Source of the DNA: a virus
DNA: 64,000 nucleotides
IMG/VR virus record: IMGVR_UViG_3300046703_000100
Span: 27,573-91,572 of that record
Strand: one strand, 5' to 3'
The position numbers were made by a program, and so were the translations under genes. The notes under the pieces are model-generated. The model made no database searches. It was not told the origin of the DNA and saw only the letters and a list, made by a program, of their open reading frames with translations. Positions within the stretch are counted from its first letter, which is position 1. Every line of letters begins with the position of its first letter. Below, in pieces: positions 1 to 64,000 of the stretch.

Positions 1-153
1 ATGGAAATATGTTCTGGAAGATTTACGAATGAACCACATGAAGAAATTTGTTATGAAGGTAAAAAATGTCCTTTATGCGAAACAATGCAAGAGGTAGTAA
101 AGTTACAGAAAACAATAGAGAATTTGGAAGATAGTTTAAAACAATACGAATAA
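1..153 (+). CDS. small hypothetical protein with a CxxC motif (50 aa, may start before the window)
   Basis: Read by hand: MEICSGRFTNEPHEEICYEGKKCPLCET...KQYE*; its stop overlaps the AAGGAGA RBS of the next gene. Confidence 0.45.
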   Translation: MEICSGRFTNEPHEEICYEGKKCPLCETMQEVVKLQKTIENLEDSLKQYE

Positions 154-161
154 GGAGACAT

Positions 162-368
162 ATGAAATTTAAAAGTTATTGCGATTGTAAGTTTCACATG
201 ATGGAAGTTGATACTACTCCGATATATGGAGAAGATTATATAGGAATAACAATATATAATCATATATCAGAAAACACAGGAAAATTATTAAAGAAACCTA
301 TTGAATTAGGTACAGTGGTTTTGATTGGTAAAGAAGCCAGAAAATTTAAAAAAGAGATAATGAAATGA
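162..368 (+). CDS. hypothetical protein
   Basis: ORF track; AAGGAGA RBS upstream. Confidence 0.55.
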   Translation: MKFKSYCDCKFHMMEVDTTPIYGEDYIGITIYNHISENTGKLLKKPIELGTVVLIGKEARKFKKEIMK

Positions 369-494
369 AAAAGAAAAAATTATTTAAAACTAAATGTAAT
401 TATTGTGGATGTCCTATTATAGAATGTCCAGAAAAAGAAGGTGTTATAAGAATTTTCGATATATGGTATAAAATAAATAAAAAGGAGATACAAA

Positions 495-944
495 ATGAGA
501 ATATTAGAAATCGAACAAGCGTTTAAAGATGAAGCGAAATTGAACACAGTATTAGAATTATGTAAGGAAGACATCGAATTGGTAGATTATTATGCCAGAG
601 ATATTCTGAAATCAAAATTGGCTAATAATGCCGAAGAAGCAAAGTCCGCAGTACTTGTTCTTGCTGGAGTATATTCGAATCTTACCACAGTTTTGTCAGT
701 AGCTATGACAGAAAAAAAGAATAGAGAAATTAGAGAATATAACAGAATTCGAATTGAAGCAGAAAATGCAGAGAAAAAATTTACTTCTGCTATTGGCGAA
801 GTACAAGCAAGCGAGTTTGTTGCTTCTTATAGACGTATTAGAAATATTATAGAGGGATATTGTAATGGTTGTGAAAAACAAATTTCTGCTTTACAGTCCA
901 CAATTAAAAATGAAAAAAGGACTTATAATGCCCCGACAGAATAA
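495..944 (+). CDS. helical protein, possibly a UvsY-like recombination mediator
   Basis: AAAGGAGA RBS; ~150 aa all-helical with K-x-T...E...Y and a C-terminal ISALQS, reminiscent of UvsY-like proteins; lies in the replication/recombination block. The function call is weak. Confidence 0.4.
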   Translation: MRILEIEQAFKDEAKLNTVLELCKEDIELVDYYARDILKSKLANNAEEAKSAVLVLAGVYSNLTTVLSVAMTEKKNREIREYNRIRIEAENAEKKFTSAIGEVQASEFVASYRRIRNIIEGYCNGCEKQISALQSTIKNEKRTYNAPTE

Positions 945-1098
945 AAAAGAAGAATGTTTTTTTTATATGAGAGGTAAATGTGCCAGAGATGAAGAGAATC
1001 CTATTGCTATAATACCTTGTACAAAGAAATGTAAGTTTTTTCTTTCATGGGAACATATGTTGAATGGTTTATCAGAAAAGGATTATGATGCGAATTAA
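928..1098 (+). CDS. small Cys-rich hypothetical protein
   Basis: ORF 865..1098; likelier start is the ATG at 928 after AAAGGA. Confidence 0.45.
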   Translation: MPRQNKKEECFFYMRGKCARDEENPIAIIPCTKKCKFFLSWEHMLNGLSEKDYDAN

Positions 1099-4000
1099 TA
1101 ACTTATTTTCAGAACATAAAGACCTTTACGTATTTTATCGTGATGATTTATGTAATTTAAAGATTACAAAATTCACTGGTTTTTTCCCATATTTCTATGA
1201 ACCAGACCCTTCTGGAAATTTTGAATCTTTTAAAGGTGAAAAACTTCGTAAAATAATTATATCAAATCCTTCAGAAATTCGAAAACAAGCAAGTACAAAA
1301 GCTTTTGAATCAGATATATTATTTGTAAAAAGATTTATGATAGATAAAGTAGATGTTATCGAACCTGCTCCTATTAAATACTGTTTCATAGATATTGAAA
1401 CTCTTTCTCCCGAAATGCCAAATGTACAAGAAGCCAAATATCCAATTTCTTGTATTTCGATTTATAATTCATTATCTAAAGAAATTAAAACTTTCTATCT
1501 ACCAGATTATGAATCAGAATACATGATGTTGGTTGCCTTTACAACATATATGAAAAAAGAAAAGTTTGATATATGGTTTTCATGGAATGTAAAGTTCGAC
1601 TATAATTATTTATACAATCGCACTCTGTCGATATTCGATTTAGAAGGAATAAAAAACGCAGACTTGGCAGAATGTATAAGTCCAATAGATAAAAGTAGAT
1701 ATGGAGACGGAGAAGTAAAATATCCGGCAGGTACTTCGGTTGTAGATTATCTTGAATGGTTTAAAATAATTACATTAAAAAGAGAGAAAATGTATACTCT
1801 CGATTATATTGCACAGAAATTTTTAAAAGTTCCTCCAAAGGAAAAAGTAGATTTTAGTAAATTATCACCAAAATTAAAACAACATAATATTGATGATATA
1901 AAACTACTCGTAGGATTGGAAGAACTAATGCATTTAGTATCCTATTACGACGAAATTAGACGAATTACACAAGTTGAGTGGGAAGATTTTATATATAATA
2001 GTAGAAGTATTGATATGCTTATTTTAAAAGAAGCTAAACGAAGAAATATAGTATTGCCAAATAGACCTTCTGGAGAAGGAGATGAAGAGATTTTCGAGGG
2101 AGCCTTTAGAGAGATATACGAGACTGGTCGTCTGGAGAACGTTGGTAAGGCAGATTTAGGTTGTTATTCAGAAGATACTGATATTTTAACTATAGAAGGA
2201 TTTAAAAAATATAACGAATTAAAAATAGGAGAATCGGTAGCATCTTTTAATACAAAAATCAATAAAATCGAGTTTCAACCTATCCTTCATTTAAATATAC
2301 AAAATGTAAAAAACCTACCTATGATAAATCTGAAAAACTCTTATTCAACAGACCAACTTTTAACTTTAAATCATAAAGTTTTATTTAAAACTTCTTCAAA
2401 AAATCATAAAACGATAGAAAATACGACAAATGATTGGGAAATTTGTTACGCAAAAGATTTTCGAATTTCTCATTCTTTATTACCATTAACCGCTGAAATG
2501 AAAGATAAAGAGAATTATCCAATTTCTGATGATATAATAAAAATACATGCTTGGATTATAACAGAGGGTTATGCATCAGGTAAAAATAAAGATATTTATC
2601 ATATTAGTCAGAGCGAATCAATTAATCCTTTATTTTGTAAAGAAATTGATGAATCTTTCAAAAACCTAAATTGGAATGTAACTCGTTATGCAAGAATACG
2701 AAAAAATAATAGAATAGAAGTAGAATGGAATTTGAAATGGCTTTGGTCTACTTATATCGAGTTAGAAGAAAATTACAAAGCGATTCCTTTATGGATGCTC
2801 CAAAAATTATCAAAAAGACAATTAACCGTTTTATACGATACTTTAATGAAAGGGGATGGAGATAAAAAACGATATTGTTATTATGCTATTGACAAACTTG
2901 CTAAAGAAAGATTTCAATATTTATGTGCATTACTTGGAAAAGCTTCTTATCAAAATAATAGAAAAGAAGTTTATTGTAAACCTAATAAATTTACAAGTCT
3001 TGAATCTGCAAATTTTAAAACTCAACATAAAATTATAAATTATTCAGGTGTAGTATGGTGTCCTACAATTGCAAATGGATTTGTTTTAGTAAGAAGAAAA
3101 GGAAAGATATTTATTTCAGGAAATTCAGCCTATCCTTATGCTATTATAGAATTTTGTCTTGACCCTGCAAATGTAGTACAAGATAGCGGAGAAAATATTA
3201 TACAGGTAGGAGACAATTATTTTAAACAAGATTCTAAAGCACTTATACCAACTATTATTAAAAAATTACTTGTTTTAAAAGCCACAATTAAAAAAGAATT
3301 ATCAGAATGTTCAGTAGACGACCCAAACCACAAAAATATTAAATTAAAATACGATGCTATAAAATCATTATGTAATACCGCATATGGAGTTACCGCTTTG
3401 AAGTTTTTTAGATTGTTTGATGTGCGTGTTGCATCGGCTACAACCTTCGTTGTACGTTCTTTACTACATTATATTAAAGATAAATTAGATGGTTCTGGAC
3501 ATCCGGTAGTTTATATAGATACAGATGGTGTATTTTATAAGAACCCTTCGACAGAAATAAATACAAAATTAAACGAATGGATTCAACAATGGGTAAAAGA
3601 AACTTTTAAAAAAGAAAGTGTGCAAATTTCGTTTGATTTTGAAGGTGTATACGAAAGTATTCTTTTATTGGCAAAATGTAGATACGTAGGAAGATTAAGA
3701 AAAAATAATGGAGAACTTGAAATAGAAACAAAAGGTATTGAAGCAAAAAGAAAAGATTCTACCAAATATATGAGCAATTTTCAAAAGATATTAATAGATA
3801 AGATTTTAGACAACGAACCTAAAGAAAAAATATATGATTGGATAAAAGAAGAAATTAAAAATTTCCCAAAACAAAATATTATAGATATATCATTTCCTTG
3901 TAAAATGGCAAAATCAAAAATAGAATATAAGTCAGTTCCCATCTTCTCCAGAGCTTTAGATAATACTCCGGAATTTAAGACAAGGGTAGGAGATAATTTC

Positions 4001-4573
4001 TACTATATTTATATGGAAGGTCTGGATGAAACAAAAAAAGATAAGGTTCTTGCTTTTGATGAATATAGATATGAACATATAAACAGAGAAGAAGTCGATT
4101 GGCAGAGGATGTTGGAAAGAAACATAGTTGCAAAAATAGACGTAATCTTTACAGCTCTAAAATGGAACTTAACGGACATTTACGTAGCTCCGCCGACTTC
4201 AAAGATATGTGATAAATGCCTAAAAGACAAGTCGTTTTGTCGATTCCCATTAACCGGAAATACCTGCAAGGCGTGTATTACTCTCATAGAGAAGGCAAAT
4301 AAGCCAAAGAGGGTCAAAAAGACCATAGAATCCTCTATTAGCGACACCCTGCCGAGCGATAAGGCGGATAAGGTAGGTCAGGATACCCCCGATTTGACAG
4401 GAAATACCCCTATTTTAACACAAAGTACTGATAATAAAGGGGTTAAGATGGACAAAATCGATGACAAAGACCTCGTTACAGGCACTCCGGTCAAGTCCTT
4501 AAAAAAGAGGGGTAGACCACGAAAAATCAAGAAACCAGAAGACCTTAATTATGGGAAAGTAAAAAATGCATAG
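1085..4573 (+). CDS. polB: DNA polymerase family B with 3'-5' exonuclease, an intein and a C-terminal Zn-finger/AT-hook tail
   Basis: Exo motifs FIDIET, WNVKFD and HNIDD; motif A DLG[intein]SAYP; motif B KSLCNTAYG; motif C YIDTDG; KGIEAKRKD. Confidence 0.95.
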   Translation: MMRINNLFSEHKDLYVFYRDDLCNLKITKFTGFFPYFYEPDPSGNFESFKGEKLRKIIISNPSEIRKQASTKAFESDILFVKRFMIDKVDVIEPAPIKYCFIDIETLSPEMPNVQEAKYPISCISIYNSLSKEIKTFYLPDYESEYMMLVAFTTYMKKEKFDIWFSWNVKFDYNYLYNRTLSIFDLEGIKNADLAECISPIDKSRYGDGEVKYPAGTSVVDYLEWFKIITLKREKMYTLDYIAQKFLKVPPKEKVDFSKLSPKLKQHNIDDIKLLVGLEELMHLVSYYDEIRRITQVEWEDFIYNSRSIDMLILKEAKRRNIVLPNRPSGEGDEEIFEGAFREIYETGRLENVGKADLGCYSEDTDILTIEGFKKYNELKIGESVASFNTKINKIEFQPILHLNIQNVKNLPMINLKNSYSTDQLLTLNHKVLFKTSSKNHKTIENTTNDWEICYAKDFRISHSLLPLTAEMKDKENYPISDDIIKIHAWIITEGYASGKNKDIYHISQSESINPLFCKEIDESFKNLNWNVTRYARIRKNNRIEVEWNLKWLWSTYIELEENYKAIPLWMLQKLSKRQLTVLYDTLMKGDGDKKRYCYYAIDKLAKERFQYLCALLGKASYQNNRKEVYCKPNKFTSLESANFKTQHKIINYSGVVWCPTIANGFVLVRRKGKIFISGNSAYPYAIIEFCLDPANVVQDSGENIIQVGDNYFKQDSKALIPTIIKKLLVLKATIKKELSECSVDDPNHKNIKLKYDAIKSLCNTAYGVTALKFFRLFDVRVASATTFVVRSLLHYIKDKLDGSGHPVVYIDTDGVFYKNPSTEINTKLNEWIQQWVKETFKKESVQISFDFEGVYESILLLAKCRYVGRLRKNNGELEIETKGIEAKRKDSTKYMSNFQKILIDKILDNEPKEKIYDWIKEEIKNFPKQNIIDISFPCKMAKSKIEYKSVPIFSRALDNTPEFKTRVGDNFYYIYMEGLDETKKDKVLAFDEYRYEHINREEVDWQRMLERNIVAKIDVIFTALKWNLTDIYVAPPTSKICDKCLKDKSFCRFPLTGNTCKACITLIEKANKPKRVKKTIESSISDTLPSDKADKVGQDTPDLTGNTPILTQSTDNKGVKMDKIDDKDLVTGTPVKSLKKRGRPRKIKKPEDLNYGKVKNA
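2162..3124 (+). mobile_element. intein (321 aa) with a LAGLIDADG-type homing endonuclease, inserted in PolB motif A
   Basis: Begins CYSEDTDILT, block B LTLNHKV, LAGLIDADG-like AWIITEG and TLMKGDG, ends GKIFISGN followed by Ser; removal restores DLG-SAYP. Confidence 0.93.
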
Positions 4574-5060
4574 CGGAGATATAGAAATAGCATTAGCAAA
4601 TCATTTAGGTACTAATTGTAATTTAATAGTTCCTAATATTTCTTATGGATTGGGTTTTCATTATGAATTAGATTTATTAGTAGTAACAAAAAGCGGATAT
4701 GCGGATGAGATAGAAATTAAGATTTCTAAATCTGATTTAAAAGCAGATGCGAAGAAAGAACATGGTCATCACAGTGAGAAGATTAAAAGATTATATTTTG
4801 CAGTACCAAAATTTATGGAAGAATATGCTTTAAAGAATATTCCTAAAAGAGCAGGGTTGTTTATAATAAATGAAAAGAACGGTTTTATATATGTTACTTG
4901 TGTAAAAGTAGCAGACCGAAACAAAACAGCAAGAAAGTTAAACGAAAAAGAAATTAATCATCTTTATGAACTTGTGGCTTTAAGAATGTGGTCGTTAAAA
5001 CGAGCATTATATAGTTTACAAAGAAGAAATAAGTCCGAGAACGAAGCAGTAAAATTCTAA
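4566..5060 (+). CDS. MmcB-like PD-(D/E)XK nuclease
   Basis: ELDLLVV...EIEIKISKSDLKAD.KK and LYFAVP...P..AGL pattern. Confidence 0.7.
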   Translation: MHSGDIEIALANHLGTNCNLIVPNISYGLGFHYELDLLVVTKSGYADEIEIKISKSDLKADAKKEHGHHSEKIKRLYFAVPKFMEEYALKNIPKRAGLFIINEKNGFIYVTCVKVADRNKTARKLNEKEINHLYELVALRMWSLKRALYSLQRRNKSENEAVKF

Positions 5061-5078
5061 AGAAAGGAGGATTATACC

Positions 5079-5300
5079 ATGATAAGGTCTGAACATGCGA
5101 AGGATGATTTCACAGTTCTGGAGACCAAAATTAAGGAAGGCAAGGTTGAAATAGCCGATGTAGCGAAGGTTGTTTTGACGCTCGGTAAGCTCCTTCTTTC
5201 TATTAGGTCAAATCAGATAGCTTCAATGAAAGCGTCTGGTGTAGAATTACAGAAGCCGAGAGTTACAACCGATGCGAAAGCACCGGAGAAAAAGGCGTAA
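5079..5300 (+). CDS. small hypothetical protein, probably highly expressed
   Basis: Strong AAGGAGG RBS; GC-richer codon usage like the capsid gene; followed by a hairpin. Confidence 0.7.
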   Translation: MIRSEHAKDDFTVLETKIKEGKVEIADVAKVVLTLGKLLLSIRSNQIASMKASGVELQKPRVTTDAKAPEKKA

Positions 5301-5324
5301 GAAATTACATCAATCAGTGTAATA

Positions 5325-5354
5325 AAAAAGAGAGGGGTATATCCCCTCTCCCAA
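5325..5354 (+). terminator. GC-rich stem-loop downstream of ORF 5079 (terminator or mRNA stabiliser)
   Basis: AAAAA GAGAGGGG TATAT CCCCTCTC CCAA. Confidence 0.6.
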
Positions 5355-5399
5355 GTTTTTTAAAGACATGTTAAGTAGGAAAAAGTAAGCACAAAATAC

Positions 5400-5428
5400 T
5401 TGTAATCTATAATCAAATATGTTATACT
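5400..5428 (+). promoter_or_regulatory. sigma70-like promoter, phage-conserved family
   Basis: TTGTAA-17 nt-TATACT with extended TGn; shares ATCTA and ATATG with promoters at 33793, 56430 and 57686. Confidence 0.7.
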
Positions 5429-5455
5429 TATAGTGTAGATAGAAAGAGAGATAAA

Positions 5456-5734
5456 ATGAAGAAGAATAAAGGCAGAAAATTTGAAGAGGAATGTCAGAAG
5501 ACAATTAATAGTGGTGCTTTTTTTAAAGACCACGATTTATCTACTGACCAATATTGTGTGGAATGTAAGTTTACCGAAAAAAAAGGATTTAAAATTACCA
5601 CCGCAATTTTAGATAAATTATGGGAAGATGCTTTTTCAGCAAATAAATTACCATTACTTTTGGTAGGAATTAAAGATAGAAATATACAATATAATTTACG
5701 AATAACAATTAACAAGGAGATAAAAAATGGGTAA
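5456..5734 (+). CDS. Holliday junction resolvase (Hjc-like PD-(D/E)XK)
   Basis: KGRKFEEE...SGA...D...VECKFT pattern, ~90 aa. Confidence 0.75.
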   Translation: MKKNKGRKFEEECQKTINSGAFFKDHDLSTDQYCVECKFTEKKGFKITTAILDKLWEDAFSANKLPLLLVGIKDRNIQYNLRITINKEIKNG

Positions 5735-6869
5735 AATACATTGGAATGGAGATAAAGTACAATTATTGCTTAATTATTTAAATCAAAGTTTAAAAGTAAG
5801 CGATATTGCTATAAAAATGAATGAAACAGATGATAGTATAGACCATGCTATTCGACGTTATCATCTTCGTAAAAATATTACAAATAATTCTGAAGAAAAT
5901 GTATCTCCTACTTGTAAAATTAAGAAAACTGATATAGATGAACTTTCTCGACAACTTGGTGAAAAAATGTATGAAGGTTATAAATCTTTAAAATTAATAG
6001 AACCAAAAGTATACGAAAGTAAAGGAAAGAGAGAAGAAGTATCTATATTAACATTAAGTGATTGTCATATAGGCACATATAACACTGTTTTTGATAAAAA
6101 TTCAGGACAAAAATTAGTTACTTATAACGAAAAAATTTTTGAACAAGAATTACAAACACTTCAAGATTCTATTATAGAAATTCATAATATATTAAGTCAT
6201 TCTTATTCGTTAAAGAAATTGGTGATTTTTGTATTGGGAGATATTCTTACAAATGATAGAATATTTGAAGGACAACAATGGGAAATTGAAAAGACCGTAG
6301 GACTTCAATTATGGGATGGAGTAAATTATTTTACGAAGTTTTTTAATAATCTTTTAAAAGTTTATGATACAATCGAAGTGGTCGGAGTAGTCGGAAATCA
6401 TGGTAGAAGTCAACCACTTAAAGATTCAGACGATGAACCAGTTGAATCAAATTTCGAATATCATCTTTATCGTATTTGGCAAAAACAATTTGAAAACAGT
6501 AAAAGAATAAAAGTTATTGTTCCAAATACTCGTAGATATATTTATAATGTAAATGGTTGGAATCATATGATTGAACACGGAGATGCTATTAAAGGTATGT
6601 CAGAACAAGCACAAATAAAACAGATTAAAGACCTATATGTAAATACAGGAGTATTTGATGTATTTCAGATGGGTCATGTGCATAGCATTAAAGAAATAGA
6701 AGTATCTGATAAAATAATCGCAAAAATAAATGGAGCATGGATAGAAAAAGATAATTACGCTTATCGTAAATTTAAGACATATTCTATTCCGAAACAATGG
6801 TTTTTTGGATGTTCAAAATCTCGACCTGAAACATGGTCGTATAAGTTGGATTTAAGGAAAACAAAATAA
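5727..6869 (+). CDS. calcineurin-like metallophosphoesterase with an N-terminal HTH
   Basis: LSDCHIG, LGDILTND, GNHGR, EHGD, GHVH motifs; N-terminal HTH-like segment W...LL..L...DIA..M. Confidence 0.85.
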   Translation: MGKIHWNGDKVQLLLNYLNQSLKVSDIAIKMNETDDSIDHAIRRYHLRKNITNNSEENVSPTCKIKKTDIDELSRQLGEKMYEGYKSLKLIEPKVYESKGKREEVSILTLSDCHIGTYNTVFDKNSGQKLVTYNEKIFEQELQTLQDSIIEIHNILSHSYSLKKLVIFVLGDILTNDRIFEGQQWEIEKTVGLQLWDGVNYFTKFFNNLLKVYDTIEVVGVVGNHGRSQPLKDSDDEPVESNFEYHLYRIWQKQFENSKRIKVIVPNTRRYIYNVNGWNHMIEHGDAIKGMSEQAQIKQIKDLYVNTGVFDVFQMGHVHSIKEIEVSDKIIAKINGAWIEKDNYAYRKFKTYSIPKQWFFGCSKSRPETWSYKLDLRKTK

Positions 6870-7002
6870 TGATACCAGATTACATTTATATTCTTTGTAT
6901 TTATTGTCATAGTAAAATTTTACAAATCTCTAAAGAATTAGAAGGTATTGTTTGTGATTGTGGAAACCATATAAAAAATCCATATTATAAGGAGGAAAAT
7001 AT

Positions 7003-7284
7003 ATGAAAGGTGTGAGATTCGAAAAAGTTGATGACAATACTCTTAGAGTTATAATAGAAAAACCAGATGATGTACAAATTGAGAAGTTAATAGAAAATAG
7101 AGCAAAAGTATTAGAAAGTATAGAAGCAGAACAGAAAAGTCTTGATACTCATGAAGCAGAAACACAACAAAGAGCAAGTATAGAAGCACAGAAAAAAATA
7201 ATAGCAAACATCGACGAAATGCTTAAATATTGTAAGCTCAATGGTATTGTTCCTAAACCTAATGAAATCGCAAAGAAAGAATAA
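7003..7284 (+). CDS. hypothetical coiled-coil protein
   Basis: ORF track; AAGGAGG RBS. Confidence 0.65.
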   Translation: MKGVRFEKVDDNTLRVIIEKPDDVQIEKLIENRAKVLESIEAEQKSLDTHEAETQQRASIEAQKKIIANIDEMLKYCKLNGIVPKPNEIAKKE

Positions 7285-7285
7285 T

Positions 7286-7456
7286 ATGAATTTCTGGAAG
7301 TATGTTTGGGTATCTATAGATGCAAGTAATCCTATTGATAGATTTTGGACTTTTATTGGTGGATTATTTGGTATGGGATTGATGATTTTAGCAATATTGA
7401 ATTTATTTGGAGGATTTGGTTATATTTTAGGAATGTTAATAGGAGTAATTAAATGA
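7286..7456 (+). CDS. small membrane protein
   Basis: Hydrophobic Gly-rich stretch; start MNFWK at 7286. Confidence 0.5.
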   Translation: MNFWKYVWVSIDASNPIDRFWTFIGGLFGMGLMILAILNLFGGFGYILGMLIGVIK

Positions 7457-8122
7457 TAACTTTAATACTTAGTCTTAGTATATTATTTACATTGTTTATT
7501 GCTTATATGCTTATTAAAAAAGGATATTTAAAATGATATGGAAATTAAGAAAAGATGATGTTTTGAAATTAACAGGAGAAATCTGTCATTATAAAGTTAC
7601 AGATATGTATGGATGTCATATAATTTTAGAAAATTGTTTAACCCATGAAAAGAAAGATATTTTTAATTCAGAACTTATCGATGGTACAGTAATAAGGTGA
7701 AAAGACTAATGAGCAGATATTATGAAGACCATTCTGACCAATTATCAGAAAAATTTAAAGACCAATATGATTGCGATAAAGGCGATTTTGTATTTTTTGC
7801 TGTAATTGCAATTATTATTTTAATATTATTTATTATAGGATAAATTTATGATATGTGAATTATGTAAAATAAAAGAAGCTACTATTCATTTGAAAAGTAC
7901 GAGAGATTTACTTGATATATGCAATTCTTGTTTGGAAGACCTTCAGACAAGTCTTGGTTATTATATTGCAGGAGAGGAAGTCGTTAAAGAAGAATATGAC
8001 CAAAGAACCCAAAATACATAAATGCAGAAAATGTAAAATGTTAGTATGTTGGCTTTGTGATTATTGTAAAAATATACAATGTTCTGAATGTTATTGCTTT
8101 GACTCTGAGAAAGAGAAATACG

Positions 8123-9004
8123 ATGTCTAAAACTTTAATTATAGGCGATTTACATATAAATGAAAGAGCAATAGAGGAAATAGAAACTATCTTTGACAAA
8201 GATATTTGTCCTATTGATGCAGACCGATTAATACAATTGGGAGATTATTATGATTCTAATTTTCCAAGTGCTTTAGAATTAAAATTCGGTACAAACTTGG
8301 CAAAACGATTGTCTTCAAAATACAGAGAAGTTATTATTCTTTCTGGTACAGGAACACACGACCTATGCAGAGGATATTCGGTAATAGAATATTTACAGGA
8401 AGTAAAAGGTGTACATGCTAATAAAGGCGATTTTATAGAAGGTGTAGACTTATTTTGCGGTCATTTTATGTTGTACGAGTCCGCACTTGCTTTTGGGTCA
8501 GCAAACATGGGGATTGGTGATTTGTCGAAGTATGACAAAGTTTTTCTCGGACACCAACATTCGCCCCAAACGCTTGTAAAAAATAATATATATCATCTTG
8601 GTTCAGTAAGATATTGCAGTTTTAATGAAGTAAATGATAAGAAACACGTCGTCCTTCTGGAAGATAGTAAGATGTCATTTATAGCATTAAAACACTGTAT
8701 TCCTATGTTAGATGTATCAGATGTGAGCCAATTGGAACAAATAGATGCCAGAACAAAGGTCAGAGTTATATTTAATTCTTTTGAAGATTATAAGAAGAAC
8801 GCTTCTTATGTTAATAAATTAGGTAAGAAGTTTTTTCAGTTTAAACTGAAATTAAATTTTGAAGAATCTAAAATAATAATCAATCAATCTAATAAATTAG
8901 ACACAAATATAAATAAAAGTAACATTATAAAAGATTATATAACAAAGATAGAAGATAAAGATGTCAGGCAAATGCTCGAACAACAATTTAAGGAGAACAT
9001 ATAA
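8123..9004 (+). CDS. Mre11/SbcD-like DNA repair nuclease (T4 gp47-like)
   Basis: IGDLH, LGDYYD, GHF, LGHQH, HLGS..Y.SFNE motifs; upstream of an SbcC-like ATPase; start taken at MSKTLIIGDLH. Confidence 0.85.
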   Translation: MSKTLIIGDLHINERAIEEIETIFDKDICPIDADRLIQLGDYYDSNFPSALELKFGTNLAKRLSSKYREVIILSGTGTHDLCRGYSVIEYLQEVKGVHANKGDFIEGVDLFCGHFMLYESALAFGSANMGIGDLSKYDKVFLGHQHSPQTLVKNNIYHLGSVRYCSFNEVNDKKHVVLLEDSKMSFIALKHCIPMLDVSDVSQLEQIDARTKVRVIFNSFEDYKKNASYVNKLGKKFFQFKLKLNFEESKIIINQSNKLDTNINKSNIIKDYITKIEDKDVRQMLEQQFKENI

Positions 9005-9291
9005 TGTATTGTTATTGTGGAAAAGAAATAAAATCTATTACAAGTAATACAGTTGTTTGGCAAAGATGTGCTTACAATGATAAAGGTAAAATAATATATG
9101 CTATTTGTATGCATGGTATAGTTTGTATTGATGAAAATAATGACATCCTAAATAAAATTGATATTTTAGAAGATTTAAAAATCTCTGTGCAAAATGAAAT
9201 AGTAGGATATGAACCTTGTGACAGAGAGAAGGATAGAATTGATGCTTTAGAAAAAGCTATTGAAATATTAAAAGAGGAGATAAAACAATGA
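9004..9291 (+). CDS. hypothetical protein
   Basis: ORF track; TAATG coupling to the upstream gene. Confidence 0.55.
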   Translation: MYCYCGKEIKSITSNTVVWQRCAYNDKGKIIYAICMHGIVCIDENNDILNKIDILEDLKISVQNEIVGYEPCDREKDRIDALEKAIEILKEEIKQ

Positions 9292-9592
9292 CACTTGAAT
9301 CTAAGATACGAAAAATATTAAAAGAAGGTTTAGTATCTCCAGTATTAAAACTTAAAGAAACACATCCTGACCATTATTTTACAGAAAAAGGATACGAAAC
9401 TTTATTATCTAATACTATAGAAGAGATTATGACATTATTAAGAAGGGGAGACTATGAATAACGATATTTATACATTTGGTAAATGCGAAGAATGTGGAGA
9501 AGATAAACCATTAAAAAATGATTTATGTAATAATTGTAATAATAAGAATTTTCCAGATATATTAAAAGATTTATTTAGAAAAAAGGACGACC

Positions 9593-11308
9593 ATGATTCT
9601 TAAAAAGATTTCACTCAAGAATTTTAAATGCTTCGAAGATTGTTCTGTAGAATTTTCTAAAATTAATCTTATACAAGGAGCAATAGGTATTGGCAAATCT
9701 ACTATTTTACAGGCACTAATCTTTGCTCTTTATGGTTATAGCGAAAGTACTCTCGCAGACCTGCCTACACGTGGAAAAGCAATTTCTTGTAAGATAACAG
9801 CGATTATAGAAGATTCAGGACATATTATTGAGATATGTAGAGAATATCCTCTTAAATTGATAATCAAAGAGGACAGTAAGACTCTTAAAATGTCTACATC
9901 AGAAGGTAACTCTTATTTAATAGATAGATTTGGTAGTAGACAGGATTTTTTCCAGTTTCGCATTGTTGATGCATATTCAAAGGAAACTAATTTACTCGAA
10001 CAAGGTAATGTAGTATTTAAGAAGATTCTTTTTGCCGGAACGGATGAAAAATTTAATGAAGTTCGAAATAATCTTAATATAATCAAATTAGAACGAGAAA
10101 AACTTAATAAAGATTCTGTGGTTATTTATAAACATCATCCTTCTGAAAAAAGATTAGAAATATTGAAAAAAGGATATAAAGAAATTAACGAACTTGTTAT
10201 AAGTCATGAAAATACTGTAGGAGAATTACAAAATAGTATAAATAAGAAAACTTCAAATTTTTCTAAAAACGAAAGTAGACAAGAATCTAATAAACAAACT
10301 ATAGAACGACTTCAAAAACAAGTTAATAATATAGATACAATCAAATCTTCTTATGACAGTAAATTATATCAATCAGAATCAAGACATACTGAAATACAAA
10401 GAACCGTTGGAGATTTAAATAAACAATTTATGGAAGTTATTAAAAATACTGAAACTATTAAAAAAGATAAAAAATGTTATGTGTGTCAACAATCTATATT
10501 AGATACTTCAAATATTGTTATAGAACAAAAATTAAAAGAAGAAAAACTTCAAAAACAATTTGAAAATATAAAAAACGAAGATATTGAACTTTGTAGTCAG
10601 ATACCTATTTTAAAGGAAAATATTTTAGAAGAAAGAAAAAAGAAAATAGAAGAATATAAAATAGAAATAGAGGGATTAAATCAAGAGATTATATCTTTGT
10701 CAGAAGAAAATTCTAATATTAAAACTGAAATAGATATGGACAAAGAAATTATAACACAGTATCTTAATGATAGAGATAATTATAGGAAAGAAAAAGAAAG
10801 TATTCAATCATTGGTTATTAAATTAGAAGGACGATTGCAACAAAAAGAGTATATTTATACAGAACAAGATGTCATTATCGTTAAAAAAGCTTTAACCGAA
10901 CTCGACAATCTTTCAAGTATTTATTTATGTGAAACAGTAAGAAGTTTAGAACCAATTATAAATTCAGTCTTGGAAAAGATAGGTTTCCAAATTACTTTTG
11001 ACGTGGACATTAAAGGCAAATTTAATATTCTTTTAAGTAAAGATGATATACAATATAAATATACCGATTTAAGTTGTGGTCAACGCCTTATTTTACAAAT
11101 AGCATTAAAACTATCGTTGCTCCTTCAACAGAGCAAAACAGGTATAATTTTGAGCGATGAAGGGTTGAGTGCCCTTGAGAATAACAACCTTGAGGATATT
11201 ATCAATCTATTTAAAGAATTAAATTTTCAATTAGTCTTCGTCTTGCACAGAGCAAGTATAGAAGACCCCGAAATTAATGTAATTAAATTAGGAGGAAATG
11301 ATGAGTAA
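9593..11308 (+). CDS. Rad50/SbcC-like SMC ATPase (T4 gp46-like)
   Basis: LKNFKCF, Walker A GAIGIGKST, coiled coil with Zn hook CYVC, signature LSCGQR, Walker B ILSDEG. Confidence 0.92.
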   Translation: MILKKISLKNFKCFEDCSVEFSKINLIQGAIGIGKSTILQALIFALYGYSESTLADLPTRGKAISCKITAIIEDSGHIIEICREYPLKLIIKEDSKTLKMSTSEGNSYLIDRFGSRQDFFQFRIVDAYSKETNLLEQGNVVFKKILFAGTDEKFNEVRNNLNIIKLEREKLNKDSVVIYKHHPSEKRLEILKKGYKEINELVISHENTVGELQNSINKKTSNFSKNESRQESNKQTIERLQKQVNNIDTIKSSYDSKLYQSESRHTEIQRTVGDLNKQFMEVIKNTETIKKDKKCYVCQQSILDTSNIVIEQKLKEEKLQKQFENIKNEDIELCSQIPILKENILEERKKKIEEYKIEIEGLNQEIISLSEENSNIKTEIDMDKEIITQYLNDRDNYRKEKESIQSLVIKLEGRLQQKEYIYTEQDVIIVKKALTELDNLSSIYLCETVRSLEPIINSVLEKIGFQITFDVDIKGKFNILLSKDDIQYKYTDLSCGQRLILQIALKLSLLLQQSKTGIILSDEGLSALENNNLEDIINLFKELNFQLVFVLHRASIEDPEINVIKLGGNDE

Positions 11309-11690
11309 ATGTAAGCAGTGTAAAAAGAATAAAAACATTCTCTGGTTTTTTGATGAGATATATCGACAAGAATTCATGGTTATATTCGCTCCTAATCATC
11401 GAAAATTTGCAGAACTTCTTAAAAAAGAAACTGGATTTGTTGTAGAACCTTGTGAAGAAGAATGTGTTGCTGGACAATTTAATGAATTAAAAAGTAAACA
11501 TGGAGATTTAGCAGTAATTTGGGCAAGCGATAAAAACTTGGTATTAATGCATGAGACCTTCCATGCTTGTTCCTGCATTTTACAACAAAGAGATATTTGG
11601 CTTAATCCTGAAACAGAAGAAAGTTATTCATATTATTATTGTTATATAATGCGTAGTATACAAGAACGACTTAGAGAGGGAGGAAAATAA
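11298..11690 (+). CDS. putative HExxH metalloprotein
   Basis: LMHETFH followed by a distal EE. Confidence 0.5.
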   Translation: MMSKCKQCKKNKNILWFFDEIYRQEFMVIFAPNHRKFAELLKKETGFVVEPCEEECVAGQFNELKSKHGDLAVIWASDKNLVLMHETFHACSCILQQRDIWLNPETEESYSYYYCYIMRSIQERLREGGK

Positions 11691-11691
11691 C

Positions 11692-11970
11692 ATGATGGAC
11701 GCTCTCTTTGTAATTGGTTTTTTATGTTTACTTTTAGTACCTTTTATTGTTTATAAACTTTGGTGGTGGGTTGGTACTCTTGCTATCATAGCAATTATAT
11801 TAGGGTCTGGCGAAGGAATAAGTGCTTTAATTACTGGACGAACTTTAAGTCAAGAATTTTGGAAACTCTCGCAAGAAAATCAAATGGGTGCAATGATAAT
11901 TACTATTTGTATTACGATTGCTTGGATATTTTTACTTTGTCATCTCAATTGGAAAATAATGACTAAATAA
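11692..11970 (+). CDS. small multi-TM membrane protein
   Basis: Three hydrophobic segments. Confidence 0.6.
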   Translation: MMDALFVIGFLCLLLVPFIVYKLWWWVGTLAIIAIILGSGEGISALITGRTLSQEFWKLSQENQMGAMIITICITIAWIFLLCHLNWKIMTK

Positions 11971-11981
11971 AGGAGAAATCA

Positions 11982-12305
11982 ATGGACAAAAACGAAGACC
12001 TTGTTACAGGAACGCCTGTTACTAAAACTCCCTTAGCATTAAGAGCAGTGTTGGCTGTTCCTGAATATTGGAAAGAAATTTTTATATATTTCCAACGATT
12101 AATTATGGTTATTTTAACTGTCGCTGTAGTATTAAGTCTTTATAAAGCTTCAGAAGAAATTAAAGCCCTAAGAGTACAAACAACTCGTATTGCAAATATA
12201 GCTGAAAATGGTTGTAGAATAGCAGAAGAAACACGAACAGAAATTTATCGACAGATAGAAGAGATTCAAAGAGATGGTATTAAATTACATTTTCGTATTT
12301 TTTAA
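11982..12305 (+). CDS. single-TM protein with a C-terminal coiled coil
   Basis: AAGGAGA RBS; TM segment LIMVILTVAVVLSL; N-terminus shares DLVTGTPV with the PolB tail. Confidence 0.6.
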   Translation: MDKNEDLVTGTPVTKTPLALRAVLAVPEYWKEIFIYFQRLIMVILTVAVVLSLYKASEEIKALRVQTTRIANIAENGCRIAEETRTEIYRQIEEIQRDGIKLHFRIF

Positions 12306-12325
12306 CTAACAAAAGGAGGTAGTAA

Positions 12326-12814
12326 ATGAAGTTTTTAGCAAATCTATGTACGAAATATATGACTCATTTGCAGAAGAAGGGTCAAAAGATTCAGAAACAA
12401 ATACAAGATAAGAAGTTAGAAGAAGCTGGTAATCAATTAAAAGCATTATATGAATTTGTTAAATTTATTAATGAAAAATGCTTGTTAAAACGTCATGAAC
12501 GTAAGACTTTTTGGAGAAACGTATCAGAAGGTCAGCCATTAGTTGAGAAAACTCTTTTAGATATGCTCCGAAAATATGGAGTAAAAGAAGAGAGTATTAA
12601 AGAGATAGAACAAGCGAAATATAGAGCACAAAAACAGGCAGAAGCACAAGAAGTAGTAGCAAAAAGAGAAAAAGAAGAACAACAAAAAGTAAATGGGAAA
12701 ATATGTGCTCCCGATTGTTCTGCTGAATGTTCAGAATGTTATCATAAACCTGTAAAAAGTGAAGACACTCAGAGAGCAGAAGATTATAGAAACAATATGA
12801 ATGGACAGATATAA
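12326..12814 (+). CDS. hypothetical helical protein with a C-terminal Cys cluster
   Basis: AAGGAGGT RBS; C-x3-C-x3-C-x2-C near the C-terminus. Confidence 0.65.
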   Translation: MKFLANLCTKYMTHLQKKGQKIQKQIQDKKLEEAGNQLKALYEFVKFINEKCLLKRHERKTFWRNVSEGQPLVEKTLLDMLRKYGVKEESIKEIEQAKYRAQKQAEAQEVVAKREKEEQQKVNGKICAPDCSAECSECYHKPVKSEDTQRAEDYRNNMNGQI

Positions 12815-12977
12815 ATAATGTTACATAATCTTTTAATTGCTGTTTATAGTGGAACTCTTACTGGAATATTGATTGTCTTTCTTTTAATACCGATAGCGTT
12901 CTTATTAGGGCTTAATTGCCCTTTAACATTATCGAATTTTAGAAAGATATGGTACATTATATTTGTAGGATATAAAC

Positions 12978-14762
12978 ATGACAAATAATCTTGAATATTG
13001 CGAACATTGTAATAAAGAAACTTCATTTCAATATATCCAACATATTAAAGGATATACGATTAAAAAATGTTTAGATTGTTATACTATTACTAAAATAGAA
13101 TCTAATTCAGAAGAGATTGATTCTAATAAAATTTTATTAAGTATAATAATTCCTTCTTATAAAAGACCTGAATTATTAAAATGGGGATTGTATTCTTTAA
13201 GTCAACAGATAACTACTTTTCCATTTGAAATAATAGTTTTAAATGACGGTATTAAGGACGAGACTGAAAATATATGTAACTCTTATCAAGATAAATTAAA
13301 TATTCGATATATTTATATTGGACATCGTAATGAAAAAGAAGACCATTGGAGAATTCCAGGATATGCTATAAATATTGGAGTTAAACAATCATTAGGAGAA
13401 AATATAATTTTGTCATGTCCTGAAATTTTTATCATGGATAATTGTTTACAAGAAATTATAAATTTACTTTCTAAAAATAAAAAATTATTGATAAATACTA
13501 ACGGATTTCATGAAAAAAGAGATAATTATATTAATCAATTAAAAACAACTGGAAAAATAAATTTAGATTTATCTACTATGACATCTTTAGATACTGAATT
13601 ACCTTTTTTTATAGCAATGAATAAAGAAGAATTTATTAATATTGGAGGATACGATGAAGATTTTATTGGTTATTGTTGGGATGATAATGATATAATAAGT
13701 AGATTAAAATTAAATAAATGCACTTTTCTAAAACTTAATAAAACAATTATTCATTTATGGCATGATAAATTAAATTATAACAATCCTAAAATTATGGACA
13801 TGTGGCGTTATAATAAGAATTTATACGATACTCGAAGAAATATGATTATAAGAAATGAAAGTAAAGAATGGGGAGTATTAAAAGTTCCTCCGCCAGAAGA
13901 TATTTGGGTTTTAAAGAATATACCAAAAATCGCTCATTTTTATTGGGGTCATCCTTATATTTCTTATTTAAATTATTTATCAATTTATACTTTTCAAAAA
14001 TATAATCCAGATTGGGATATTAGACTTTATTATCCTAAAAAAGCATTTTTAGAACAAACATGGAAAGACCCAAATCAAAAATTTACTTTTAAAGGTAAAG
14101 ATTATTGTTCTGAACTCAAAAAACTTCCAATAAAATTTATAGAATTTGATATGAAAAGTATTGAAATAAGTAACGATATTGCAGAAGTATTTAAATCTGA
14201 ATATTTAAAAAATTATCTATTAAGTACAATAGGCGGTTTATGGTCAGATATGGATATTCTATATTTTAAACCAATGAATAAAATTAACGTTAATATAAAA
14301 TATAATGAAGATATTACAAATGTAGTATCAATTGATACTAAATATACTAATAAATGGTTTCATTCAATAGGCTTTTTATTATCCTCTCCTAATAACGAAT
14401 ATCATGATTTCTTTTTTAAAGAAGGAAAAAAACAATTTGACCCTACAAGTTATCAAAGTCTTGGAGCAGTATTATTTAATAAGATTTGTCCAAGTATAAT
14501 ATCTATTCATGCTAAATTTCCTAATACTAAAGCAGTTAATATGTCTTATGATACCGTTTATGCTTATGGTTATATTAATAGACGATGGGGTTTAATATAT
14601 AATAGTAATAATACTGTATATTATACAAATGAATCAATTGGTTGTCATTGGTATGGAGGATGGAAAGAAGCGGAAAAATATATAAACGAAGTAAATGATA
14701 CTAATTATAAAAAATATAATAATGTATTATGTAAAACAATTAGGATGGCATTAAATGACTAA
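12978..14762 (+). CDS. bifunctional glycosyltransferase (Zn ribbon + GT2 + GT32/DXD-type domain)
   Basis: CEHC/CLDC; LSIIIPSYKR, IIVLNDG, IGGYDEDFIGY.WDD (GT2); IPKIAHFYWG and GGLWSDMD (OCH1/GT32-like). Confidence 0.85.
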   Translation: MTNNLEYCEHCNKETSFQYIQHIKGYTIKKCLDCYTITKIESNSEEIDSNKILLSIIIPSYKRPELLKWGLYSLSQQITTFPFEIIVLNDGIKDETENICNSYQDKLNIRYIYIGHRNEKEDHWRIPGYAINIGVKQSLGENIILSCPEIFIMDNCLQEIINLLSKNKKLLINTNGFHEKRDNYINQLKTTGKINLDLSTMTSLDTELPFFIAMNKEEFINIGGYDEDFIGYCWDDNDIISRLKLNKCTFLKLNKTIIHLWHDKLNYNNPKIMDMWRYNKNLYDTRRNMIIRNESKEWGVLKVPPPEDIWVLKNIPKIAHFYWGHPYISYLNYLSIYTFQKYNPDWDIRLYYPKKAFLEQTWKDPNQKFTFKGKDYCSELKKLPIKFIEFDMKSIEISNDIAEVFKSEYLKNYLLSTIGGLWSDMDILYFKPMNKINVNIKYNEDITNVVSIDTKYTNKWFHSIGFLLSSPNNEYHDFFFKEGKKQFDPTSYQSLGAVLFNKICPSIISIHAKFPNTKAVNMSYDTVYAYGYINRRWGLIYNSNNTVYYTNESIGCHWYGGWKEAEKYINEVNDTNYKKYNNVLCKTIRMALND

Positions 14763-15834
14763 AATAATGACAATTTGCGGAACTAGACCCGAAATAATAC
14801 GTCTTTCTTGTATTATTCCTAAATTAGACAAGATATGTGAACATATATTAGTCTATACCGGACAAAATTTTAATACTCGTTTAAAAGATATATTTTTTCA
14901 AGATTTAGGAATACGTACTCCTAATTATGATTTAGGTGCTATGGGATGTTTTGGAGAACAAATAGGTGTAATGTTCACTAAACTTGAATGTATATTAAAG
15001 ACTGAACATCCTGATAAAGTTCTCATTCTTGGTGATACAAACAGTGCATTATGTTGCATTGTCGCTGAGAGATTGGGTATTCCGGTTTATCATATGGAAG
15101 CAGGAAATAGATGCGGAGATAAAATTGCAGAAGAGATTAACAGAAAAATAGTAGATAATACCTGTACAATTAATCTACCGTATACTAAAAGAAGCAGAGA
15201 TAATCTTATTAATGAAGGGTTCGATTTAAAACGAATATTTGTTACTGGTAATCCAATCAAAGAAGTAATAGAATTTTATCAAAATCAAATAATTGATAGT
15301 ACAATATTAACAACTTTAAATTTAAAACATGAAAATTATATATTAGCAACGCTCCACCGTAGTGAAAACGTCGATGATTTAAAACGATTAACTGATATAA
15401 TATCTGCTTATAATCAAATTTCAGTTACAACTGGTAAAGAAATTATTGTATCTACACATCCTCGAACACAAAGTAAATTATCGCAATTAATGATAACTAT
15501 TTATGATAAAGTAAGATTCTTACCTGCTTTTGGATTTTTTGATTTTATTAGATTAGAAAAAAGTGCTTCATGTTTATTGACAGATTCTGGTACTTGTCAG
15601 GAAGAAGCAGGACTACTTCATATTTCTTGTGTAGTTACTCGCAGAGCAACTGAAAGAACAGAATTAATAGAATGTGGAGCAAGTATATTAGGAGGTATTG
15701 AATTTTCATCTATTTTAGAATCTTATCAATATGCTAGTAAAATAGACAGAAATTGGGAATTACCGAAAGAATATTTAGACCTTAATGTTTCTAATAAAGT
15801 AATTTCAATATTAATGGGAGAAATCAATGTTTAA
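14755..15834 (+). CDS. non-hydrolysing UDP-HexNAc 2-epimerase (WecB/FnlC/WbjD family)
   Basis: GTRPEIIRL, YTGQNF, GDTNS, HMEAGNR, EEINR, TGNPI, LHRSENVD, TDSGTCQEE. Confidence 0.93.
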   Translation: MTKIMTICGTRPEIIRLSCIIPKLDKICEHILVYTGQNFNTRLKDIFFQDLGIRTPNYDLGAMGCFGEQIGVMFTKLECILKTEHPDKVLILGDTNSALCCIVAERLGIPVYHMEAGNRCGDKIAEEINRKIVDNTCTINLPYTKRSRDNLINEGFDLKRIFVTGNPIKEVIEFYQNQIIDSTILTTLNLKHENYILATLHRSENVDDLKRLTDIISAYNQISVTTGKEIIVSTHPRTQSKLSQLMITIYDKVRFLPAFGFFDFIRLEKSASCLLTDSGTCQEEAGLLHISCVVTRRATERTELIECGASILGGIEFSSILESYQYASKIDRNWELPKEYLDLNVSNKVISILMGEINV

Positions 15835-16789
15835 AGACAAAATTATAACAATTTCGGGGGGTACAGGTTCTTGGGGAAATGAATTAACAACTCAGTTATT
15901 AACTTATAATCCGAAAGAAATACGAATATATTCAAGAGGAGAATTTGCTCAAGTTACGATGCAGAGAAAGTTCAATAATCCTAAATTAAAATTTATTATC
16001 GGTGATGTAAGGGATTTCGGAGCTTTAAAAAAAGCAACAAAAAATGTAAATTATCTTTTTCATTTAGCAAGCTTAAAACATGTGCCGATTTGTGAATTAC
16101 AACCTGATGAAGCTATTAAAACTAATATTATCGGTATTCAAAATATAATCGAATGTGCAATAGAAAATAATATTCAAAAAGTAATAGATGTATCAACTGA
16201 TAAAGCTTGTAATCCTTTCTGTTTTTATGGTATGACAAAAGCTGTTGGAGAAAAACTTACACAAGAAGCTTCAAGACAAACGACTAATACTCAATTTTTA
16301 GTTATTAGAGGAGGCAATGCTCTTGGTTCAAGCGGAAGCGTTTTAGGATATTTTATTGACCAAATTAAACGGTATAATAAGATTACAATTACAGATATTG
16401 AAATGACCAGATATTTTATTACTTTACAAGAAGCAATCAAACTTCTTTTTGTTTCAATAGCAAGTGAATATTCTGGTAGTATCTTGGTTATGAAAATGCC
16501 AGCTTGTAAAATTATAGATTTAGCAAGGGTGTTAATTCAAGAATACGGAAATACATATACAAAGATAGAAATAATTGGAGTTCGTCCTGGAGAAAAACTT
16601 CATGAATCTCTTGTTTCTACTTATGAATCAGTTAATTGTTATGAATATAATAAAGATTATTATCTTGTTTATCCTTATGGTAAACTTGATTTACCTAAAG
16701 TTGAATTTAAAGAATATTCTTCTAATGACAAACTTATGAACACAGGTGAAATAATGAATATGTTAAAAAAAGGTGGATTTATAAAATGA
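15827..16789 (+). CDS. UDP-GlcNAc 4,6-dehydratase (FnlA/WbjB/PseB-type, Polysacc_synt_2)
   Basis: GGTGSWG, IGDVRD, LKHVP, STDKA, YGMTK, RGGNALGSSGSV, MTRYFI, RPGEKLHE. Confidence 0.93.
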   Translation: MFKDKIITISGGTGSWGNELTTQLLTYNPKEIRIYSRGEFAQVTMQRKFNNPKLKFIIGDVRDFGALKKATKNVNYLFHLASLKHVPICELQPDEAIKTNIIGIQNIIECAIENNIQKVIDVSTDKACNPFCFYGMTKAVGEKLTQEASRQTTNTQFLVIRGGNALGSSGSVLGYFIDQIKRYNKITITDIEMTRYFITLQEAIKLLFVSIASEYSGSILVMKMPACKIIDLARVLIQEYGNTYTKIEIIGVRPGEKLHESLVSTYESVNCYEYNKDYYLVYPYGKLDLPKVEFKEYSSNDKLMNTGEIMNMLKKGGFIK

Positions 16790-17640
16790 AAAAAATTCTT
16801 ATCTTAGGTTCAAATGGAATGGCAGGTCATTGTATTTATAATTATTTAAAATCTTTAAATAAATACGATATTTACGCCACTCGCCAAAAAGATAGTGATG
16901 AATCTCAACATATTTATGCTTGTAATGTTAAATCACAATTATATTTCTTAGAACCTTTAATAAAACGTATTCAACCAGATATTATAATTAATTGTATTGG
17001 GATACTTGTTAAAGCCAGTGAAGATAACTCTGAAACTGCTATTTTCATTAATGCGTATTTTCCTCATTGGCTTGAAAAAATAACTAAAAATACTCAAACA
17101 AAAATTATTCATTTGAGTACTGATTGTGTTTTTGATGGTAAAAAAGGTAATTATCTTGATACTGATATACCTGATGGGATAGGATTTTATGCTCGTAGTA
17201 AAGCATTGGGAGAGATTATCAATAAGAAGGATTTAACCCTTAGAATGAGCATTATAGGCAAAGAACTTAAAATTGATGGCACAGGGCTATTTGAGTGGTG
17301 TTTGAGGCAAGAAGGAGTCATTTCGGGCTATTCTAAGGCATATTTTAATGGGATTTCGACCTTAGAATTGGTAAAAGCGATAGATAAACTTATAGAGTCG
17401 AATATAATAGGTCTTTATCAATTAGCTCCTAATTATAAAATAAATAAATATCATTTGTTACAATTATTACAAAAAATTTGGAATAAACAAAATATAACTA
17501 TTCATCCCGATTCAAGTTTAGACCAAGACAAAACTTTAATAAATAGCGAACCCCCAATACCTAATTATATTATGCCTTCTTCTTATGAAATAATGCTTAA
17601 AGAATATAAGGAATATTTAGATGCAAACGAATCTAACTGA
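16786..17640 (+). CDS. RmlD-like NDP-4-keto-6-deoxysugar reductase (WbvR/QnlA-type)
   Basis: LGSNGMAGH, INCIG, HLSTDCVFDG, YARSKALGE. Confidence 0.88.
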   Translation: MKKILILGSNGMAGHCIYNYLKSLNKYDIYATRQKDSDESQHIYACNVKSQLYFLEPLIKRIQPDIIINCIGILVKASEDNSETAIFINAYFPHWLEKITKNTQTKIIHLSTDCVFDGKKGNYLDTDIPDGIGFYARSKALGEIINKKDLTLRMSIIGKELKIDGTGLFEWCLRQEGVISGYSKAYFNGISTLELVKAIDKLIESNIIGLYQLAPNYKINKYHLLQLLQKIWNKQNITIHPDSSLDQDKTLINSEPPIPNYIMPSSYEIMLKEYKEYLDANESN

Positions 17641-18175
17641 AATACAAAATTATCTTAAAGATAAACAAATTTGTCTATTAGGTAATGCTCGGTCTATTTT
17701 AAATAATCCTAAAGATATAGATAAATATGAAATTATAATTAGAATGAATAGAGGAATACCTAAAGGTAAAGAAAAATATATAGGTAGTAGAACAGATGTT
17801 TTATGTACTTCTACTAAAAATACTCTTTACGAAATTCATCAATTTAATCCAATGTTTATAATTTGGATGACAAAAGACCAAAATTTAAAAAATCCTATGA
17901 TAGATTATTATATTCAAAATCCTCCTGAAGATTGGCAAGAATTAAAAGACAGTTATCCTGATAAATATTTACCTTCTACTGGATGTATTGTTATTAATTT
18001 TTTATTAAAACATGTTGAATTTAAATCTTTAACTCTTATGGGTTACGATTTTTTCTGTACAGGAACGTTTTACCACAATTTAAAAAATCAGTCGTGGCAT
18101 CCTGCCGAATTTGAAGAATATTTTATTAAAGATATGATATTTCCTTATAAAAATGTGGAGTTAATAATCAAATGA
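17621..18175 (+). CDS. GT29 (sialyltransferase-like) protein
   Basis: CLLGNA, ID.YEIIIRMN, GSRTD (sialylmotif L-like); PSTG, GYDFF (motif S-like); H-x4-E (motif VS-like). Confidence 0.7.
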   Translation: MQTNLTEIQNYLKDKQICLLGNARSILNNPKDIDKYEIIIRMNRGIPKGKEKYIGSRTDVLCTSTKNTLYEIHQFNPMFIIWMTKDQNLKNPMIDYYIQNPPEDWQELKDSYPDKYLPSTGCIVINFLLKHVEFKSLTLMGYDFFCTGTFYHNLKNQSWHPAEFEEYFIKDMIFPYKNVELIIK

Positions 18176-18768
18176 TAATAGTTTCCTTCGCCACAAAAAA
18201 TACGCCCTATGAAGGCGTGATAAAAGAATTTTTGTTATCTTCTTTGGAACAACTGAAACTTTCTTACGATATTGCTTATCCAGAAGATAGAGGTTCTTGG
18301 CAATTAAATACTCAATGGAAACCTACTATAATTAAAGAAATGCTTCTTAAACATAAAGAAGCTATTACTTATATAGATTCAGATGCTACTATAATGCTTT
18401 ATCCTGAATTATTATATAAATTACAAAAGTATGATATTGGGGTACATTATTTTGATTGGTATTATTTCTGGAAAAATATAGAAGGAAATCCTAAACGAGA
18501 AATTTTAGGAGGAACTTTATATTTTAATTATAACGATAAGACATTAGCATTTGTAGATGAATGGATAAAAGTAACTAAAGAAAAAAGTTATAATGACCAA
18601 CAAAGTTTAAATGAGTTAGTTCCAAAATGTAACCAACTGAAAATTTATTCGTTACCAATAGAATATTGTGCGATTTGTAAAAGTACAAAAGTTCCTGATT
18701 GGCTTATTAATCCAGTAATCGTACATCATCAGTGTTCCAGAAAATACAAAGGATGGAGAAAGAAATGA
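18172..18768 (+). CDS. nucleotide-diphospho-sugar transferase (GT77/GT8-like GT-A fold)
   Basis: KP.II, YIDSDA DXD motif, GG.LYF, W...DQQSLN, LP.EY, I.HHQ.SR. Confidence 0.75.
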   Translation: MIIVSFATKNTPYEGVIKEFLLSSLEQLKLSYDIAYPEDRGSWQLNTQWKPTIIKEMLLKHKEAITYIDSDATIMLYPELLYKLQKYDIGVHYFDWYYFWKNIEGNPKREILGGTLYFNYNDKTLAFVDEWIKVTKEKSYNDQQSLNELVPKCNQLKIYSLPIEYCAICKSTKVPDWLINPVIVHHQCSRKYKGWRKK

Positions 18769-19457
18769 ATAAACCTTCTCAAATCGTAATTGTAGGCGGA
18801 GGGTCAAGTATTTCTGAAGGCATTAACTTAGGACTTTGGGAAAAACTTAAAGAAAAATTTACTTTTGGTATTAATTATTCCTACAAATACTTTAATGCCA
18901 CTGCACAATTATATTGCGACAATTCGTTCTATAATAATGAATCTCCTAAAATGACTAATATACCTCTTATTATAGGAACAACTTATCAGGTAAAACAAAG
19001 AATAAATAATTCTATTCATCTTACCGCTACAAATAAATATTCTAGAGACCTTTCTAATGGAGTATATTCACCACGTTTAACAGGTATGTTCGCTTTAACA
19101 TTAGCGATATATTTATTAAATGTTGGAGAAATATTTCTTTTAGGTTATGATAATGGCAATATTACCGAAGAAAAAGATGATAAAGGACGAGCGATAACAC
19201 ATTTCTACCAAAAAGAATTGATTCATGGAGGCAGTGGAAAAATTTATTACTATAACAGGAAATCCGCAGAAGAGACCGATTATGGAGTATATAAACAAGA
19301 AAAAAACGTTAAAATTTTTAACGTTTCTTTAAATAGTAAATTAAATATATTTCCTAAAATATCTTATGAAGAATTTTTTAAACAATTAAATAACGAAACT
19401 TATGACCAAAATCTTTTAAGACAAGAAATTTTATCAAAATTAAAAGGTAAATATTAA
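18765..19457 (+). CDS. DUF115/Maf-like (GT-A variant) protein
   Basis: IVIVGGGSS, FGIN, TGMFALTLAIYL, EIFLLGYD, IFN; ATGA overlap with the upstream stop. Confidence 0.65.
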   Translation: MNKPSQIVIVGGGSSISEGINLGLWEKLKEKFTFGINYSYKYFNATAQLYCDNSFYNNESPKMTNIPLIIGTTYQVKQRINNSIHLTATNKYSRDLSNGVYSPRLTGMFALTLAIYLLNVGEIFLLGYDNGNITEEKDDKGRAITHFYQKELIHGGSGKIYYYNRKSAEETDYGVYKQEKNVKIFNVSLNSKLNIFPKISYEEFFKQLNNETYDQNLLRQEILSKLKGKY

Positions 19458-19964
19458 ATGAAAGATACTAATACCTCTAATACTTTTTGGGGTTCAATTA
19501 TTGCAGGATTTTTAGGTGCATTAGGAGGTGCTGAAAATTCTAATAAAAACTTTCGAAGAATTGGATTACCTCTATTTCTTGCTGGTATCGCTTGGCAACA
19601 ATTTCATAATTGGTATATTTTTAGTATCTTCTTAATGATTCCTATATTATGTATAGGATATGGGTTAAACTCTCTATTATATAGGGTATTTTATGCCTTA
19701 TTTGGTCATAATGGCCTATTAGCCGATATATTTACAAGAAGTACGTTAGGATGTCTTCTTTCTTGTACTTTAGCTCCTATAGCCCTTATAACACAAAATT
19801 ACCTACTGTTTATAGTAGGTATGTTAACGATTATTTTAGTTTTTGGGTCGTTAAGTTGGAGAGATTTAGGTAGTTTTAAATTTCAAGGAAAACAATTGAT
19901 TTGGTCAGAATTCATCCCTTATGCTAGTATAGGAATTGTTTCTCTAATTTTAATCTATTTTTAG
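19458..19964 (+). CDS. integral membrane protein closing the glycosylation cluster
   Basis: About five hydrophobic segments. Confidence 0.65.
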   Translation: MKDTNTSNTFWGSIIAGFLGALGGAENSNKNFRRIGLPLFLAGIAWQQFHNWYIFSIFLMIPILCIGYGLNSLLYRVFYALFGHNGLLADIFTRSTLGCLLSCTLAPIALITQNYLLFIVGMLTIILVFGSLSWRDLGSFKFQGKQLIWSEFIPYASIGIVSLILIYF

Positions 19965-19982
19965 ATAAGTAGTTCTATTTAG

Positions 19983-20441
19983 TTAAACCTTAATAACTTT
20001 CCATTTCAACCATTTAATCTTTAGATTTAATTCCGCATCAAACCATCTGCTTTTAATTTGTTCAAAGATAGATTTGTGGATTAATCGCAATCCCGATTCA
20101 GTAATAAATATTTTATATTCTTCTTCATGCCAAAATAAAGCATTATCTAACCGTTGAATATCTTCTGTCAACGGATTTTTTATTTGATTTACAAGTAAAA
20201 TCCAATCGTAACCTTCTTGGGAGAATGTTCTCGCTCCTAATTGAATTATAAAAGATTTATTTCGTCTTGGATAAATACATACTGCTGGAATCTCTTTTAA
20301 CCAAAGATTAGTTGCTGTTTTATCTTTTGAACCATTATCTATAAAAACATAAGGAACTTCTAATTTATCTAATTCATCGGCTAATCTTTCAACATTATTT
20401 TCTTCATTATAGACAGGAATTAAAACTGCAAATTTATCCAT
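19983..20441 (-). CDS. short GT2-like glycosyltransferase
   Basis: VLIPVYNEE, FIDNGSKDKT; the second DxD is not evident. Confidence 0.65.
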   Translation of the reverse strand: MDKFAVLIPVYNEENNVERLADELDKLEVPYVFIDNGSKDKTATNLWLKEIPAVCIYPRRNKSFIIQLGARTFSQEGYDWILLVNQIKNPLTEDIQRLDNALFWHEEEYKIFITESGLRLIHKSIFEQIKSRWFDAELNLKIKWLKWKVIKV

Positions 20442-20562
20442 ATGTACCCCTTATAGTTCATGAGTTACATTACGACCACGTTTACACCTATTAAAGTCTT
20501 CCGGTGTAATAAATTTATAATGAATTTTGTTAATGTAATAACCTTGTTTCATAAAATTCCTT

Positions 20563-21684
20563 TTAAGAAATAAAAGACATTTGACTTACTATTAATGTAC
20601 CTGAACATACAAAACTTTCTGGAGAGAAATCGGGGTGATTCCACTCGATAAATGGAGGAGGATTAAGACCTACAGTTGCTTTTGCTAAACAATGTACAGA
20701 AAATACTTTATCTAAAGCAGTTGGTACACGACCCATAGAACTTGTAAAAAATGAATATATATTAGTACCAGATGGAGGCATAAAAAAGAAATTTGTAGTT
20801 CCATTGTTTATAAATGTAATATATTTTTCAAGTAGTCCACCAGAATTGGAAACACTATGATATAAAGTTAATGTTGGAGTAATTGGAATATAAGGAGTAT
20901 AATTTTGAAAATATCTTAAATATACTAAAGTATAATATACAGTATCCGGGTCATACATTCCAATCCAGTAATGTGTTGCAGAAACGACTCCTGAAGCATT
21001 GCCAATGTATCTGCCTTTGGAAGTAACTGATGCAGAAGCATCTACAAAAGGTACATATACAGCAGAATCAGTTTTGTTTCCAAGTGTTACTTGAGCTGTT
21101 CCAGAATTGATACCAAGATATACATACACTTGATGTCCTGCTGTGCAATCCATCATCGCTACATCTTGTGTTGTAAATTTTCTTAAATCTTCAATGTGCA
21201 TATGTGTAATATTCCCCTGCCAAAGAGGAGAAGTTAAAGTTGGGTCTATCCAATCTAATTGATGAGGTTTTTGACGTTCTATTCCATCTACATCGTAATT
21301 CAGATATTGTTCCATAATTGCAGTACGCTCTATTGGAGTCGTACTTCCTGTAATACCTAAACCTTTTTCTATAGCATCTCTTAATTCTTTTATATGTATT
21401 TTATTAGGAATCCAAAAACTACCTGGTGCTCCTTCAACTGGAGTCCATCCAGCAATAGGTTTATTATCATCGTTGGCATCTTGTAATTCTTTTATATGTT
21501 TATTTTTAACAATTGTAAATCCTTGATAAAGATTTTTTGTAGGGTCTGTTTGAGGCACTAATAAACCAGAAATTTCATCATAAATAAACTTAGACCCACC
21601 TTTTACAAGTAGTGGGTCTTCTGTATATTTTAAATCTGCAAATTTACTGAAACAATAAGGGCAAAGGTCTGAATTAAGAGACAT
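20563..21684 (-). CDS. putative tail tip / minor virion protein
   Basis: Three copies of HIxELR/Q (HIKELQ, HIKELR, HIEDLR); at the distal end of the tail operon. Confidence 0.5.
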   Translation of the reverse strand: MSLNSDLCPYCFSKFADLKYTEDPLLVKGGSKFIYDEISGLLVPQTDPTKNLYQGFTIVKNKHIKELQDANDDNKPIAGWTPVEGAPGSFWIPNKIHIKELRDAIEKGLGITGSTTPIERTAIMEQYLNYDVDGIERQKPHQLDWIDPTLTSPLWQGNITHMHIEDLRKFTTQDVAMMDCTAGHQVYVYLGINSGTAQVTLGNKTDSAVYVPFVDASASVTSKGRYIGNASGVVSATHYWIGMYDPDTVYYTLVYLRYFQNYTPYIPITPTLTLYHSVSNSGGLLEKYITFINNGTTNFFFMPPSGTNIYSFFTSSMGRVPTALDKVFSVHCLAKATVGLNPPPFIEWNHPDFSPESFVCSGTLIVSQMSFIS

Positions 21685-21698
21685 AATTATTCCTTATT

Positions 21699-22565
21699 TT
21701 AATCCATTCTTTCGTCAGGAATTAAAGTAAAAGTTTGATGAATTTTTACCCATTCATCTGAATGTACTGGAGCTACATATGCAGGAGAATCATGAACAGC
21801 AGGTTGTCCTGGTGCTGGACTAACAGGAGTTATATCTTCAGCATAAACAGCATAAAATCTCCAACATTTTGCTGTTTTATCCCAAACTACAGAATTTTTT
21901 GCATCATCTTGTGCTATTTCATTTTGTTTTGATATTGAATTTATCTGTCCTTTTGGAATATATAGTAAGGATTTCATTTCGTTTCCGTTTACATCTTTTA
22001 AAAGATTACCGTCTTTATCTCTTAAAACAAAATAACATTTAGCTAAATCTATTTCGAATGTAGAAACTCCCCATTTTTGAGCATTTGGGTTAAAAATAAA
22101 ATCAATATTTCCTATTTTATCTACACTTGTACTTTTTCCTGTTTCATCAATAGCATCTGCTTTTTTTATTGGCGGATTATCTTTCCAAAATTGTTGAGAA
22201 TGTTGTCCATGAGTAATATCTGTTGACCAATTAGTGTCGTATTCTACAATCTCTAAAGATTTAATATCTAAAGCTCCACCAGAATAACGTGTATGAAAAT
22301 GACAATTATAACCTTTGGTGGGTTCTGGTGGTTTTGTATATAACGGAGGATTTTTTAATTCGGAGTCATTCCAAGCTATACTTCCATCACTATTTGTACC
22401 TATATCTGAAATACGAAAAGCTTTTGTTTCTGTTCCTCCTAATGAATAAGGAACAGGGTCTTTTTCTTCAGTATTTGTTGAAAAATCTTCTACTTTATTT
22501 TCTAATCCAGCTATTTTAAGATATATTTCCTCTAATTGTTCACTTAAAGTTTTAAATTCTTCCAT
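21699..22565 (-). CDS. putative tail tip protein
   Basis: Position after the hub protein; coupled by TAATG. Confidence 0.5.
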   Translation of the reverse strand: MEEFKTLSEQLEEIYLKIAGLENKVEDFSTNTEEKDPVPYSLGGTETKAFRISDIGTNSDGSIAWNDSELKNPPLYTKPPEPTKGYNCHFHTRYSGGALDIKSLEIVEYDTNWSTDITHGQHSQQFWKDNPPIKKADAIDETGKSTSVDKIGNIDFIFNPNAQKWGVSTFEIDLAKCYFVLRDKDGNLLKDVNGNEMKSLLYIPKGQINSISKQNEIAQDDAKNSVVWDKTAKCWRFYAVYAEDITPVSPAPGQPAVHDSPAYVAPVHSDEWVKIHQTFTLIPDERMD

Positions 22566-25500
22566 TAGAAATAATCCTCTCCTCTTGACTGTATTGAAAC
22601 ACTTCGTATATAAGTTCTATTATTTTCTAATTGTAAAGTAACTTGAAAATCTGATAATCGATAAGTCATATTTATAATATTCAAAGGAGTATTCATAACT
22701 CCAGGAATTTGTATACGTTTAGATAAATCAATATTATAAAAACAAACTGCATCTAATGTTAAATTAATATTTCCTATTATTTTTTCATCGCAAGTTTTAC
22801 TTAGTTGCCAATTAGCATAATCAATTGCAAAAGTAGTATCGTTCCAAGTGGGTATATATTGTACATTTCCATTATCGTCTGTATAAAAACCACCTTTTTG
22901 TATACTTAATCCAGATAATGATAAATCTCCATAATATGTAGTGGGATATGTTCCCATTTTACCAGTATAAAACCATAGTGGATAAGGATAAGTAGTAGGT
23001 GATTGATGTACTTTTTTATATAACGTTACAAATACAGTAGGACGTTGAACTGCAATACATTCTCCATGTTCGTTATATTTTTTAAAATATATTCGTTCAT
23101 TAAATGTAAGTGTCGAATTTTTATAATCTATTGAATAACCGTCTTTTTGTACACCTATTGTTTTGTTACATATCCAACCAAATCCACCTCCGTTTATTTC
23201 AACTCTAGGAGCATATCGGTCAGACCAAGTATCGTCTGGAGAATTTAAAGTTCCATAAGCGTCTAAACTATATTTTTTAAATACATCGTTATATAAATGT
23301 TCTTTTCCTGTTTCAGGATGATTAAAATCATATCCTAATTGATTTTCGGGTGTTGCCAGAATTTCGAGGGAATTTTCCCATGTAGGATTGGGTTGAAAAT
23401 AAACATTTTCATAATAATAAGATTGATAACTTCTATTACCTAAAGTATCTACATAAATCCCCATTTGAACACGTAAATCGTTTATTATATTAGTAGCGTC
23501 TGATTTGAAAGATTGACTTAATACATCGTACAATCCTAAATTTTGATTAAATTGTTGAGCGTTTAACTTAACAATACTGCCTTGTCCTGCTCGCCAAAGA
23601 ATAGGATTATCGCTTTCATTATAAAACCAGCCATAATTACCGCAATTATTAATTAATTCGGTAATACTTTCTGATTTAGCTTTTCCCCAACAATTTACAG
23701 TTTGAGGAATAAAATTACCAAATTCTACAGGAACTCCTAAAGCAGAAAGAGCTACAGCAGGAGTTTTATAATATAATTCTCCTGGAACTGCTCCATAAGG
23801 TAAATGTCCAACAAGAAAATATACTCTTGTTTTATTTTGTTTCCACATTTCGTCTGCACAAGAAAGTTGTATATGTTCTGGATTATCTGTAGGAGTTATT
23901 TGTGTAATATAACCTTTAAATAATGTCCATATATGATATTTTATTTCAATTACCGATTCTATTGCAGGAATAGTATCGTCATAAGGTCTAGCTAAAACTA
24001 CATTAGCAGTATGAGCATTATTAAGACCTTTAGTAATAGAAATAGAATCTACATCAACATCTGTGGTTTCTATAGTATTAATGTATACTTTGATATAGTC
24101 TTTTCCTAATGATTGTATTTCTCCAGTTGCAGGAACTTGCCAAGATGCTCTCATTCTAAAATCGTTGTTACAAGAATATACTCCAGGACTACGAAAAAGA
24201 ATTTTATTAGTCCAATTAATAAAAGTACTTTGTAACATTGAAAATTTATTGTTTATATTTGAAATAATTTGAGACATGAAACTAAATTTGTTATGTATAA
24301 ATGCAAGTGGTAAACGTGCTTCTATTTCATCGGATAAATTCAAAGTATCTATTTCTTCTTCAGAAATAGTTTGTGATAAATCTATCATATCTGATAAACT
24401 TAAAAGGTCTGTTTCAATTGCTTTTTGTGGTCTTTCTATAACTAAAATATCATCTGATAAAGAAAAAGAATCTGTATCTTCTTCGTCTTCATTTAACCAA
24501 TGTATGTTATCTGCTAAAGTTAAAGTATCTGATTTAATTACGTTTTCAAGTGGTATATTTGCATAGATTTCATCTGATAATGTTAATGTATCTGTTTCAA
24601 TTACTTGTTCCACTACAGGCAAAGAAAATTTTTCAAAATATTCTTCATTGGCACTACTTTTTTTATAAGTATAATATAAATATGGAGTATTAAATAATAA
24701 ATTAGGTAATTGTAAATTACAATTTGTTGCAGATGCTAATAAAAGAGTTTCAATAGACCAAGAAGAACCGTTCCATAATACATAATAAAGATTTGAAGTA
24801 CCGTTTATTTCATAAACTAAATAAATATTATTTCCGTAAGTCATTATACTCTGAAAATTTTGATAATTATTGGTAGTATTAGTAATTATAGTTGTCCAAC
24901 TACCCCAAGAACCTTCAGATTTCTTTTTATATTGTAATTGATAATCTGAACCTGTTTTATATGACCTAAACATCCATATAGTATCTGAATCTCTTTCTGC
25001 TACAATAGATAAAGCTCTATAAAGGGTTGTATCGCTTATATCTATAGTTTCTACAACCCAAGAATCAGGACTGTTTTCAGTTTTAGTAATTTTTGTTTCT
25101 TTGATTAATGTAGAACTATTTAACCACATAGCATATAAATGAGAATTAAAAGCTAAACAAAAACTTCCTTGATAATTATAAACGCCAACATTTAAAGTTT
25201 TAGAGTCTATTTCTTCAACCCAAGTAGTACCTCCATCAATACTTGTATGACAACAATAATAATAATATCCAGAATCATTGCCTCCACCAAAAAGAATTAA
25301 ATTATTGTCTGAATCTATTTCAGCGTTTATACTTGCTCTATAATTAGTAGCTCCTGTAATGGATGTAACGCTTCCCCATGTTCCAGAAATTTTTTGAAAA
25401 AATTTAACTTGTCCTGAATCTGTATAAAAAACAGAAATATTACCCAAAGAATCTACTACAATTGCAGGATTTGTATTAGGGAATCCAAGAGTAACTAATG

Positions 25501-25702
25501 TTTTATAAGTTCCGCTACCACCTCCATCACCATCTTTAAATGTAGTTCCTCCATCGATAGAAACTGCATAATACAAATGACTAGTAGAAGCTCTAGCATC
25601 CCACCCACATATATGAATATAACCAGAAGAATCTATAAAAATAGAATTACTAACGAAGAATCCTGCTCCATAAAATGTAGTGTTCCATAATTTAACAGCC
25701 AT
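22565..25702 (-). CDS. large tail protein: Asp-box beta-propeller + acidic repeats + Tal/hub-like region
   Basis: Asp-boxes SIDGGTTF and SIDGGTTW; DxLxLSD repeats; hub-like LFKGYITQI...LSCAD. Confidence 0.65.
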   Translation of the reverse strand: MAVKLWNTTFYGAGFFVSNSIFIDSSGYIHICGWDARASTSHLYYAVSIDGGTTFKDGDGGGSGTYKTLVTLGFPNTNPAIVVDSLGNISVFYTDSGQVKFFQKISGTWGSVTSITGATNYRASINAEIDSDNNLILFGGGNDSGYYYYCCHTSIDGGTTWVEEIDSKTLNVGVYNYQGSFCLAFNSHLYAMWLNSSTLIKETKITKTENSPDSWVVETIDISDTTLYRALSIVAERDSDTIWMFRSYKTGSDYQLQYKKKSEGSWGSWTTIITNTTNNYQNFQSIMTYGNNIYLVYEINGTSNLYYVLWNGSSWSIETLLLASATNCNLQLPNLLFNTPYLYYTYKKSSANEEYFEKFSLPVVEQVIETDTLTLSDEIYANIPLENVIKSDTLTLADNIHWLNEDEEDTDSFSLSDDILVIERPQKAIETDLLSLSDMIDLSQTISEEEIDTLNLSDEIEARLPLAFIHNKFSFMSQIISNINNKFSMLQSTFINWTNKILFRSPGVYSCNNDFRMRASWQVPATGEIQSLGKDYIKVYINTIETTDVDVDSISITKGLNNAHTANVVLARPYDDTIPAIESVIEIKYHIWTLFKGYITQITPTDNPEHIQLSCADEMWKQNKTRVYFLVGHLPYGAVPGELYYKTPAVALSALGVPVEFGNFIPQTVNCWGKAKSESITELINNCGNYGWFYNESDNPILWRAGQGSIVKLNAQQFNQNLGLYDVLSQSFKSDATNIINDLRVQMGIYVDTLGNRSYQSYYYENVYFQPNPTWENSLEILATPENQLGYDFNHPETGKEHLYNDVFKKYSLDAYGTLNSPDDTWSDRYAPRVEINGGGFGWICNKTIGVQKDGYSIDYKNSTLTFNERIYFKKYNEHGECIAVQRPTVFVTLYKKVHQSPTTYPYPLWFYTGKMGTYPTTYYGDLSLSGLSIQKGGFYTDDNGNVQYIPTWNDTTFAIDYANWQLSKTCDEKIIGNINLTLDAVCFYNIDLSKRIQIPGVMNTPLNIINMTYRLSDFQVTLQLENNRTYIRSVSIQSRGEDYF

Positions 25703-25749
25703 AAAAACACTTCTCCCTACTTATATAATTAAAATTATTATATTTTCTT

Positions 25750-26187
25750 TTAAGATACCGTTACAGTAATTTTTACATAAAGATTCGTAGAAATATCTAC
25801 ATTCTTTGCAGAAAATGTAAAACTATCTAACATAATAGAACCAGAAGGAACCTCTGAATTAAAAGTTCCTGCTTCTATAATAGCATAAGATTCTGCCGTT
25901 CCAAATGTAAAAGTATGTTCAAATACTGCTTTAGCAGATGCTAAATAACTTAAAGTAGCAAGAGAACGTGCAACCTCTGTACCTAATGCACTTGAACCTG
26001 GAGTACTTGTTCCTATAGCAATAGCTCTAAAATAAGTAGAATCTACACCATTAAGTAGTTTAGCTACTTCTACTTTACCATCAGTGGTTATTGTATTATC
26101 TGTTTCCCATCTGTCTAAAATTTTACCTGTAACTGCATCTCTTATTTCAAACTCTCCATGACCTTTTAAAACAATCTTATCTTTCAT
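25750..26187 (-). CDS. putative tail/baseplate structural protein
   Basis: N.IT..GK...A, IAIGT, L..EVAR, I.EAG.F pattern typical of phage fibre-collar-like proteins. Confidence 0.6.
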   Translation of the reverse strand: MKDKIVLKGHGEFEIRDAVTGKILDRWETDNTITTDGKVEVAKLLNGVDSTYFRAIAIGTSTPGSSALGTEVARSLATLSYLASAKAVFEHTFTFGTAESYAIIEAGTFNSEVPSGSIMLDSFTFSAKNVDISTNLYVKITVTVS

Positions 26188-26200
26188 GACTTTATTCCTC

Positions 26201-26572
26201 CTATTTTTTCCAACCTATTTTATTTAAAGACTTTACATATTCGTTATTTTCGTCAAATAAATGAACTTTTATATCTCCCGACAAAACATGTATTTTATAT
26301 TCTATCACTTTATCTTTTTTTTGACCTAATATATGAATATTTTGTATTTGGGTTTTTCCTGCACTTTCTCCTGATAAAATTTTTGTACATTCTATATACT
26401 GATAATACCGAGAATATTCTGACATAATAAAATAATCTCCTGTAGGCATACGAAAGAATATTTTTTTAATAGATTTATCAGGTATTTCTTTCCATCCACT
26501 ATTAAAATAATCTTTTTTTCCATAATAAGTATCGTTATCAGCAAAAAGAATTATAAATAAAGGTGTGTTCAT
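26201..26572 (-). CDS. hypothetical protein
   Basis: ORF track, within the tail operon. Confidence 0.55.
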   Translation of the reverse strand: MNTPLFIILFADNDTYYGKKDYFNSGWKEIPDKSIKKIFFRMPTGDYFIMSEYSRYYQYIECTKILSGESAGKTQIQNIHILGQKKDKVIEYKIHVLSGDIKVHLFDENNEYVKSLNKIGWKK

Positions 26573-26586
26573 ATTTATCCTTTCGC

Positions 26587-27246
26587 TTAGATGAAGGAAA
26601 ATCTCACGACGAGAGAGAATGTCTCAATCGCAGGAATTGAATAATTTGCAGGTATTACAATTTTAATATTTGCGTATAACTCTTGTGAAGTTTCAGCAGA
26701 AATTAAAACAGGTAATGCTCCAATTCCATCATTTAAAGGAACAACTCTTGTAGCACCACTTCCTGCAATAGCAGTACCAACCCAAGCAGAACCAGGTAAT
26801 GCAGAAGTAGTACAAACTGCTGTAACCATTGAATTAGCTGGTGTACCTGCTCCTAATACATTTTTATTAGTAGTAAGCATTGTATCATCATCCCACGCTT
26901 CTAATTGTGGTTCAGTTGCAGTCGCACCGTCAAAAGAAAAACAAAATACATATTGTGCGTTATCGCCCATGCCTTTAACTTCTCTTGTATAAATTCCTCC
27001 TGGAGCAGAATAATCCATCAACAAACATAAAGCAACCATAACATCTACACTCGGACTAATAATTGGAGAAGCATTTGTTAATTCAGTTTGAGATGGTTCA
27101 TGTGTCATTCCATCTTTTACAATTGTATTACCTGCCGTCCATATAAGGTAATCCAACAAGAGGTCGACATCAAGATAATCTCCTGGAGTTGTTGAAAAAG
27201 GTATATCTGCATCTACGGTATTGACTTTGAATATTAAATCTGTCAT
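26587..27246 (-). CDS. putative virion structural protein
   Basis: Acidic and T/A/G-rich; AAGGAGA RBS; tail operon. Confidence 0.55.
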   Translation of the reverse strand: MTDLIFKVNTVDADIPFSTTPGDYLDVDLLLDYLIWTAGNTIVKDGMTHEPSQTELTNASPIISPSVDVMVALCLLMDYSAPGGIYTREVKGMGDNAQYVFCFSFDGATATEPQLEAWDDDTMLTTNKNVLGAGTPANSMVTAVCTTSALPGSAWVGTAIAGSGATRVVPLNDGIGALPVLISAETSQELYANIKIVIPANYSIPAIETFSLVVRFSFI

Positions 27247-27265
27247 ATATTTATCTCCTTACTTT

Positions 27266-27694
27266 CTAAAAACTTGTAATTAAAAATTTTACATTATATT
27301 CCAAACTTTCGGTTCTCATACTCGTTCCAAAAGTTATATCTTCAGTTCTTATTACTGCAAAACTCCAAGAAGTAATCCATTGACCTCCGCCAGAAGCATT
27401 AGGGTCGTAATACTGGAGTGTAAGAGTAGCTGGTAAAGTAGTTATATTAGTTCGCAATTCACCTTGTTTTGTCATTAAATCTACATAACCATCGTTTGAC
27501 CATAATATTCCTTTAACATCTATGTCTACAGATTTCTTACCCCCTTTGATGACAATACTTCCATCTGCTCTTATACCTCTTATAACATTAGCTTTCATTC
27601 CAGGAACAGGGTCAGAAATATTTTGAACATATGGTAAATCATGGTCTCCACCACCGTCATTAAATGTAAGTTTTACAGAATAATCTTGATACAT
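27266..27694 (-). CDS. putative distal tail protein (Dit-like)
   Basis: Immediately downstream of the tape measure; ~140 aa, beta-rich. Confidence 0.5.
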   Translation of the reverse strand: MYQDYSVKLTFNDGGGDHDLPYVQNISDPVPGMKANVIRGIRADGSIVIKGGKKSVDIDVKGILWSNDGYVDLMTKQGELRTNITTLPATLTLQYYDPNASGGGQWITSWSFAVIRTEDITFGTSMRTESLEYNVKFLITSF

Positions 27695-27706
27695 ATATTA
27701 CTCCTT

Positions 27707-30007
27707 TTAAGGCTTCGTATTTGTTACAATTTTTGTCATTGTTCTTTGTAATTGAGGGTCTGTTTCTAGTAAAGCTTTTACTCTTTTACGTACTTCGGCT
27801 TCCCATTCAGTATGTGCACCACCAAAAGGAATATTAACGTTTATTTCCATTTGAGTATTTACACCTTCTCCTTTATGTACACCAGAAGTACCTTCTGTAA
27901 GTTTCTTGAATAATTCACTGAGTCCATTAACATTAGTACCTATATTGCCTAATCCTGCAAATTCGTTCATTGCTGATTGAGCAAAATCTTTACCAAATGT
28001 TTTTGCTTTATCGTGTTCAAGTCTATCCCATTCATCCCAAAATTGAGATGCTCCTGTTTTAAATCCTTTAATTGCTTCTTCGGGAACTTTTGTTATTCCT
28101 TCTTCGGGCATACCTGTAGGAAGTTTGTTTTTTTCGGCTATTAATCCACCAATCGTTTCTTGTTGTTGTTTAGTAAAATTTTTGCGATATTGTTCAATTA
28201 TTCCAGTATCATAAGGATTTGTTTGATATTGTTTTTGTATATCTTCGCCAGACATTAAACGTAATTCCATCATTCTACGTAATCTACCTTTTTCCATATC
28301 GTCTGCTTTTTCATATTGAAAAGCCAAATCAGATTCCGCAGATTTTTCTTTCTCTTTTTCTTTAGCAATTGCAATAACTTGTTGAAGTCTTAATTTTTCT
28401 AATTCTAATCTATCTACTTCGATACCTTTTGAGGAAGCATCTATTTGTAATTGTTGCATTTTTACTTCAAGAATTTGAGTTTCAGAAGCTCCCATTGTTT
28501 GTAATAATGCACCAAGTTCTTTAGCATATTGGGTTTCTTCTTTTTTAGAATCTAATTTTATTCCTTGTTGAACTGCTTCCTCACTGGCAACTCCTTGACT
28601 ACGTTTTTGATGTTCTTCCATTGTTCTTTGAGACTTTAACCATTCGTCTACATAGGCAGTAAAGCCTATATTATGAACCTGAAGTCCACCTGTTATATTA
28701 CCATGTAAAAATTTATCATATATTTCTACATATCTTTTAAAATTTTCTGTTAAAAAACCTAATCCTATTCCCAATCCTTGTACATTAGGTCTTATACTTA
28801 CAAGCCAATCATTCAAACTTTGTAAAAATCCTTGATATTTTGTAACGTGTCCTGCTCCATTTGTAAATTCAATTGATAATGCTCCTAAATCTGCTTTAAA
28901 TTGTTTAAATTGAGCTGAAATAGTGTTATCTACTATTTTTTTAGTTTTGTCAGCAAATCCAGTGGCGTTCATTTCAGCATCTTGTAATTTAGCAATTAAT
29001 TCATCAAAGAATGTTAAAATTTCTCTTGAAGGAGCTGAAGTTCTTGCACCGCCAAAAACTTTAGACAATGCATCCGACTGAGAAGCTGACAAAGTTGTGG
29101 AATTTTTTAGTTTTTCTCGAAGTTGTGTAAAAGTATCTATTATACTAATAGGTTTATTTGGATTTAATTGTAAATTAAAGACATTGGCTAATTCTTTTGA
29201 ATTTTTACTTAAATTAACAATTTCTTGAGATAATGATTGACCTGCACGACCACCTTCCACAAAATGAGTATTCAACATACCTAATAAAGTAATCATATTT
29301 TCAAATTTATCGCTTGTACCAGTTAAAAAAGGAGCTAATTTAGAATATCCTTGTGCAACACTGTCTACAGATGCTCCTTGACGAAATTCTGTAAAAGTTA
29401 AAATATCAACAATTTTATTAAATTTTTCAGCAGGTGTAAGTGCTTTGTCCATTTTATCAGCAACTTGTAAATAAGTTTGTGCTATTAATTTTCCTGCTTT
29501 TTCAGCTCCCATTCCAGTATCAGTCATTAAAGCTTCTGTAGCTTTTAATCCTGACATTGCAATACTTGTATCTCCTATAATTCGTTGTAAAGGAATAAAA
29601 GCTTTCGATAATTCCGCAACTCCAAATCTACTATTCATAGAGGTATCTAAAATTTCTTTTTGAATAGAATTTAATTGGGCAGAAATTTCTGAAGTAGTTC
29701 CACGCAAAGAGGCTTGTAATTTAGCCATATTATCTTCTAATTCAATATTTGCTTGTATCATGTCTTTAATAGTAGTTAATACTGCTAACATAACTGTTCT
29801 TATTGCCATCCATATAGGAGCTACTATTAAAGCACGTTGTCCAGCTTTTTCAATTATATTGCCAAAATCGTTAGTTTTTGCTCCTGCTATTTGAGCAGTG
29901 TCCCCTACTTGAGAAGTTACCGTTCCAAGTCCTTGTAAACCAGAAAGAACAGCTTGTTGCCCTTTTAATTGAGCTAAAATTGATAATATATATTCTTTGG
30001 CTTCCAT
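27707..30007 (-). CDS. tail tape measure protein
   Basis: Long helical protein with phage minor-tail-like GGRAGQSL and ALSKVFGG segments; follows the tail chaperone genes. Confidence 0.85.
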   Translation of the reverse strand: MEAKEYILSILAQLKGQQAVLSGLQGLGTVTSQVGDTAQIAGAKTNDFGNIIEKAGQRALIVAPIWMAIRTVMLAVLTTIKDMIQANIELEDNMAKLQASLRGTTSEISAQLNSIQKEILDTSMNSRFGVAELSKAFIPLQRIIGDTSIAMSGLKATEALMTDTGMGAEKAGKLIAQTYLQVADKMDKALTPAEKFNKIVDILTFTEFRQGASVDSVAQGYSKLAPFLTGTSDKFENMITLLGMLNTHFVEGGRAGQSLSQEIVNLSKNSKELANVFNLQLNPNKPISIIDTFTQLREKLKNSTTLSASQSDALSKVFGGARTSAPSREILTFFDELIAKLQDAEMNATGFADKTKKIVDNTISAQFKQFKADLGALSIEFTNGAGHVTKYQGFLQSLNDWLVSIRPNVQGLGIGLGFLTENFKRYVEIYDKFLHGNITGGLQVHNIGFTAYVDEWLKSQRTMEEHQKRSQGVASEEAVQQGIKLDSKKEETQYAKELGALLQTMGASETQILEVKMQQLQIDASSKGIEVDRLELEKLRLQQVIAIAKEKEKEKSAESDLAFQYEKADDMEKGRLRRMMELRLMSGEDIQKQYQTNPYDTGIIEQYRKNFTKQQQETIGGLIAEKNKLPTGMPEEGITKVPEEAIKGFKTGASQFWDEWDRLEHDKAKTFGKDFAQSAMNEFAGLGNIGTNVNGLSELFKKLTEGTSGVHKGEGVNTQMEINVNIPFGGAHTEWEAEVRKRVKALLETDPQLQRTMTKIVTNTKP

Positions 30008-30010
30008 TTT

Positions 30011-30361
30011 TTATTTACCTGACTTTCTACGAAAAACTATACTTCCCTCTCCATAATTACTATCGATATGTTTCTGAGTTTCATCTTCTGATTTTTTAAG
30101 TCTTTTTTCTTTTCTATATAATAAATAAGCTTCGGTACGTATATCATCCTCTATAACTGCTTCTGATATGTATTTTTCTTGTAAATTTAAATCGTTAAAT
30201 AATACTCCATAAATTTCTAAATAATAAAGATACATAATTTGTATTTTAGATAAATCTTTATCATTCTCAAATAAATGAAGAGTTCCGATTTCTTTTGCTC
30301 TGTTATAATATATTTGAGCATAATGGGAACGAGCTAATTTTTGTAAATGTTCAATATTCAT
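30011..30361 (-). CDS. putative tail assembly chaperone (second)
   Basis: Position between tube and tape measure; VIEDD...EAYL. Confidence 0.55.
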   Translation of the reverse strand: MNIEHLQKLARSHYAQIYYNRAKEIGTLHLFENDKDLSKIQIMYLYYLEIYGVLFNDLNLQEKYISEAVIEDDIRTEAYLLYRKEKRLKKSEDETQKHIDSNYGEGSIVFRRKSGK

Positions 30362-30363
30362 TT

Positions 30364-30996
30364 TTATTTCTTTTCGTTATAGGAATATATCAAATAGGAA
30401 AGATAATAAAAAGCTTCGTTAATAACTTTTGAATCTGATTTCTTAAATTCTTCATAATTACTATAAACTCTCTTCCAATCAGTATCTGTTTTTTCTTCAA
30501 GAACAAGAAAGGTAGTATAAGAATTCACATAAAGTAATGATTGGTTTTCGATACTGTAAGAAAGAAGGTCTGTAACTTCCATTGAAATGCCAAATTGTTC
30601 TTCTCTCAAACGATGAATTTCTTTCTTTAATGATTCTATATCTTTAGACAATTCAGCAGTGGCTAATCTAAGTAATGTGCTCTTGATGTCTTCTTGTAAA
30701 GAAAGTATTCTTTTTTCTTTTTCAACGATATTAATACCTTTTGCAAGATATTTTGTTATCCATTGATTTTTAAACATATAACTATCATCGTTAATCATTT
30801 CTAAATATTTTTTACGACGAACCGTATCCATTTCTTGATGTTCTGTAAAAGTAGGTTTGCGAACTCTATAAGTTTTATTCTCAATAATAAATTCTATTTT
30901 ATTATCTTTAACTAAATTTTCCATCTTTATCGTATCTTCGAGGTCATTAAGAGCTTTCATCGCTTCAAGTGCTATCTCTTTTTTATTCTTATCCAT
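30364..30996 (-). CDS. putative tail assembly chaperone (first)
   Basis: Position; YRVRKPT motif. Confidence 0.55.
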   Translation of the reverse strand: MDKNKKEIALEAMKALNDLEDTIKMENLVKDNKIEFIIENKTYRVRKPTFTEHQEMDTVRRKKYLEMINDDSYMFKNQWITKYLAKGINIVEKEKRILSLQEDIKSTLLRLATAELSKDIESLKKEIHRLREEQFGISMEVTDLLSYSIENQSLLYVNSYTTFLVLEEKTDTDWKRVYSNYEEFKKSDSKVINEAFYYLSYLIYSYNEKK

Positions 30997-31040
30997 TTTA
31001 TTCTCCTTACGTTTAATTGTTACATAAAAAATAGCAAAGA

Positions 31041-31256
31041 CTATTTTATTGTGTCTTTGCTCTTAAATTGCACACTTCCATTTATTAATGTTTTTATATT
31101 TCTAATCCATTCATAACAATGCTCTTTAACCAAAGCCTTGTATAAATTTGGGGTTAAAGCATTTTCTTTTTCGAGCAATTCTATCCGTTTTAACAACACT
31201 CCGACAAGTACTTTACTTTGGTTGTCAAGTATTTCAAAAATTTCTTTAGTTTCCAT
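31041..31256 (-). CDS. small helical hypothetical protein
   Basis: ORF track; weakly resembles the N-half of ORF 40882. Confidence 0.55.
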   Translation of the reverse strand: METKEIFEILDNQSKVLVGVLLKRIELLEKENALTPNLYKALVKEHCYEWIRNIKTLINGSVQFKSKDTIK

Positions 31257-31289
31257 CTTACATTTCCTTACATAAAATTATTTTGAAAT

Positions 31290-31388
31290 GCGGAGGGAGA
31301 ACTTCAGTTTTATTTGCTGAAGTCTCCCTTCGCCACTGCTATAACCCAAAAAGAACTCTATCGCTAAATAGAGAATCTCTCTGGGGGT
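31290..31388 (-). terminator. two tandem long stem-loops downstream of the tail tube gene
   Basis: GGGAG-ACTTCAG/CTGAAGT-CTCCC stem at 31290-31333 and a CCC..CTCTAT/ATAGAG..GGG stem at 31343-31388. Confidence 0.55.
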
Positions 31389-31397
31389 AAATAAAAA

Positions 31398-32651
31398 TTA
31401 AATTCCTATAATCGTAGGGTCGGCACTAATGGTTAATTCTTGCCCCTCTAACTGATTTTCGGCTTTGACATACTCTTTCACTGTGATGCCCCCTCTTACT
31501 TCTTTAGGAGCGAGTTTTGTTGCTTTCATTCCATATTTGAAATGAGTTTTTGTATTATCAGAGAATATCTTTATGATAAGAGTAGCGTTATCTGTAAATT
31601 TTTCTATATCTATTTGACCAATATTGCCAGCCCCTCTCATAACTTCTTCAATCGTGAATTCTTCAAGAATTCTACCTAATGTAATGGTTACTGCCTTATC
31701 TCTAATGCCTCTCTGAACTACGTTTTTATTACCTAATTCTTTTAAATCCTCTCGTGTGTATTTTACATCAATTTTACAACTCTGCAATGTATAAAGATAA
31801 TCCTGAGCATCTGGATGAGCAGTTGCGGGTATGTACAAATAAATAGATACGCAATCTCCTAAAATACCAGCTATGTCTGTATCATTTAATACAAATACTT
31901 CTGGTGAAGTAGCAGATGTATACCAATATTTTATAACATCGGAAGTATAACAATGGTCAACTGTAATTATTCCTGCTGAACCATAAGTAACCTGCCCTAA
32001 ATCTATAGAAGTTTTCAAATCTAATAGAATAGTTGACACTCCTGCTCTAACTCTAACAACTCTTAATATATATTTGTCAGTATTATCAGGAAGTTCAACA
32101 GGCATATAAGACGAAACATCTATTACCACAGATTCATCGCTAACACTGCTTCCAACTATTTCTTGATTATTTATAATGTACTGATTTGCTCCTCTAAAAA
32201 TTTCACCAGCTTCTCCAATAAAGTCAAAAGTTCTTTCTGCCTTTGTCTCTGGTGCTCCTATATTAAGACCCCATGAATTCGTTCTTAAATTAGGATACCA
32301 ATATGTACCTTCGAATGTTCCATCATCATTTGTTAAATAAGCGGAAATATCGAAAATAGATGTTTTGAAATCGTTCATTACTATTCCGTCTTCTCCGTCA
32401 TTTCCTTTTACTTCATCATTAATTAATTTCTGCCAAAACTCTATATTACCATATTCTAACTGTGTTAAACGATAAGTAACATTTGGTGTTTTGTTCAAAT
32501 AACCAACTAAATCTTCTCTACCAATTTCATCAACACGCTCTCTATTAAGAGCGATAGCAGGGTCTATGGCTTGGGCACGGTCTATATTAGCAGACGCACC
32601 TATACCTAAAACCGGCGTTAATTTTGGTGCATAAAACGAACTGTGAATCAT
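31398..32651 (-). CDS. major tail tube protein
   Basis: Repeated [DE]E[IL]G motifs, beta-rich, upstream of the chaperones; start taken at MIHSS after AAGGAGG. Confidence 0.7.
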   Translation of the reverse strand: MIHSSFYAPKLTPVLGIGASANIDRAQAIDPAIALNRERVDEIGREDLVGYLNKTPNVTYRLTQLEYGNIEFWQKLINDEVKGNDGEDGIVMNDFKTSIFDISAYLTNDDGTFEGTYWYPNLRTNSWGLNIGAPETKAERTFDFIGEAGEIFRGANQYIINNQEIVGSSVSDESVVIDVSSYMPVELPDNTDKYILRVVRVRAGVSTILLDLKTSIDLGQVTYGSAGIITVDHCYTSDVIKYWYTSATSPEVFVLNDTDIAGILGDCVSIYLYIPATAHPDAQDYLYTLQSCKIDVKYTREDLKELGNKNVVQRGIRDKAVTITLGRILEEFTIEEVMRGAGNIGQIDIEKFTDNATLIIKIFSDNTKTHFKYGMKATKLAPKEVRGGITVKEYVKAENQLEGQELTISADPTIIGI

Positions 32652-32784
32652 ATTATTTGCCCTCCTTTGGCAATCTCTCTTTCGGAGATTTTTCTTCACC
32701 TTTAAGAAAAACCAAGAGATATACTTCTAATACTTCATACAATTATTACAATTAGCATTTTATCTAATGCTACTTACATATTCT

Positions 32785-33045
32785 TTATCTATTTTTCTTT
32801 ATTGCTTTTATTTTTCGATTAAATCTTTGATTTTTTGTTCTTTCATCTACTCTTGCAAACCCGACTTCAAGTTTTGCAATACGTTCTTCTTCTTTTTCTT
32901 GTGATTTTTTAATTTCTTTAACGTCTAATGTAAGATGTTTGAGGTCATTTGCGATAATTTTAACAAATCCTGCAACAGTTATAATTATACCAAGTATTTG
33001 TAATATCGTTAAAGACGCTCCAAGTATCCAATAAGAATTTGGCAT
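32785..33045 (-). CDS. putative holin-like / XhlA-like membrane protein
   Basis: N-terminal TM, then coiled coil (RIAKLE) and a basic tail. Confidence 0.45.
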   Translation of the reverse strand: MPNSYWILGASLTILQILGIIITVAGFVKIIANDLKHLTLDVKEIKKSQEKEEERIAKLEVGFARVDERTKNQRFNRKIKAIKKNR

Positions 33046-33057
33046 ATTATTTTCTCC

Positions 33058-33786
33058 TTATATTAACTGATAAATTTTATTTATTATTTCTGTAAAATAA
33101 GCGAACCAAAAGTCTCTATTAAAATTGCTTTTGCAGTGACATTTATCGCATAAACTAACTAAATTTTCTTCTTTACAGTTTGTTTTATTATAATCTATAT
33201 GATGTATACTTAATTTTCTATTATTGTCTTTAAGTTCTTGTTTTTGTATTTTGTCACAGTATTGACATTTGTAATTATCTCTGTTTCTAATCGAGTCCTT
33301 AAAATCGTTTGTAAATTCAAAAGTATAAGGTTCTAAAGAACTCCAATTATTAAAATTGGGATTGTTTTCCCCCATCATTAATTTACTGTGTTCTGGACGT
33401 TTTTTACCTTTATGACTTTCAGTTTTTGTTCGAATTGGAATATCTAATTTTAATAACCAAGCATATATATTTTCATTAGAACAATTATATTCTTTTGCTA
33501 TTTGAACAATGGATTTATTTTCATCTATATAATCTTTAGATAATTGTTCTATAGTAATATGAAATTTATTTTTGCAACAACTACGGCATAACGCTGTGCC
33601 ATATAACGCCGAAGACCAACTTATTTTACTATTACATTGTATACAATAATAATTTTGTTTATCTCGTCTTTGTCCGATTTTTAATAATTGTTTATTAGCA
33701 CATTTTCGACATCTTGTAGATTGATAATGTATTAATTTATTACATTCAATACAATGATTTTTTAAATAATATTTTTTCTTCTTCAT
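33058..33786 (-). CDS. HNH endonuclease (paralogue 1) with Cys-rich repeats, HTH and NUMOD3-like segment
   Basis: IRNRDNYKCQYC...HHIDYNK.NC.EENL.SLCDKCH. Confidence 0.88.
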   Translation of the reverse strand: MKKKKYYLKNHCIECNKLIHYQSTRCRKCANKQLLKIGQRRDKQNYYCIQCNSKISWSSALYGTALCRSCCKNKFHITIEQLSKDYIDENKSIVQIAKEYNCSNENIYAWLLKLDIPIRTKTESHKGKKRPEHSKLMMGENNPNFNNWSSLEPYTFEFTNDFKDSIRNRDNYKCQYCDKIQKQELKDNNRKLSIHHIDYNKTNCKEENLVSLCDKCHCKSNFNRDFWFAYFTEIINKIYQLI

Positions 33787-33792
33787 ACTACT

Positions 33793-33821
33793 ATTATACC
33801 ATATTTTATGATAGATTGCAA
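33793..33821 (-). promoter_or_regulatory. sigma70-like promoter immediately before the HNH start codon
   Basis: TTGCAA-17 nt-TATAAT with TGG; ATG lies 6 nt after the -10 box. Confidence 0.75.
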
Positions 33822-33840
33822 GTTTTTTACACTCTTAATT

Positions 33841-34338
33841 TTATTCTAACTTTCCTCGATTAACGGTAAGTGTGATAAGATGTCTGTATCTATCTATTGT
33901 CTCTAATTTCGATTTTTCTGTATCGAATTTAATTGAAGTATCTCCAATTTTTAATACTCTTATTCTTCCTTCAGCAGTTTTTGATTGTATAATTGTACTT
34001 CTACCATCAGAAGATTTTTGAGTTATATATTTATAATAAGGACATCCGACTTTCATAATATCTATTATAAAATCTTTTAAATCCAATCTTTGTCCATCTG
34101 ACGTACTAAACAGATTAATTAATACTTGATAATCTCTTACTTCAGCATTGTCTCCCAATTCTCCATGATTAGTAACTGAACTTTCGCTTCTTACCGCAAT
34201 TACTGGAAGATTTAATCCATATGCTTCTTCAAATCCTTTAACAACTGCAATTCCTGTCCATGAGGCAGATGCAAGTTGAGCAATGATGTAGTCGATTACA
34301 CTCGCCTCGATATTGCGTGTTCTTCTGTAAATAGCCAT
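33841..34338 (-). CDS. putative tail terminator protein
   Basis: LPVIAV, GELG, INLF...QR.DL pattern; position in the neck block. Confidence 0.6.
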   Translation of the reverse strand: MAIYRRTRNIEASVIDYIIAQLASASWTGIAVVKGFEEAYGLNLPVIAVRSESSVTNHGELGDNAEVRDYQVLINLFSTSDGQRLDLKDFIIDIMKVGCPYYKYITQKSSDGRSTIIQSKTAEGRIRVLKIGDTSIKFDTEKSKLETIDRYRHLITLTVNRGKLE

Positions 34339-34340
34339 TA

Positions 34341-34910
34341 TTAAACTCCTGATTTAATTACTTTTATAAGATTTTGTAATTCATTGTCGAGCATTAATGT
34401 AGTACTTTCGATGTAGTTAATTCCTTTTATTGGAGAATGTACGTGCATAAAATAATTGCCTTCTTTACCATGTTCATTTTTAATATAAGGAGAGTGTGTA
34501 AATCTTTCATTTCCAACACCTGTTCCTGCCATATTAAAATCGGGGGCGTGTCCATCAAAAGAACCTGGTACTGCTTTACCAGTTAAACCTGCCCAAGACA
34601 TACCACCAAAATTTAGCAATGTCCAATATTTTGCTATACTATTTAATTCAGGAATGTGCCCAATACCCCACCAAATTTGTGCTGTACCTGCTCCTGCTTG
34701 ACCATATAATTTTATTGCTTGTATTAAATTTCCAGTTTTACCACTTCTTTTAGAATTATCGGCAATATAATTTCTCATATACGCTAACATTTTTTCACCT
34801 AAAGAATAAGCTTCTGATTGAAAAATCATCCAGTCTTTTTCAATAGTTTCGTGATAAATTATTTTAGAATCAAATTGGGGCGTTATAGATGCTGTTATGG
34901 AAAATTGCAT
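34341..34910 (-). CDS. putative neck protein (HK97 gp10-like)
   Basis: TGNL..I, Y..LLNFG and HSPIKG..Y motifs. Confidence 0.55.
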   Translation of the reverse strand: MQFSITASITPQFDSKIIYHETIEKDWMIFQSEAYSLGEKMLAYMRNYIADNSKRSGKTGNLIQAIKLYGQAGAGTAQIWWGIGHIPELNSIAKYWTLLNFGGMSWAGLTGKAVPGSFDGHAPDFNMAGTGVGNERFTHSPYIKNEHGKEGNYFMHVHSPIKGINYIESTTLMLDNELQNLIKVIKSGV

Positions 34911-34916
34911 ATTAAT

Positions 34917-35537
34917 TTACTTTCTTATAGCAATTCCTAATTCTTTTAAATCTTTTTCCATTATTAATTGTATTTTTATCTCTGGATAAAATATTTTCGT
35001 TAAATCAAATTTAAATTTAGCATCATCTATCCAGTAACCTTTTATTTCTATATATTCATTGGTTTCAGGTAAATAAAAATCAGGTGTATAAGTAGTATCG
35101 CCTAAGTCAAATGCTTTTGGTTCGTATATCCATTTAATATCATTGTCGTCTAAAAATTGAGCGAAATTAACTTCCCATTGTGAATGAAAACAATTATCTT
35201 TATACCAAATTCGTTTACCATGAAAAAGAACTTTACCGAAATGAGGATGTTTTCTTCCTTGCATTTCTTTATGAAAACAATCTGCACATCTTCCTTTACC
35301 AGCGAAAACAGTTTGATGACTTGTTTCTTTACCGCATTTACAATAATAATGTTTATCTTGACAAGTTAATCCATGAATAAATTGATTATTATTACTGCCT
35401 CCATGTATTATTTTATTTTCTGGTCTTTTTTTACCAAACATAGAATTTAAAGAACCTTTATGAGAACAAGATTTACATCTTATCGATTTTGACCAAATTA
35501 ATGTTCCACAATCAATACATTTATTATGTTTATGCAT
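34917..35537 (-). CDS. PD-(D/E)XK endonuclease (T7 endonuclease I-like) with an N-terminal Cys-rich region
   Basis: SQWE..FA..LD...I.W.YEP...YTPDFYLP....IEIKGY. Confidence 0.8.
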   Translation of the reverse strand: MHKHNKCIDCGTLIWSKSIRCKSCSHKGSLNSMFGKKRPENKIIHGGSNNNQFIHGLTCQDKHYYCKCGKETSHQTVFAGKGRCADCFHKEMQGRKHPHFGKVLFHGKRIWYKDNCFHSQWEVNFAQFLDDNDIKWIYEPKAFDLGDTTYTPDFYLPETNEYIEIKGYWIDDAKFKFDLTKIFYPEIKIQLIMEKDLKELGIAIRK

Positions 35538-35899
35538 TATACTAATTTCCTATATATATATGCTCTGATAAAATGATAGGGTGATTCTCCTTCTAATTTA
35601 TATTGAAGACGACCTGAAATACGCCATCCTTCAAAATATTCCTCTCCAACTTGTATTTTATAAGAATTAAGAAGTATTGAAAGATTTCTTGCTTCGATGA
35701 TAATTTGTTTAGCATTGTCGGTAACTATTCCTGGCATTGCCCAGGTAACTTTTTCAAATGCTAAATCAGTTACTATTGCTTTTATAGTGATTGGATTTAA
35801 TTCTATATCGGTTTTGTTGTGTTCGTATGGGTCATTATCGCTTGATATAGAAGGATATAATCTAATTGGTTGTGAATGGTCTCTGAAAACGGTTTTCAT
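35537..35899 (-). CDS. putative head closure protein
   Basis: ~120 aa, beta-rich; position upstream of the neck genes. Confidence 0.5.
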   Translation of the reverse strand: MKTVFRDHSQPIRLYPSISSDNDPYEHNKTDIELNPITIKAIVTDLAFEKVTWAMPGIVTDNAKQIIIEARNLSILLNSYKIQVGEEYFEGWRISGRLQYKLEGESPYHFIRAYIYRKLV

Positions 35900-36143
35900 A
35901 TATTTACTTTCTTTTAATATTTATTTCTTATATTGTTCCATCGAATAATATTTTATAGTTTACTCCTTATGCACATATATCCCCTTTATACTATTTCCGC
36001 AGGTCTTTATATTTTTCTTGGCACTCTACGCATTTCATATTCTTATCACCAGAAAATATACCTTTATCATGGTCGCAAGGAATATACGGTGTCTGTGCAC
36101 CTACTACAATACAAGTTACGCCTTTATCTTTCATATATCTCCT

Positions 36144-38006
36144 TTAAGCTGAAGCTTTCAATCTAATGGTTGCTATAACAGCAGTAATACTTGTTCCCAT
36201 TTTATTCTCAACTCTGTAATAAGAGCTTGCATAGCAACCAACATTTATTTTGTTATCTGTGCCCAAAGTAGTTGTAAAATCAGCCCCATTTTGCCATAGT
36301 ATAGCTTGTTCTCCACTAAAACCGATAACCAATGCACAAGAGCCAGTAGCAGCAACTGTAACTGAAATAAGTCCAGCACCAGTTGACAAAGTGCAAGTTC
36401 CATCATCAGCCAATATAACAGTATTAGCAACTCCAACTAAATCTAATCCCCATTGGACAGTTGGAACATTACTTATTGATATGCCATTTGTGAAACTTGG
36501 AGCTGACAATGAAGCTGGCTTATCACTAAACGCAAAGGCAGATGAGCCTTCTACACACATAGCACCGTCAAACCAGATTACATCTCCAGCAGTTGGGGAA
36601 TAGAAGTATAATATTACATTTGTTCCTGAAGCATCAGTCGTAAACTTTCCAATTTTAGTTTCCCAAGTTGTAGAGGTAGAATCTGTAGCTGGCATATTAA
36701 CTGCTGCGTCAGTAGTAGCAACTCTTGAAGTATCTCCTGCTGTAACTTTAGTTCTATAAGAAACTGAATATGTGGTTGATGCCTTTAATCCTGTTAAGAT
36801 AATATGTATATCTTCACCTGGTGCATTTAATGTAATCTTTTGTGAAACAGCACCATAACCAATATCACCTGTATCAACAGCTAATGTTGGTGAACCGCCT
36901 TTGGCAAAGCCATCAGGAGCTGCCGTAACTCCTGCCGAATGACACTCTAAACTACCATTAAAGATGAGATTGGTGGGGTTGACTGTACCATCTGATTTCG
37001 GAAAAAATCCATAAAAATATGTTAAAAGAGTTGCTTTAATATTTGCCCATGTAAGTTTTCGTTTAGCATTAGAATTTGCGTCTGATTCTATTAAAGTAAC
37101 ATCAGCATCTAATGGTGTAGGTTTGTCTGTCATTGCAAAAATTTCACCAGCAGTTGTTTTGGATATTTTTCCATCAGCATAGGTTTTTACTGCACTTTGC
37201 GAAGGATATTTTGTAGTAGAATTATCTGTTAATGCTCCATCAGTAGATTTATTTGCTTGGTCTTCAGGAACATAACCTATATTAGTATTTAAAATATTCC
37301 AATTAGTAGGAGTTTGGTCAGGGTTATCTACTATAGCAATAAGAGCATCGCCTACTGTAACAGGAATACCGTCTAAGACACCTGCTACTGATATAGCCCA
37401 TGTATCTCCTTTTAAAATTGTTTCTCCACTACCTGAACCACCTGTTACTGGATAAGTATTACCTGAAGCATTAAAAGCTCCTCGATAGTCGAGTAATCCA
37501 ATAACTAAATTATCTGCATAATCTTTTGTAGCTTTTACAGAAGGATATTTGGTATCTGATGAACCGTCTGTAACAACATTTGTGGATTTATTTGCTACAT
37601 CTTCTGCTGTGTAAGCGAAAGTCGCTTTATAAAGAGTATCAAAATATGTTTTAAGTGTTGCTTCGGATAATCCATTACATACTGTCCAAGTATTAGTATC
37701 TACTTTTAATAGAGAAATTATAGCATATTGTCCATTAGTTGCAAGTCCATTTTCAGAATTAACCGTTACATCACCATCTATAGGAGTTATAGTTATTGCT
37801 CCTACTCCACTTTGTCTTACTGCAATTGTGGTTCCTATACCAAAAGCAACAGCAGAATTCTTAGGAATAGTTAAAGTCATTGCAGAAGATTTGTTCATAT
37901 CTATTATTTTATCTGCATCTCCTATAATTAATGTATAACTATCTGTCTGAGAATTTATTATTATATCTTTTATCTGACTTGCACTTAATTGAGTATTACG
38001 TTTCAT
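36144..38006 (-). CDS. fibre-like virion protein with a CBM-like jelly-roll domain
   Basis: Two ED.ANKST...TKYPS..A.K.YAD repeats; NLIFNGSLE...PDGF CBM-like start; T/S/G-rich. Confidence 0.65.
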   Translation of the reverse strand: MKRNTQLSASQIKDIIINSQTDSYTLIIGDADKIIDMNKSSAMTLTIPKNSAVAFGIGTTIAVRQSGVGAITITPIDGDVTVNSENGLATNGQYAIISLLKVDTNTWTVCNGLSEATLKTYFDTLYKATFAYTAEDVANKSTNVVTDGSSDTKYPSVKATKDYADNLVIGLLDYRGAFNASGNTYPVTGGSGSGETILKGDTWAISVAGVLDGIPVTVGDALIAIVDNPDQTPTNWNILNTNIGYVPEDQANKSTDGALTDNSTTKYPSQSAVKTYADGKISKTTAGEIFAMTDKPTPLDADVTLIESDANSNAKRKLTWANIKATLLTYFYGFFPKSDGTVNPTNLIFNGSLECHSAGVTAAPDGFAKGGSPTLAVDTGDIGYGAVSQKITLNAPGEDIHIILTGLKASTTYSVSYRTKVTAGDTSRVATTDAAVNMPATDSTSTTWETKIGKFTTDASGTNVILYFYSPTAGDVIWFDGAMCVEGSSAFAFSDKPASLSAPSFTNGISISNVPTVQWGLDLVGVANTVILADDGTCTLSTGAGLISVTVAATGSCALVIGFSGEQAILWQNGADFTTTLGTDNKINVGCYASSYYRVENKMGTSITAVIATIRLKASA

Positions 38007-38033
38007 TTTATTTCTCCTTATAATATTTTAAAA

Positions 38034-39176
38034 TTAATTAGTACTTCCCCATGCACTAGGTATAGAAGCATAATTATCTAAACTTGTAAGACTGTTTCCT
38101 GCTCCTGCAAAACAAGAAGTTTTTGTAGGCGTTCCTGTTCCGAAATTACAGTTCCAAAGGTCAGGAGCTGTTCCTTGTGTACCGGTAAATGTACTACGAT
38201 AAAAACATTGATTAAAATCAACACTTTGATTTAAGAATCTTGTTCCTGAATCTCCAATAGAATAAAAAATAGTATCGTTTAATTGTAATTTCTTACAACC
38301 ACTGAATGTACTAAGAAAAGTAGTAGCCTCCGTATTGTATTTGAATAATAATGAGGGAACGGTTGTCAACCCAATACAACCAGAGAACGCATTATTAAAA
38401 TCCGTAACTAATGTATTGTATTGAAATAGATTAGCATTTAACGATGTTATTCTAATACAAGATGCAAATATGCCACTAAATTCTCTAACCCCTATATTAT
38501 ATCTAAATATATCATTAGGTATTGATATTAAACTTATGTTATTACACCCATTAAATATACCACTAAAAATAGTAACTGCTGTATTATATTTAAATAAATC
38601 TGATACTATAGCAGTTAATGCACTGCACCCCATAAATATACTTTCAAAAATAGTAACTGCTATACAGTTATCAAACATTCCACTTGGTATAGAAGTTATA
38701 GAGATACAATTTCTAAATGTATTCACAGCAGATGTTAAAGAAGCAAAATTACCTAAAGGAACAATCGTATTAAGATTTGAACAACCATAAAAACTTAATT
38801 TTTTAAATCCCATATCTCCTGTAAAAGAAATCATTTTAGTGATTTTTAATATACTATTGTTTTCATTAATATTGTTAAAAGAAAATGCTTCGCATAATCC
38901 TGCCATAATAATTTGATAAGTTCCAGTAGAAGTATAAACATGAGTTCTATCTGCATCATTATAAGAAGTAATATTACTTTCTGCTCCGCCGTCTCCCCAA
39001 TCTATTACAAAATTATGAGAATAACTAGCACCAGCATTATTAGTAGGTATTGTAAAAGTTTTTCCAGCAGTTGTGTTAACTGTAAGAGAAATTTCAAAAG
39101 TAAATGTATTATTATATATAGGAATTTTTGCAATACTATTATTATTTAATCCTAAATTTAAAAGTTTAAGAGACAT
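38034..39176 (-). CDS. PKD + BspA-type leucine-rich repeat protein
   Basis: IDWGDG...THVYTSTGTY (PKD); ~7 repeats F.GC..LT.IP..LF.YNT. Confidence 0.8.
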   Translation of the reverse strand: MSLKLLNLGLNNNSIAKIPIYNNTFTFEISLTVNTTAGKTFTIPTNNAGASYSHNFVIDWGDGGAESNITSYNDADRTHVYTSTGTYQIIMAGLCEAFSFNNINENNSILKITKMISFTGDMGFKKLSFYGCSNLNTIVPLGNFASLTSAVNTFRNCISITSIPSGMFDNCIAVTIFESIFMGCSALTAIVSDLFKYNTAVTIFSGIFNGCNNISLISIPNDIFRYNIGVREFSGIFASCIRITSLNANLFQYNTLVTDFNNAFSGCIGLTTVPSLLFKYNTEATTFLSTFSGCKKLQLNDTIFYSIGDSGTRFLNQSVDFNQCFYRSTFTGTQGTAPDLWNCNFGTGTPTKTSCFAGAGNSLTSLDNYASIPSAWGSTN

Positions 39177-39177
39177 A

Positions 39178-39474
39178 TTATTCTTTCTTTTCTTCTGGTT
39201 TTTCTGGTTCTAAAAGTTGTATTAATACTAAGATTATTCCGTCTAATTTTAAAAGGGTTTCCTTATTGTCTTTAATTTGAGCATATTGTTTATCTAATAC
39301 TTCTAAACCTTTTTTCTTTTCAGCTTTTGCCCAAACAAGTTTGTCTTCTATAACTTTTCTTAAATTTCGAGAATCTTCTACTCGACGTTCAACCATTTTA
39401 TCTAATGTTTTTTGCATCTTTTCTTTTTTCTCTTCAGGAAGATTTGCGATTGCCTTACCTCTTAACTTAGACAT
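39178..39474 (-). CDS. hypothetical coiled-coil protein
   Basis: ORF track; AAGGAGA RBS. Confidence 0.6.
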   Translation of the reverse strand: MSKLRGKAIANLPEEKKEKMQKTLDKMVERRVEDSRNLRKVIEDKLVWAKAEKKKGLEVLDKQYAQIKDNKETLLKLDGIILVLIQLLEPEKPEEKKE

Positions 39475-39500
39475 TGTATTTCTCCTTATTTTAGTTTTAT

Positions 39501-39532
39501 TTGGGGGAGGAGTTGTACTCCCCCCTTTTTTC
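39501..39532 (-). terminator. GC-rich stem-loop after the decoration-like gene
   Basis: Minus strand AAAAAA GGGGGGAG TACAA CTCCTCCC CCAA. Confidence 0.55.
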
Positions 39533-39572
39533 TATATAACTTAATGTATGTTTTGGGTTTTTTAATTAACTT

Positions 39573-40118
39573 TTAAGCTTGTGCAATATAATGCACAACA
39601 ATTATATCATCTGCCTCAGTTGCCTCTGCAAAAGTAATCTGCTTACCACTAATCGTATAATCTTTTGCGGAACCTTCCTCTTGCAACAGACCTCTAAGAT
39701 ATACCTGAACTGAATTCGCTACAGGAGTATCTGTAAGAGGTGCAGGGGTAGTATCTGAACTACCTGTTAAATCTTCAACTTTGAACGCACTTTCTAAAAT
39801 ACCAACCGCATCTGTAATGGTATAAAACTCTAAGCCATCTGCACCAGCAGTAACTCTTACACCTTTAAGAGATGCGTCAGCATATGTAGAAGGAGCATCT
39901 GTTAAACCAATAAATGCTAATTCCTGTAACGCACTATCAGCTTTACCCAATGAGCTAACTACACCTGCATCTAAATCAGCAGTTGTAATACCGCTACCAG
40001 GTTTCTGATAAGCAGAATCAGCTAATCCTAATGAAATGCCAATCGCTGATGTCAACTGGTCTAAACCGACATCACCATCTTTGATTTGAATACCACGTAT
40101 GGCAGTATTTCTGTTCAT
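39573..40118 (-). CDS. putative head decoration/fibre protein A
   Basis: Paralogue of 40200 (NRNTAIRGIQIKD; NSVxVYLxGLLQEEGS.KDY). Confidence 0.65.
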   Translation of the reverse strand: MNRNTAIRGIQIKDGDVGLDQLTSAIGISLGLADSAYQKPGSGITTADLDAGVVSSLGKADSALQELAFIGLTDAPSTYADASLKGVRVTAGADGLEFYTITDAVGILESAFKVEDLTGSSDTTPAPLTDTPVANSVQVYLRGLLQEEGSAKDYTISGKQITFAEATEADDIIVVHYIAQA

Positions 40119-40199
40119 TTTATTTCTCCTTGATTCTATTTTTTTATTTCTTATCCATCAAGGTTCATATTTCAATTTATTATTTTCAAATTTAATTGT

Positions 40200-40757
40200 T
40201 TAAGCTTTTGTGATAGAATGAATAACAACTATATCACCAACTGCTGTTGCTTCGGCGAAAGTAATAACTGTAAATCCGCCAGCTTCTGTAGCAACATAAT
40301 CTTTACCAGAACCCTCTTCCTGTAAAAGACCGTTGAGATAAACTTCAACAGAATTTACAACAGCAAGAGTAGTCATAGTATATTCTACTTTTGCACTTAC
40401 AACAGGAACTTCTACCGCAACTGCTGACTCTAATACACCAGTGTTATCGGTAATAACATAATACTCCAATGCACTCATTCCAACATTAACTCTTAATGCT
40501 TCTCCAGCATGACCTGAATAAGCACCAGCAGTATCTGTCAAAGCAGTAAATGCTAATGACTGAAGAGCTGTATCCGCTAAATCTAACGAATCCTGAACAC
40601 CTTCTGCTAAATCAGCATAAGGAATTCCACCAACAGGTAACTGATAAGCACTGTCAGCTAATACTAATGAAGCATTAACACCAACAGACAACTGTGCAGT
40701 ATCAACATCGTTATCCTTAATCTGAATACCTCTGATTGCTGTATTTCGATTTGCCAT
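40200..40757 (-). CDS. putative head decoration/fibre protein B
   Basis: Paralogue of 39573; start taken at MANRNT. Confidence 0.65.
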   Translation of the reverse strand: MANRNTAIRGIQIKDNDVDTAQLSVGVNASLVLADSAYQLPVGGIPYADLAEGVQDSLDLADTALQSLAFTALTDTAGAYSGHAGEALRVNVGMSALEYYVITDNTGVLESAVAVEVPVVSAKVEYTMTTLAVVNSVEVYLNGLLQEEGSGKDYVATEAGGFTVITFAEATAVGDIVVIHSITKA

Positions 40758-40881
40758 TTTAAGTCTCTTTTCTTGACTTTTTGTACTTCTTATCTCGTCA
40801 AGTGTCAAATTTAAATTTTCAAGTATTTGAAATTCTTTACCCAGAATTTCTACATTAAGTCAAACAAGTTTCAGTAAAGTG

Positions 40882-41154
40882 TTAAATATTTGTATATCCT
40901 GAACCATTACAAAATTCACATTTTGTGTATCCCTGACGAATCGAGCATTTATTTTTACAACGAACAATTAATCCTTCTGCTTCTAATTTCTTAAATAATT
41001 TTTGAATATCAGAATAATAATAATCGAAAAGCATCTTCTTTAAATAAACGAATTCTTCTGATTCTTTTCCAAATTTTAATTGTAATAAATCAAGAATTCT
41101 CTTGACAGTATTTAATTGTTCTAAATATATCACAGAAGCTAAATTAATTTTCAC
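40882..41154 (-). CDS. small protein with a C-terminal Zn finger
   Basis: C-x3-C...CEFCNGSG; probable GTG start at 41154 after AAGGA. Confidence 0.55.
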   Translation of the reverse strand: MKINLASVIYLEQLNTVKRILDLLQLKFGKESEEFVYLKKMLFDYYYSDIQKLFKKLEAEGLIVRCKNKCSIRQGYTKCEFCNGSGYTNI

Positions 41155-41173
41155 GATTTTATCCTTACTTTTT

Positions 41174-41764
41174 TTATGCCTTGATGTATTCGACTTGGAT
41201 GATATCTCCACTTAAAATATCGATTTCAAATGCAAAGGTATTTGGAGACACTTCAGTAATATATTCTTCTTCTAATCCATTTAAAGTAACTTCTAATGAA
41301 CCTGATTGATAATTAAATGCTGTTTGAAAAGTAGTTAAATTTAATTGAGTAGGTATTTCATCTTCTATATGAGCATGTTTTTGGGCAACCGCATTATCAA
41401 TATCAGCAACAGATGAAGACGGTCTTCCTTCAATTAAATCCCAATCCAAATCTACTACTTGTCCTTGATTCATCCAATCAGAACCATCCCATACCCATAA
41501 ATCTCCAGTAGCATTTACTATTCTTGCATCACCTTGAACGTTTCCACTCATAGGTAGGTCGCCAACAGTTTCTACACCTGAACAAAATTTTAGAACAATA
41601 TTTGTGCTTTCATATAATAAGGTAACTAAATATTGCCATGTAGTACCGTTCCAAATATATACTTTATTGGTATCTATTGTAACACAGCCTCTACCTACAT
41701 AATTTCCAGTAACAGGTAAACTGGCATAAGAGGCAACTGGTTTGTACAAATAATAATTGCTCAT
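41174..41764 (-). CDS. putative virion protein with two LP..GN..G...W.G..W repeats
   Basis: Internal duplication; C-terminal SLEVTLNGL...GDIIQVEY domain shared with 39573/40200. Confidence 0.6.
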   Translation of the reverse strand: MSNYYLYKPVASYASLPVTGNYVGRGCVTIDTNKVYIWNGTTWQYLVTLLYESTNIVLKFCSGVETVGDLPMSGNVQGDARIVNATGDLWVWDGSDWMNQGQVVDLDWDLIEGRPSSSVADIDNAVAQKHAHIEDEIPTQLNLTTFQTAFNYQSGSLEVTLNGLEEEYITEVSPNTFAFEIDILSGDIIQVEYIKA

Positions 41765-41792
41765 ATTAATTCTCCTTTTTTAAATTTTTATA

Positions 41793-42575
41793 TTATCCGA
41801 TTGACATCCATCTTATTCCGAATAATGTATTAATATTAGTAAAATTTAATGTAAACCCATCTTCATTCATAGAAACTAATGTTGCCATTACTTGAATAGC
41901 TCCTGAAGCATTAAAAAGATATATACATCTATCTTGTTTAGCATCTCCTCTAAATGTATTGCTATAATTTCCACAAAAAGAAGACACATTTTGATTTAAA
42001 AATTCATCGACAAATCCATTACTTTGCATAAACCAAGTTTGCATACCATCGTTCTTATGTCCGACAAAATGTATTGCTTTTGGTTTAAATCCTAATCCAC
42101 TTACAGAATAATTACCAATAGAACTTGGACTTGTAAAATAACCTACTTTAGTATGTATTGAAGCATTTGTACCAGGTGTTCCAGAAATACCTTGATTACC
42201 TGTATCTCCTTTATCGCCTTTTAAACCTTGTTCGCCTTGAATACCCTGTTGTCCGTCATTGCCATTCGCTCCATTAATACCGTCAATTCCGTCTTTTCCA
42301 TCTATTCCATTTATACCATTGACTCCATCTAAACCATTATTTCCTGGCAATCCTTGCTCACCTTGAAGACCAGTTTCGCCTTGAATTCCTTGCTCGCCTT
42401 TGTCTCCTTTTACACCTTGAGCATTTATTTCTTCCCAATCACCTTCTGTTAAACTTCGTGCTATATATGTTTTATTGCCTACTGTATCTCTATAAGTTTG
42501 TCCTTCAAATTCAGGAGTTATTAAAGTAGGAGGAACAATCCCTGATTGACTGGATTGTTTTCGATGTCCTTTCAT
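41793..42575 (-). CDS. collagen-like fibre protein
   Basis: Uninterrupted G-X-Y run (~28 triplets); C-terminal GLGFKPK...DGFTLN domain. Confidence 0.85.
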   Translation of the reverse strand: MKGHRKQSSQSGIVPPTLITPEFEGQTYRDTVGNKTYIARSLTEGDWEEINAQGVKGDKGEQGIQGETGLQGEQGLPGNNGLDGVNGINGIDGKDGIDGINGANGNDGQQGIQGEQGLKGDKGDTGNQGISGTPGTNASIHTKVGYFTSPSSIGNYSVSGLGFKPKAIHFVGHKNDGMQTWFMQSNGFVDEFLNQNVSSFCGNYSNTFRGDAKQDRCIYLFNASGAIQVMATLVSMNEDGFTLNFTNINTLFGIRWMSIG

Positions 42576-42608
42576 ATAACTGCCCCCCCCCCATAAAATA
42601 CTCCTCTC

Positions 42609-43067
42609 TTATGCAGTTAATTCTACAGATACTTGGTCTGCTGTTCCTCTTTTAAATATTAAAAAAATTCTATTTAATCCTAAACAAGTGTTAATCCATA
42701 TCGCAATTGCATTAGTATTATCTAAAATAGGTTCTGTATCTTGTGTATATACTTTTATTTTAATTTCGCTATATTCTGTTAATTTTGTAATATATAAATC
42801 GTCTAATTCATCTTGAACTGTTTTTCCTGTTTGATATGTAGTAACCTCTGAAGCAATTGTCGTTCCAGGTTCGCCAGTATCACCTTTATCACCCTTCATA
42901 CCTTTAGCAACTGGAATAATATCTATTGATTGAAAATTAATGTTTATAGTTTCGCTTCCAAATAAATCCCCAAACTTAACTTCTATAGAATCTTTCTCTA
43001 TAAAAGATACATTTAAAAACTCTAATATTGGAAGAGGTATATCACTTTGACCCCAATTATAACCCAT
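42609..43067 (-). CDS. virion protein with a short collagen segment
   Basis: GMKGDKGDTGEPG; TVQDELDDL. Confidence 0.6.
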   Translation of the reverse strand: MGYNWGQSDIPLPILEFLNVSFIEKDSIEVKFGDLFGSETININFQSIDIIPVAKGMKGDKGDTGEPGTTIASEVTTYQTGKTVQDELDDLYITKLTEYSEIKIKVYTQDTEPILDNTNAIAIWINTCLGLNRIFLIFKRGTADQVSVELTA

Positions 43068-43069
43068 TG

Positions 43070-43435
43070 TTAAACTCCATGAATTACTGTATTTTGTATT
43101 GATAATCTACCGTTCCAAATAACACCCTCATCTGGAGGAGTAGAATCGGTTATAAATTTTACTGCATAATAATAATTTTGACAAGGAATATTAGTATCTT
43201 CGGCAGTAAGTTGAATTAACATTCTACCATTGGTAGGTTGAATAAAATCTGCTGTCTGATATAATTTATAAATAACTGCACTACTGTCAGGGTCTACTAA
43301 TTGTTCTTTAGCCATAAATATAACAGACCATCCTGTAATATTAATAGGAGCATTAGATTTAGTAAATTTTAATTCATAAGTTTTAGAACATTTTCGTAAT
43401 ATTACAATGTTCATATTAACAGGTATACTTTGCAT
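43070..43435 (-). CDS. BppU-N-like structural protein
   Basis: PINITGW.V.F..K, G...I.LT.EDT, YYY.V, G.L.I pattern. Confidence 0.6.
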   Translation of the reverse strand: MQSIPVNMNIVILRKCSKTYELKFTKSNAPINITGWSVIFMAKEQLVDPDSSAVIYKLYQTADFIQPTNGRMLIQLTAEDTNIPCQNYYYAVKFITDSTPPDEGVIWNGRLSIQNTVIHGV

Positions 43436-43449
43436 AAATTCTCCTTATA

Positions 43450-44043
43450 TTAATAAATATATATATTAAATTGGAGGGTGTCTGTGATTCCAACGCCCAT
43501 CTCCCATTTCGCAATTAATTTTTCTATTCTTTCATACTTCGGAATCTCTCTTCTATATGTAACGGTGAGGTTCGGTAATCTGTACGATGTGTAATCCGGT
43601 TTTAAAATTATAGAAGCAATTAAAGCAATCAAATCTGCTTCTTGTGCGGTCGGAGTTGGTTCAATTGTGTCTACATCATTATCTATTTCAAATTGTAAAT
43701 TATTATGAGAATAAACTGAATACCAACATGCTGATGCACGAATATAACCATTCATTTCATCGTCGGTATATTGATGATAATTATAATTTATTTGAATTAT
43801 GTCTCCTGAAAGAAGAGAATTAATACCTGATTGATTTGTAACTGTAATTTCATTAGTAGTAGAATCAAAGGAATATAAACTGGGTTCTAAAATTATTCCA
43901 TTTTGTAATACATTATTAATGGTTATATTTTGTTCTGCAATTGTAAAGATATTACTGACAGAGAAAGTAAATAACTCCGTACCGGTTTTAGAAAAGTCTT
44001 CCACTAATGAATATATTTTAGTCCTTATGTCTTCTAGTATCAT
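43450..44043 (-). CDS. putative head-tail adaptor with an inserted beta domain
   Basis: IR..I.D, YTDDEM..YI helical adaptor pattern; start taken at MILEDIRTK. Confidence 0.55.
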   Translation of the reverse strand: MILEDIRTKIYSLVEDFSKTGTELFTFSVSNIFTIAEQNITINNVLQNGIILEPSLYSFDSTTNEITVTNQSGINSLLSGDIIQINYNYHQYTDDEMNGYIRASACWYSVYSHNNLQFEIDNDVDTIEPTPTAQEADLIALIASIILKPDYTSYRLPNLTVTYRREIPKYERIEKLIAKWEMGVGITDTLQFNIYIY

Positions 44044-44044
44044 T

Positions 44045-44518
44045 TTAGTCTTCCTCTTCTTTAGAAATAATTCGTTCTGGTCGATAAATATAAGTTCGAT
44101 AGAGCAATAATTCGCTTCCCCTATCACCTTTAAATAAAAATCCGTTCTTTTGAATAACTTTAAGTAGTTTATTATTTTTCTTAATCTTAATCCATAAATC
44201 ACTTTTAACGTTCCACAATATTATTTTCAAAAGTCTGTCAGCAAGATGTTCATCATTTGTAAGTAGTTTCACATATTTACGAGGAGAATTGTCCGACCAA
44301 CCAGTAACAAACCCCATACCATTTAAATTTTCTTCGTCGTATGCCCAACCATCTCCTTTATTTAAACAATCTAAAAGAACGTCAATATTATCTCTTAAAT
44401 AAATTCTCACATTATCTTTTGTTAAATAAAAATCACCCATAAGGTCAACCGTTTCAAATAAAATATTCTCAATTATTCTTTGTTCTTTTTGTGTATAGCC
44501 TTCCTTACAAATCAACAT
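44045..44518 (-). CDS. possible GNAT-fold protein
   Basis: C-terminal ADRLL...W.KIKKNN...IQKNGF resembles GNAT motif B; the acetyl-CoA loop is degenerate. Confidence 0.4.
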   Translation of the reverse strand: MLICKEGYTQKEQRIIENILFETVDLMGDFYLTKDNVRIYLRDNIDVLLDCLNKGDGWAYDEENLNGMGFVTGWSDNSPRKYVKLLTNDEHLADRLLKIILWNVKSDLWIKIKKNNKLLKVIQKNGFLFKGDRGSELLLYRTYIYRPERIISKEEED

Positions 44519-44520
44519 TA

Positions 44521-45174
44521 CTATACTCCTATAGTTATAAGTTCAGTAAAATAAGAATACCAATAATCTCTATTAGCATTTACTTCTGTATTACATTTAC
44601 TGCAAAGAGAAATTAGATTTTCGGGTAAACAATTCTCTTTACAATAATCTATATGATGAATTGATAAAACCTTATCTAAATCTTTAAGTTCTTGTTCTTC
44701 ATTCTTACCACATTTTTGGCATTTATGATTATCTCTATCACGAATTAAATCCTTGAGCTGTTTATTAAACTCAATAGTATAGGGAAATCTGCTCAAGCCA
44801 CCTAACCATTGAGGATGATTCTCTGGATTCTTATATTCTTCTTTACGAGCACAGGATTTACAACGGGTGTTAGGTTTTTCATCTCCATGATTTTTATAAC
44901 AAGCATTATTATTTAATTCTTTTTTACAATCAATACAAAATTTTTTACGAGATTCTAATCCACCTTGCCAAACAGGACTTAATTTTCCAGATTTACCAAA
45001 TTGATGATTTAATTTACCTTGTTGAAAACATTCTCGGCAATATTTTGCTCGTCTATCAATTTTTTGACCACAAATGCAATAATTTATTTCATGTGTCGCT
45101 TCAATAATATAGCATTTACGACATAATTTTACATGTTTTGCACTAAGTTTTTTACCACACTTACATTTATGCAT
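44521..45174 (-). CDS. HNH endonuclease (paralogue 2, HNN variant)
   Basis: IRDRDNHKCQKC...HHIDYCKENC..ENLISLCSKCN. Confidence 0.88.
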   Translation of the reverse strand: MHKCKCGKKLSAKHVKLCRKCYIIEATHEINYCICGQKIDRRAKYCRECFQQGKLNHQFGKSGKLSPVWQGGLESRKKFCIDCKKELNNNACYKNHGDEKPNTRCKSCARKEEYKNPENHPQWLGGLSRFPYTIEFNKQLKDLIRDRDNHKCQKCGKNEEQELKDLDKVLSIHHIDYCKENCLPENLISLCSKCNTEVNANRDYWYSYFTELITIGV

Positions 45175-45188
45175 TTTATCTTACCTTT

Positions 45189-45218
45189 TTGGGAGAGGGG
45201 AATATACCCCTCTCTTTT
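45189..45218 (-). terminator. stem-loop after the major capsid gene, near-identical to the one at 5325
   Basis: Minus strand AAAA GAGAGGGG TATATT CCCCTCTC CCAA. Confidence 0.6.
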
Positions 45219-45233
45219 AAACTGTAATCAAGT

Positions 45234-46223
45234 TTAGTTCGTAGGAATATTACTATCCGCAACGACTACACCTGTTAAATCTGCTGAACATATAGCTTTG
45301 GTGTTGGTTATGGCGAAAATTATCGATTCGTAGCCAAAGACACCGTAGGCTAAAGTATTTGTTCCACCAACGTTTACAGGTACTGGATTAACAACGATAG
45401 CTCTCTGAGCTTCATTGACTTCCGCACCCATCAACTTTGCTATCTCAGGCGTAATCTGCCTTCTAACGAACTTAATCGGCTTGCCTTCTGCTATTCTTGA
45501 ATCTTTAGCAACCATTATACACTTAAATGGGTCTAACATATAAGCAGTGGCTTCTGTATCTGTAGCATCAACGGAAACTTTTCCGTATATCTTTATAACT
45601 TCTATGCCAAGCTCTTTCAGCTTCGCAGGTAGAGTTACATTATATCTGAAAGCCTGTACATTCGACTTATCATAAAGGTCGATGGCTTCTTTTACTCTTG
45701 AACCAGCCAATAGAACATAATCTGTACCATAATCCTCAAGGGCGTGTTTCATACCTATGAGCACATCGTACAAATCCGCACCTGTCTTCGCATAAGCGAA
45801 GGGCAGTTCCGCACCTGGCATATAAGTTGCAGTGCCAGCTACGATTGCATCCAATATAATCTTCATCTCTCTCTTATCCATACCACGTGTGATGGATTCT
45901 TTACGTCTTGAGAGGATGTCTGTATCAGGTGATGCCAATACAGCGTCAAGCAACACATATTCCAACTTCGAGTTCAAACCCTTAAACGTTATCTCTACGA
46001 TTCCGAGTGGGTCTCTCTTTTTGGGTACGATTGCTCCGGTGCTTACGTCTACATCAAGAATAACATCAGCGTACTGTTCCAAAGCGTTAAACTTCCATAT
46101 CTTCTCTCCAGGCTTCGCAACGAAAGTATCTGCAATTGCCTGTAGTTCCACTGGAACTGGAAGCTGGATGTTAATCGGCTGTCCTATTAAGGACGCTATC
46201 TCTAATACCATATCTCTATCCAT
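45234..46223 (-). CDS. major capsid protein (HK97 fold expected)
   Basis: 329 aa directly after the protease/scaffold; long spine-helix-like DILSRR...MDKRE..IILDAI; GC-richer codon usage; AGGAG RBS. Confidence 0.8.
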   Translation of the reverse strand: MDRDMVLEIASLIGQPINIQLPVPVELQAIADTFVAKPGEKIWKFNALEQYADVILDVDVSTGAIVPKKRDPLGIVEITFKGLNSKLEYVLLDAVLASPDTDILSRRKESITRGMDKREMKIILDAIVAGTATYMPGAELPFAYAKTGADLYDVLIGMKHALEDYGTDYVLLAGSRVKEAIDLYDKSNVQAFRYNVTLPAKLKELGIEVIKIYGKVSVDATDTEATAYMLDPFKCIMVAKDSRIAEGKPIKFVRRQITPEIAKLMGAEVNEAQRAIVVNPVPVNVGGTNTLAYGVFGYESIIFAITNTKAICSADLTGVVVADSNIPTN

Positions 46224-46328
46224 TTTAAATCTCCTATTACTATTTATTTTTTTTTCTTATAAATAAATCCGTATCTTTATTGACTTATTTATATTTTTTA
46301 CTATATCTTTTTATTACCGTATCTTCTA

Positions 46329-49300
46329 TTAAGTCTTTCTTGCTTTTCTTCCAAATGCTTTAGCGTCTATTTCTGCTCTAACGTCTTTGTTAGGGTCGCC
46401 AGCTTCTTCGGATTTAGAACCAATAACTTTACCTTTTGTCGCAACTTCAAGATTTGCTTTTTCTAATTTCAAATCTGCAAATTTTGTATTATCTAATATA
46501 TCTCTATCAGATATTTTGCTTGCTATTTCAAGACCAACTTCTCTCTGACGCTTTCCTATTTCTTCAGCATTAACTTTATAAAATTCAATCTGAGAAGCCA
46601 TTTCTCTATGCATTTCACAAGCTTTTTCTTTTGATATTTTTCTGGCTTCTTGAAGTTTCTTATGAGCTTTTTTGACAGATGCAACATGACGAGCGATACA
46701 AGCTTTTGCTTGAGCTAATTTTTCAGCAAGTTTATCAGAATCATCACCTGGCAATGGAACTTGGTATCCTTTTAATTCAGCTATATTACGATTCATATCG
46801 GGTTTACCAGTTTTCAAGTCAGCTACAGTTCTATCCATATCGGGTTTTCCTGTCTTTAAATCTGCAACAGTTCTATCAATGTCAGGCTTACCTGATTTTA
46901 GGTCTGCAACTGTTCTATCCATATCTGGTTTACCGCTCTTCAAATCCGCTACTGTCCTATCTATGTCGGGTTTGCCAGTTTTTAAATCAGCTACATCGGT
47001 ATGTTTTTCATCTTTCACCGGCTTTTTAAGGTCAGCATTTTCGGTATTTGCAATATTTCTATTCATATCTGGTTTGCCTCCTTTCAAGTCGGCTTTTTCT
47101 TTACTTCCTCTTACTCCTAATATCGAAGTAGGCTCATCAGAGGCTTTGTTTTTATTTTCTTTTGTTTCTTCTTTTTCCTCTTTAATAGTTTCTAATTTCT
47201 CTTCTTCTTCTGCCATCTTTTGTTCTTTAAGTGTTTTATCCTGTAAGAATAAAGCATCATCATGAGATTTTATAAGTTTTTCTGCTACTTTTTCAGCATT
47301 TTTATCATCCATAACATCTGTATCATAAGAGTCTGCATCGGCTTTATTCATATTCATATGCATATTAAGTTCTTTTGCTCTACGAAGAACTTTTGCTCTT
47401 ACTGATTCAGGAGAAACTCCTAATGATTTTAATCCAGCTTTCGGAGCTTCTTGTCCAAGACGAGACAATGCATTACGCACATGTGCAGGGTCTTTTATAG
47501 GATATTTACGAATTGTTTTTCCATCTTTATGAATAACAACTGCAAAATCCTTATCTGATAAGCTTTGTCTTTGCTCATATGTTAGTTTCTTTGCTACTTC
47601 GAATCCATCTTCATAACTATCGTCAATTGATGCCTCGACAGGAGATTCTATCTCGGCAGACGGCTTTACATCTTTCTTTTCCATGTCTTTTTCTCCTTCT
47701 GTTTCTATTATATTAGCAGATTTATCTATTAACTCGTCTGCTGTCGAGATTAGTTCTTTTTCACTGACTATAAAAATACCTTCTATGCCAGCTACTTCTA
47801 AATTATATAAATTAAGACCTGAAGGATTTTCGTTTATTATTTTCCCTTCAAGTACGATTTCTCCACCATTTGAAAGTGGATAGTTAAATTCTACTAAACC
47901 AGCTTTATGAACATAATTATCTATCTTATTAATCACAGTTGGGTCTGAATTAACTCTTGGAGTTGTTACTGTATTAAGGTCTGTCGGTGCTCCATATTTA
48001 GTTTCATAATCGGCTTTTGTCATTTCGTTAATAGAAGAAATTCTACGAACCATTTCATTAGTAATGTCATGACTAAATCTTAAATTACATTCGCCACATG
48101 ATACTTCGTATTTATTATTCTTAGAAGTACCTGCATAACCTACTCTATGACCACATTGTGCACAAGGTGCCGTTCCTATATGTAGAAAATGTAAATTAGA
48201 CATTACTGTAGCTTTTGGGTCTTCTTGATAACTAATAACATAAGCTCTTTGACAAGACATACATTTTATATCAGCATTTTTATTATCTGATTTTAGAATT
48301 CTCCAATTACGAGATGAACATGCTGGACAAGACATTTTAAAATCTATATGTTGAGGAGGATATTTTGTCTCACCTTTTTCATTTAATATTGCTTTACATT
48401 CTGGACATTTAATTTCGTTTGCTGTAACAAAAGGTTTATCAATTATGTAAGAACAATTCGCACATTTTACTGATGAAAAAGGAGTTGAAATATTATCTAA
48501 TAAACCACCGCATTTCATACAAGCATACGTATAAGTATTTGTACCATCTCCAACAACTTTCTTATTAGGTATACCTTTATAAGCACATTTAGGACATTCT
48601 ACTTCCTTATCCATAGACGCTACTGAATGAGGAGGATTATTTCTTGGTTTAACACCAACTACATCTTTATTCTCTGGTTTCTCTTTATCAGATATTGCAA
48701 AAGGAGCGACCAATACTGGTTTAGTTCCTACACTATCTTTACCTGATACTGTTATAGGAGAAGGAAGTTGTACATTAATCGGTTCTCCGATAATTTTTGC
48801 TTCTTCTGGTTCTTGGCATTTACCGCATTTACGACAAATTGTTTCGCCATGAATAATCATTTCTTCACAAGGGTGAAAATGTTTAGAAGCGTATACCATA
48901 TCTTCTTCGTTAATTTTTGCCATCTCAAGAACATGAGCATCAGCAAATGCTGGTTTAGTTTTAAATAAAATTGCTCCACCAGCTATTTCCATTTCTGTTA
49001 ATAGATATGTGCCATCGCTCAAATATTTACGTTTATTCTTGGCACACCAGATTTCGTAACTACATGTTAATTTTCCTGCTCTAAATAATGCTTGAGCTTG
49101 TTTCCATTCGTCTGCAAAATTTGATTTAAATATAATGCCATATGCTATTACTGATTCATCTTTTACTATATATTTATAATCAATATAATACCCTATAACT
49201 CTTGACCTATTGTGGTCAATGTCGATACTTTTTCCACAAATTCCAGGTAATGCACGTAGAAGAATCTTCTTAGGTAATCGAGCACGATTTCCGTTAGCTT

Positions 49301-49505
49301 TATCAGCAAAAGTATATACCATTTTTATGCCAGCAAGGTCTCTACTATCTTGAAGAAGTATCCCTCTTGCTTTAGCGATTTGAAATAATTCATTCTCTTC
49401 TTTCGAACCTTCTTCTAATAATTGAAGAGAAACGGATTCTTCATAATCAGTTAAAAATTCTTGACATTGTATAGAAGTTATAAATTCTTCTTTTATTTCT
49501 GGCAT
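46329..49505 (-). CDS. prohead protease/scaffold polyprotein with Zn ribbons, a DUF6582-like domain and 14-aa repeats
   Basis: N-terminal N.N, IDIDH, IG, G.I, CSYE, GGAIL..KPA (assemblin-like protease); LSDKDFA..RKYPI.D.AHVRNALSR; C-terminal coiled coil; lies between portal and capsid. Confidence 0.8.
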   Translation of the reverse strand: MPEIKEEFITSIQCQEFLTDYEESVSLQLLEEGSKEENELFQIAKARGILLQDSRDLAGIKMVYTFADKANGNRARLPKKILLRALPGICGKSIDIDHNRSRVIGYYIDYKYIVKDESVIAYGIIFKSNFADEWKQAQALFRAGKLTCSYEIWCAKNKRKYLSDGTYLLTEMEIAGGAILFKTKPAFADAHVLEMAKINEEDMVYASKHFHPCEEMIIHGETICRKCGKCQEPEEAKIIGEPINVQLPSPITVSGKDSVGTKPVLVAPFAISDKEKPENKDVVGVKPRNNPPHSVASMDKEVECPKCAYKGIPNKKVVGDGTNTYTYACMKCGGLLDNISTPFSSVKCANCSYIIDKPFVTANEIKCPECKAILNEKGETKYPPQHIDFKMSCPACSSRNWRILKSDNKNADIKCMSCQRAYVISYQEDPKATVMSNLHFLHIGTAPCAQCGHRVGYAGTSKNNKYEVSCGECNLRFSHDITNEMVRRISSINEMTKADYETKYGAPTDLNTVTTPRVNSDPTVINKIDNYVHKAGLVEFNYPLSNGGEIVLEGKIINENPSGLNLYNLEVAGIEGIFIVSEKELISTADELIDKSANIIETEGEKDMEKKDVKPSAEIESPVEASIDDSYEDGFEVAKKLTYEQRQSLSDKDFAVVIHKDGKTIRKYPIKDPAHVRNALSRLGQEAPKAGLKSLGVSPESVRAKVLRRAKELNMHMNMNKADADSYDTDVMDDKNAEKVAEKLIKSHDDALFLQDKTLKEQKMAEEEEKLETIKEEKEETKENKNKASDEPTSILGVRGSKEKADLKGGKPDMNRNIANTENADLKKPVKDEKHTDVADLKTGKPDIDRTVADLKSGKPDMDRTVADLKSGKPDIDRTVADLKTGKPDMDRTVADLKTGKPDMNRNIAELKGYQVPLPGDDSDKLAEKLAQAKACIARHVASVKKAHKKLQEARKISKEKACEMHREMASQIEFYKVNAEEIGKRQREVGLEIASKISDRDILDNTKFADLKLEKANLEVATKGKVIGSKSEEAGDPNKDVRAEIDAKAFGRKARKT
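46775..47100 (-). repeat. 42-nt / 14-aa tandem repeat ADLK[TS]GKPD[IM]DRTV
   Basis: Five tandem copies plus one displaced copy (ADLKGGKPDMNRNI). Confidence 0.95.
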
Positions 49506-50098
49506 AAATATAAAGCCTCCATTACTTTACTAAAATAAGCAAACCAATAGTCTCTATTATAATTTGCTAAACAATTACATTTATTACAAAGAGTAATTAA
49601 ATTTTCTTCTTTGCAATTATTTTTACTATAATCTATATGATGAATCGATAATTTTTTATTAATTTCTTTTATTTGTTGGTCTTCAATTTTGAAACAATAT
49701 TGACATTCGTGATGGTCTCGGTCTCTTATTTGTTCTTTTAAATTATCGTTAAATTCTATCGAATAGAGATTATTCCAAATACCGCCTTGCCAATTGGGGT
49801 TATCTTCGCCAATATTTTTACCAATATGTTTTTCACTTATTTGTTGTTTGGTTTCTTTCGTATGATGTTTACCATACATACCGTTATTTTCTGGTTTAGA
49901 TAATCTTTTTATTGCTCTATTTTTAATATCGATTATCAATTGTGGATTTTCTTTAAAAGCATGTTTTGTAGCACAAGAAGGACATCTTCCTCCACCAAAT
50001 CTTGCTGTTTTTCTACATATGTTCTCTCCACAATCGGTACAATGACCTTTGTGCATTATTTCATATTGTTTTGAATATTCTTTACGATATTTATTCAT
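49493..50098 (-). CDS. HNH endonuclease (paralogue 3, NUMOD3, HNN variant)
   Basis: MYGKHHTKETKQQIS; IRDRDHHECQYC...HHIDY...LITLCNKCN. Confidence 0.88.
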   Translation of the reverse strand: MNKYRKEYSKQYEIMHKGHCTDCGENICRKTARFGGGRCPSCATKHAFKENPQLIIDIKNRAIKRLSKPENNGMYGKHHTKETKQQISEKHIGKNIGEDNPNWQGGIWNNLYSIEFNDNLKEQIRDRDHHECQYCFKIEDQQIKEINKKLSIHHIDYSKNNCKEENLITLCNKCNCLANYNRDYWFAYFSKVMEALYLCQK

Positions 50099-50100
50099 AT

Positions 50101-50340
50101 TTATAATTTATCTACTTCTTCAGAACCTTTAGTATAATATTTCTCTTCTTCGGGGTCTAACATAATTAATAAAGAAATAAATTCTCCAGCATGTACACGT
50201 TCTTCATTCGCTATAGATATTAAAACTTTCTTTGCAAGTTCATCATCACATTGTTCAGCAAGGGTTGTATAATCGGCAATTGCTCCGTATTCTGCTGTAA
50301 TCATTTTACGAATCTGACGAATAAGTTCTTGTTTAGTCAT
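50101..50340 (-). CDS. short ferritin-like (rubrerythrin/EncFtn-type) protein
   Basis: AEYGAIADY and IANEERVHAGEF di-iron motifs in a two-helix half bundle. Confidence 0.85.
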   Translation of the reverse strand: MTKQELIRQIRKMITAEYGAIADYTTLAEQCDDELAKKVLISIANEERVHAGEFISLLIMLDPEEEKYYTKGSEEVDKL

Positions 50341-52358
50341 TATTTTTTACCTTTGAATTTTCCTGCCAAACGTTCCCAAAGAGAAAGATTGCTTTTTGCT
50401 AATCCTGATTTTCGTACTGCACTATACGCAACCCGAAAGGCATATTGTTCAACTGCTTTAATAGGTTTTCCTTTAGCCATCATATATCTAAACGCTCCAT
50501 TAAATGCTCCCCGAAAAACTTTTTGTTTCTCTTCTGACATTTTCTTTATAGCAGGAGGTAGTGAATTTAAACTTGTGTATGGTGCAGTAACTAAATCATT
50601 CTCTGAAGCAGTCTTGGCATATGCTGGATGATTTTCTCCGACCCATGTTTTTGCTTCTGATTGTTTCCAAGTATTTTTATCGAATAAATAAGATTGTATT
50701 GTTGTTGTCTTTTGACCTTTTATTTTCCCTATAATTGCTTTAATGTGTTTTGAAGGTGAAAGAACTATTGTTCTAAAAGATTTATCATCAAATTGTTTCG
50801 GGTCTTTTTGACGATAGCGAAGATAATTTTCTGTAATTCTTACTCCTGATTTTCTTGCTAATTCTAATTCATCTGAATCAAAATTAACTATCTCTGCTGT
50901 AATTACATCATTATCTTCTTCTTCAAATGCACTATAATTCCAATTCTGTGTTTCTGTTCCTGTTCGGTCTTGAAGAGTTTCTTTGCCATCTTTATTAGTA
51001 GCTGTTGGAGGAATAACCTCTGTATTTGTTCCTTGTATATCTATTCCTTTTCCTTCTTGATTTTGAGTAATAGGAGGATACATTGTAATTGAATCACCAG
51101 ATTTTTCTTCTTTTTCTCTTCGGAATTTCTCGGTTTCATAATCTCCTTCACCAACTAATTCTACAAAAGTTCTCTTAGATAACAAACCTCTATCATAAAG
51201 AGTTCTTAATTTCTCTTTAAATTCGTCAGTCATAAAAGAACGAACTGGGGAAGATGATATATATAATTTTGATGCGTTATATTTAATGTGCGAATCGTTT
51301 TTCTCGGCAATAAGATAAAGAAGGGTATTTAAAATATGCTTAAAATCTTCAATAGCTGAATTAATTTCTTGAATAAACGCTTTAGGATTTAGGACAGATT
51401 CTCGACGATTAGAAACTACGCCCTGAACTATATCTATAAAACCAAGACCTGAAAGAATATTTCTTTCGGCTTGTTCGAAGAGTTCTGCCTGAAATAATGT
51501 CTTTAAATCTGGAATTAAATGTTTTATCTCTTCATCAAAATTTGTAACTCTCATCGGTGTCTTAACCTGTTTATCATCCAAATGCATTACACGAAGATTC
51601 TCATACAACTGTTGGAATTGATTTACAACTTCTTGTAATTCAGGTTGTGAATAAGTCTTCTGTTGATTTAAAGCAAGACCTTCAGTACCTTTCTGCACTA
51701 ATAGCATATAAGGAATAATCTGGTCAAGAACTTCTATTTCTTTTTTCTTTAACGATTCTATAATTTTATAATTATAATAAACACCACGCTTAATTGTATA
51801 AGGAATAGGATATTTATCAAACCATCTACAATAAGGACGATTAACTATATGAGTGCCTGGCGTAATTTTATTCTCAGAATCTTTACCTATATAATAAGAC
51901 CATGAATCTACTGTAAGAACATCAGTGTTTTTATCTTTTTCTAAAGCATGAATTGAACCACCATCTACAAAAATCATTTGGTCAGGAAGAAGAAGATTTG
52001 TAGTAGGGTCTTTTTTCCAATGAGCTATCTGAAGAACACAGAATGAAGAGTATTTCCACCTCTCCTGCATATACTCTTTTGCTAATGCTTTAATACCCAT
52101 TGGAATTGTTCCATAGGGAGCATTAATGGTATTGAGCCAATTATTTAATACTTCATCAAGTTGGTCATTCTCAGCTTCGATACGGTAAGAAACTGAAGCA
52201 GATTGCACTGCAAAATCGGTAAGCACATCAACCAACCCTGTCATATCATTACGAAACATACTCGCTACTACCTCACATTGATTGTGGAAATCTGCCGGAA
52301 CTACGATTTTCCGGAGGAGGAGCGATAATATATACGTCATAATCATGCTTGAATCCAC
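50340..52358 (-). CDS. portal protein with C-terminal accessory domains including ChaB
   Basis: Position between TerL and protease; helical portal-like region to ~aa 430; C-terminal PY...LP..I......Q..F..AFN.A...E..A.RVA..AV (ChaB). Confidence 0.78.
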   Translation of the reverse strand: MDSSMIMTYILSLLLRKIVVPADFHNQCEVVASMFRNDMTGLVDVLTDFAVQSASVSYRIEAENDQLDEVLNNWLNTINAPYGTIPMGIKALAKEYMQERWKYSSFCVLQIAHWKKDPTTNLLLPDQMIFVDGGSIHALEKDKNTDVLTVDSWSYYIGKDSENKITPGTHIVNRPYCRWFDKYPIPYTIKRGVYYNYKIIESLKKKEIEVLDQIIPYMLLVQKGTEGLALNQQKTYSQPELQEVVNQFQQLYENLRVMHLDDKQVKTPMRVTNFDEEIKHLIPDLKTLFQAELFEQAERNILSGLGFIDIVQGVVSNRRESVLNPKAFIQEINSAIEDFKHILNTLLYLIAEKNDSHIKYNASKLYISSSPVRSFMTDEFKEKLRTLYDRGLLSKRTFVELVGEGDYETEKFRREKEEKSGDSITMYPPITQNQEGKGIDIQGTNTEVIPPTATNKDGKETLQDRTGTETQNWNYSAFEEEDNDVITAEIVNFDSDELELARKSGVRITENYLRYRQKDPKQFDDKSFRTIVLSPSKHIKAIIGKIKGQKTTTIQSYLFDKNTWKQSEAKTWVGENHPAYAKTASENDLVTAPYTSLNSLPPAIKKMSEEKQKVFRGAFNGAFRYMMAKGKPIKAVEQYAFRVAYSAVRKSGLAKSNLSLWERLAGKFKGKK

Positions 52359-52374
52359 TTTTAGTCTCCTTTAA

Positions 52375-53148
52375 TTAATTGCACAATAAATTTTTTTGAA
52401 TTAAATTTTGAAATAATTTTATCCAATTTTCCCGATTATAATTAACTTTAATATTACAAGTATTACATAAACTAATAAGATTTTCTTCTTTACAATTTTG
52501 TTTATTGTAATCAATATGATGAACATCTAAAACACGACCACGTAAAACTTTATAATCAACTTCTGCTATACCACACTTTTGACAAATATGATTATCTCGT
52601 TGTCGAATGGCTTCTTTTAAAGATTCGTTAAATTCTTTAGTATAAGGAAGAAAACTACGTCCGTCAACATAAGAAGGATGGTTTTCTGGATTCGCTAATC
52701 GTATTTTGGTACTACAAGAATGACATAATTCTGTACCGTATAATCCATTTAGTAAACTAATTTTTTTTCCGCAATCTTTACAATAGTATTGTTTTAAACA
52801 TTGTCCTGTTTTGTAATTAGGATTATTTTTACCTGTTAACTTTTGTCTATTTTTAGCAATATTCTTAGCATTGCAAACACGACATCTGGTCGCACGATTG
52901 TTTATTTTCATATCACAATCAATACAATATTTTTCTCCACAACATTTACCATGTTTATAACCAGGAGCATTTTTGCCTTTATAACAATCTGGATGGTCTG
53001 CATGATATTGTTTTAGTCCACAAGAATGACATCTACCACTACGATATAAAGCAGTTGAAAAATGAATCTTTTTCTGGCAGTCTATACAAAAATATTCTTT
53101 TTGTGTTATACCGCCTTTCCAATTTGGATTTTCTTTGTTCTTATTCAT
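52375..53148 (-). CDS. HNH endonuclease (paralogue 4, HNN variant) with three YCxDC zinc knuckles
   Basis: IRQRDNHICQKC...HHIDYNK.NC.EENLISLCNTCN. Confidence 0.88.
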   Translation of the reverse strand: MNKNKENPNWKGGITQKEYFCIDCQKKIHFSTALYRSGRCHSCGLKQYHADHPDCYKGKNAPGYKHGKCCGEKYCIDCDMKINNRATRCRVCNAKNIAKNRQKLTGKNNPNYKTGQCLKQYYCKDCGKKISLLNGLYGTELCHSCSTKIRLANPENHPSYVDGRSFLPYTKEFNESLKEAIRQRDNHICQKCGIAEVDYKVLRGRVLDVHHIDYNKQNCKEENLISLCNTCNIKVNYNRENWIKLFQNLIQKNLLCN

Positions 53149-53311
53149 TTTTCCTCATTCTCATCAGTTATTACGTATATCGGATTCGTTGCTTTATTAA
53201 AATAAATTTGTATTTTATAATTTTCTTTTTCTAAAATTTTATAAGTTTCTTTAGAATCAATTTCTTTATAACCTTGTAGTATTAATCCTTTAATTATTAT
53301 ATCTATATTCA

Positions 53312-53797
53312 TTATTCTTTTTCTTCAATTACTTTAACATTCTTCTTCAATAATTCTATAGTATTTTTATAAGCTTTTTCTAAAATTTTTGTGTCAAGTA
53401 CTTCGTCGTATATTTTTCCAGACCTTGCCATTCCTGCCATAACTATATCTGCCACTCTTTCAAGTACATCAAATAAATTTACATCATCTGGAACTCTATC
53501 TGTAAGATGATGACGTTCTGATAAATGAATATCTTTAAACCAATGCATCTTTTTAAAACTATCTGTTAAATCTTTATTTTCTTGAGTTGTAGAAAAATCT
53601 TTATAAAATTCATTTATATTTTCTAATTTTGTATGGTCATGGTTTAATGCAGAATAAATGATATTATAAGCCATCCATTGCATTGCTTTTTGTACGTCAT
53701 CAATATGTTGTTTTGAATCTGCTAACAAAGATTCTTTTGTAACTTTTTTAGTAGCAGTTCTTGAATCGGCATTTTGAGATTTTTTTATATTAATCAT
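53312..53797 (-). CDS. HD-like phosphohydrolase (DUF5662-like)
   Basis: HI..V, HDHTKL, H...ERHH, D..E..AD. Confidence 0.6.
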   Translation of the reverse strand: MINIKKSQNADSRTATKKVTKESLLADSKQHIDDVQKAMQWMAYNIIYSALNHDHTKLENINEFYKDFSTTQENKDLTDSFKKMHWFKDIHLSERHHLTDRVPDDVNLFDVLERVADIVMAGMARSGKIYDEVLDTKILEKAYKNTIELLKKNVKVIEEKE

Positions 53798-53800
53798 AAT

Positions 53801-55615
53801 TTATCCTTGAAATAAAATTGCTAATCTTCTAATTTCTTTATTAATCCATCCAGCGTTTTCTACATCTCCTCGACTATCGTTTTCCATCCATTTAGCATTT
53901 AGATAATTTGCTACATATTTATTATATTCTTCTTTAGAACACTTAATTAATTTTCGATTTAAAATTGCTGACTCTATTATTAATTTATCAACAGAATTTA
54001 CGGTTTTAGTTTCGAAATTCATCGCACCTAATCCACCATTACTTATTCCTAATTTTGGGGTGGAGTTGAAATCTTTCTTTGTCCAAACTGCTATCGCAAA
54101 AACTTTAAAAGCGTCAAACACGTGGTCGCCGTCTTCTGATACGCAAGCATAGACCGTTCTACTGCCGACTGTTCGGGCAATTACACTGTTTATTTGTTTC
54201 TCTAATTTGAAATCGTTTGGCATTAATATTCTGCCTTCATACAAAAGACTTTTTAAATGCCTAACGCCCCACTCTGACATAAATTCATCAAGTGGTATTG
54301 GTTTTCCATTTTCTAATATTACTTTACCGTTATCGTCTTTCTTCCAATCAACACCAATTTTTTCTTGACCTGAATAATATACTAAACTATTTTTTGGATA
54401 TTTCTTTTCAAGACGACGATATATTGCTCGACCAGTTCCATCTCCACAATCCAACCCAATTACGTTTGCTTGTAGTTTCTGGATTAACCAATCGAATATT
54501 TCAAATTGTTCTTCGTCTTTTAATGAATATAGTGCAATTCTATATAGATAATGATATTTATTTCCTACTTCACTTAAAATTACAAGTTCGCTTCCACCAG
54601 CACCATCTCCTATATCACTTGCTATAAATATTCTGTCAGCATTTTTAGGTCTTTCAACTACAATCAAATTTTTAAAGTATGTGAAAGATTCTTTTTTAAT
54701 TTCAAAAACTTTTAATTCTGTTTTGCTGTCTATATAAGGTTCTATACGAGAAATATCAAACTCTGATATTCCGTCTTCGCAAACCTCACCGTTAACAAAT
54801 ATTCTATAATTAAGCGAATCAGTACCGCCGTATTCTTTTTGTCTATTCTTTTCTTCTTTATCATCAAATGTTGGATTAACTGATTGAGGCAAATTTAATA
54901 TTTTATTTTTATCTTCTGGATTGTAGAATGATTTTCCTGCTGGTGTAAATCTTGTAAAATTTGTCATACCACTAAGTCTAAGTACCGCACCGAGTTCCGA
55001 CAAAGAATCTTTTCTTTTGTCATAAGCTTTGTCAGTCTCTAAAGATGCTTCTTCAATCCATAGTTTACGAACATGTTTACCGAACCATTGTCTGCCAGCA
55101 TCTTTCGATGCGACATTCATATTAATTCCTTGAAGCAACCAGCCATTCTTTGCTTCCAACTCATATTTTGGGGAAGCTCTGAATCTTCTTTTGTACATAT
55201 GCAAAATCGGATTAAATGAAATAGCTCTCGTTACAACGTCTAATATATCCTGAAGGTGGATTGCGTCGGCAGAACTAAATCCACACCAACTATTTGCGTC
55301 GTGTAACATAGATAAGCATATATCTACTTTTTCAGTTACGAGAGATTTACCAAATTTTCTTCCGCCGTAATTATATAAATCTCCAGCCCCTTTTCGAAGT
55401 TCAAAACATTCTTTGGGGGAAAGACCTTTGACTTCGAAATCTATAAAAGGTTCTGACGATAACATCGGATATTGATACATTCTCAATAAACTAAGATTCT
55501 CTTTAAACTCACTAAGATTATCAAGACAACTAAAAAGACACTCGCTCATTGCAATAGGGGTATGCCAGTTTTGCATGAACAAAAGTTCTTTTTCTGTAAG
55601 CTTCTCTGTTATCAT
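53801..55615 (-). CDS. terL: terminase large subunit
   Basis: Walker A GGRKFGKS, Walker B LWIEEA, nuclease acidic residues ASDIG, GLD.G.G.G, DHVFDAF. Confidence 0.88.
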   Translation of the reverse strand: MITEKLTEKELLFMQNWHTPIAMSECLFSCLDNLSEFKENLSLLRMYQYPMLSSEPFIDFEVKGLSPKECFELRKGAGDLYNYGGRKFGKSLVTEKVDICLSMLHDANSWCGFSSADAIHLQDILDVVTRAISFNPILHMYKRRFRASPKYELEAKNGWLLQGINMNVASKDAGRQWFGKHVRKLWIEEASLETDKAYDKRKDSLSELGAVLRLSGMTNFTRFTPAGKSFYNPEDKNKILNLPQSVNPTFDDKEEKNRQKEYGGTDSLNYRIFVNGEVCEDGISEFDISRIEPYIDSKTELKVFEIKKESFTYFKNLIVVERPKNADRIFIASDIGDGAGGSELVILSEVGNKYHYLYRIALYSLKDEEQFEIFDWLIQKLQANVIGLDCGDGTGRAIYRRLEKKYPKNSLVYYSGQEKIGVDWKKDDNGKVILENGKPIPLDEFMSEWGVRHLKSLLYEGRILMPNDFKLEKQINSVIARTVGSRTVYACVSEDGDHVFDAFKVFAIAVWTKKDFNSTPKLGISNGGLGAMNFETKTVNSVDKLIIESAILNRKLIKCSKEEYNKYVANYLNAKWMENDSRGDVENAGWINKEIRRLAILFQG

Positions 55616-56262
55616 TCTTTCTTTCTTAAATAAATTTTATTCTCAAGCCATGCTATATATTTTTCTGAACAACCCAATACTTCAGCAATTTCTTTTAATG
55701 TTAGTTTGTTTGTTTTATATAATTCCCACAGTTTTTTATTACCGAGTACTTTTGATTCAAAGAAGGGATGCTTCATTGTTTCCCAATATTCGCTTTTCAT
55801 ATAAAGCAAAATCATCTTTGAACAGTGAGGGCAACTAAAAGTTCTATCTTGATTTTCTTGACACCAATTTTTAAACTTGGCTTCTAATTGTTGTATATAT
55901 TTAAACCCATCATCACCTTCCTGATTATTCAGGAGTCCTAATTTTTCTTTAAGTACAAGTACCTGCTCTAAGTTAGCATTCATCGCTTCAACAACATATT
56001 TAGGAACACTTATTTCTTTTTGGTTCTCGTCGGATAATGTTTTATTCTTTTTTTCTGTAGAGGCTTTTTTCTCTTCTATTTCTATCTTAAATCTTTCCTG
56101 AGTTATTTCACGATAAATTAATTCTTCTAGCAGTTGTAGGTCGGAGAATTGTGTTATATGGTAGATACTACAGTACTCGTCAAACTTCTTTTGTCCATGA
56201 ATTTTTTCGTATCTACCTAATCCCACGCCCTGATACAAATATTTTTCTTTAGATTCTTCCAT
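55612..56262 (-). CDS. putative terminase small subunit (Zn ribbon + C-terminal HTH)
   Basis: Immediately upstream of terL with ATGA overlap; helical core, CPHC, LTLKEIAEVLG. Confidence 0.55.
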   Translation of the reverse strand: MEESKEKYLYQGVGLGRYEKIHGQKKFDEYCSIYHITQFSDLQLLEELIYREITQERFKIEIEEKKASTEKKNKTLSDENQKEISVPKYVVEAMNANLEQVLVLKEKLGLLNNQEGDDGFKYIQQLEAKFKNWCQENQDRTFSCPHCSKMILLYMKSEYWETMKHPFFESKVLGNKKLWELYKTNKLTLKEIAEVLGCSEKYIAWLENKIYLRKKE

Positions 56263-56282
56263 ACGTTTTTCTTTTGGTTATG

Positions 56283-56306
56283 AAAAAAGAACCGATTTCT
56301 CGGTTC
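56283..56306 (-). terminator. intrinsic terminator upstream of the terminase genes
   Basis: Minus strand GAACCGA GAAA TCGGTTC TTTTTT. Confidence 0.7.
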
Positions 56307-56429
56307 GGTTAAATTTTATCCCAAACTATATATAAAAGATAAATAATATTCCATCTCTTGTAATTCATTAATGTTAACAATAAAAAAGTCAATAGACATA
56401 TTATTCCCCCTATTATATCTTATACTATA

Positions 56430-56458
56430 AGTATACCACATCTTTACCTAGATTGCAA
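56430..56458 (-). promoter_or_regulatory. sigma70-like promoter, phage-conserved family
   Basis: TTGCAA-17 nt-TATACT with TGG. Confidence 0.75.
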
Positions 56459-56550
56459 GTAATTTACATATTTATTTTCTTAACATGGAATGGGGTAGTG
56501 GGTTACGGTTTAAGTGAACTAAGTGTTCATGCCTTTAACCTTGCCCCATT

Positions 56551-56625
56551 TGGTAGCGGAGGCGAGAGTCGAACTCGCTATCTCTTGGTTATGAGCCAAG
56601 CAACCTTCCGATGGTCTGCTCCGCA
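56551..56625 (-). tRNA. tRNA-Met(CAT), initiator-like
   Basis: TGCGGAG acceptor, GACC/GGTT D stem, CTTGG-CTCATAA-CCAAG anticodon arm, GCGAG-TTCGACT-CTCGC T arm, encoded ACCA. Confidence 0.88.
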
Positions 56626-56791
56626 ATTTTTTATTCTTCTTTTGTTATTCTTCCGTTAAAATAATCTTCAACTTTATCTCTTAGCATATTATTTTTTATC
56701 TCTATATAATTCTTTAACAGTTTTTTATCGTTTTTATCTAAATCTAAAAAACGGAAGAATTTGTTACGTCCATCGTTCATGTATTAATCCT

Positions 56792-57529
56792 TTACTTTTT
56801 ACGAATCGTCCAGAAGTCTGATGCTAATTTATTTAAATATTCATATGGGAGAGTTCCGTATCCTTTATCGCCATAACTTTCCCCCCATGAATTTCTAAAG
56901 ATTATTCTCTTTTTATCTTGGTCATATCCTACTGCTAAAATTGCATGACCTCCTGCCGGAGATTCATTTGGTTTTGGCATATTTACTGTTCCAGATTTCA
57001 TTACTGTCTGTGTCATAAATCCGTCATAGACTGTAATTCCAAATATCACCGGATAGCCTTCTGCCAAGCATTTTAACATTTCATTTAAATTTGCTACAGA
57101 ATGATAAGAAGTTATAATATGTTTCTTAGCTTCTTTATATGCTTTTGTCGACGGACGTTGTGTAAAATCTTTTGTAATATATGGACATAATTCTTCTGAA
57201 CAATATCCCCATCTTACTAAAGTTTTTATTCCATCTCTTATCATTGCTCCAGAATCTTCCTGTACTGAACCTTCGAGAACTCTTTCATTATAATAAATAA
57301 AAAGACGAGATATATCATAAAAATTTGTATGATTCATAATTTCTAAATATTCTAATCCACCTACGATAGCATTTGCTGTACAAGACCCTATATCTTCTTG
57401 ATTTTCTACTTTAGAACAAGAAGAACGTAAATCTATCTTCTTAGGTAAAGATATTTTTGGCTGGATTGTTTTATAAAGATAATCTCGATTATCCGGTAAG
57501 TCTGGTTTCCAACCCCATTTAATTTTCAT
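56792..57529 (-). CDS. papain-family (C1A) cysteine peptidase
   Basis: WGWKPDLPD.RD, Q..IGSCTANA, SRLFIYYN, GGHAILAVGY, FRNSWG...GDKGY. Confidence 0.93.
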   Translation of the reverse strand: MKIKWGWKPDLPDNRDYLYKTIQPKISLPKKIDLRSSCSKVENQEDIGSCTANAIVGGLEYLEIMNHTNFYDISRLFIYYNERVLEGSVQEDSGAMIRDGIKTLVRWGYCSEELCPYITKDFTQRPSTKAYKEAKKHIITSYHSVANLNEMLKCLAEGYPVIFGITVYDGFMTQTVMKSGTVNMPKPNESPAGGHAILAVGYDQDKKRIIFRNSWGESYGDKGYGTLPYEYLNKLASDFWTIRKK

Positions 57530-57662
57530 ATGTTTCCTTTTTTAGAACTGTAAAAATATTTAAGACTATTGCACTAATAGCTAAAAAGATAACAACTAAA
57601 AAACCTACTATAATAGCTAAGAAGCCTACAATCAATGCTAAAATGTCTTCTAATAGTTTCAT
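57519..57662 (-). CDS. small single-TM membrane protein (47 aa)
   Basis: Read by hand: MKLLEDILALIVGFLAIIVGFLVVIFLAISAIVLNIFTVLKKETYEN*; overlaps the peptidase start. Confidence 0.5.
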   Translation of the reverse strand: MKLLEDILALIVGFLAIIVGFLVVIFLAISAIVLNIFTVLKKETYEN

Positions 57663-57685
57663 ATCTTTCTCACCTTCATACAATA

Positions 57686-57714
57686 AGTATACCATATTTT
57701 TAGATAGATGTCAA
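57686..57714 (-). promoter_or_regulatory. sigma70 consensus promoter, phage-conserved family
   Basis: TTGACA-17 nt-TATACT with TGG. Confidence 0.8.
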
Positions 57715-57719
57715 GTATC

Positions 57720-59480
57720 TTACATTCTTAACAAAATTATTTGCCCTAACTGTTTTAGTTTCTCGGCTCGTACCTTCGCCTCAAAACCGCCAAATCGGAT
57801 ATTAACTTTCTAAATATCTTTTAAAACTCTTTTCAAAAGGAATAAAAAACCTATACCCTCTGCCCAATGACCATATTTCCCTAACGGTCAAAATGGTCTC
57901 TATATATTTACAATTAATCAATATGATATATTAATCAATACATTATTGAATTGTAACGTTGTCTTACTCGCTTTTCTTACTGATGTAAGAAAAGCTCGTA
58001 GAAAAAAGCTTTTCGAAAGCCTTTACTTTCGAGCTAACGCTCTCAAGAGAGTTCGTAAAAACTCACTCTTATCCAAAATCTCTTTAATCTCTTAAAACCA
58101 CTACATGCTTAAAACCTTCCTTAGCTAAAAATCAATTTCCCATCTAACTTTTGAATTCTTAACATACTTCTTAAATAACTTATTAAAAGTCTTTCTAAAG
58201 ATATTTACTAAGTAATTATCACCTACTTATCATTATACTTATTAAATCTTTTTAAGAAGTACTCAATGCGGAGAATACAATCGCTAATCACCGCATCTAA
58301 TAGTGTCAGAAATACTATATACTGTTTCACTGAATCTTGTCTCAAAAAGGTACTACTATTTGCGACAAATACTAATTAACTACTAATAATTACCGAATTA
58401 GTATTTCGCTCTATAAGAAGCTAAAAACAAAACCTATCACCAAAACTGATAATCTTATCACTCAAACAGATATTACTGCTCAAGCCATTATGCGTAGGAT
58501 GACCCCTGCTGAACGAAACCCCCCTATATGACAATACATATGCTTTTAAAAATAAAATGTCTCTAATGCCCTATTATGACGATTTATTGCTCCGTAACAG
58601 TTTTTAGCAGGTTTTAGCATTATTTAGTAAGAGAACAGCAGAATTTAGTTAAAAAAAGTAAAAAAAGGTAAATGGGGGTTTTTGGGTAGGAAAAAAGAAT
58701 ATAAGTATAATAATGACAAAGTGTTAGGAAAAGATGGTGGAGTAAAATATTGCTAACATCTGACTTTTTGCTAATCTTAACCCCTCATGCCTATAACATT
58801 GTAAGTCTTTATTAGTCAAGGACTTATGATATAATAGTTTACTTTCGATTATACTTATACGATATTGATATAAGTATAAATGAGCTTGTTTTTTGAGCAT
58901 AAAAAATTCCAACTTTTTATAATTCCTAACATTAGTTTATTATTTTATTATTTTATTATAGCATGATATAATTCTTTTTATCTTTTGTCTTATCTTATAA
59001 AGCCTTTTGTTATAGTCTTAGCATAGTATTTTGTAGTCTTTTTGATTATACGCTCTTGTGATAGTTTATCGACTATTATGTTTTTATAATCTTATTATGT
59101 AGTGCCAGACGATTTTATCTTATCCGGTATTGTGTTTTGTCTTTATAGATTATAACTACCTTTTGTATTTCTACTCTTGACAAAGTATGAATTGCGTGGT
59201 ATAATAGTATTGTAAATAAAGGGGATATTAAAATGTTAAACAATTATAGACTTGACGAAATAGATTTTTTCTTTTGGGCATATAAGAACGCCAGAACCTT
59301 ATTATTATATTATCATTATAAGGCGATTTTTGAGGATTTAATTTCAGAATATAAAAATATTGAGGCGATACCATGTTAAGAATATCAAAAAGTACCTGTA
59401 ATTTGGCTTGTACTGCATTATTTTGGAACGGTGCATATACTATCATGGCGGATTTTGAGCTTGACTATAAAAAGAGGTAA
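57720..59480. other. long non-coding divergence region (candidate origin and/or genome terminus)
   Basis: No credible ORF; clustered hairpins, inverted repeats and abrupt strand-skew changes; separates two divergent gene blocks. Confidence 0.55.
59177..59205 (+). promoter_or_regulatory. sigma70 consensus early promoter
   Basis: TTGACA-17 nt-TATAAT with TGG. Confidence 0.8.
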
Positions 59481-59486
59481 ACAAAA

Positions 59487-59864
59487 ATGAACCGCTACCA
59501 TAAAAAAGTTTATATACCAGACAAGGACAAAAAACGCCTTGAAACGTTAACGGTACGCCTTAACGCCTTGAAATGGACGTATACGGTACATTGTCTTGAC
59601 AATTTGAAATATAGGACTATCAGACAAGCGGATATACTTTTATTTATTAAAAATACGGTTTTACAGTCAAAAAATATTTTTGAATATTATACAGACGAAA
59701 AAAATGATATAATCAAAATATGTTATAGATTGCAATATACAAGCGGTATTGATTTAATTTTGATATTATCCGAAGTAAAAAATATCATCACAATATATAC
59801 GAATAATACAGAAGATAATCATATAACCTTGAATAAAAAGCTATATACACAAAAAGAGGTATAA
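59487..59864 (+). CDS. hypothetical early protein, possibly RelE/DUF4258-like fold
   Basis: YT.H......R, K..YR, IITIY.N...D.H.TL pattern; the fold call is tentative. Confidence 0.5.
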   Translation: MNRYHKKVYIPDKDKKRLETLTVRLNALKWTYTVHCLDNLKYRTIRQADILLFIKNTVLQSKNIFEYYTDEKNDIIKICYRLQYTSGIDLILILSEVKNIITIYTNNTEDNHITLNKKLYTQKEV

Positions 59865-59868
59865 TACA

Positions 59869-60051
59869 ATGTATAAAAAAGGCGATTTTGTTATATATGA
59901 TATATGCGGACAAAAAAGAGAAGTTAAAATTTTATCCGGCAAGGTTATTTTGGCATATAACGCCGGACAAGGATTTAAAATATTATTGCCGGACGGTAAA
60001 CGAATTTATGCAAGCGAAAAAAATCTATATGTTAAGGAAACAAAAGTTTGA
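59869..60051 (+). CDS. small SH3-like hypothetical protein
   Basis: YKKGDFV start; GAGGT RBS. Confidence 0.5.
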   Translation: MYKKGDFVIYDICGQKREVKILSGKVILAYNAGQGFKILLPDGKRIYASEKNLYVKETKV

Positions 60052-60060
60052 TTTTGTCTA

Positions 60061-60088
60061 TTGACAAAATAAAAATATCGTGTATGCT
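60061..60088 (+). promoter_or_regulatory. sigma70-like early promoter
   Basis: CTA-TTGACA-16 nt-TATGCT. Confidence 0.6.
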
Positions 60089-60130
60089 TATATATAGGAA
60101 GGCGGAAGGACAACGAAAGGAACGGAAAAA

Positions 60131-60457
60131 ATGAAAACGAAAATTTTAACATGCGAAATAATGGAAGCCGGAATTGAAGCCGTCCGGCAAGGGATAAAAG
60201 CCGGATACGTTAACGCCTATATATCAACGCTCGGCGGACGTGATAATGCTTCGATAATGATAAAAATATCCCTTGACAAGCCGGACACGTGGACGAACGG
60301 AATTTTTGAAAATAGCCGGACGGTTTATTTTTCGCTTGACTTATGCGGAACGCTCGAAAATTTCAATGGCAGAATTCCGCATATAAGACAAAAAAATGTT
60401 AAGACGTTAACGGAAGCGGTAAACTATATCAACGAAAAAATATCGGTTGGCAGTTAA
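60131..60457 (+). CDS. hypothetical early protein
   Basis: ORF track; AAGGA RBS. Confidence 0.65.
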   Translation: MKTKILTCEIMEAGIEAVRQGIKAGYVNAYISTLGGRDNASIMIKISLDKPDTWTNGIFENSRTVYFSLDLCGTLENFNGRIPHIRQKNVKTLTEAVNYINEKISVGS

Positions 60458-60494
60458 CCGTTGAAATTGCCGAAAGTAACGAAAGGCGGATACC

Positions 60495-61067
60495 ATGAAA
60501 GCATTATATAAGGCGGTGAAGGACGGCGACGAAAATGTTTTTAAATGCGGTAAAATAATCGGAGAAAATAATACTCCGGTTGGGTACAAGGTTACAGACG
60601 TTTATTTTGTGGACAATTCCGGCTTCGGCTCGGAAAATGAACCTGCATTGACCGCTTCGCAATTTTTGGCGAAAGTAAAATCCGGCAAATATTACGCTAT
60701 AACCGGACAAGGACAATTTCAGGTATACGTTACCGAATACGAAAAAATTGCCGGAAGCCGGAAAGCATTATATAAGGAACTCGGAATTTTGAAATCGAAA
60801 CTCGTCCGGAATAATACACGCTTGACGGAATACGTGGACGGACGGCGGACGCTTCGGCTTCATGCAACGGATATTATAACATGGAAGCCGGACGGAAAAA
60901 TTATTTTGAATTCCGGCGGTTGGCGGACGCATACGACAAAAGAGCGTTTAAATGCTTATATCAATATGTACAATACGACAAATTATTGTATATATCAACG
61001 CCGTTTTGAATGGTTTTTGCAGGACGGCGACGAAACAATCGAATTTTCGGACGGCATGGAATTATAA
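60495..61067 (+). CDS. hypothetical early protein
   Basis: C-terminal LH.TDI...I.LNSGGW.T.TTK.RLN...Q..F.W motif, familiar from phage early genes. Confidence 0.7.
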   Translation: MKALYKAVKDGDENVFKCGKIIGENNTPVGYKVTDVYFVDNSGFGSENEPALTASQFLAKVKSGKYYAITGQGQFQVYVTEYEKIAGSRKALYKELGILKSKLVRNNTRLTEYVDGRRTLRLHATDIITWKPDGKIILNSGGWRTHTTKERLNAYINMYNTTNYCIYQRRFEWFLQDGDETIEFSDGMEL

Positions 61068-61430
61068 TCCGAAAAAATCGCTTGACGTTGCGATATAAGA
61101 GGCGAACTCGAAGCCGGACATATTCCGGCATGGACTAAAAAGAAGCACAAAGCCGGACAAGGCAAGGCGAGAAAAAGAGGCGTACCATGTACACGTTTAT
61201 ATATAAAATTATGGAACTTATGGACGGCGAACGTATACGGCATTTTGTTTTATTGCCGTACCGTATAGCGGAAGCGATAAAGATATTTTGTTTGTTACAT
61301 ATGAGGGGATAAAATACCATGATAAAATATACTATATGGGAACGGCTTATATCACGATTTTGTTTTGCCGTATATATGGGTAGTATATTTGGATTTAAAG
61401 TTGCTATAAAGACATTATTTAAAGGATAAA

Positions 61431-61904
61431 ATGAATAAATACAGTAACAAAATAAAATTGGTATTGGATTGCGACGTACTCGATAAAACGCAGGACGACT
61501 TCGAAATTTTGGACTATTATCCGCAATTACGACTAATAAAAAGCGATAAATATTATTTAAAAAAATATGGAGATTATCATTTTTGCTATAACTACGCTTT
61601 CAAAAAATCATATAAAAAACTATATGAAGTAGAGGACGCTTTCAAAATACTTCTATATGAATATACTCCGGTAGAGAAAAAGAACGCAAGGCAGGGCGAT
61701 ATTATATCATTTCATAGCATAAGACAAAACAACGGCAGAATATTTAAAACTCCGAACGATTTAAACTGTAACCATTTTGCTATTATATCCGGAATACAAA
61801 ACGGAAAAATTAATATCAAAAGCAAGTTTGGTACTCTCGGCGTTTTTGAGGGTACTATATACGACTTGCCGAAAAGTTATGGAAATTGTTTTGCTATATG
61901 GTGA
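61431..61904 (+). CDS. hypothetical protein, possibly papain-like (NlpC/P60-type)
   Basis: C.NYAF, GDII.F, HFAI, SKFG pattern; tentative. Confidence 0.45.
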   Translation: MNKYSNKIKLVLDCDVLDKTQDDFEILDYYPQLRLIKSDKYYLKKYGDYHFCYNYAFKKSYKKLYEVEDAFKILLYEYTPVEKKNARQGDIISFHSIRQNNGRIFKTPNDLNCNHFAIISGIQNGKINIKSKFGTLGVFEGTIYDLPKSYGNCFAIW

Positions 61905-61973
61905 CGACAAAATAAAATTTCTCCGACGGAGAATACAAAATTGTTAAAGAGAAAATAGATAGATAATTTGCTA

Positions 61974-62002
61974 TTGACAAAACGAAAAACATAGTGTATA
62001 CT
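61974..62002 (+). promoter_or_regulatory. sigma70 consensus early promoter
   Basis: CTA-TTGACA-17 nt-TATACT. Confidence 0.75.
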
Positions 62003-62032
62003 TCTTATATGAATAGAAAAGGAGAAACGAAA

Positions 62033-62185
62033 ATGAAAAATAAAATCGCATATGATTATGAAAAACAGGTTTGGATTATAAACGGAAAATACGAGGATTG
62101 CGGACATAAAGACGTTTTAAATTGTAAATGTTATGGAAGGTTACACAAAAACGAAACGGCAATTTTAACCAACCATTGTGAATAA
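62033..62185 (+). CDS. small Cys/His-containing hypothetical protein
   Basis: AAGGAGA RBS; CGH...C.C...H. Confidence 0.55.
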   Translation: MKNKIAYDYEKQVWIINGKYEDCGHKDVLNCKCYGRLHKNETAILTNHCE

Positions 62186-62362
62186 TAAAGGAGAACTAAA
62201 ATGGTAACAATAAAAATAGATTTAAGAGATATAAAAAGCATAAGACAGGCAGAAATAAAAAAAGAAAATCTCGAAAAAGCCGGATATGAAGTTATAGCCG
62301 AAGATGTAGGTTTTGTTTCAGCGACATTATTTATGAAAAAAATATAAAAAGGAGAAGATAAA

Positions 62363-62968
62363 ATGATACAGAAAATTGTAAAATATATTAATGAGGACGG
62401 ATTTGTTTTTACGTTTGAACCGATAGAGGATACATTAAAAATTGTCAATCATAGAAACAAGGACGGAAAAGCCGGATTTATGGCGAAGTATTTAATACAG
62501 GATACGAACGTGGGCGACCCTTGCGAGGACGACGAGGGCATGGGGAATTTTTACCATTGGAAAGACTGCGAGGCACTCGGATATGATATAGATACGCACG
62601 AACCGAACGGCAAGCCGGAAAATCCGGACGCAGTACGTATTGACAAGTACGAGCATAGTCAGATTTTTTATTCTGTACATGGCGAGGGTACACAATGCCG
62701 TTGGGATACGTCCTCGACTTGGGCGGTTTGGTTGCCGTCCGCTTGCCTCTTGGACGAATTAAAGGCGTATAAGGGCAAGGCAAGGCGAAATAGTTGTATT
62801 GAGTACGCAAGACAGGCGTGTACGACCATTAATCAATGGCAAAACGGCGACGTTTATTGTTTGGTTAAAGAAACGTACAATGCAAAAAAAGAGTATATAG
62901 ACCATGATACCGTAGGCGGTTATTTTGGATATAGTGAAGCAGTAAAGGCATTAGAAACAGAAATATAA
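62363..62968 (+). CDS. hypothetical early protein (YxHS...CxWD...GDVY...GGYFG family)
   Basis: Motif pattern familiar from mobile-element proteins; AAGGAGA RBS. Confidence 0.65.
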   Translation: MIQKIVKYINEDGFVFTFEPIEDTLKIVNHRNKDGKAGFMAKYLIQDTNVGDPCEDDEGMGNFYHWKDCEALGYDIDTHEPNGKPENPDAVRIDKYEHSQIFYSVHGEGTQCRWDTSSTWAVWLPSACLLDELKAYKGKARRNSCIEYARQACTTINQWQNGDVYCLVKETYNAKKEYIDHDTVGGYFGYSEAVKALETEI

Positions 62969-63016
62969 TTGAACGTTTTGGAAGTTTTAGACACTATATA
63001 TAAGGAGAGGGCAAAA

Positions 63017-63205
63017 ATGAAAATTAAAACAGTAACGGAAATTAAAACAAAAGAAGAAGCACGACAAGTTGCTATTGATTATCAAAATTGGGCGAGTGAA
63101 CAATCATTAAGTTATTTAGAATTATCACAATGGCAAGAATATTTTGAAACACTTGCCGACAAGTTTAATTTAACAGAAGAATTTAAAGAAAATTGTGTAA
63201 TATAA
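63017..63205 (+). CDS. small hypothetical protein
   Basis: AAGGAGAGG RBS; start MKIKTV. Confidence 0.6.
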   Translation: MKIKTVTEIKTKEEARQVAIDYQNWASEQSLSYLELSQWQEYFETLADKFNLTEEFKENCVI

Positions 63206-63217
63206 AGGAGAACTAAA

Positions 63218-63469
63218 ATGAAAATTGAAACTTTACAAAAATGCGATAAAAGTAAATATTATAAATTAACAAATTTTATTTATTCTTTATTGCGAGATAA
63301 AGAATTGAATAGACAAACACCTTTAGAATATATTGATATTAATGATTGGGAATGTAATACAAAACCTTCTATATATATTCACAATAAGAAAAATATGTTT
63401 AAAATAAAAAGATATTCAAGATGTAGCGAATATGATGTGAAATTAGCTATAAAATTTTATAATAGTTAA
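63218..63469 (+). CDS. hypothetical protein
   Basis: AAGGAGA RBS. Confidence 0.55.
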   Translation: MKIETLQKCDKSKYYKLTNFIYSLLRDKELNRQTPLEYIDINDWECNTKPSIYIHNKKNMFKIKRYSRCSEYDVKLAIKFYNS

Positions 63470-63636
63470 AGGAGATATTTTTATGATTAATTCATGGACA
63501 TTAGCTTTTAAACAAATGGAAATCGAAGGACGAAAAACAAGCGATAAAAATTATGCTACAATATGGCAAAGACGTATGTATAAGATTGATAAATTTTTTG
63601 CAAAAATAGACAGTAATATTAAAAGGAGACAATAAC

Positions 63637-63993
63637 ATGGGTAGACTTAAAGGCTCGAAGAATAAACCGAAGATAGCAATATCGAGGCAAGAGAAGGCTA
63701 TTCCGCTTGATAATAAGGACATTAAAAGACAAATACGCATGTTACGAAAATTAAATCGTGATATAAAAAAGCATACACCAGAACGTAGAGAGATAAACGA
63801 AAAAATACGAGCATTAAAAGAGCAGTTGATACCTTTACATATAGAAGTTACGCCGGAGAAATCAGAAATAATACAGAAAATTTTAAAAAAGCGACCAGAA
63901 TATACAATTTTAAATATAGAATTAGAAAAATATACAATGGAACAATTAATAAAACATTATGAAGCGATATTGCACAAGCCGACATTAATATAA
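63637..63993 (+). CDS. basic protein with an N-terminal AT-hook-like motif
   Basis: MGRLKGSKNKPK; AAGGAGA RBS. Confidence 0.6.
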   Translation: MGRLKGSKNKPKIAISRQEKAIPLDNKDIKRQIRMLRKLNRDIKKHTPERREINEKIRALKEQLIPLHIEVTPEKSEIIQKILKKRPEYTILNIELEKYTMEQLIKHYEAILHKPTLI

Positions 63994-64000
63994 AGAGATA

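Follow-up and report, generated by a model that had tools for sequence, protein, structure and literature searches.

The window, a 64,000-nucleotide stretch of the 91,572-bp (91.6-kb) genome of an uncultured tailed phage, carries a head module in which genes for terminase, portal, protease/scaffold and capsid protein follow one another, an order that is also found at 21 further loci (Table 1). In all of them the protease/scaffold gene sits between the portal gene and that of the presumed capsid protein. AAGGAG is the ribosome-binding site used by the genes. Pfam and PHROGs gave no match for the capsid protein, the portal core or the terminase, and no useful PDB sequence match was obtained for the protease/scaffold or the presumed capsid protein. 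An Asgard-archaeal host was considered and set aside, the labels of the metagenome-assembled genomes that hold homologues being mixed (Promethearchaeota and Helarchaeota, also Woesearchaeota, Planctomycetales and Melioribacteraceae).

Table 1. Features of the three head genes, with nucleotide positions counted from the start of the window
Feature	Residues	Position	Strand	Observation
Portal core	1-432	51063..52358	(-)	Foldseek portal matches
Portal LELA, then RK	498-501	50856..50867	(-)	Low-confidence acidic linker 471-503, ahead of folded domain
Extra beta/alpha portal domain	504-587	50598..50849	(-)	pLDDT 82-90
Portal LVTA, then PY	589-592	50583..50594	(-)	In linker (model)
ChaB-like domain	593-669	50352..50582	(-)	PF06150, below cut-off
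Protease / Zn-ribbon / DUF6582-like / repeat / scaffold polyprotein	1058 aa	46329..49505	(-)	AlphaFold2 model, 59-sequence alignment
FQIA, weakened N-terminal site	41-44	49374..49385	(-)	Column is [FILM]E[IV]A, then K/R, in 18/59 relatives
Protease core with His98 and Ser149	45-196	48918..49373	(-)	AlphaFold2 pLDDT >90
LEMA, then K; protease-domain end, release-site-like	193-196	48918..48929	(-)	Motif in column in 45/59 relatives
MVYA, then Ser; second L-x-x-A element, ten residues downstream	203-206	48888..48899	(-)	
CxxC zinc ribbon array	300-505	47991..48608	(-)	pLDDT 77-95, beta hairpins
LEVA, then Gly	569-572	47790..47801	(-)	Conserved in 4 closest relatives
FEVA, then KK	635-638	47592..47603	(-)	Motif in same column in 7 relatives
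DUF6582-like domain and long helix	639-783	47157..47591	(-)	pLDDT 77-93
Tandem 14-residue repeats, Lys/Asp-rich, disordered		46776..47102	(-)	pLDDT <50
Helical scaffold region with C-terminal helix (1039-1051)		46332..46775	(-)	Long helices 923-1024 (model)
LEIA, then Ser; 63 residues from C-terminus	992-995	46521..46532	(-)	Motif in column in 4 relatives
LEVA, then Thr; 36 residues from C-terminus, maturation-site-like	1019-1022	46440..46451	(-)	
Presumed major capsid protein	329 aa	45234..46223	(-)	Directly after protease/scaffold gene
Capsid N-terminal LEIA, then Ser11	7-10	46194..46205	(-)	Conserved in homologues

According to the AlphaFold2 model, in which pLDDT exceeds 90 for residues 41-190, the N-terminal domain of the protease/scaffold protein has the fold of T4 gp21 and the herpesvirus assemblins. 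With VIA-align, its best structural match is T4 gp21 (5jbl; Z 12.2, rmsd 2.6 over 125 residues), and residues 50-198 reach Z 9-11.4 against six herpesvirus proteases (VZV, PrV, HSV, HCMV, EBV and KSHV); Foldseek with the 1058-residue model as query returned a probability of ~1.0 and an E value of ~2e-3. Compared with assemblin, the domain is a minimal, gp21-size version without the C-terminal helices. None of H98, S149 and E151 varies among 59 sequences, nor do the first two among 21 domain-only sequences, and a weak profile match (E 2) pairs the NIDH histidine motif with its counterpart in the VZV protease. His98 and Ser149 are thus conserved as expected of a putative catalytic pair, which they likely form. 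A sequence-only reading of this DNA had proposed a prohead protease with its active serine in a CSYE motif; structural matching places an assemblin/gp21-fold domain at the start of this large open reading frame, and the serine in question is Ser149, invariant in relatives.

Several further modules lie downstream. The zinc ribbon array gives weak Zn-ribbon Pfam matches, and its cysteines 348, 351, 367, 370, 448, 451, 470 and 473 are conserved in the 59-sequence alignment. Taken alone, the DUF6582-like domain scores 23 bits against PF20223 (cut-off 27.3), as the relatives P0129 and P0133 similarly do, and it matches phrog_16160 with an E value of 4.8e-6. The C-terminal block of the scaffold region is conserved among relatives. 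Internal Shine-Dalgarno sequences with ATG codons occur at Met608 and Met814, a hint from the nucleotide sequence that nested, scaffold-only products may be made.

The portal core matches the portals of lambda, phage 812, T4, HK97, T5, Mu and HFTV1 in Foldseek (E 2e-7 to 1e-4 over ~450-520 alignment columns). Two domains follow it. The first resembles, in the ESM Atlas, free phage proteins of ~90 residues as well as a domain fused with Peptidase_S78 or DUF2213 proteases (TM 0.63-0.76), which is to be taken as a lead only. The second scores 19.7 bits against the ChaB family PF06150 in the window protein (cut-off 27); a precomputed match to this family exists in ~50 of 120 portal homologues, several of which are named ChaB by their sources. 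Free-standing genes for ChaB, the 85-residue domain or the DUF6582-like domain were found neither in this genome nor at 25 related loci, and therefore no gene fission marks the domain borders. At one locus, L023, a single 1168-residue reading frame spans portal, ChaB, protease and scaffold. This candidate natural polyprotein was not counted as strong evidence: locus L026, 86% identical, has two genes 18 nt apart, and the L023 fusion is therefore a small deletion on a single contig or an assembly error.

The 329-residue protein is presumed to be the major capsid protein from its gene position, size and ubiquity (372 homologues in metagenomes). Neither its sequence, searched against Pfam, PHROGs and PDB, nor its profile, searched against PDB, found a match. 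PHROGs gave nothing for 29 homologues, Pfam nothing for 10 distant relatives taken from a search of 1.84 billion representatives, and a phage record collection held no match to the protein or to two distant relatives.

The three head proteins share a short motif, [LF]E[VIML]A. The sequence-only reading had listed such peptides in the capsid, protease/scaffold, portal and repeat segments, and every one of them is present where it was placed; it had also called for a count of the motif over all reading frames. With the motif classes picked post hoc, after the data had been seen, a count over the whole genome gives 7 copies in the three proteins (2059 residues), where composition-preserving shuffles predict 0.30, and 2 copies in the other 26,346 residues, where 2.6 are expected. 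Across 20 related loci, whose sites are non-independent events owing to common ancestry, the motif was observed 7 times in portals (1.26 expected), 18 times in protease/scaffold proteins (2.33) and 10 times in presumed capsid proteins (0.95), in total 35 against 4.5, an enrichment of 5.6- to 10.5-fold in the head proteins. In about half of the portal homologues, and in some relatives of the protease/scaffold protein, the strict motif is missing and only a looser L-x-x-A element is present. The formula that describes the signal best is Leu(P4)-Glu(P3)-Val/Ile/Leu/Met(P2)-Ala/Ser(P1), with Leu and Ala/Ser as its constant positions.

Within the protease/scaffold protein, one copy closes the protease domain. 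A herpesvirus-type precursor has a conserved site at this C-terminal end, and the motif stands there in 45/59 relatives. LEMA 193-196 forms part of the last strand (191-195) of the model, disorder follows at 202-208, and variants in relatives (VLSMS, VLAIA, VLQLA and VLALA) keep Leu and Ala/Ser and lose Glu. Just downstream, position 203, a Leu in relatives, and the Ala at 206 reach a conservation of at least 90%. LEVA 569-572 is embedded in the disordered stretch 508-636 (pLDDT ~40), and FEVA 635-638 marks the step from disorder to fold, the folded domain of the model starting near residue 640. In the scaffold tail, LEIA 992-995 falls at a helix break within confidently predicted helices, and LEVA 1019-1022 ends the helix 1006-1024, ahead of a low-confidence stretch. 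The tail sites move between relatives but persist, one clade, for example, having LEVA and another LETA. A copy lies 31-50 or ~95 residues from the C-terminus in many relatives, and in others the pattern used found none. Two further elements had been absent from the earlier list, FQIA 41-44 and MEIA 172-175. The latter, conserved in 25/59 relatives, is a buried strand within the folded protease core; some copies therefore cannot be cut sites, and the tetrapeptide can be purely structural.

The ends of the 14-residue repeats had been listed alongside the motif copies. RTVA and RNIA do end the units in the window, but they fit the motif poorly because Leu at P4 and Glu are missing, though in close relatives, with 2-9 repeat copies, the units end in RELA, PELA, REIA or RNIA. 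As cut sites, the repeat ends of the window were set aside as ambiguous.

In the portal, the motif stands at both module borders, in a looser form ahead of ChaB. The form [DE][DE]xLE[LIV][AS] is found at the LELA 498-501 site in ~35 of 120 homologues, and the ChaB junction reads [DE]-L-[VEI]-[TGI]-[AS] followed by PY in 111 homologues, with Leu at -4 in 106, Ala or Ser at -1 in all 111 and Glu at the second motif position in 39. Two relatives, P0166 and P0196, insert a histidine-phosphatase module that is flanked by LELA-K and LEEA-S. The expectation that related phages would keep the motif while swapping the cargo is thus borne out: relatives retain the border motif, whether the insert is a histidine phosphatase or a Zn ribbon or is absent. 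The proposed placement at the protease-domain end, at module borders and at the capsid N-terminus also holds. The idea that the sites lie in linkers agrees with the models for 5 of the 8 listed sites, which fall in low-confidence linkers or at domain edges, including portal 498-501 and 589-592 and scaffold 569-572 and 635-638 in low-pLDDT linkers adjoining folded domains; it does not extend to 992-995 and 1019-1022, which are in helices.

In the presumed capsid protein, a broad form of the motif follows a variable leader of 7-24 residues in 115 of 117 full-length homologues, and the next residue is K at 63, Q at 21, S at 17 and R at 9 of these 115 sites. Among distant representatives, 47/85 have the N-terminal motif, compared with 8/256 control N-termini. 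Capsid and portal each have one strict copy, for which p is only ~0.07 on its own, and these sites are supported because their positions are conserved in relatives. Conservation in the capsid protein is just as high past the motif as within it, and the motif could therefore belong to a structural N-arm.

The best explanation, to which a probability of roughly 0.65 is given as a whole, is that the first ~196 residues of the 1058-residue protein are the maturation protease, a serine protease of the T4 gp21/assemblin fold, and that the L-E-V/I-A-type signal is its recognition and cut site, Ala/Ser being the putative P1 residue.

The same observations might be explained by an element that is never cut, an amphipathic helix or strand cap by which the scaffold, the portal extension and the capsid N-arm contact the shell or each other. 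Such docking would be consistent with the helical state of two scaffold copies in the model, with the equally conserved segment behind the capsid motif and with the buried MEIA strand; moreover, the ChaB junction has Ala followed by Pro, an unusual and poor site for a serine protease. However, the motif is found in surroundings of three structural kinds, namely the end of a strand, helix ends and disordered linkers. It also flanks inserted modules and closes the protease domain, and its position drifts in the scaffold tail. A linear recognition signal therefore fits better than a fixed structural contact, and docking without cleavage is considered unlikely.

Cleavage might also take place at the motif but after Glu, between L-E and V/I-A, as by T4 gp21 and the phiKZ and SPN3US proteases. 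In favour of this, no structure matches better than T4 gp21, the strict motif always contains Glu, the Ala-Pro bond would be avoided, and SPN3US and T4 do cut after Glu (PMC5694885). Against this stand the ChaB junction, where Glu occurs in 39/111 homologues and Ala/Ser in 111/111, and the variants at the protease-domain end that dispense with Glu. Nor do the sites follow the T4-type L/I-x-E pattern, which puts Leu two residues before Glu: here Leu directly precedes Glu, and Glu is missing at 72/111 ChaB junctions. Cutting after Glu is rated somewhat lower still than docking. A chance or composition effect of helical proteins rich in Glu, Ala, Leu and Val was already disfavoured and is highly improbable, for although scaffold proteins abound in these residues and the single copies in capsid and portal are weak by themselves, the protease/scaffold protein has 5 strict motifs against 0.15 expected (0/5000 shuffles reached 5), other proteins are at expectation (2 versus 2.6 in the genome, 9 versus 7.89 in the related loci), and site positions are conserved across proteins 30-60% identical.

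If the signal is indeed the cut site of the head protease, maturation may proceed as follows. Full-length protease/scaffold protein would co-assemble with capsid protein and portal into a prohead. The protease would then cut itself from the scaffold at residue 196 (perhaps 206), comparable to the herpesvirus release site. Further cuts, 36 and 63 residues ahead of the scaffold C-terminus, would detach the scaffold from the shell, in the manner of the herpesvirus maturation site. The protease would also remove the 10-residue capsid leader and sever modules at the linker sites of the scaffold and the portal C-terminal extension.

That several head proteins are processed at a common motif is already known from P2, T4, SPN3US/phiKZ and the herpesviruses, and the motif here would be a variant of that theme. 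Phage P2 gpO likewise joins an N-terminal protease and a C-terminal scaffold in one protein; the gpN capsid protein, gpO itself and the gpQ portal are all processed, presumably by gpO, with removal of a short N-terminal capsid segment (PMC7552001). No sequence similarity to gpO was found for the protease/scaffold protein. Whereas gpO is 284 residues long and lacks inserted modules, the present protein has 1058, with the Zn-ribbon array, the DUF6582-like domain and the repeats between protease and scaffold; the portal here also has C-terminal accessory domains, and the motif is different.

Herpesvirus pUL26/pUL80a is similar in its protease fold (Z 9-11.4) and in placing the protease N-terminal to the scaffold, and the herpesvirus precursor has one site at the protease end and another ~25-37 residues from the scaffold C-terminus, a layout that the motif copies at the protease-domain end and in the scaffold tail may parallel. 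The release and maturation sites of pUL26 have Ala at P1, and the PrV sites YLQA-T and VQA-S combine it with an upstream hydrophobic residue, as the putative sites here do (PMC4498786). The Ala/Ser at the motif end fits the herpesvirus consensus of a hydrophobic residue, any residue and Ala, followed by Ser. In contrast to the herpesviruses, P3 is usually Glu, and the next residue is mostly Lys (63/115 capsid sites, with Ser at 17).

With T4 gp21, SPN3US gp245 and phiKZ gp175, too, one short motif is common to several head proteins. SPN3US cuts eight head proteins at A-x-E, portal and protease among them; in the T4/giant-phage scheme the protease sheds its C-terminal part, giant-phage portals undergo processing, and a link exists between processing and the loading of proteins that are internal or ejected (PMC5694885). 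These enzymes cut after Glu in L/I-x-E or A/S-x-E, whereas Leu and Ala/Ser are the constants here. T4 cargo is encoded by separate genes with N-terminal capsid-targeting peptides, and giant-phage portals shed an N-terminal propeptide rather than C-terminal domains; the modules described here lie within the portal C-terminus and the protease/scaffold protein.

This arrangement raises the speculative possibility that essential head genes double as carriers. Each prohead would receive swappable modules by way of the portal C-terminus and the protease/scaffold protein, among them ChaB, histidine phosphatase, zinc-ribbon arrays and the DUF6582-like domain. Freed by the protease at the L-E-V/I-A joints, these might enter the host together with the DNA and serve there as early effectors or in DNA handling; both their release and their ejection are conjectural, and this scenario is regarded as doubtful.

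Were the sites uncut, they would represent an ordinary conserved assembly motif. If they are real, they provide a ready-made maturation map for a widespread phage lineage without a cultured member, which counts 372 capsid homologues in metagenomes and whose head proteins fit no Pfam or PHROG family, and they would add a specificity for small P1 residues to the phage side of the assemblin/gp21 fold, nearer to the herpesviruses than to the T4 rule. The organization of these genes would further point to capsid loading by fusion to portal or scaffold rather than by an N-terminal targeting peptide, a principle that may find use in engineered capsid cargo.

The head module lies on the minus strand at 45.2-55.6 kb, and the tetrapeptide [LF]E[VIML]A recurs in three of its products, a 672-aa portal, a 1058-aa protease/scaffold protein and a 329-aa presumed capsid protein. 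The window makes up the final 64 kb of a single contig of 91,572 bp. The most economical reading is that this motif is what the phage's own protease recognizes, and the probability of cleavage at these sites is put at roughly two in three. A sequence-only reading had proposed that the protease cuts after the Ala of the motif and releases accessory domains; all the peptides it listed are present in the window, and the enrichment on which it depended was recovered when occurrences were compared with shuffles across the whole genome. The three head proteins hold seven occurrences against 0.30 expected (five against 0.15 in the 1058-aa protein alone), and the other 26,346 residues hold two against 2.6. 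With the pattern unchanged, a scan of 20 related loci yielded 7 occurrences in portals (1.26 expected), 18 in protease/scaffold proteins (2.33), 10 in capsid proteins (0.95) and 9 in all other proteins (7.89); since these sites are inherited among relatives, they are not independent events, and the counts show that the tetrapeptide persists in proteins that otherwise share 30-60% identity.

The lineage is common in metagenomes, with 372 homologues of the 329-aa protein and 350 of the portal, and the order terminase, portal, 1058-aa-type gene and 329-aa-type gene is kept in 21 IMG/VR loci. Neither Pfam nor PHROGs has a family that matches the core head proteins, a set of 50,697 phage records contained no match to the capsid protein, and searches of PDB sequences with the capsid and protease/scaffold proteins returned nothing useful; position, size and ubiquity are the grounds for presuming that the 329-aa product is the capsid protein. 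Contigs of the lineage carry MAG labels of Promethearchaeota (twice), Helarchaeota and Woesearchaeota, as well as Planctomycetales and Melioribacteraceae, and the ribosome-binding sites of the genes are of the AAGGAG type.

Features of the head module and of related loci
Feature	Source	Position	Strand	Remark
Terminase large subunit gene	window	53801-55615	minus	
161-aa gene	window		minus	between terminase and first HNH genes
First HNH endonuclease gene	window	52375-53148	minus	between 161-aa and portal genes
672-aa portal gene	window	50340-52358	minus	
85-residue portal domain	window	50598-50849		
79-aa rubrerythrin/ferritin-like gene	window	50101-50340	minus	PF02915, E 7e-6
Second HNH endonuclease gene	window	49493-50098	minus	between rubrerythrin-like and 1058-aa genes
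1058-aa protease/scaffold gene	window	46329-49505	minus	
329-aa gene	window	45234-46223	minus	presumed capsid protein
Third HNH endonuclease gene	window	44521-45174	minus	after 329-aa gene
187-205-aa repeat-protein gene	six relatives	L001:5969-6550, L004:7100-7714, L010:7406-7969, L018:7390-8007, L019:7612-8175, L020:7491-8060		
Fused 1168-residue ORF	L023, MAG contig	6454-9960		
Two separate genes	L026, metagenome relative	4558-8106		18 nt between genes

The three endonuclease genes are HNH/NUMOD3-type paralogues, each with several CxxC pairs, and 13 nt are shared between the middle one and the start of the protease/scaffold gene. Of the 21 related loci, only 7-10 have homologues, as expected for mobile homing-endonuclease genes. 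The start codon of the rubrerythrin-like gene overlaps the portal stop; the protein is devoid of the L-E-V/I-A motif, and no homologue was found in the 21 related loci. The interval from portal to protease/scaffold is a hot spot in these loci (L001-L021), holding 0 to 8 genes depending on the relative, some of them encoding large proteins of 475-891 aa. Six relatives carry, just upstream of the protease/scaffold gene, a gene for a 187-205-aa protein composed of short, degenerate repeats of the form G-[ST/R]-K-x-[FIL], with a conserved terminal tail (KDITNIL-x-ALD); this gene has no counterpart in the window.

An AlphaFold2 model of the 1058-aa protein, built on a 59-sequence alignment, opens with a confident N-terminal domain (pLDDT > 90 at residues 41-190). 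After a disordered stretch come CxxC zinc ribbons, arrayed at about 300-505 and well predicted, and a further 130 disordered residues lead to a domain that is folded from about residue 640 and weakly matches DUF6582. A disordered repeat region follows, and the scaffold end consists of long helices (923-1024) and a terminal helix. In structure comparisons, the modelled N-terminal domain resembles T4 gp21, with Z 12.2 and an rmsd of 2.6 over 125 residues, and six herpesvirus proteases, with Z values of 9-11.4. None of the 59 sequences departs from His98, Ser149 or Glu151, and a weak profile match places the histidine of NIDH opposite the same motif in the VZV protease. Relatives span 512-1132 residues and differ in the number of zinc ribbons, the presence of the DUF6582-like domain and repeat content. 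Good Shine-Dalgarno sequences (GAAGGAG and AAAGGAGG) lie ahead of two internal in-frame ATGs, Met608 and Met814, which could give rise to nested products of 451 and 245 residues lacking the protease, an additional supply of scaffold resembling those of herpesvirus UL26.5 and lambda Nu3.

In the 1058-aa protein, LEMA (193-196) forms the last strand of the protease domain, after which disorder begins, and the motif occupies this column in 45 of 59 relatives; variants there (VLSMS, VLAIA, VLQLA) keep Leu and Ala/Ser and lose Glu. Ten residues further on, L-V-Y-A with Ser after it (MVYA in the window) forms a second element, whose Leu and Ala are at least 90% conserved. LEVA 569-572 lies within a long disordered stretch, FEVA 635-638 at the exact boundary between disorder and the DUF6582-like domain, and portal LELA 498-501 in a low-confidence linker directly before a folded domain. 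The two scaffold sites are helical in the model: LEIA 992-995 sits at a helix break, 63 residues before the C-terminus, and LEVA 1019-1022 at a helix end, 36 residues before it. The scaffold-tail motif shifts position among relatives, often lying 31-50 or about 95 residues from the end, and in one clade LETA replaces LEVA. The tandem repeats do end in RTVA or RNIA, as had been claimed, but these fit the motif poorly; homologous units in close relatives end in RELA, PELA or REIA. In the capsid protein, the motif occurs in 115 of 117 full-length homologues after a leader of 7-24 residues that varies in length and sequence, and is followed by K, Q, S or R; among distant representatives it is found in 47 of 85, compared with 8 of 256 control N-termini, and in some of them follows a helical leader of 20-38 residues.

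The 672-aa protein adopts a portal fold, with Foldseek matches to the lambda, phage 812, T4, HK97 and HFTV1 portals at E values as low as 2e-7. Residues 433-503 form an acidic disordered linker to two further domains: the 85-residue domain, a beta/alpha fold at 504-587, and a ChaB-like domain at 593-669. The space between core and ChaB is empty in some relatives; in others it holds the 85-residue domain, a zinc ribbon or a histidine phosphatase of 160 residues. In two homologues with 76-78% identity to the window portal, the phosphatase (PF00300, E 1e-30 or better; residues 514-672 of P0166 and 294-453 of P0196) is inserted between the portal core and the 85-residue domain, with LELA-K at one border and LEEA-S at the other. 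That relatives keep the motif while swapping modules is illustrated by this bracketed phosphatase, and the middle of the protease/scaffold protein also varies. In a structure search of the ESM Atlas, the 85-residue domain resembles, with TM 0.63-0.76, both free phage proteins of about 90 aa and a domain fused to Peptidase_S78 or DUF2213 prohead proteases, the fusions sometimes including DUF6582; as a lead only, head proteases may repeatedly carry this domain as an accessory module.

Several observations count against cleavage. MEIA at 172-175 is a buried strand of the modelled protease core, kept in 25 of 59 relatives, so the tetrapeptide can be purely structural. The helical placement of the two scaffold sites argues in the same direction, as does the segment after the capsid motif, which is conserved equally with the motif itself. 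About half of the portal homologues have only a looser L-x-x-A form. The ChaB junction, [DE]-L-[VEI]-[TGI]-[AS] followed by PY in 111 homologues, retains Leu in 106 and Ala/Ser in all 111, with Glu in 39, and its Ala-Pro would be an awkward bond for a serine protease. A cut after Glu, as in T4, is less likely, because Glu is dispensable at the best-conserved sites, namely this junction and the end of the protease domain. Under recognition by the phage protease, the specificity would fix Leu at P4 and Ala/Ser at P1, prefer Glu at P3 and accept an aliphatic residue or Thr at P2.

One contig, L023, joins portal, ChaB, protease, zinc ribbons and scaffold in a single ORF. It was discounted as evidence of a natural polyprotein: the 86% identical L026 has separate genes, which makes the fusion, seen once, a small deletion or an assembly error. 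The fusion does direct attention to a conserved site N-terminal to the protease core, which in 18 of 59 relatives reads [FIL]E[IV]A with K/R as the next residue and in the window is weakened to FQIA (41-44).

As known from sequence and models, this layout parallels several characterized systems. In herpesvirus pUL26, the protease lies N-terminal to the scaffold, with a release site at the protease end, Ala at P1 and, about 25-37 residues before the C-terminus, a maturation site where the scaffold is detached from the capsid protein (PMC4498786). In phage P2, cutting of the capsid protein, of the portal and of gpO is attributed to gpO, a protease-scaffold fusion (PMC7552001), and SPN3US has one motif for cuts in eight head proteins, among them the portal and the C-terminus of the protease itself (PMC5694885). 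It is established that one protease motif can direct the processing of multiple head proteins, that protease and scaffold can be fused, and that portals can be processed. What is new here is the lineage itself, which lacks a cultured member, a putative L-E-V/I-A specificity with a small P1 residue in an enzyme of gp21 size, and accessory domains that sit at the C-terminal end of the portal and midway along the protease/scaffold protein, in contrast to separate genes with targeting peptides. By analogy with T4 internal proteins and the ejection proteins of giant phages, any modules that are released might stay in the head and then be ejected into the host.
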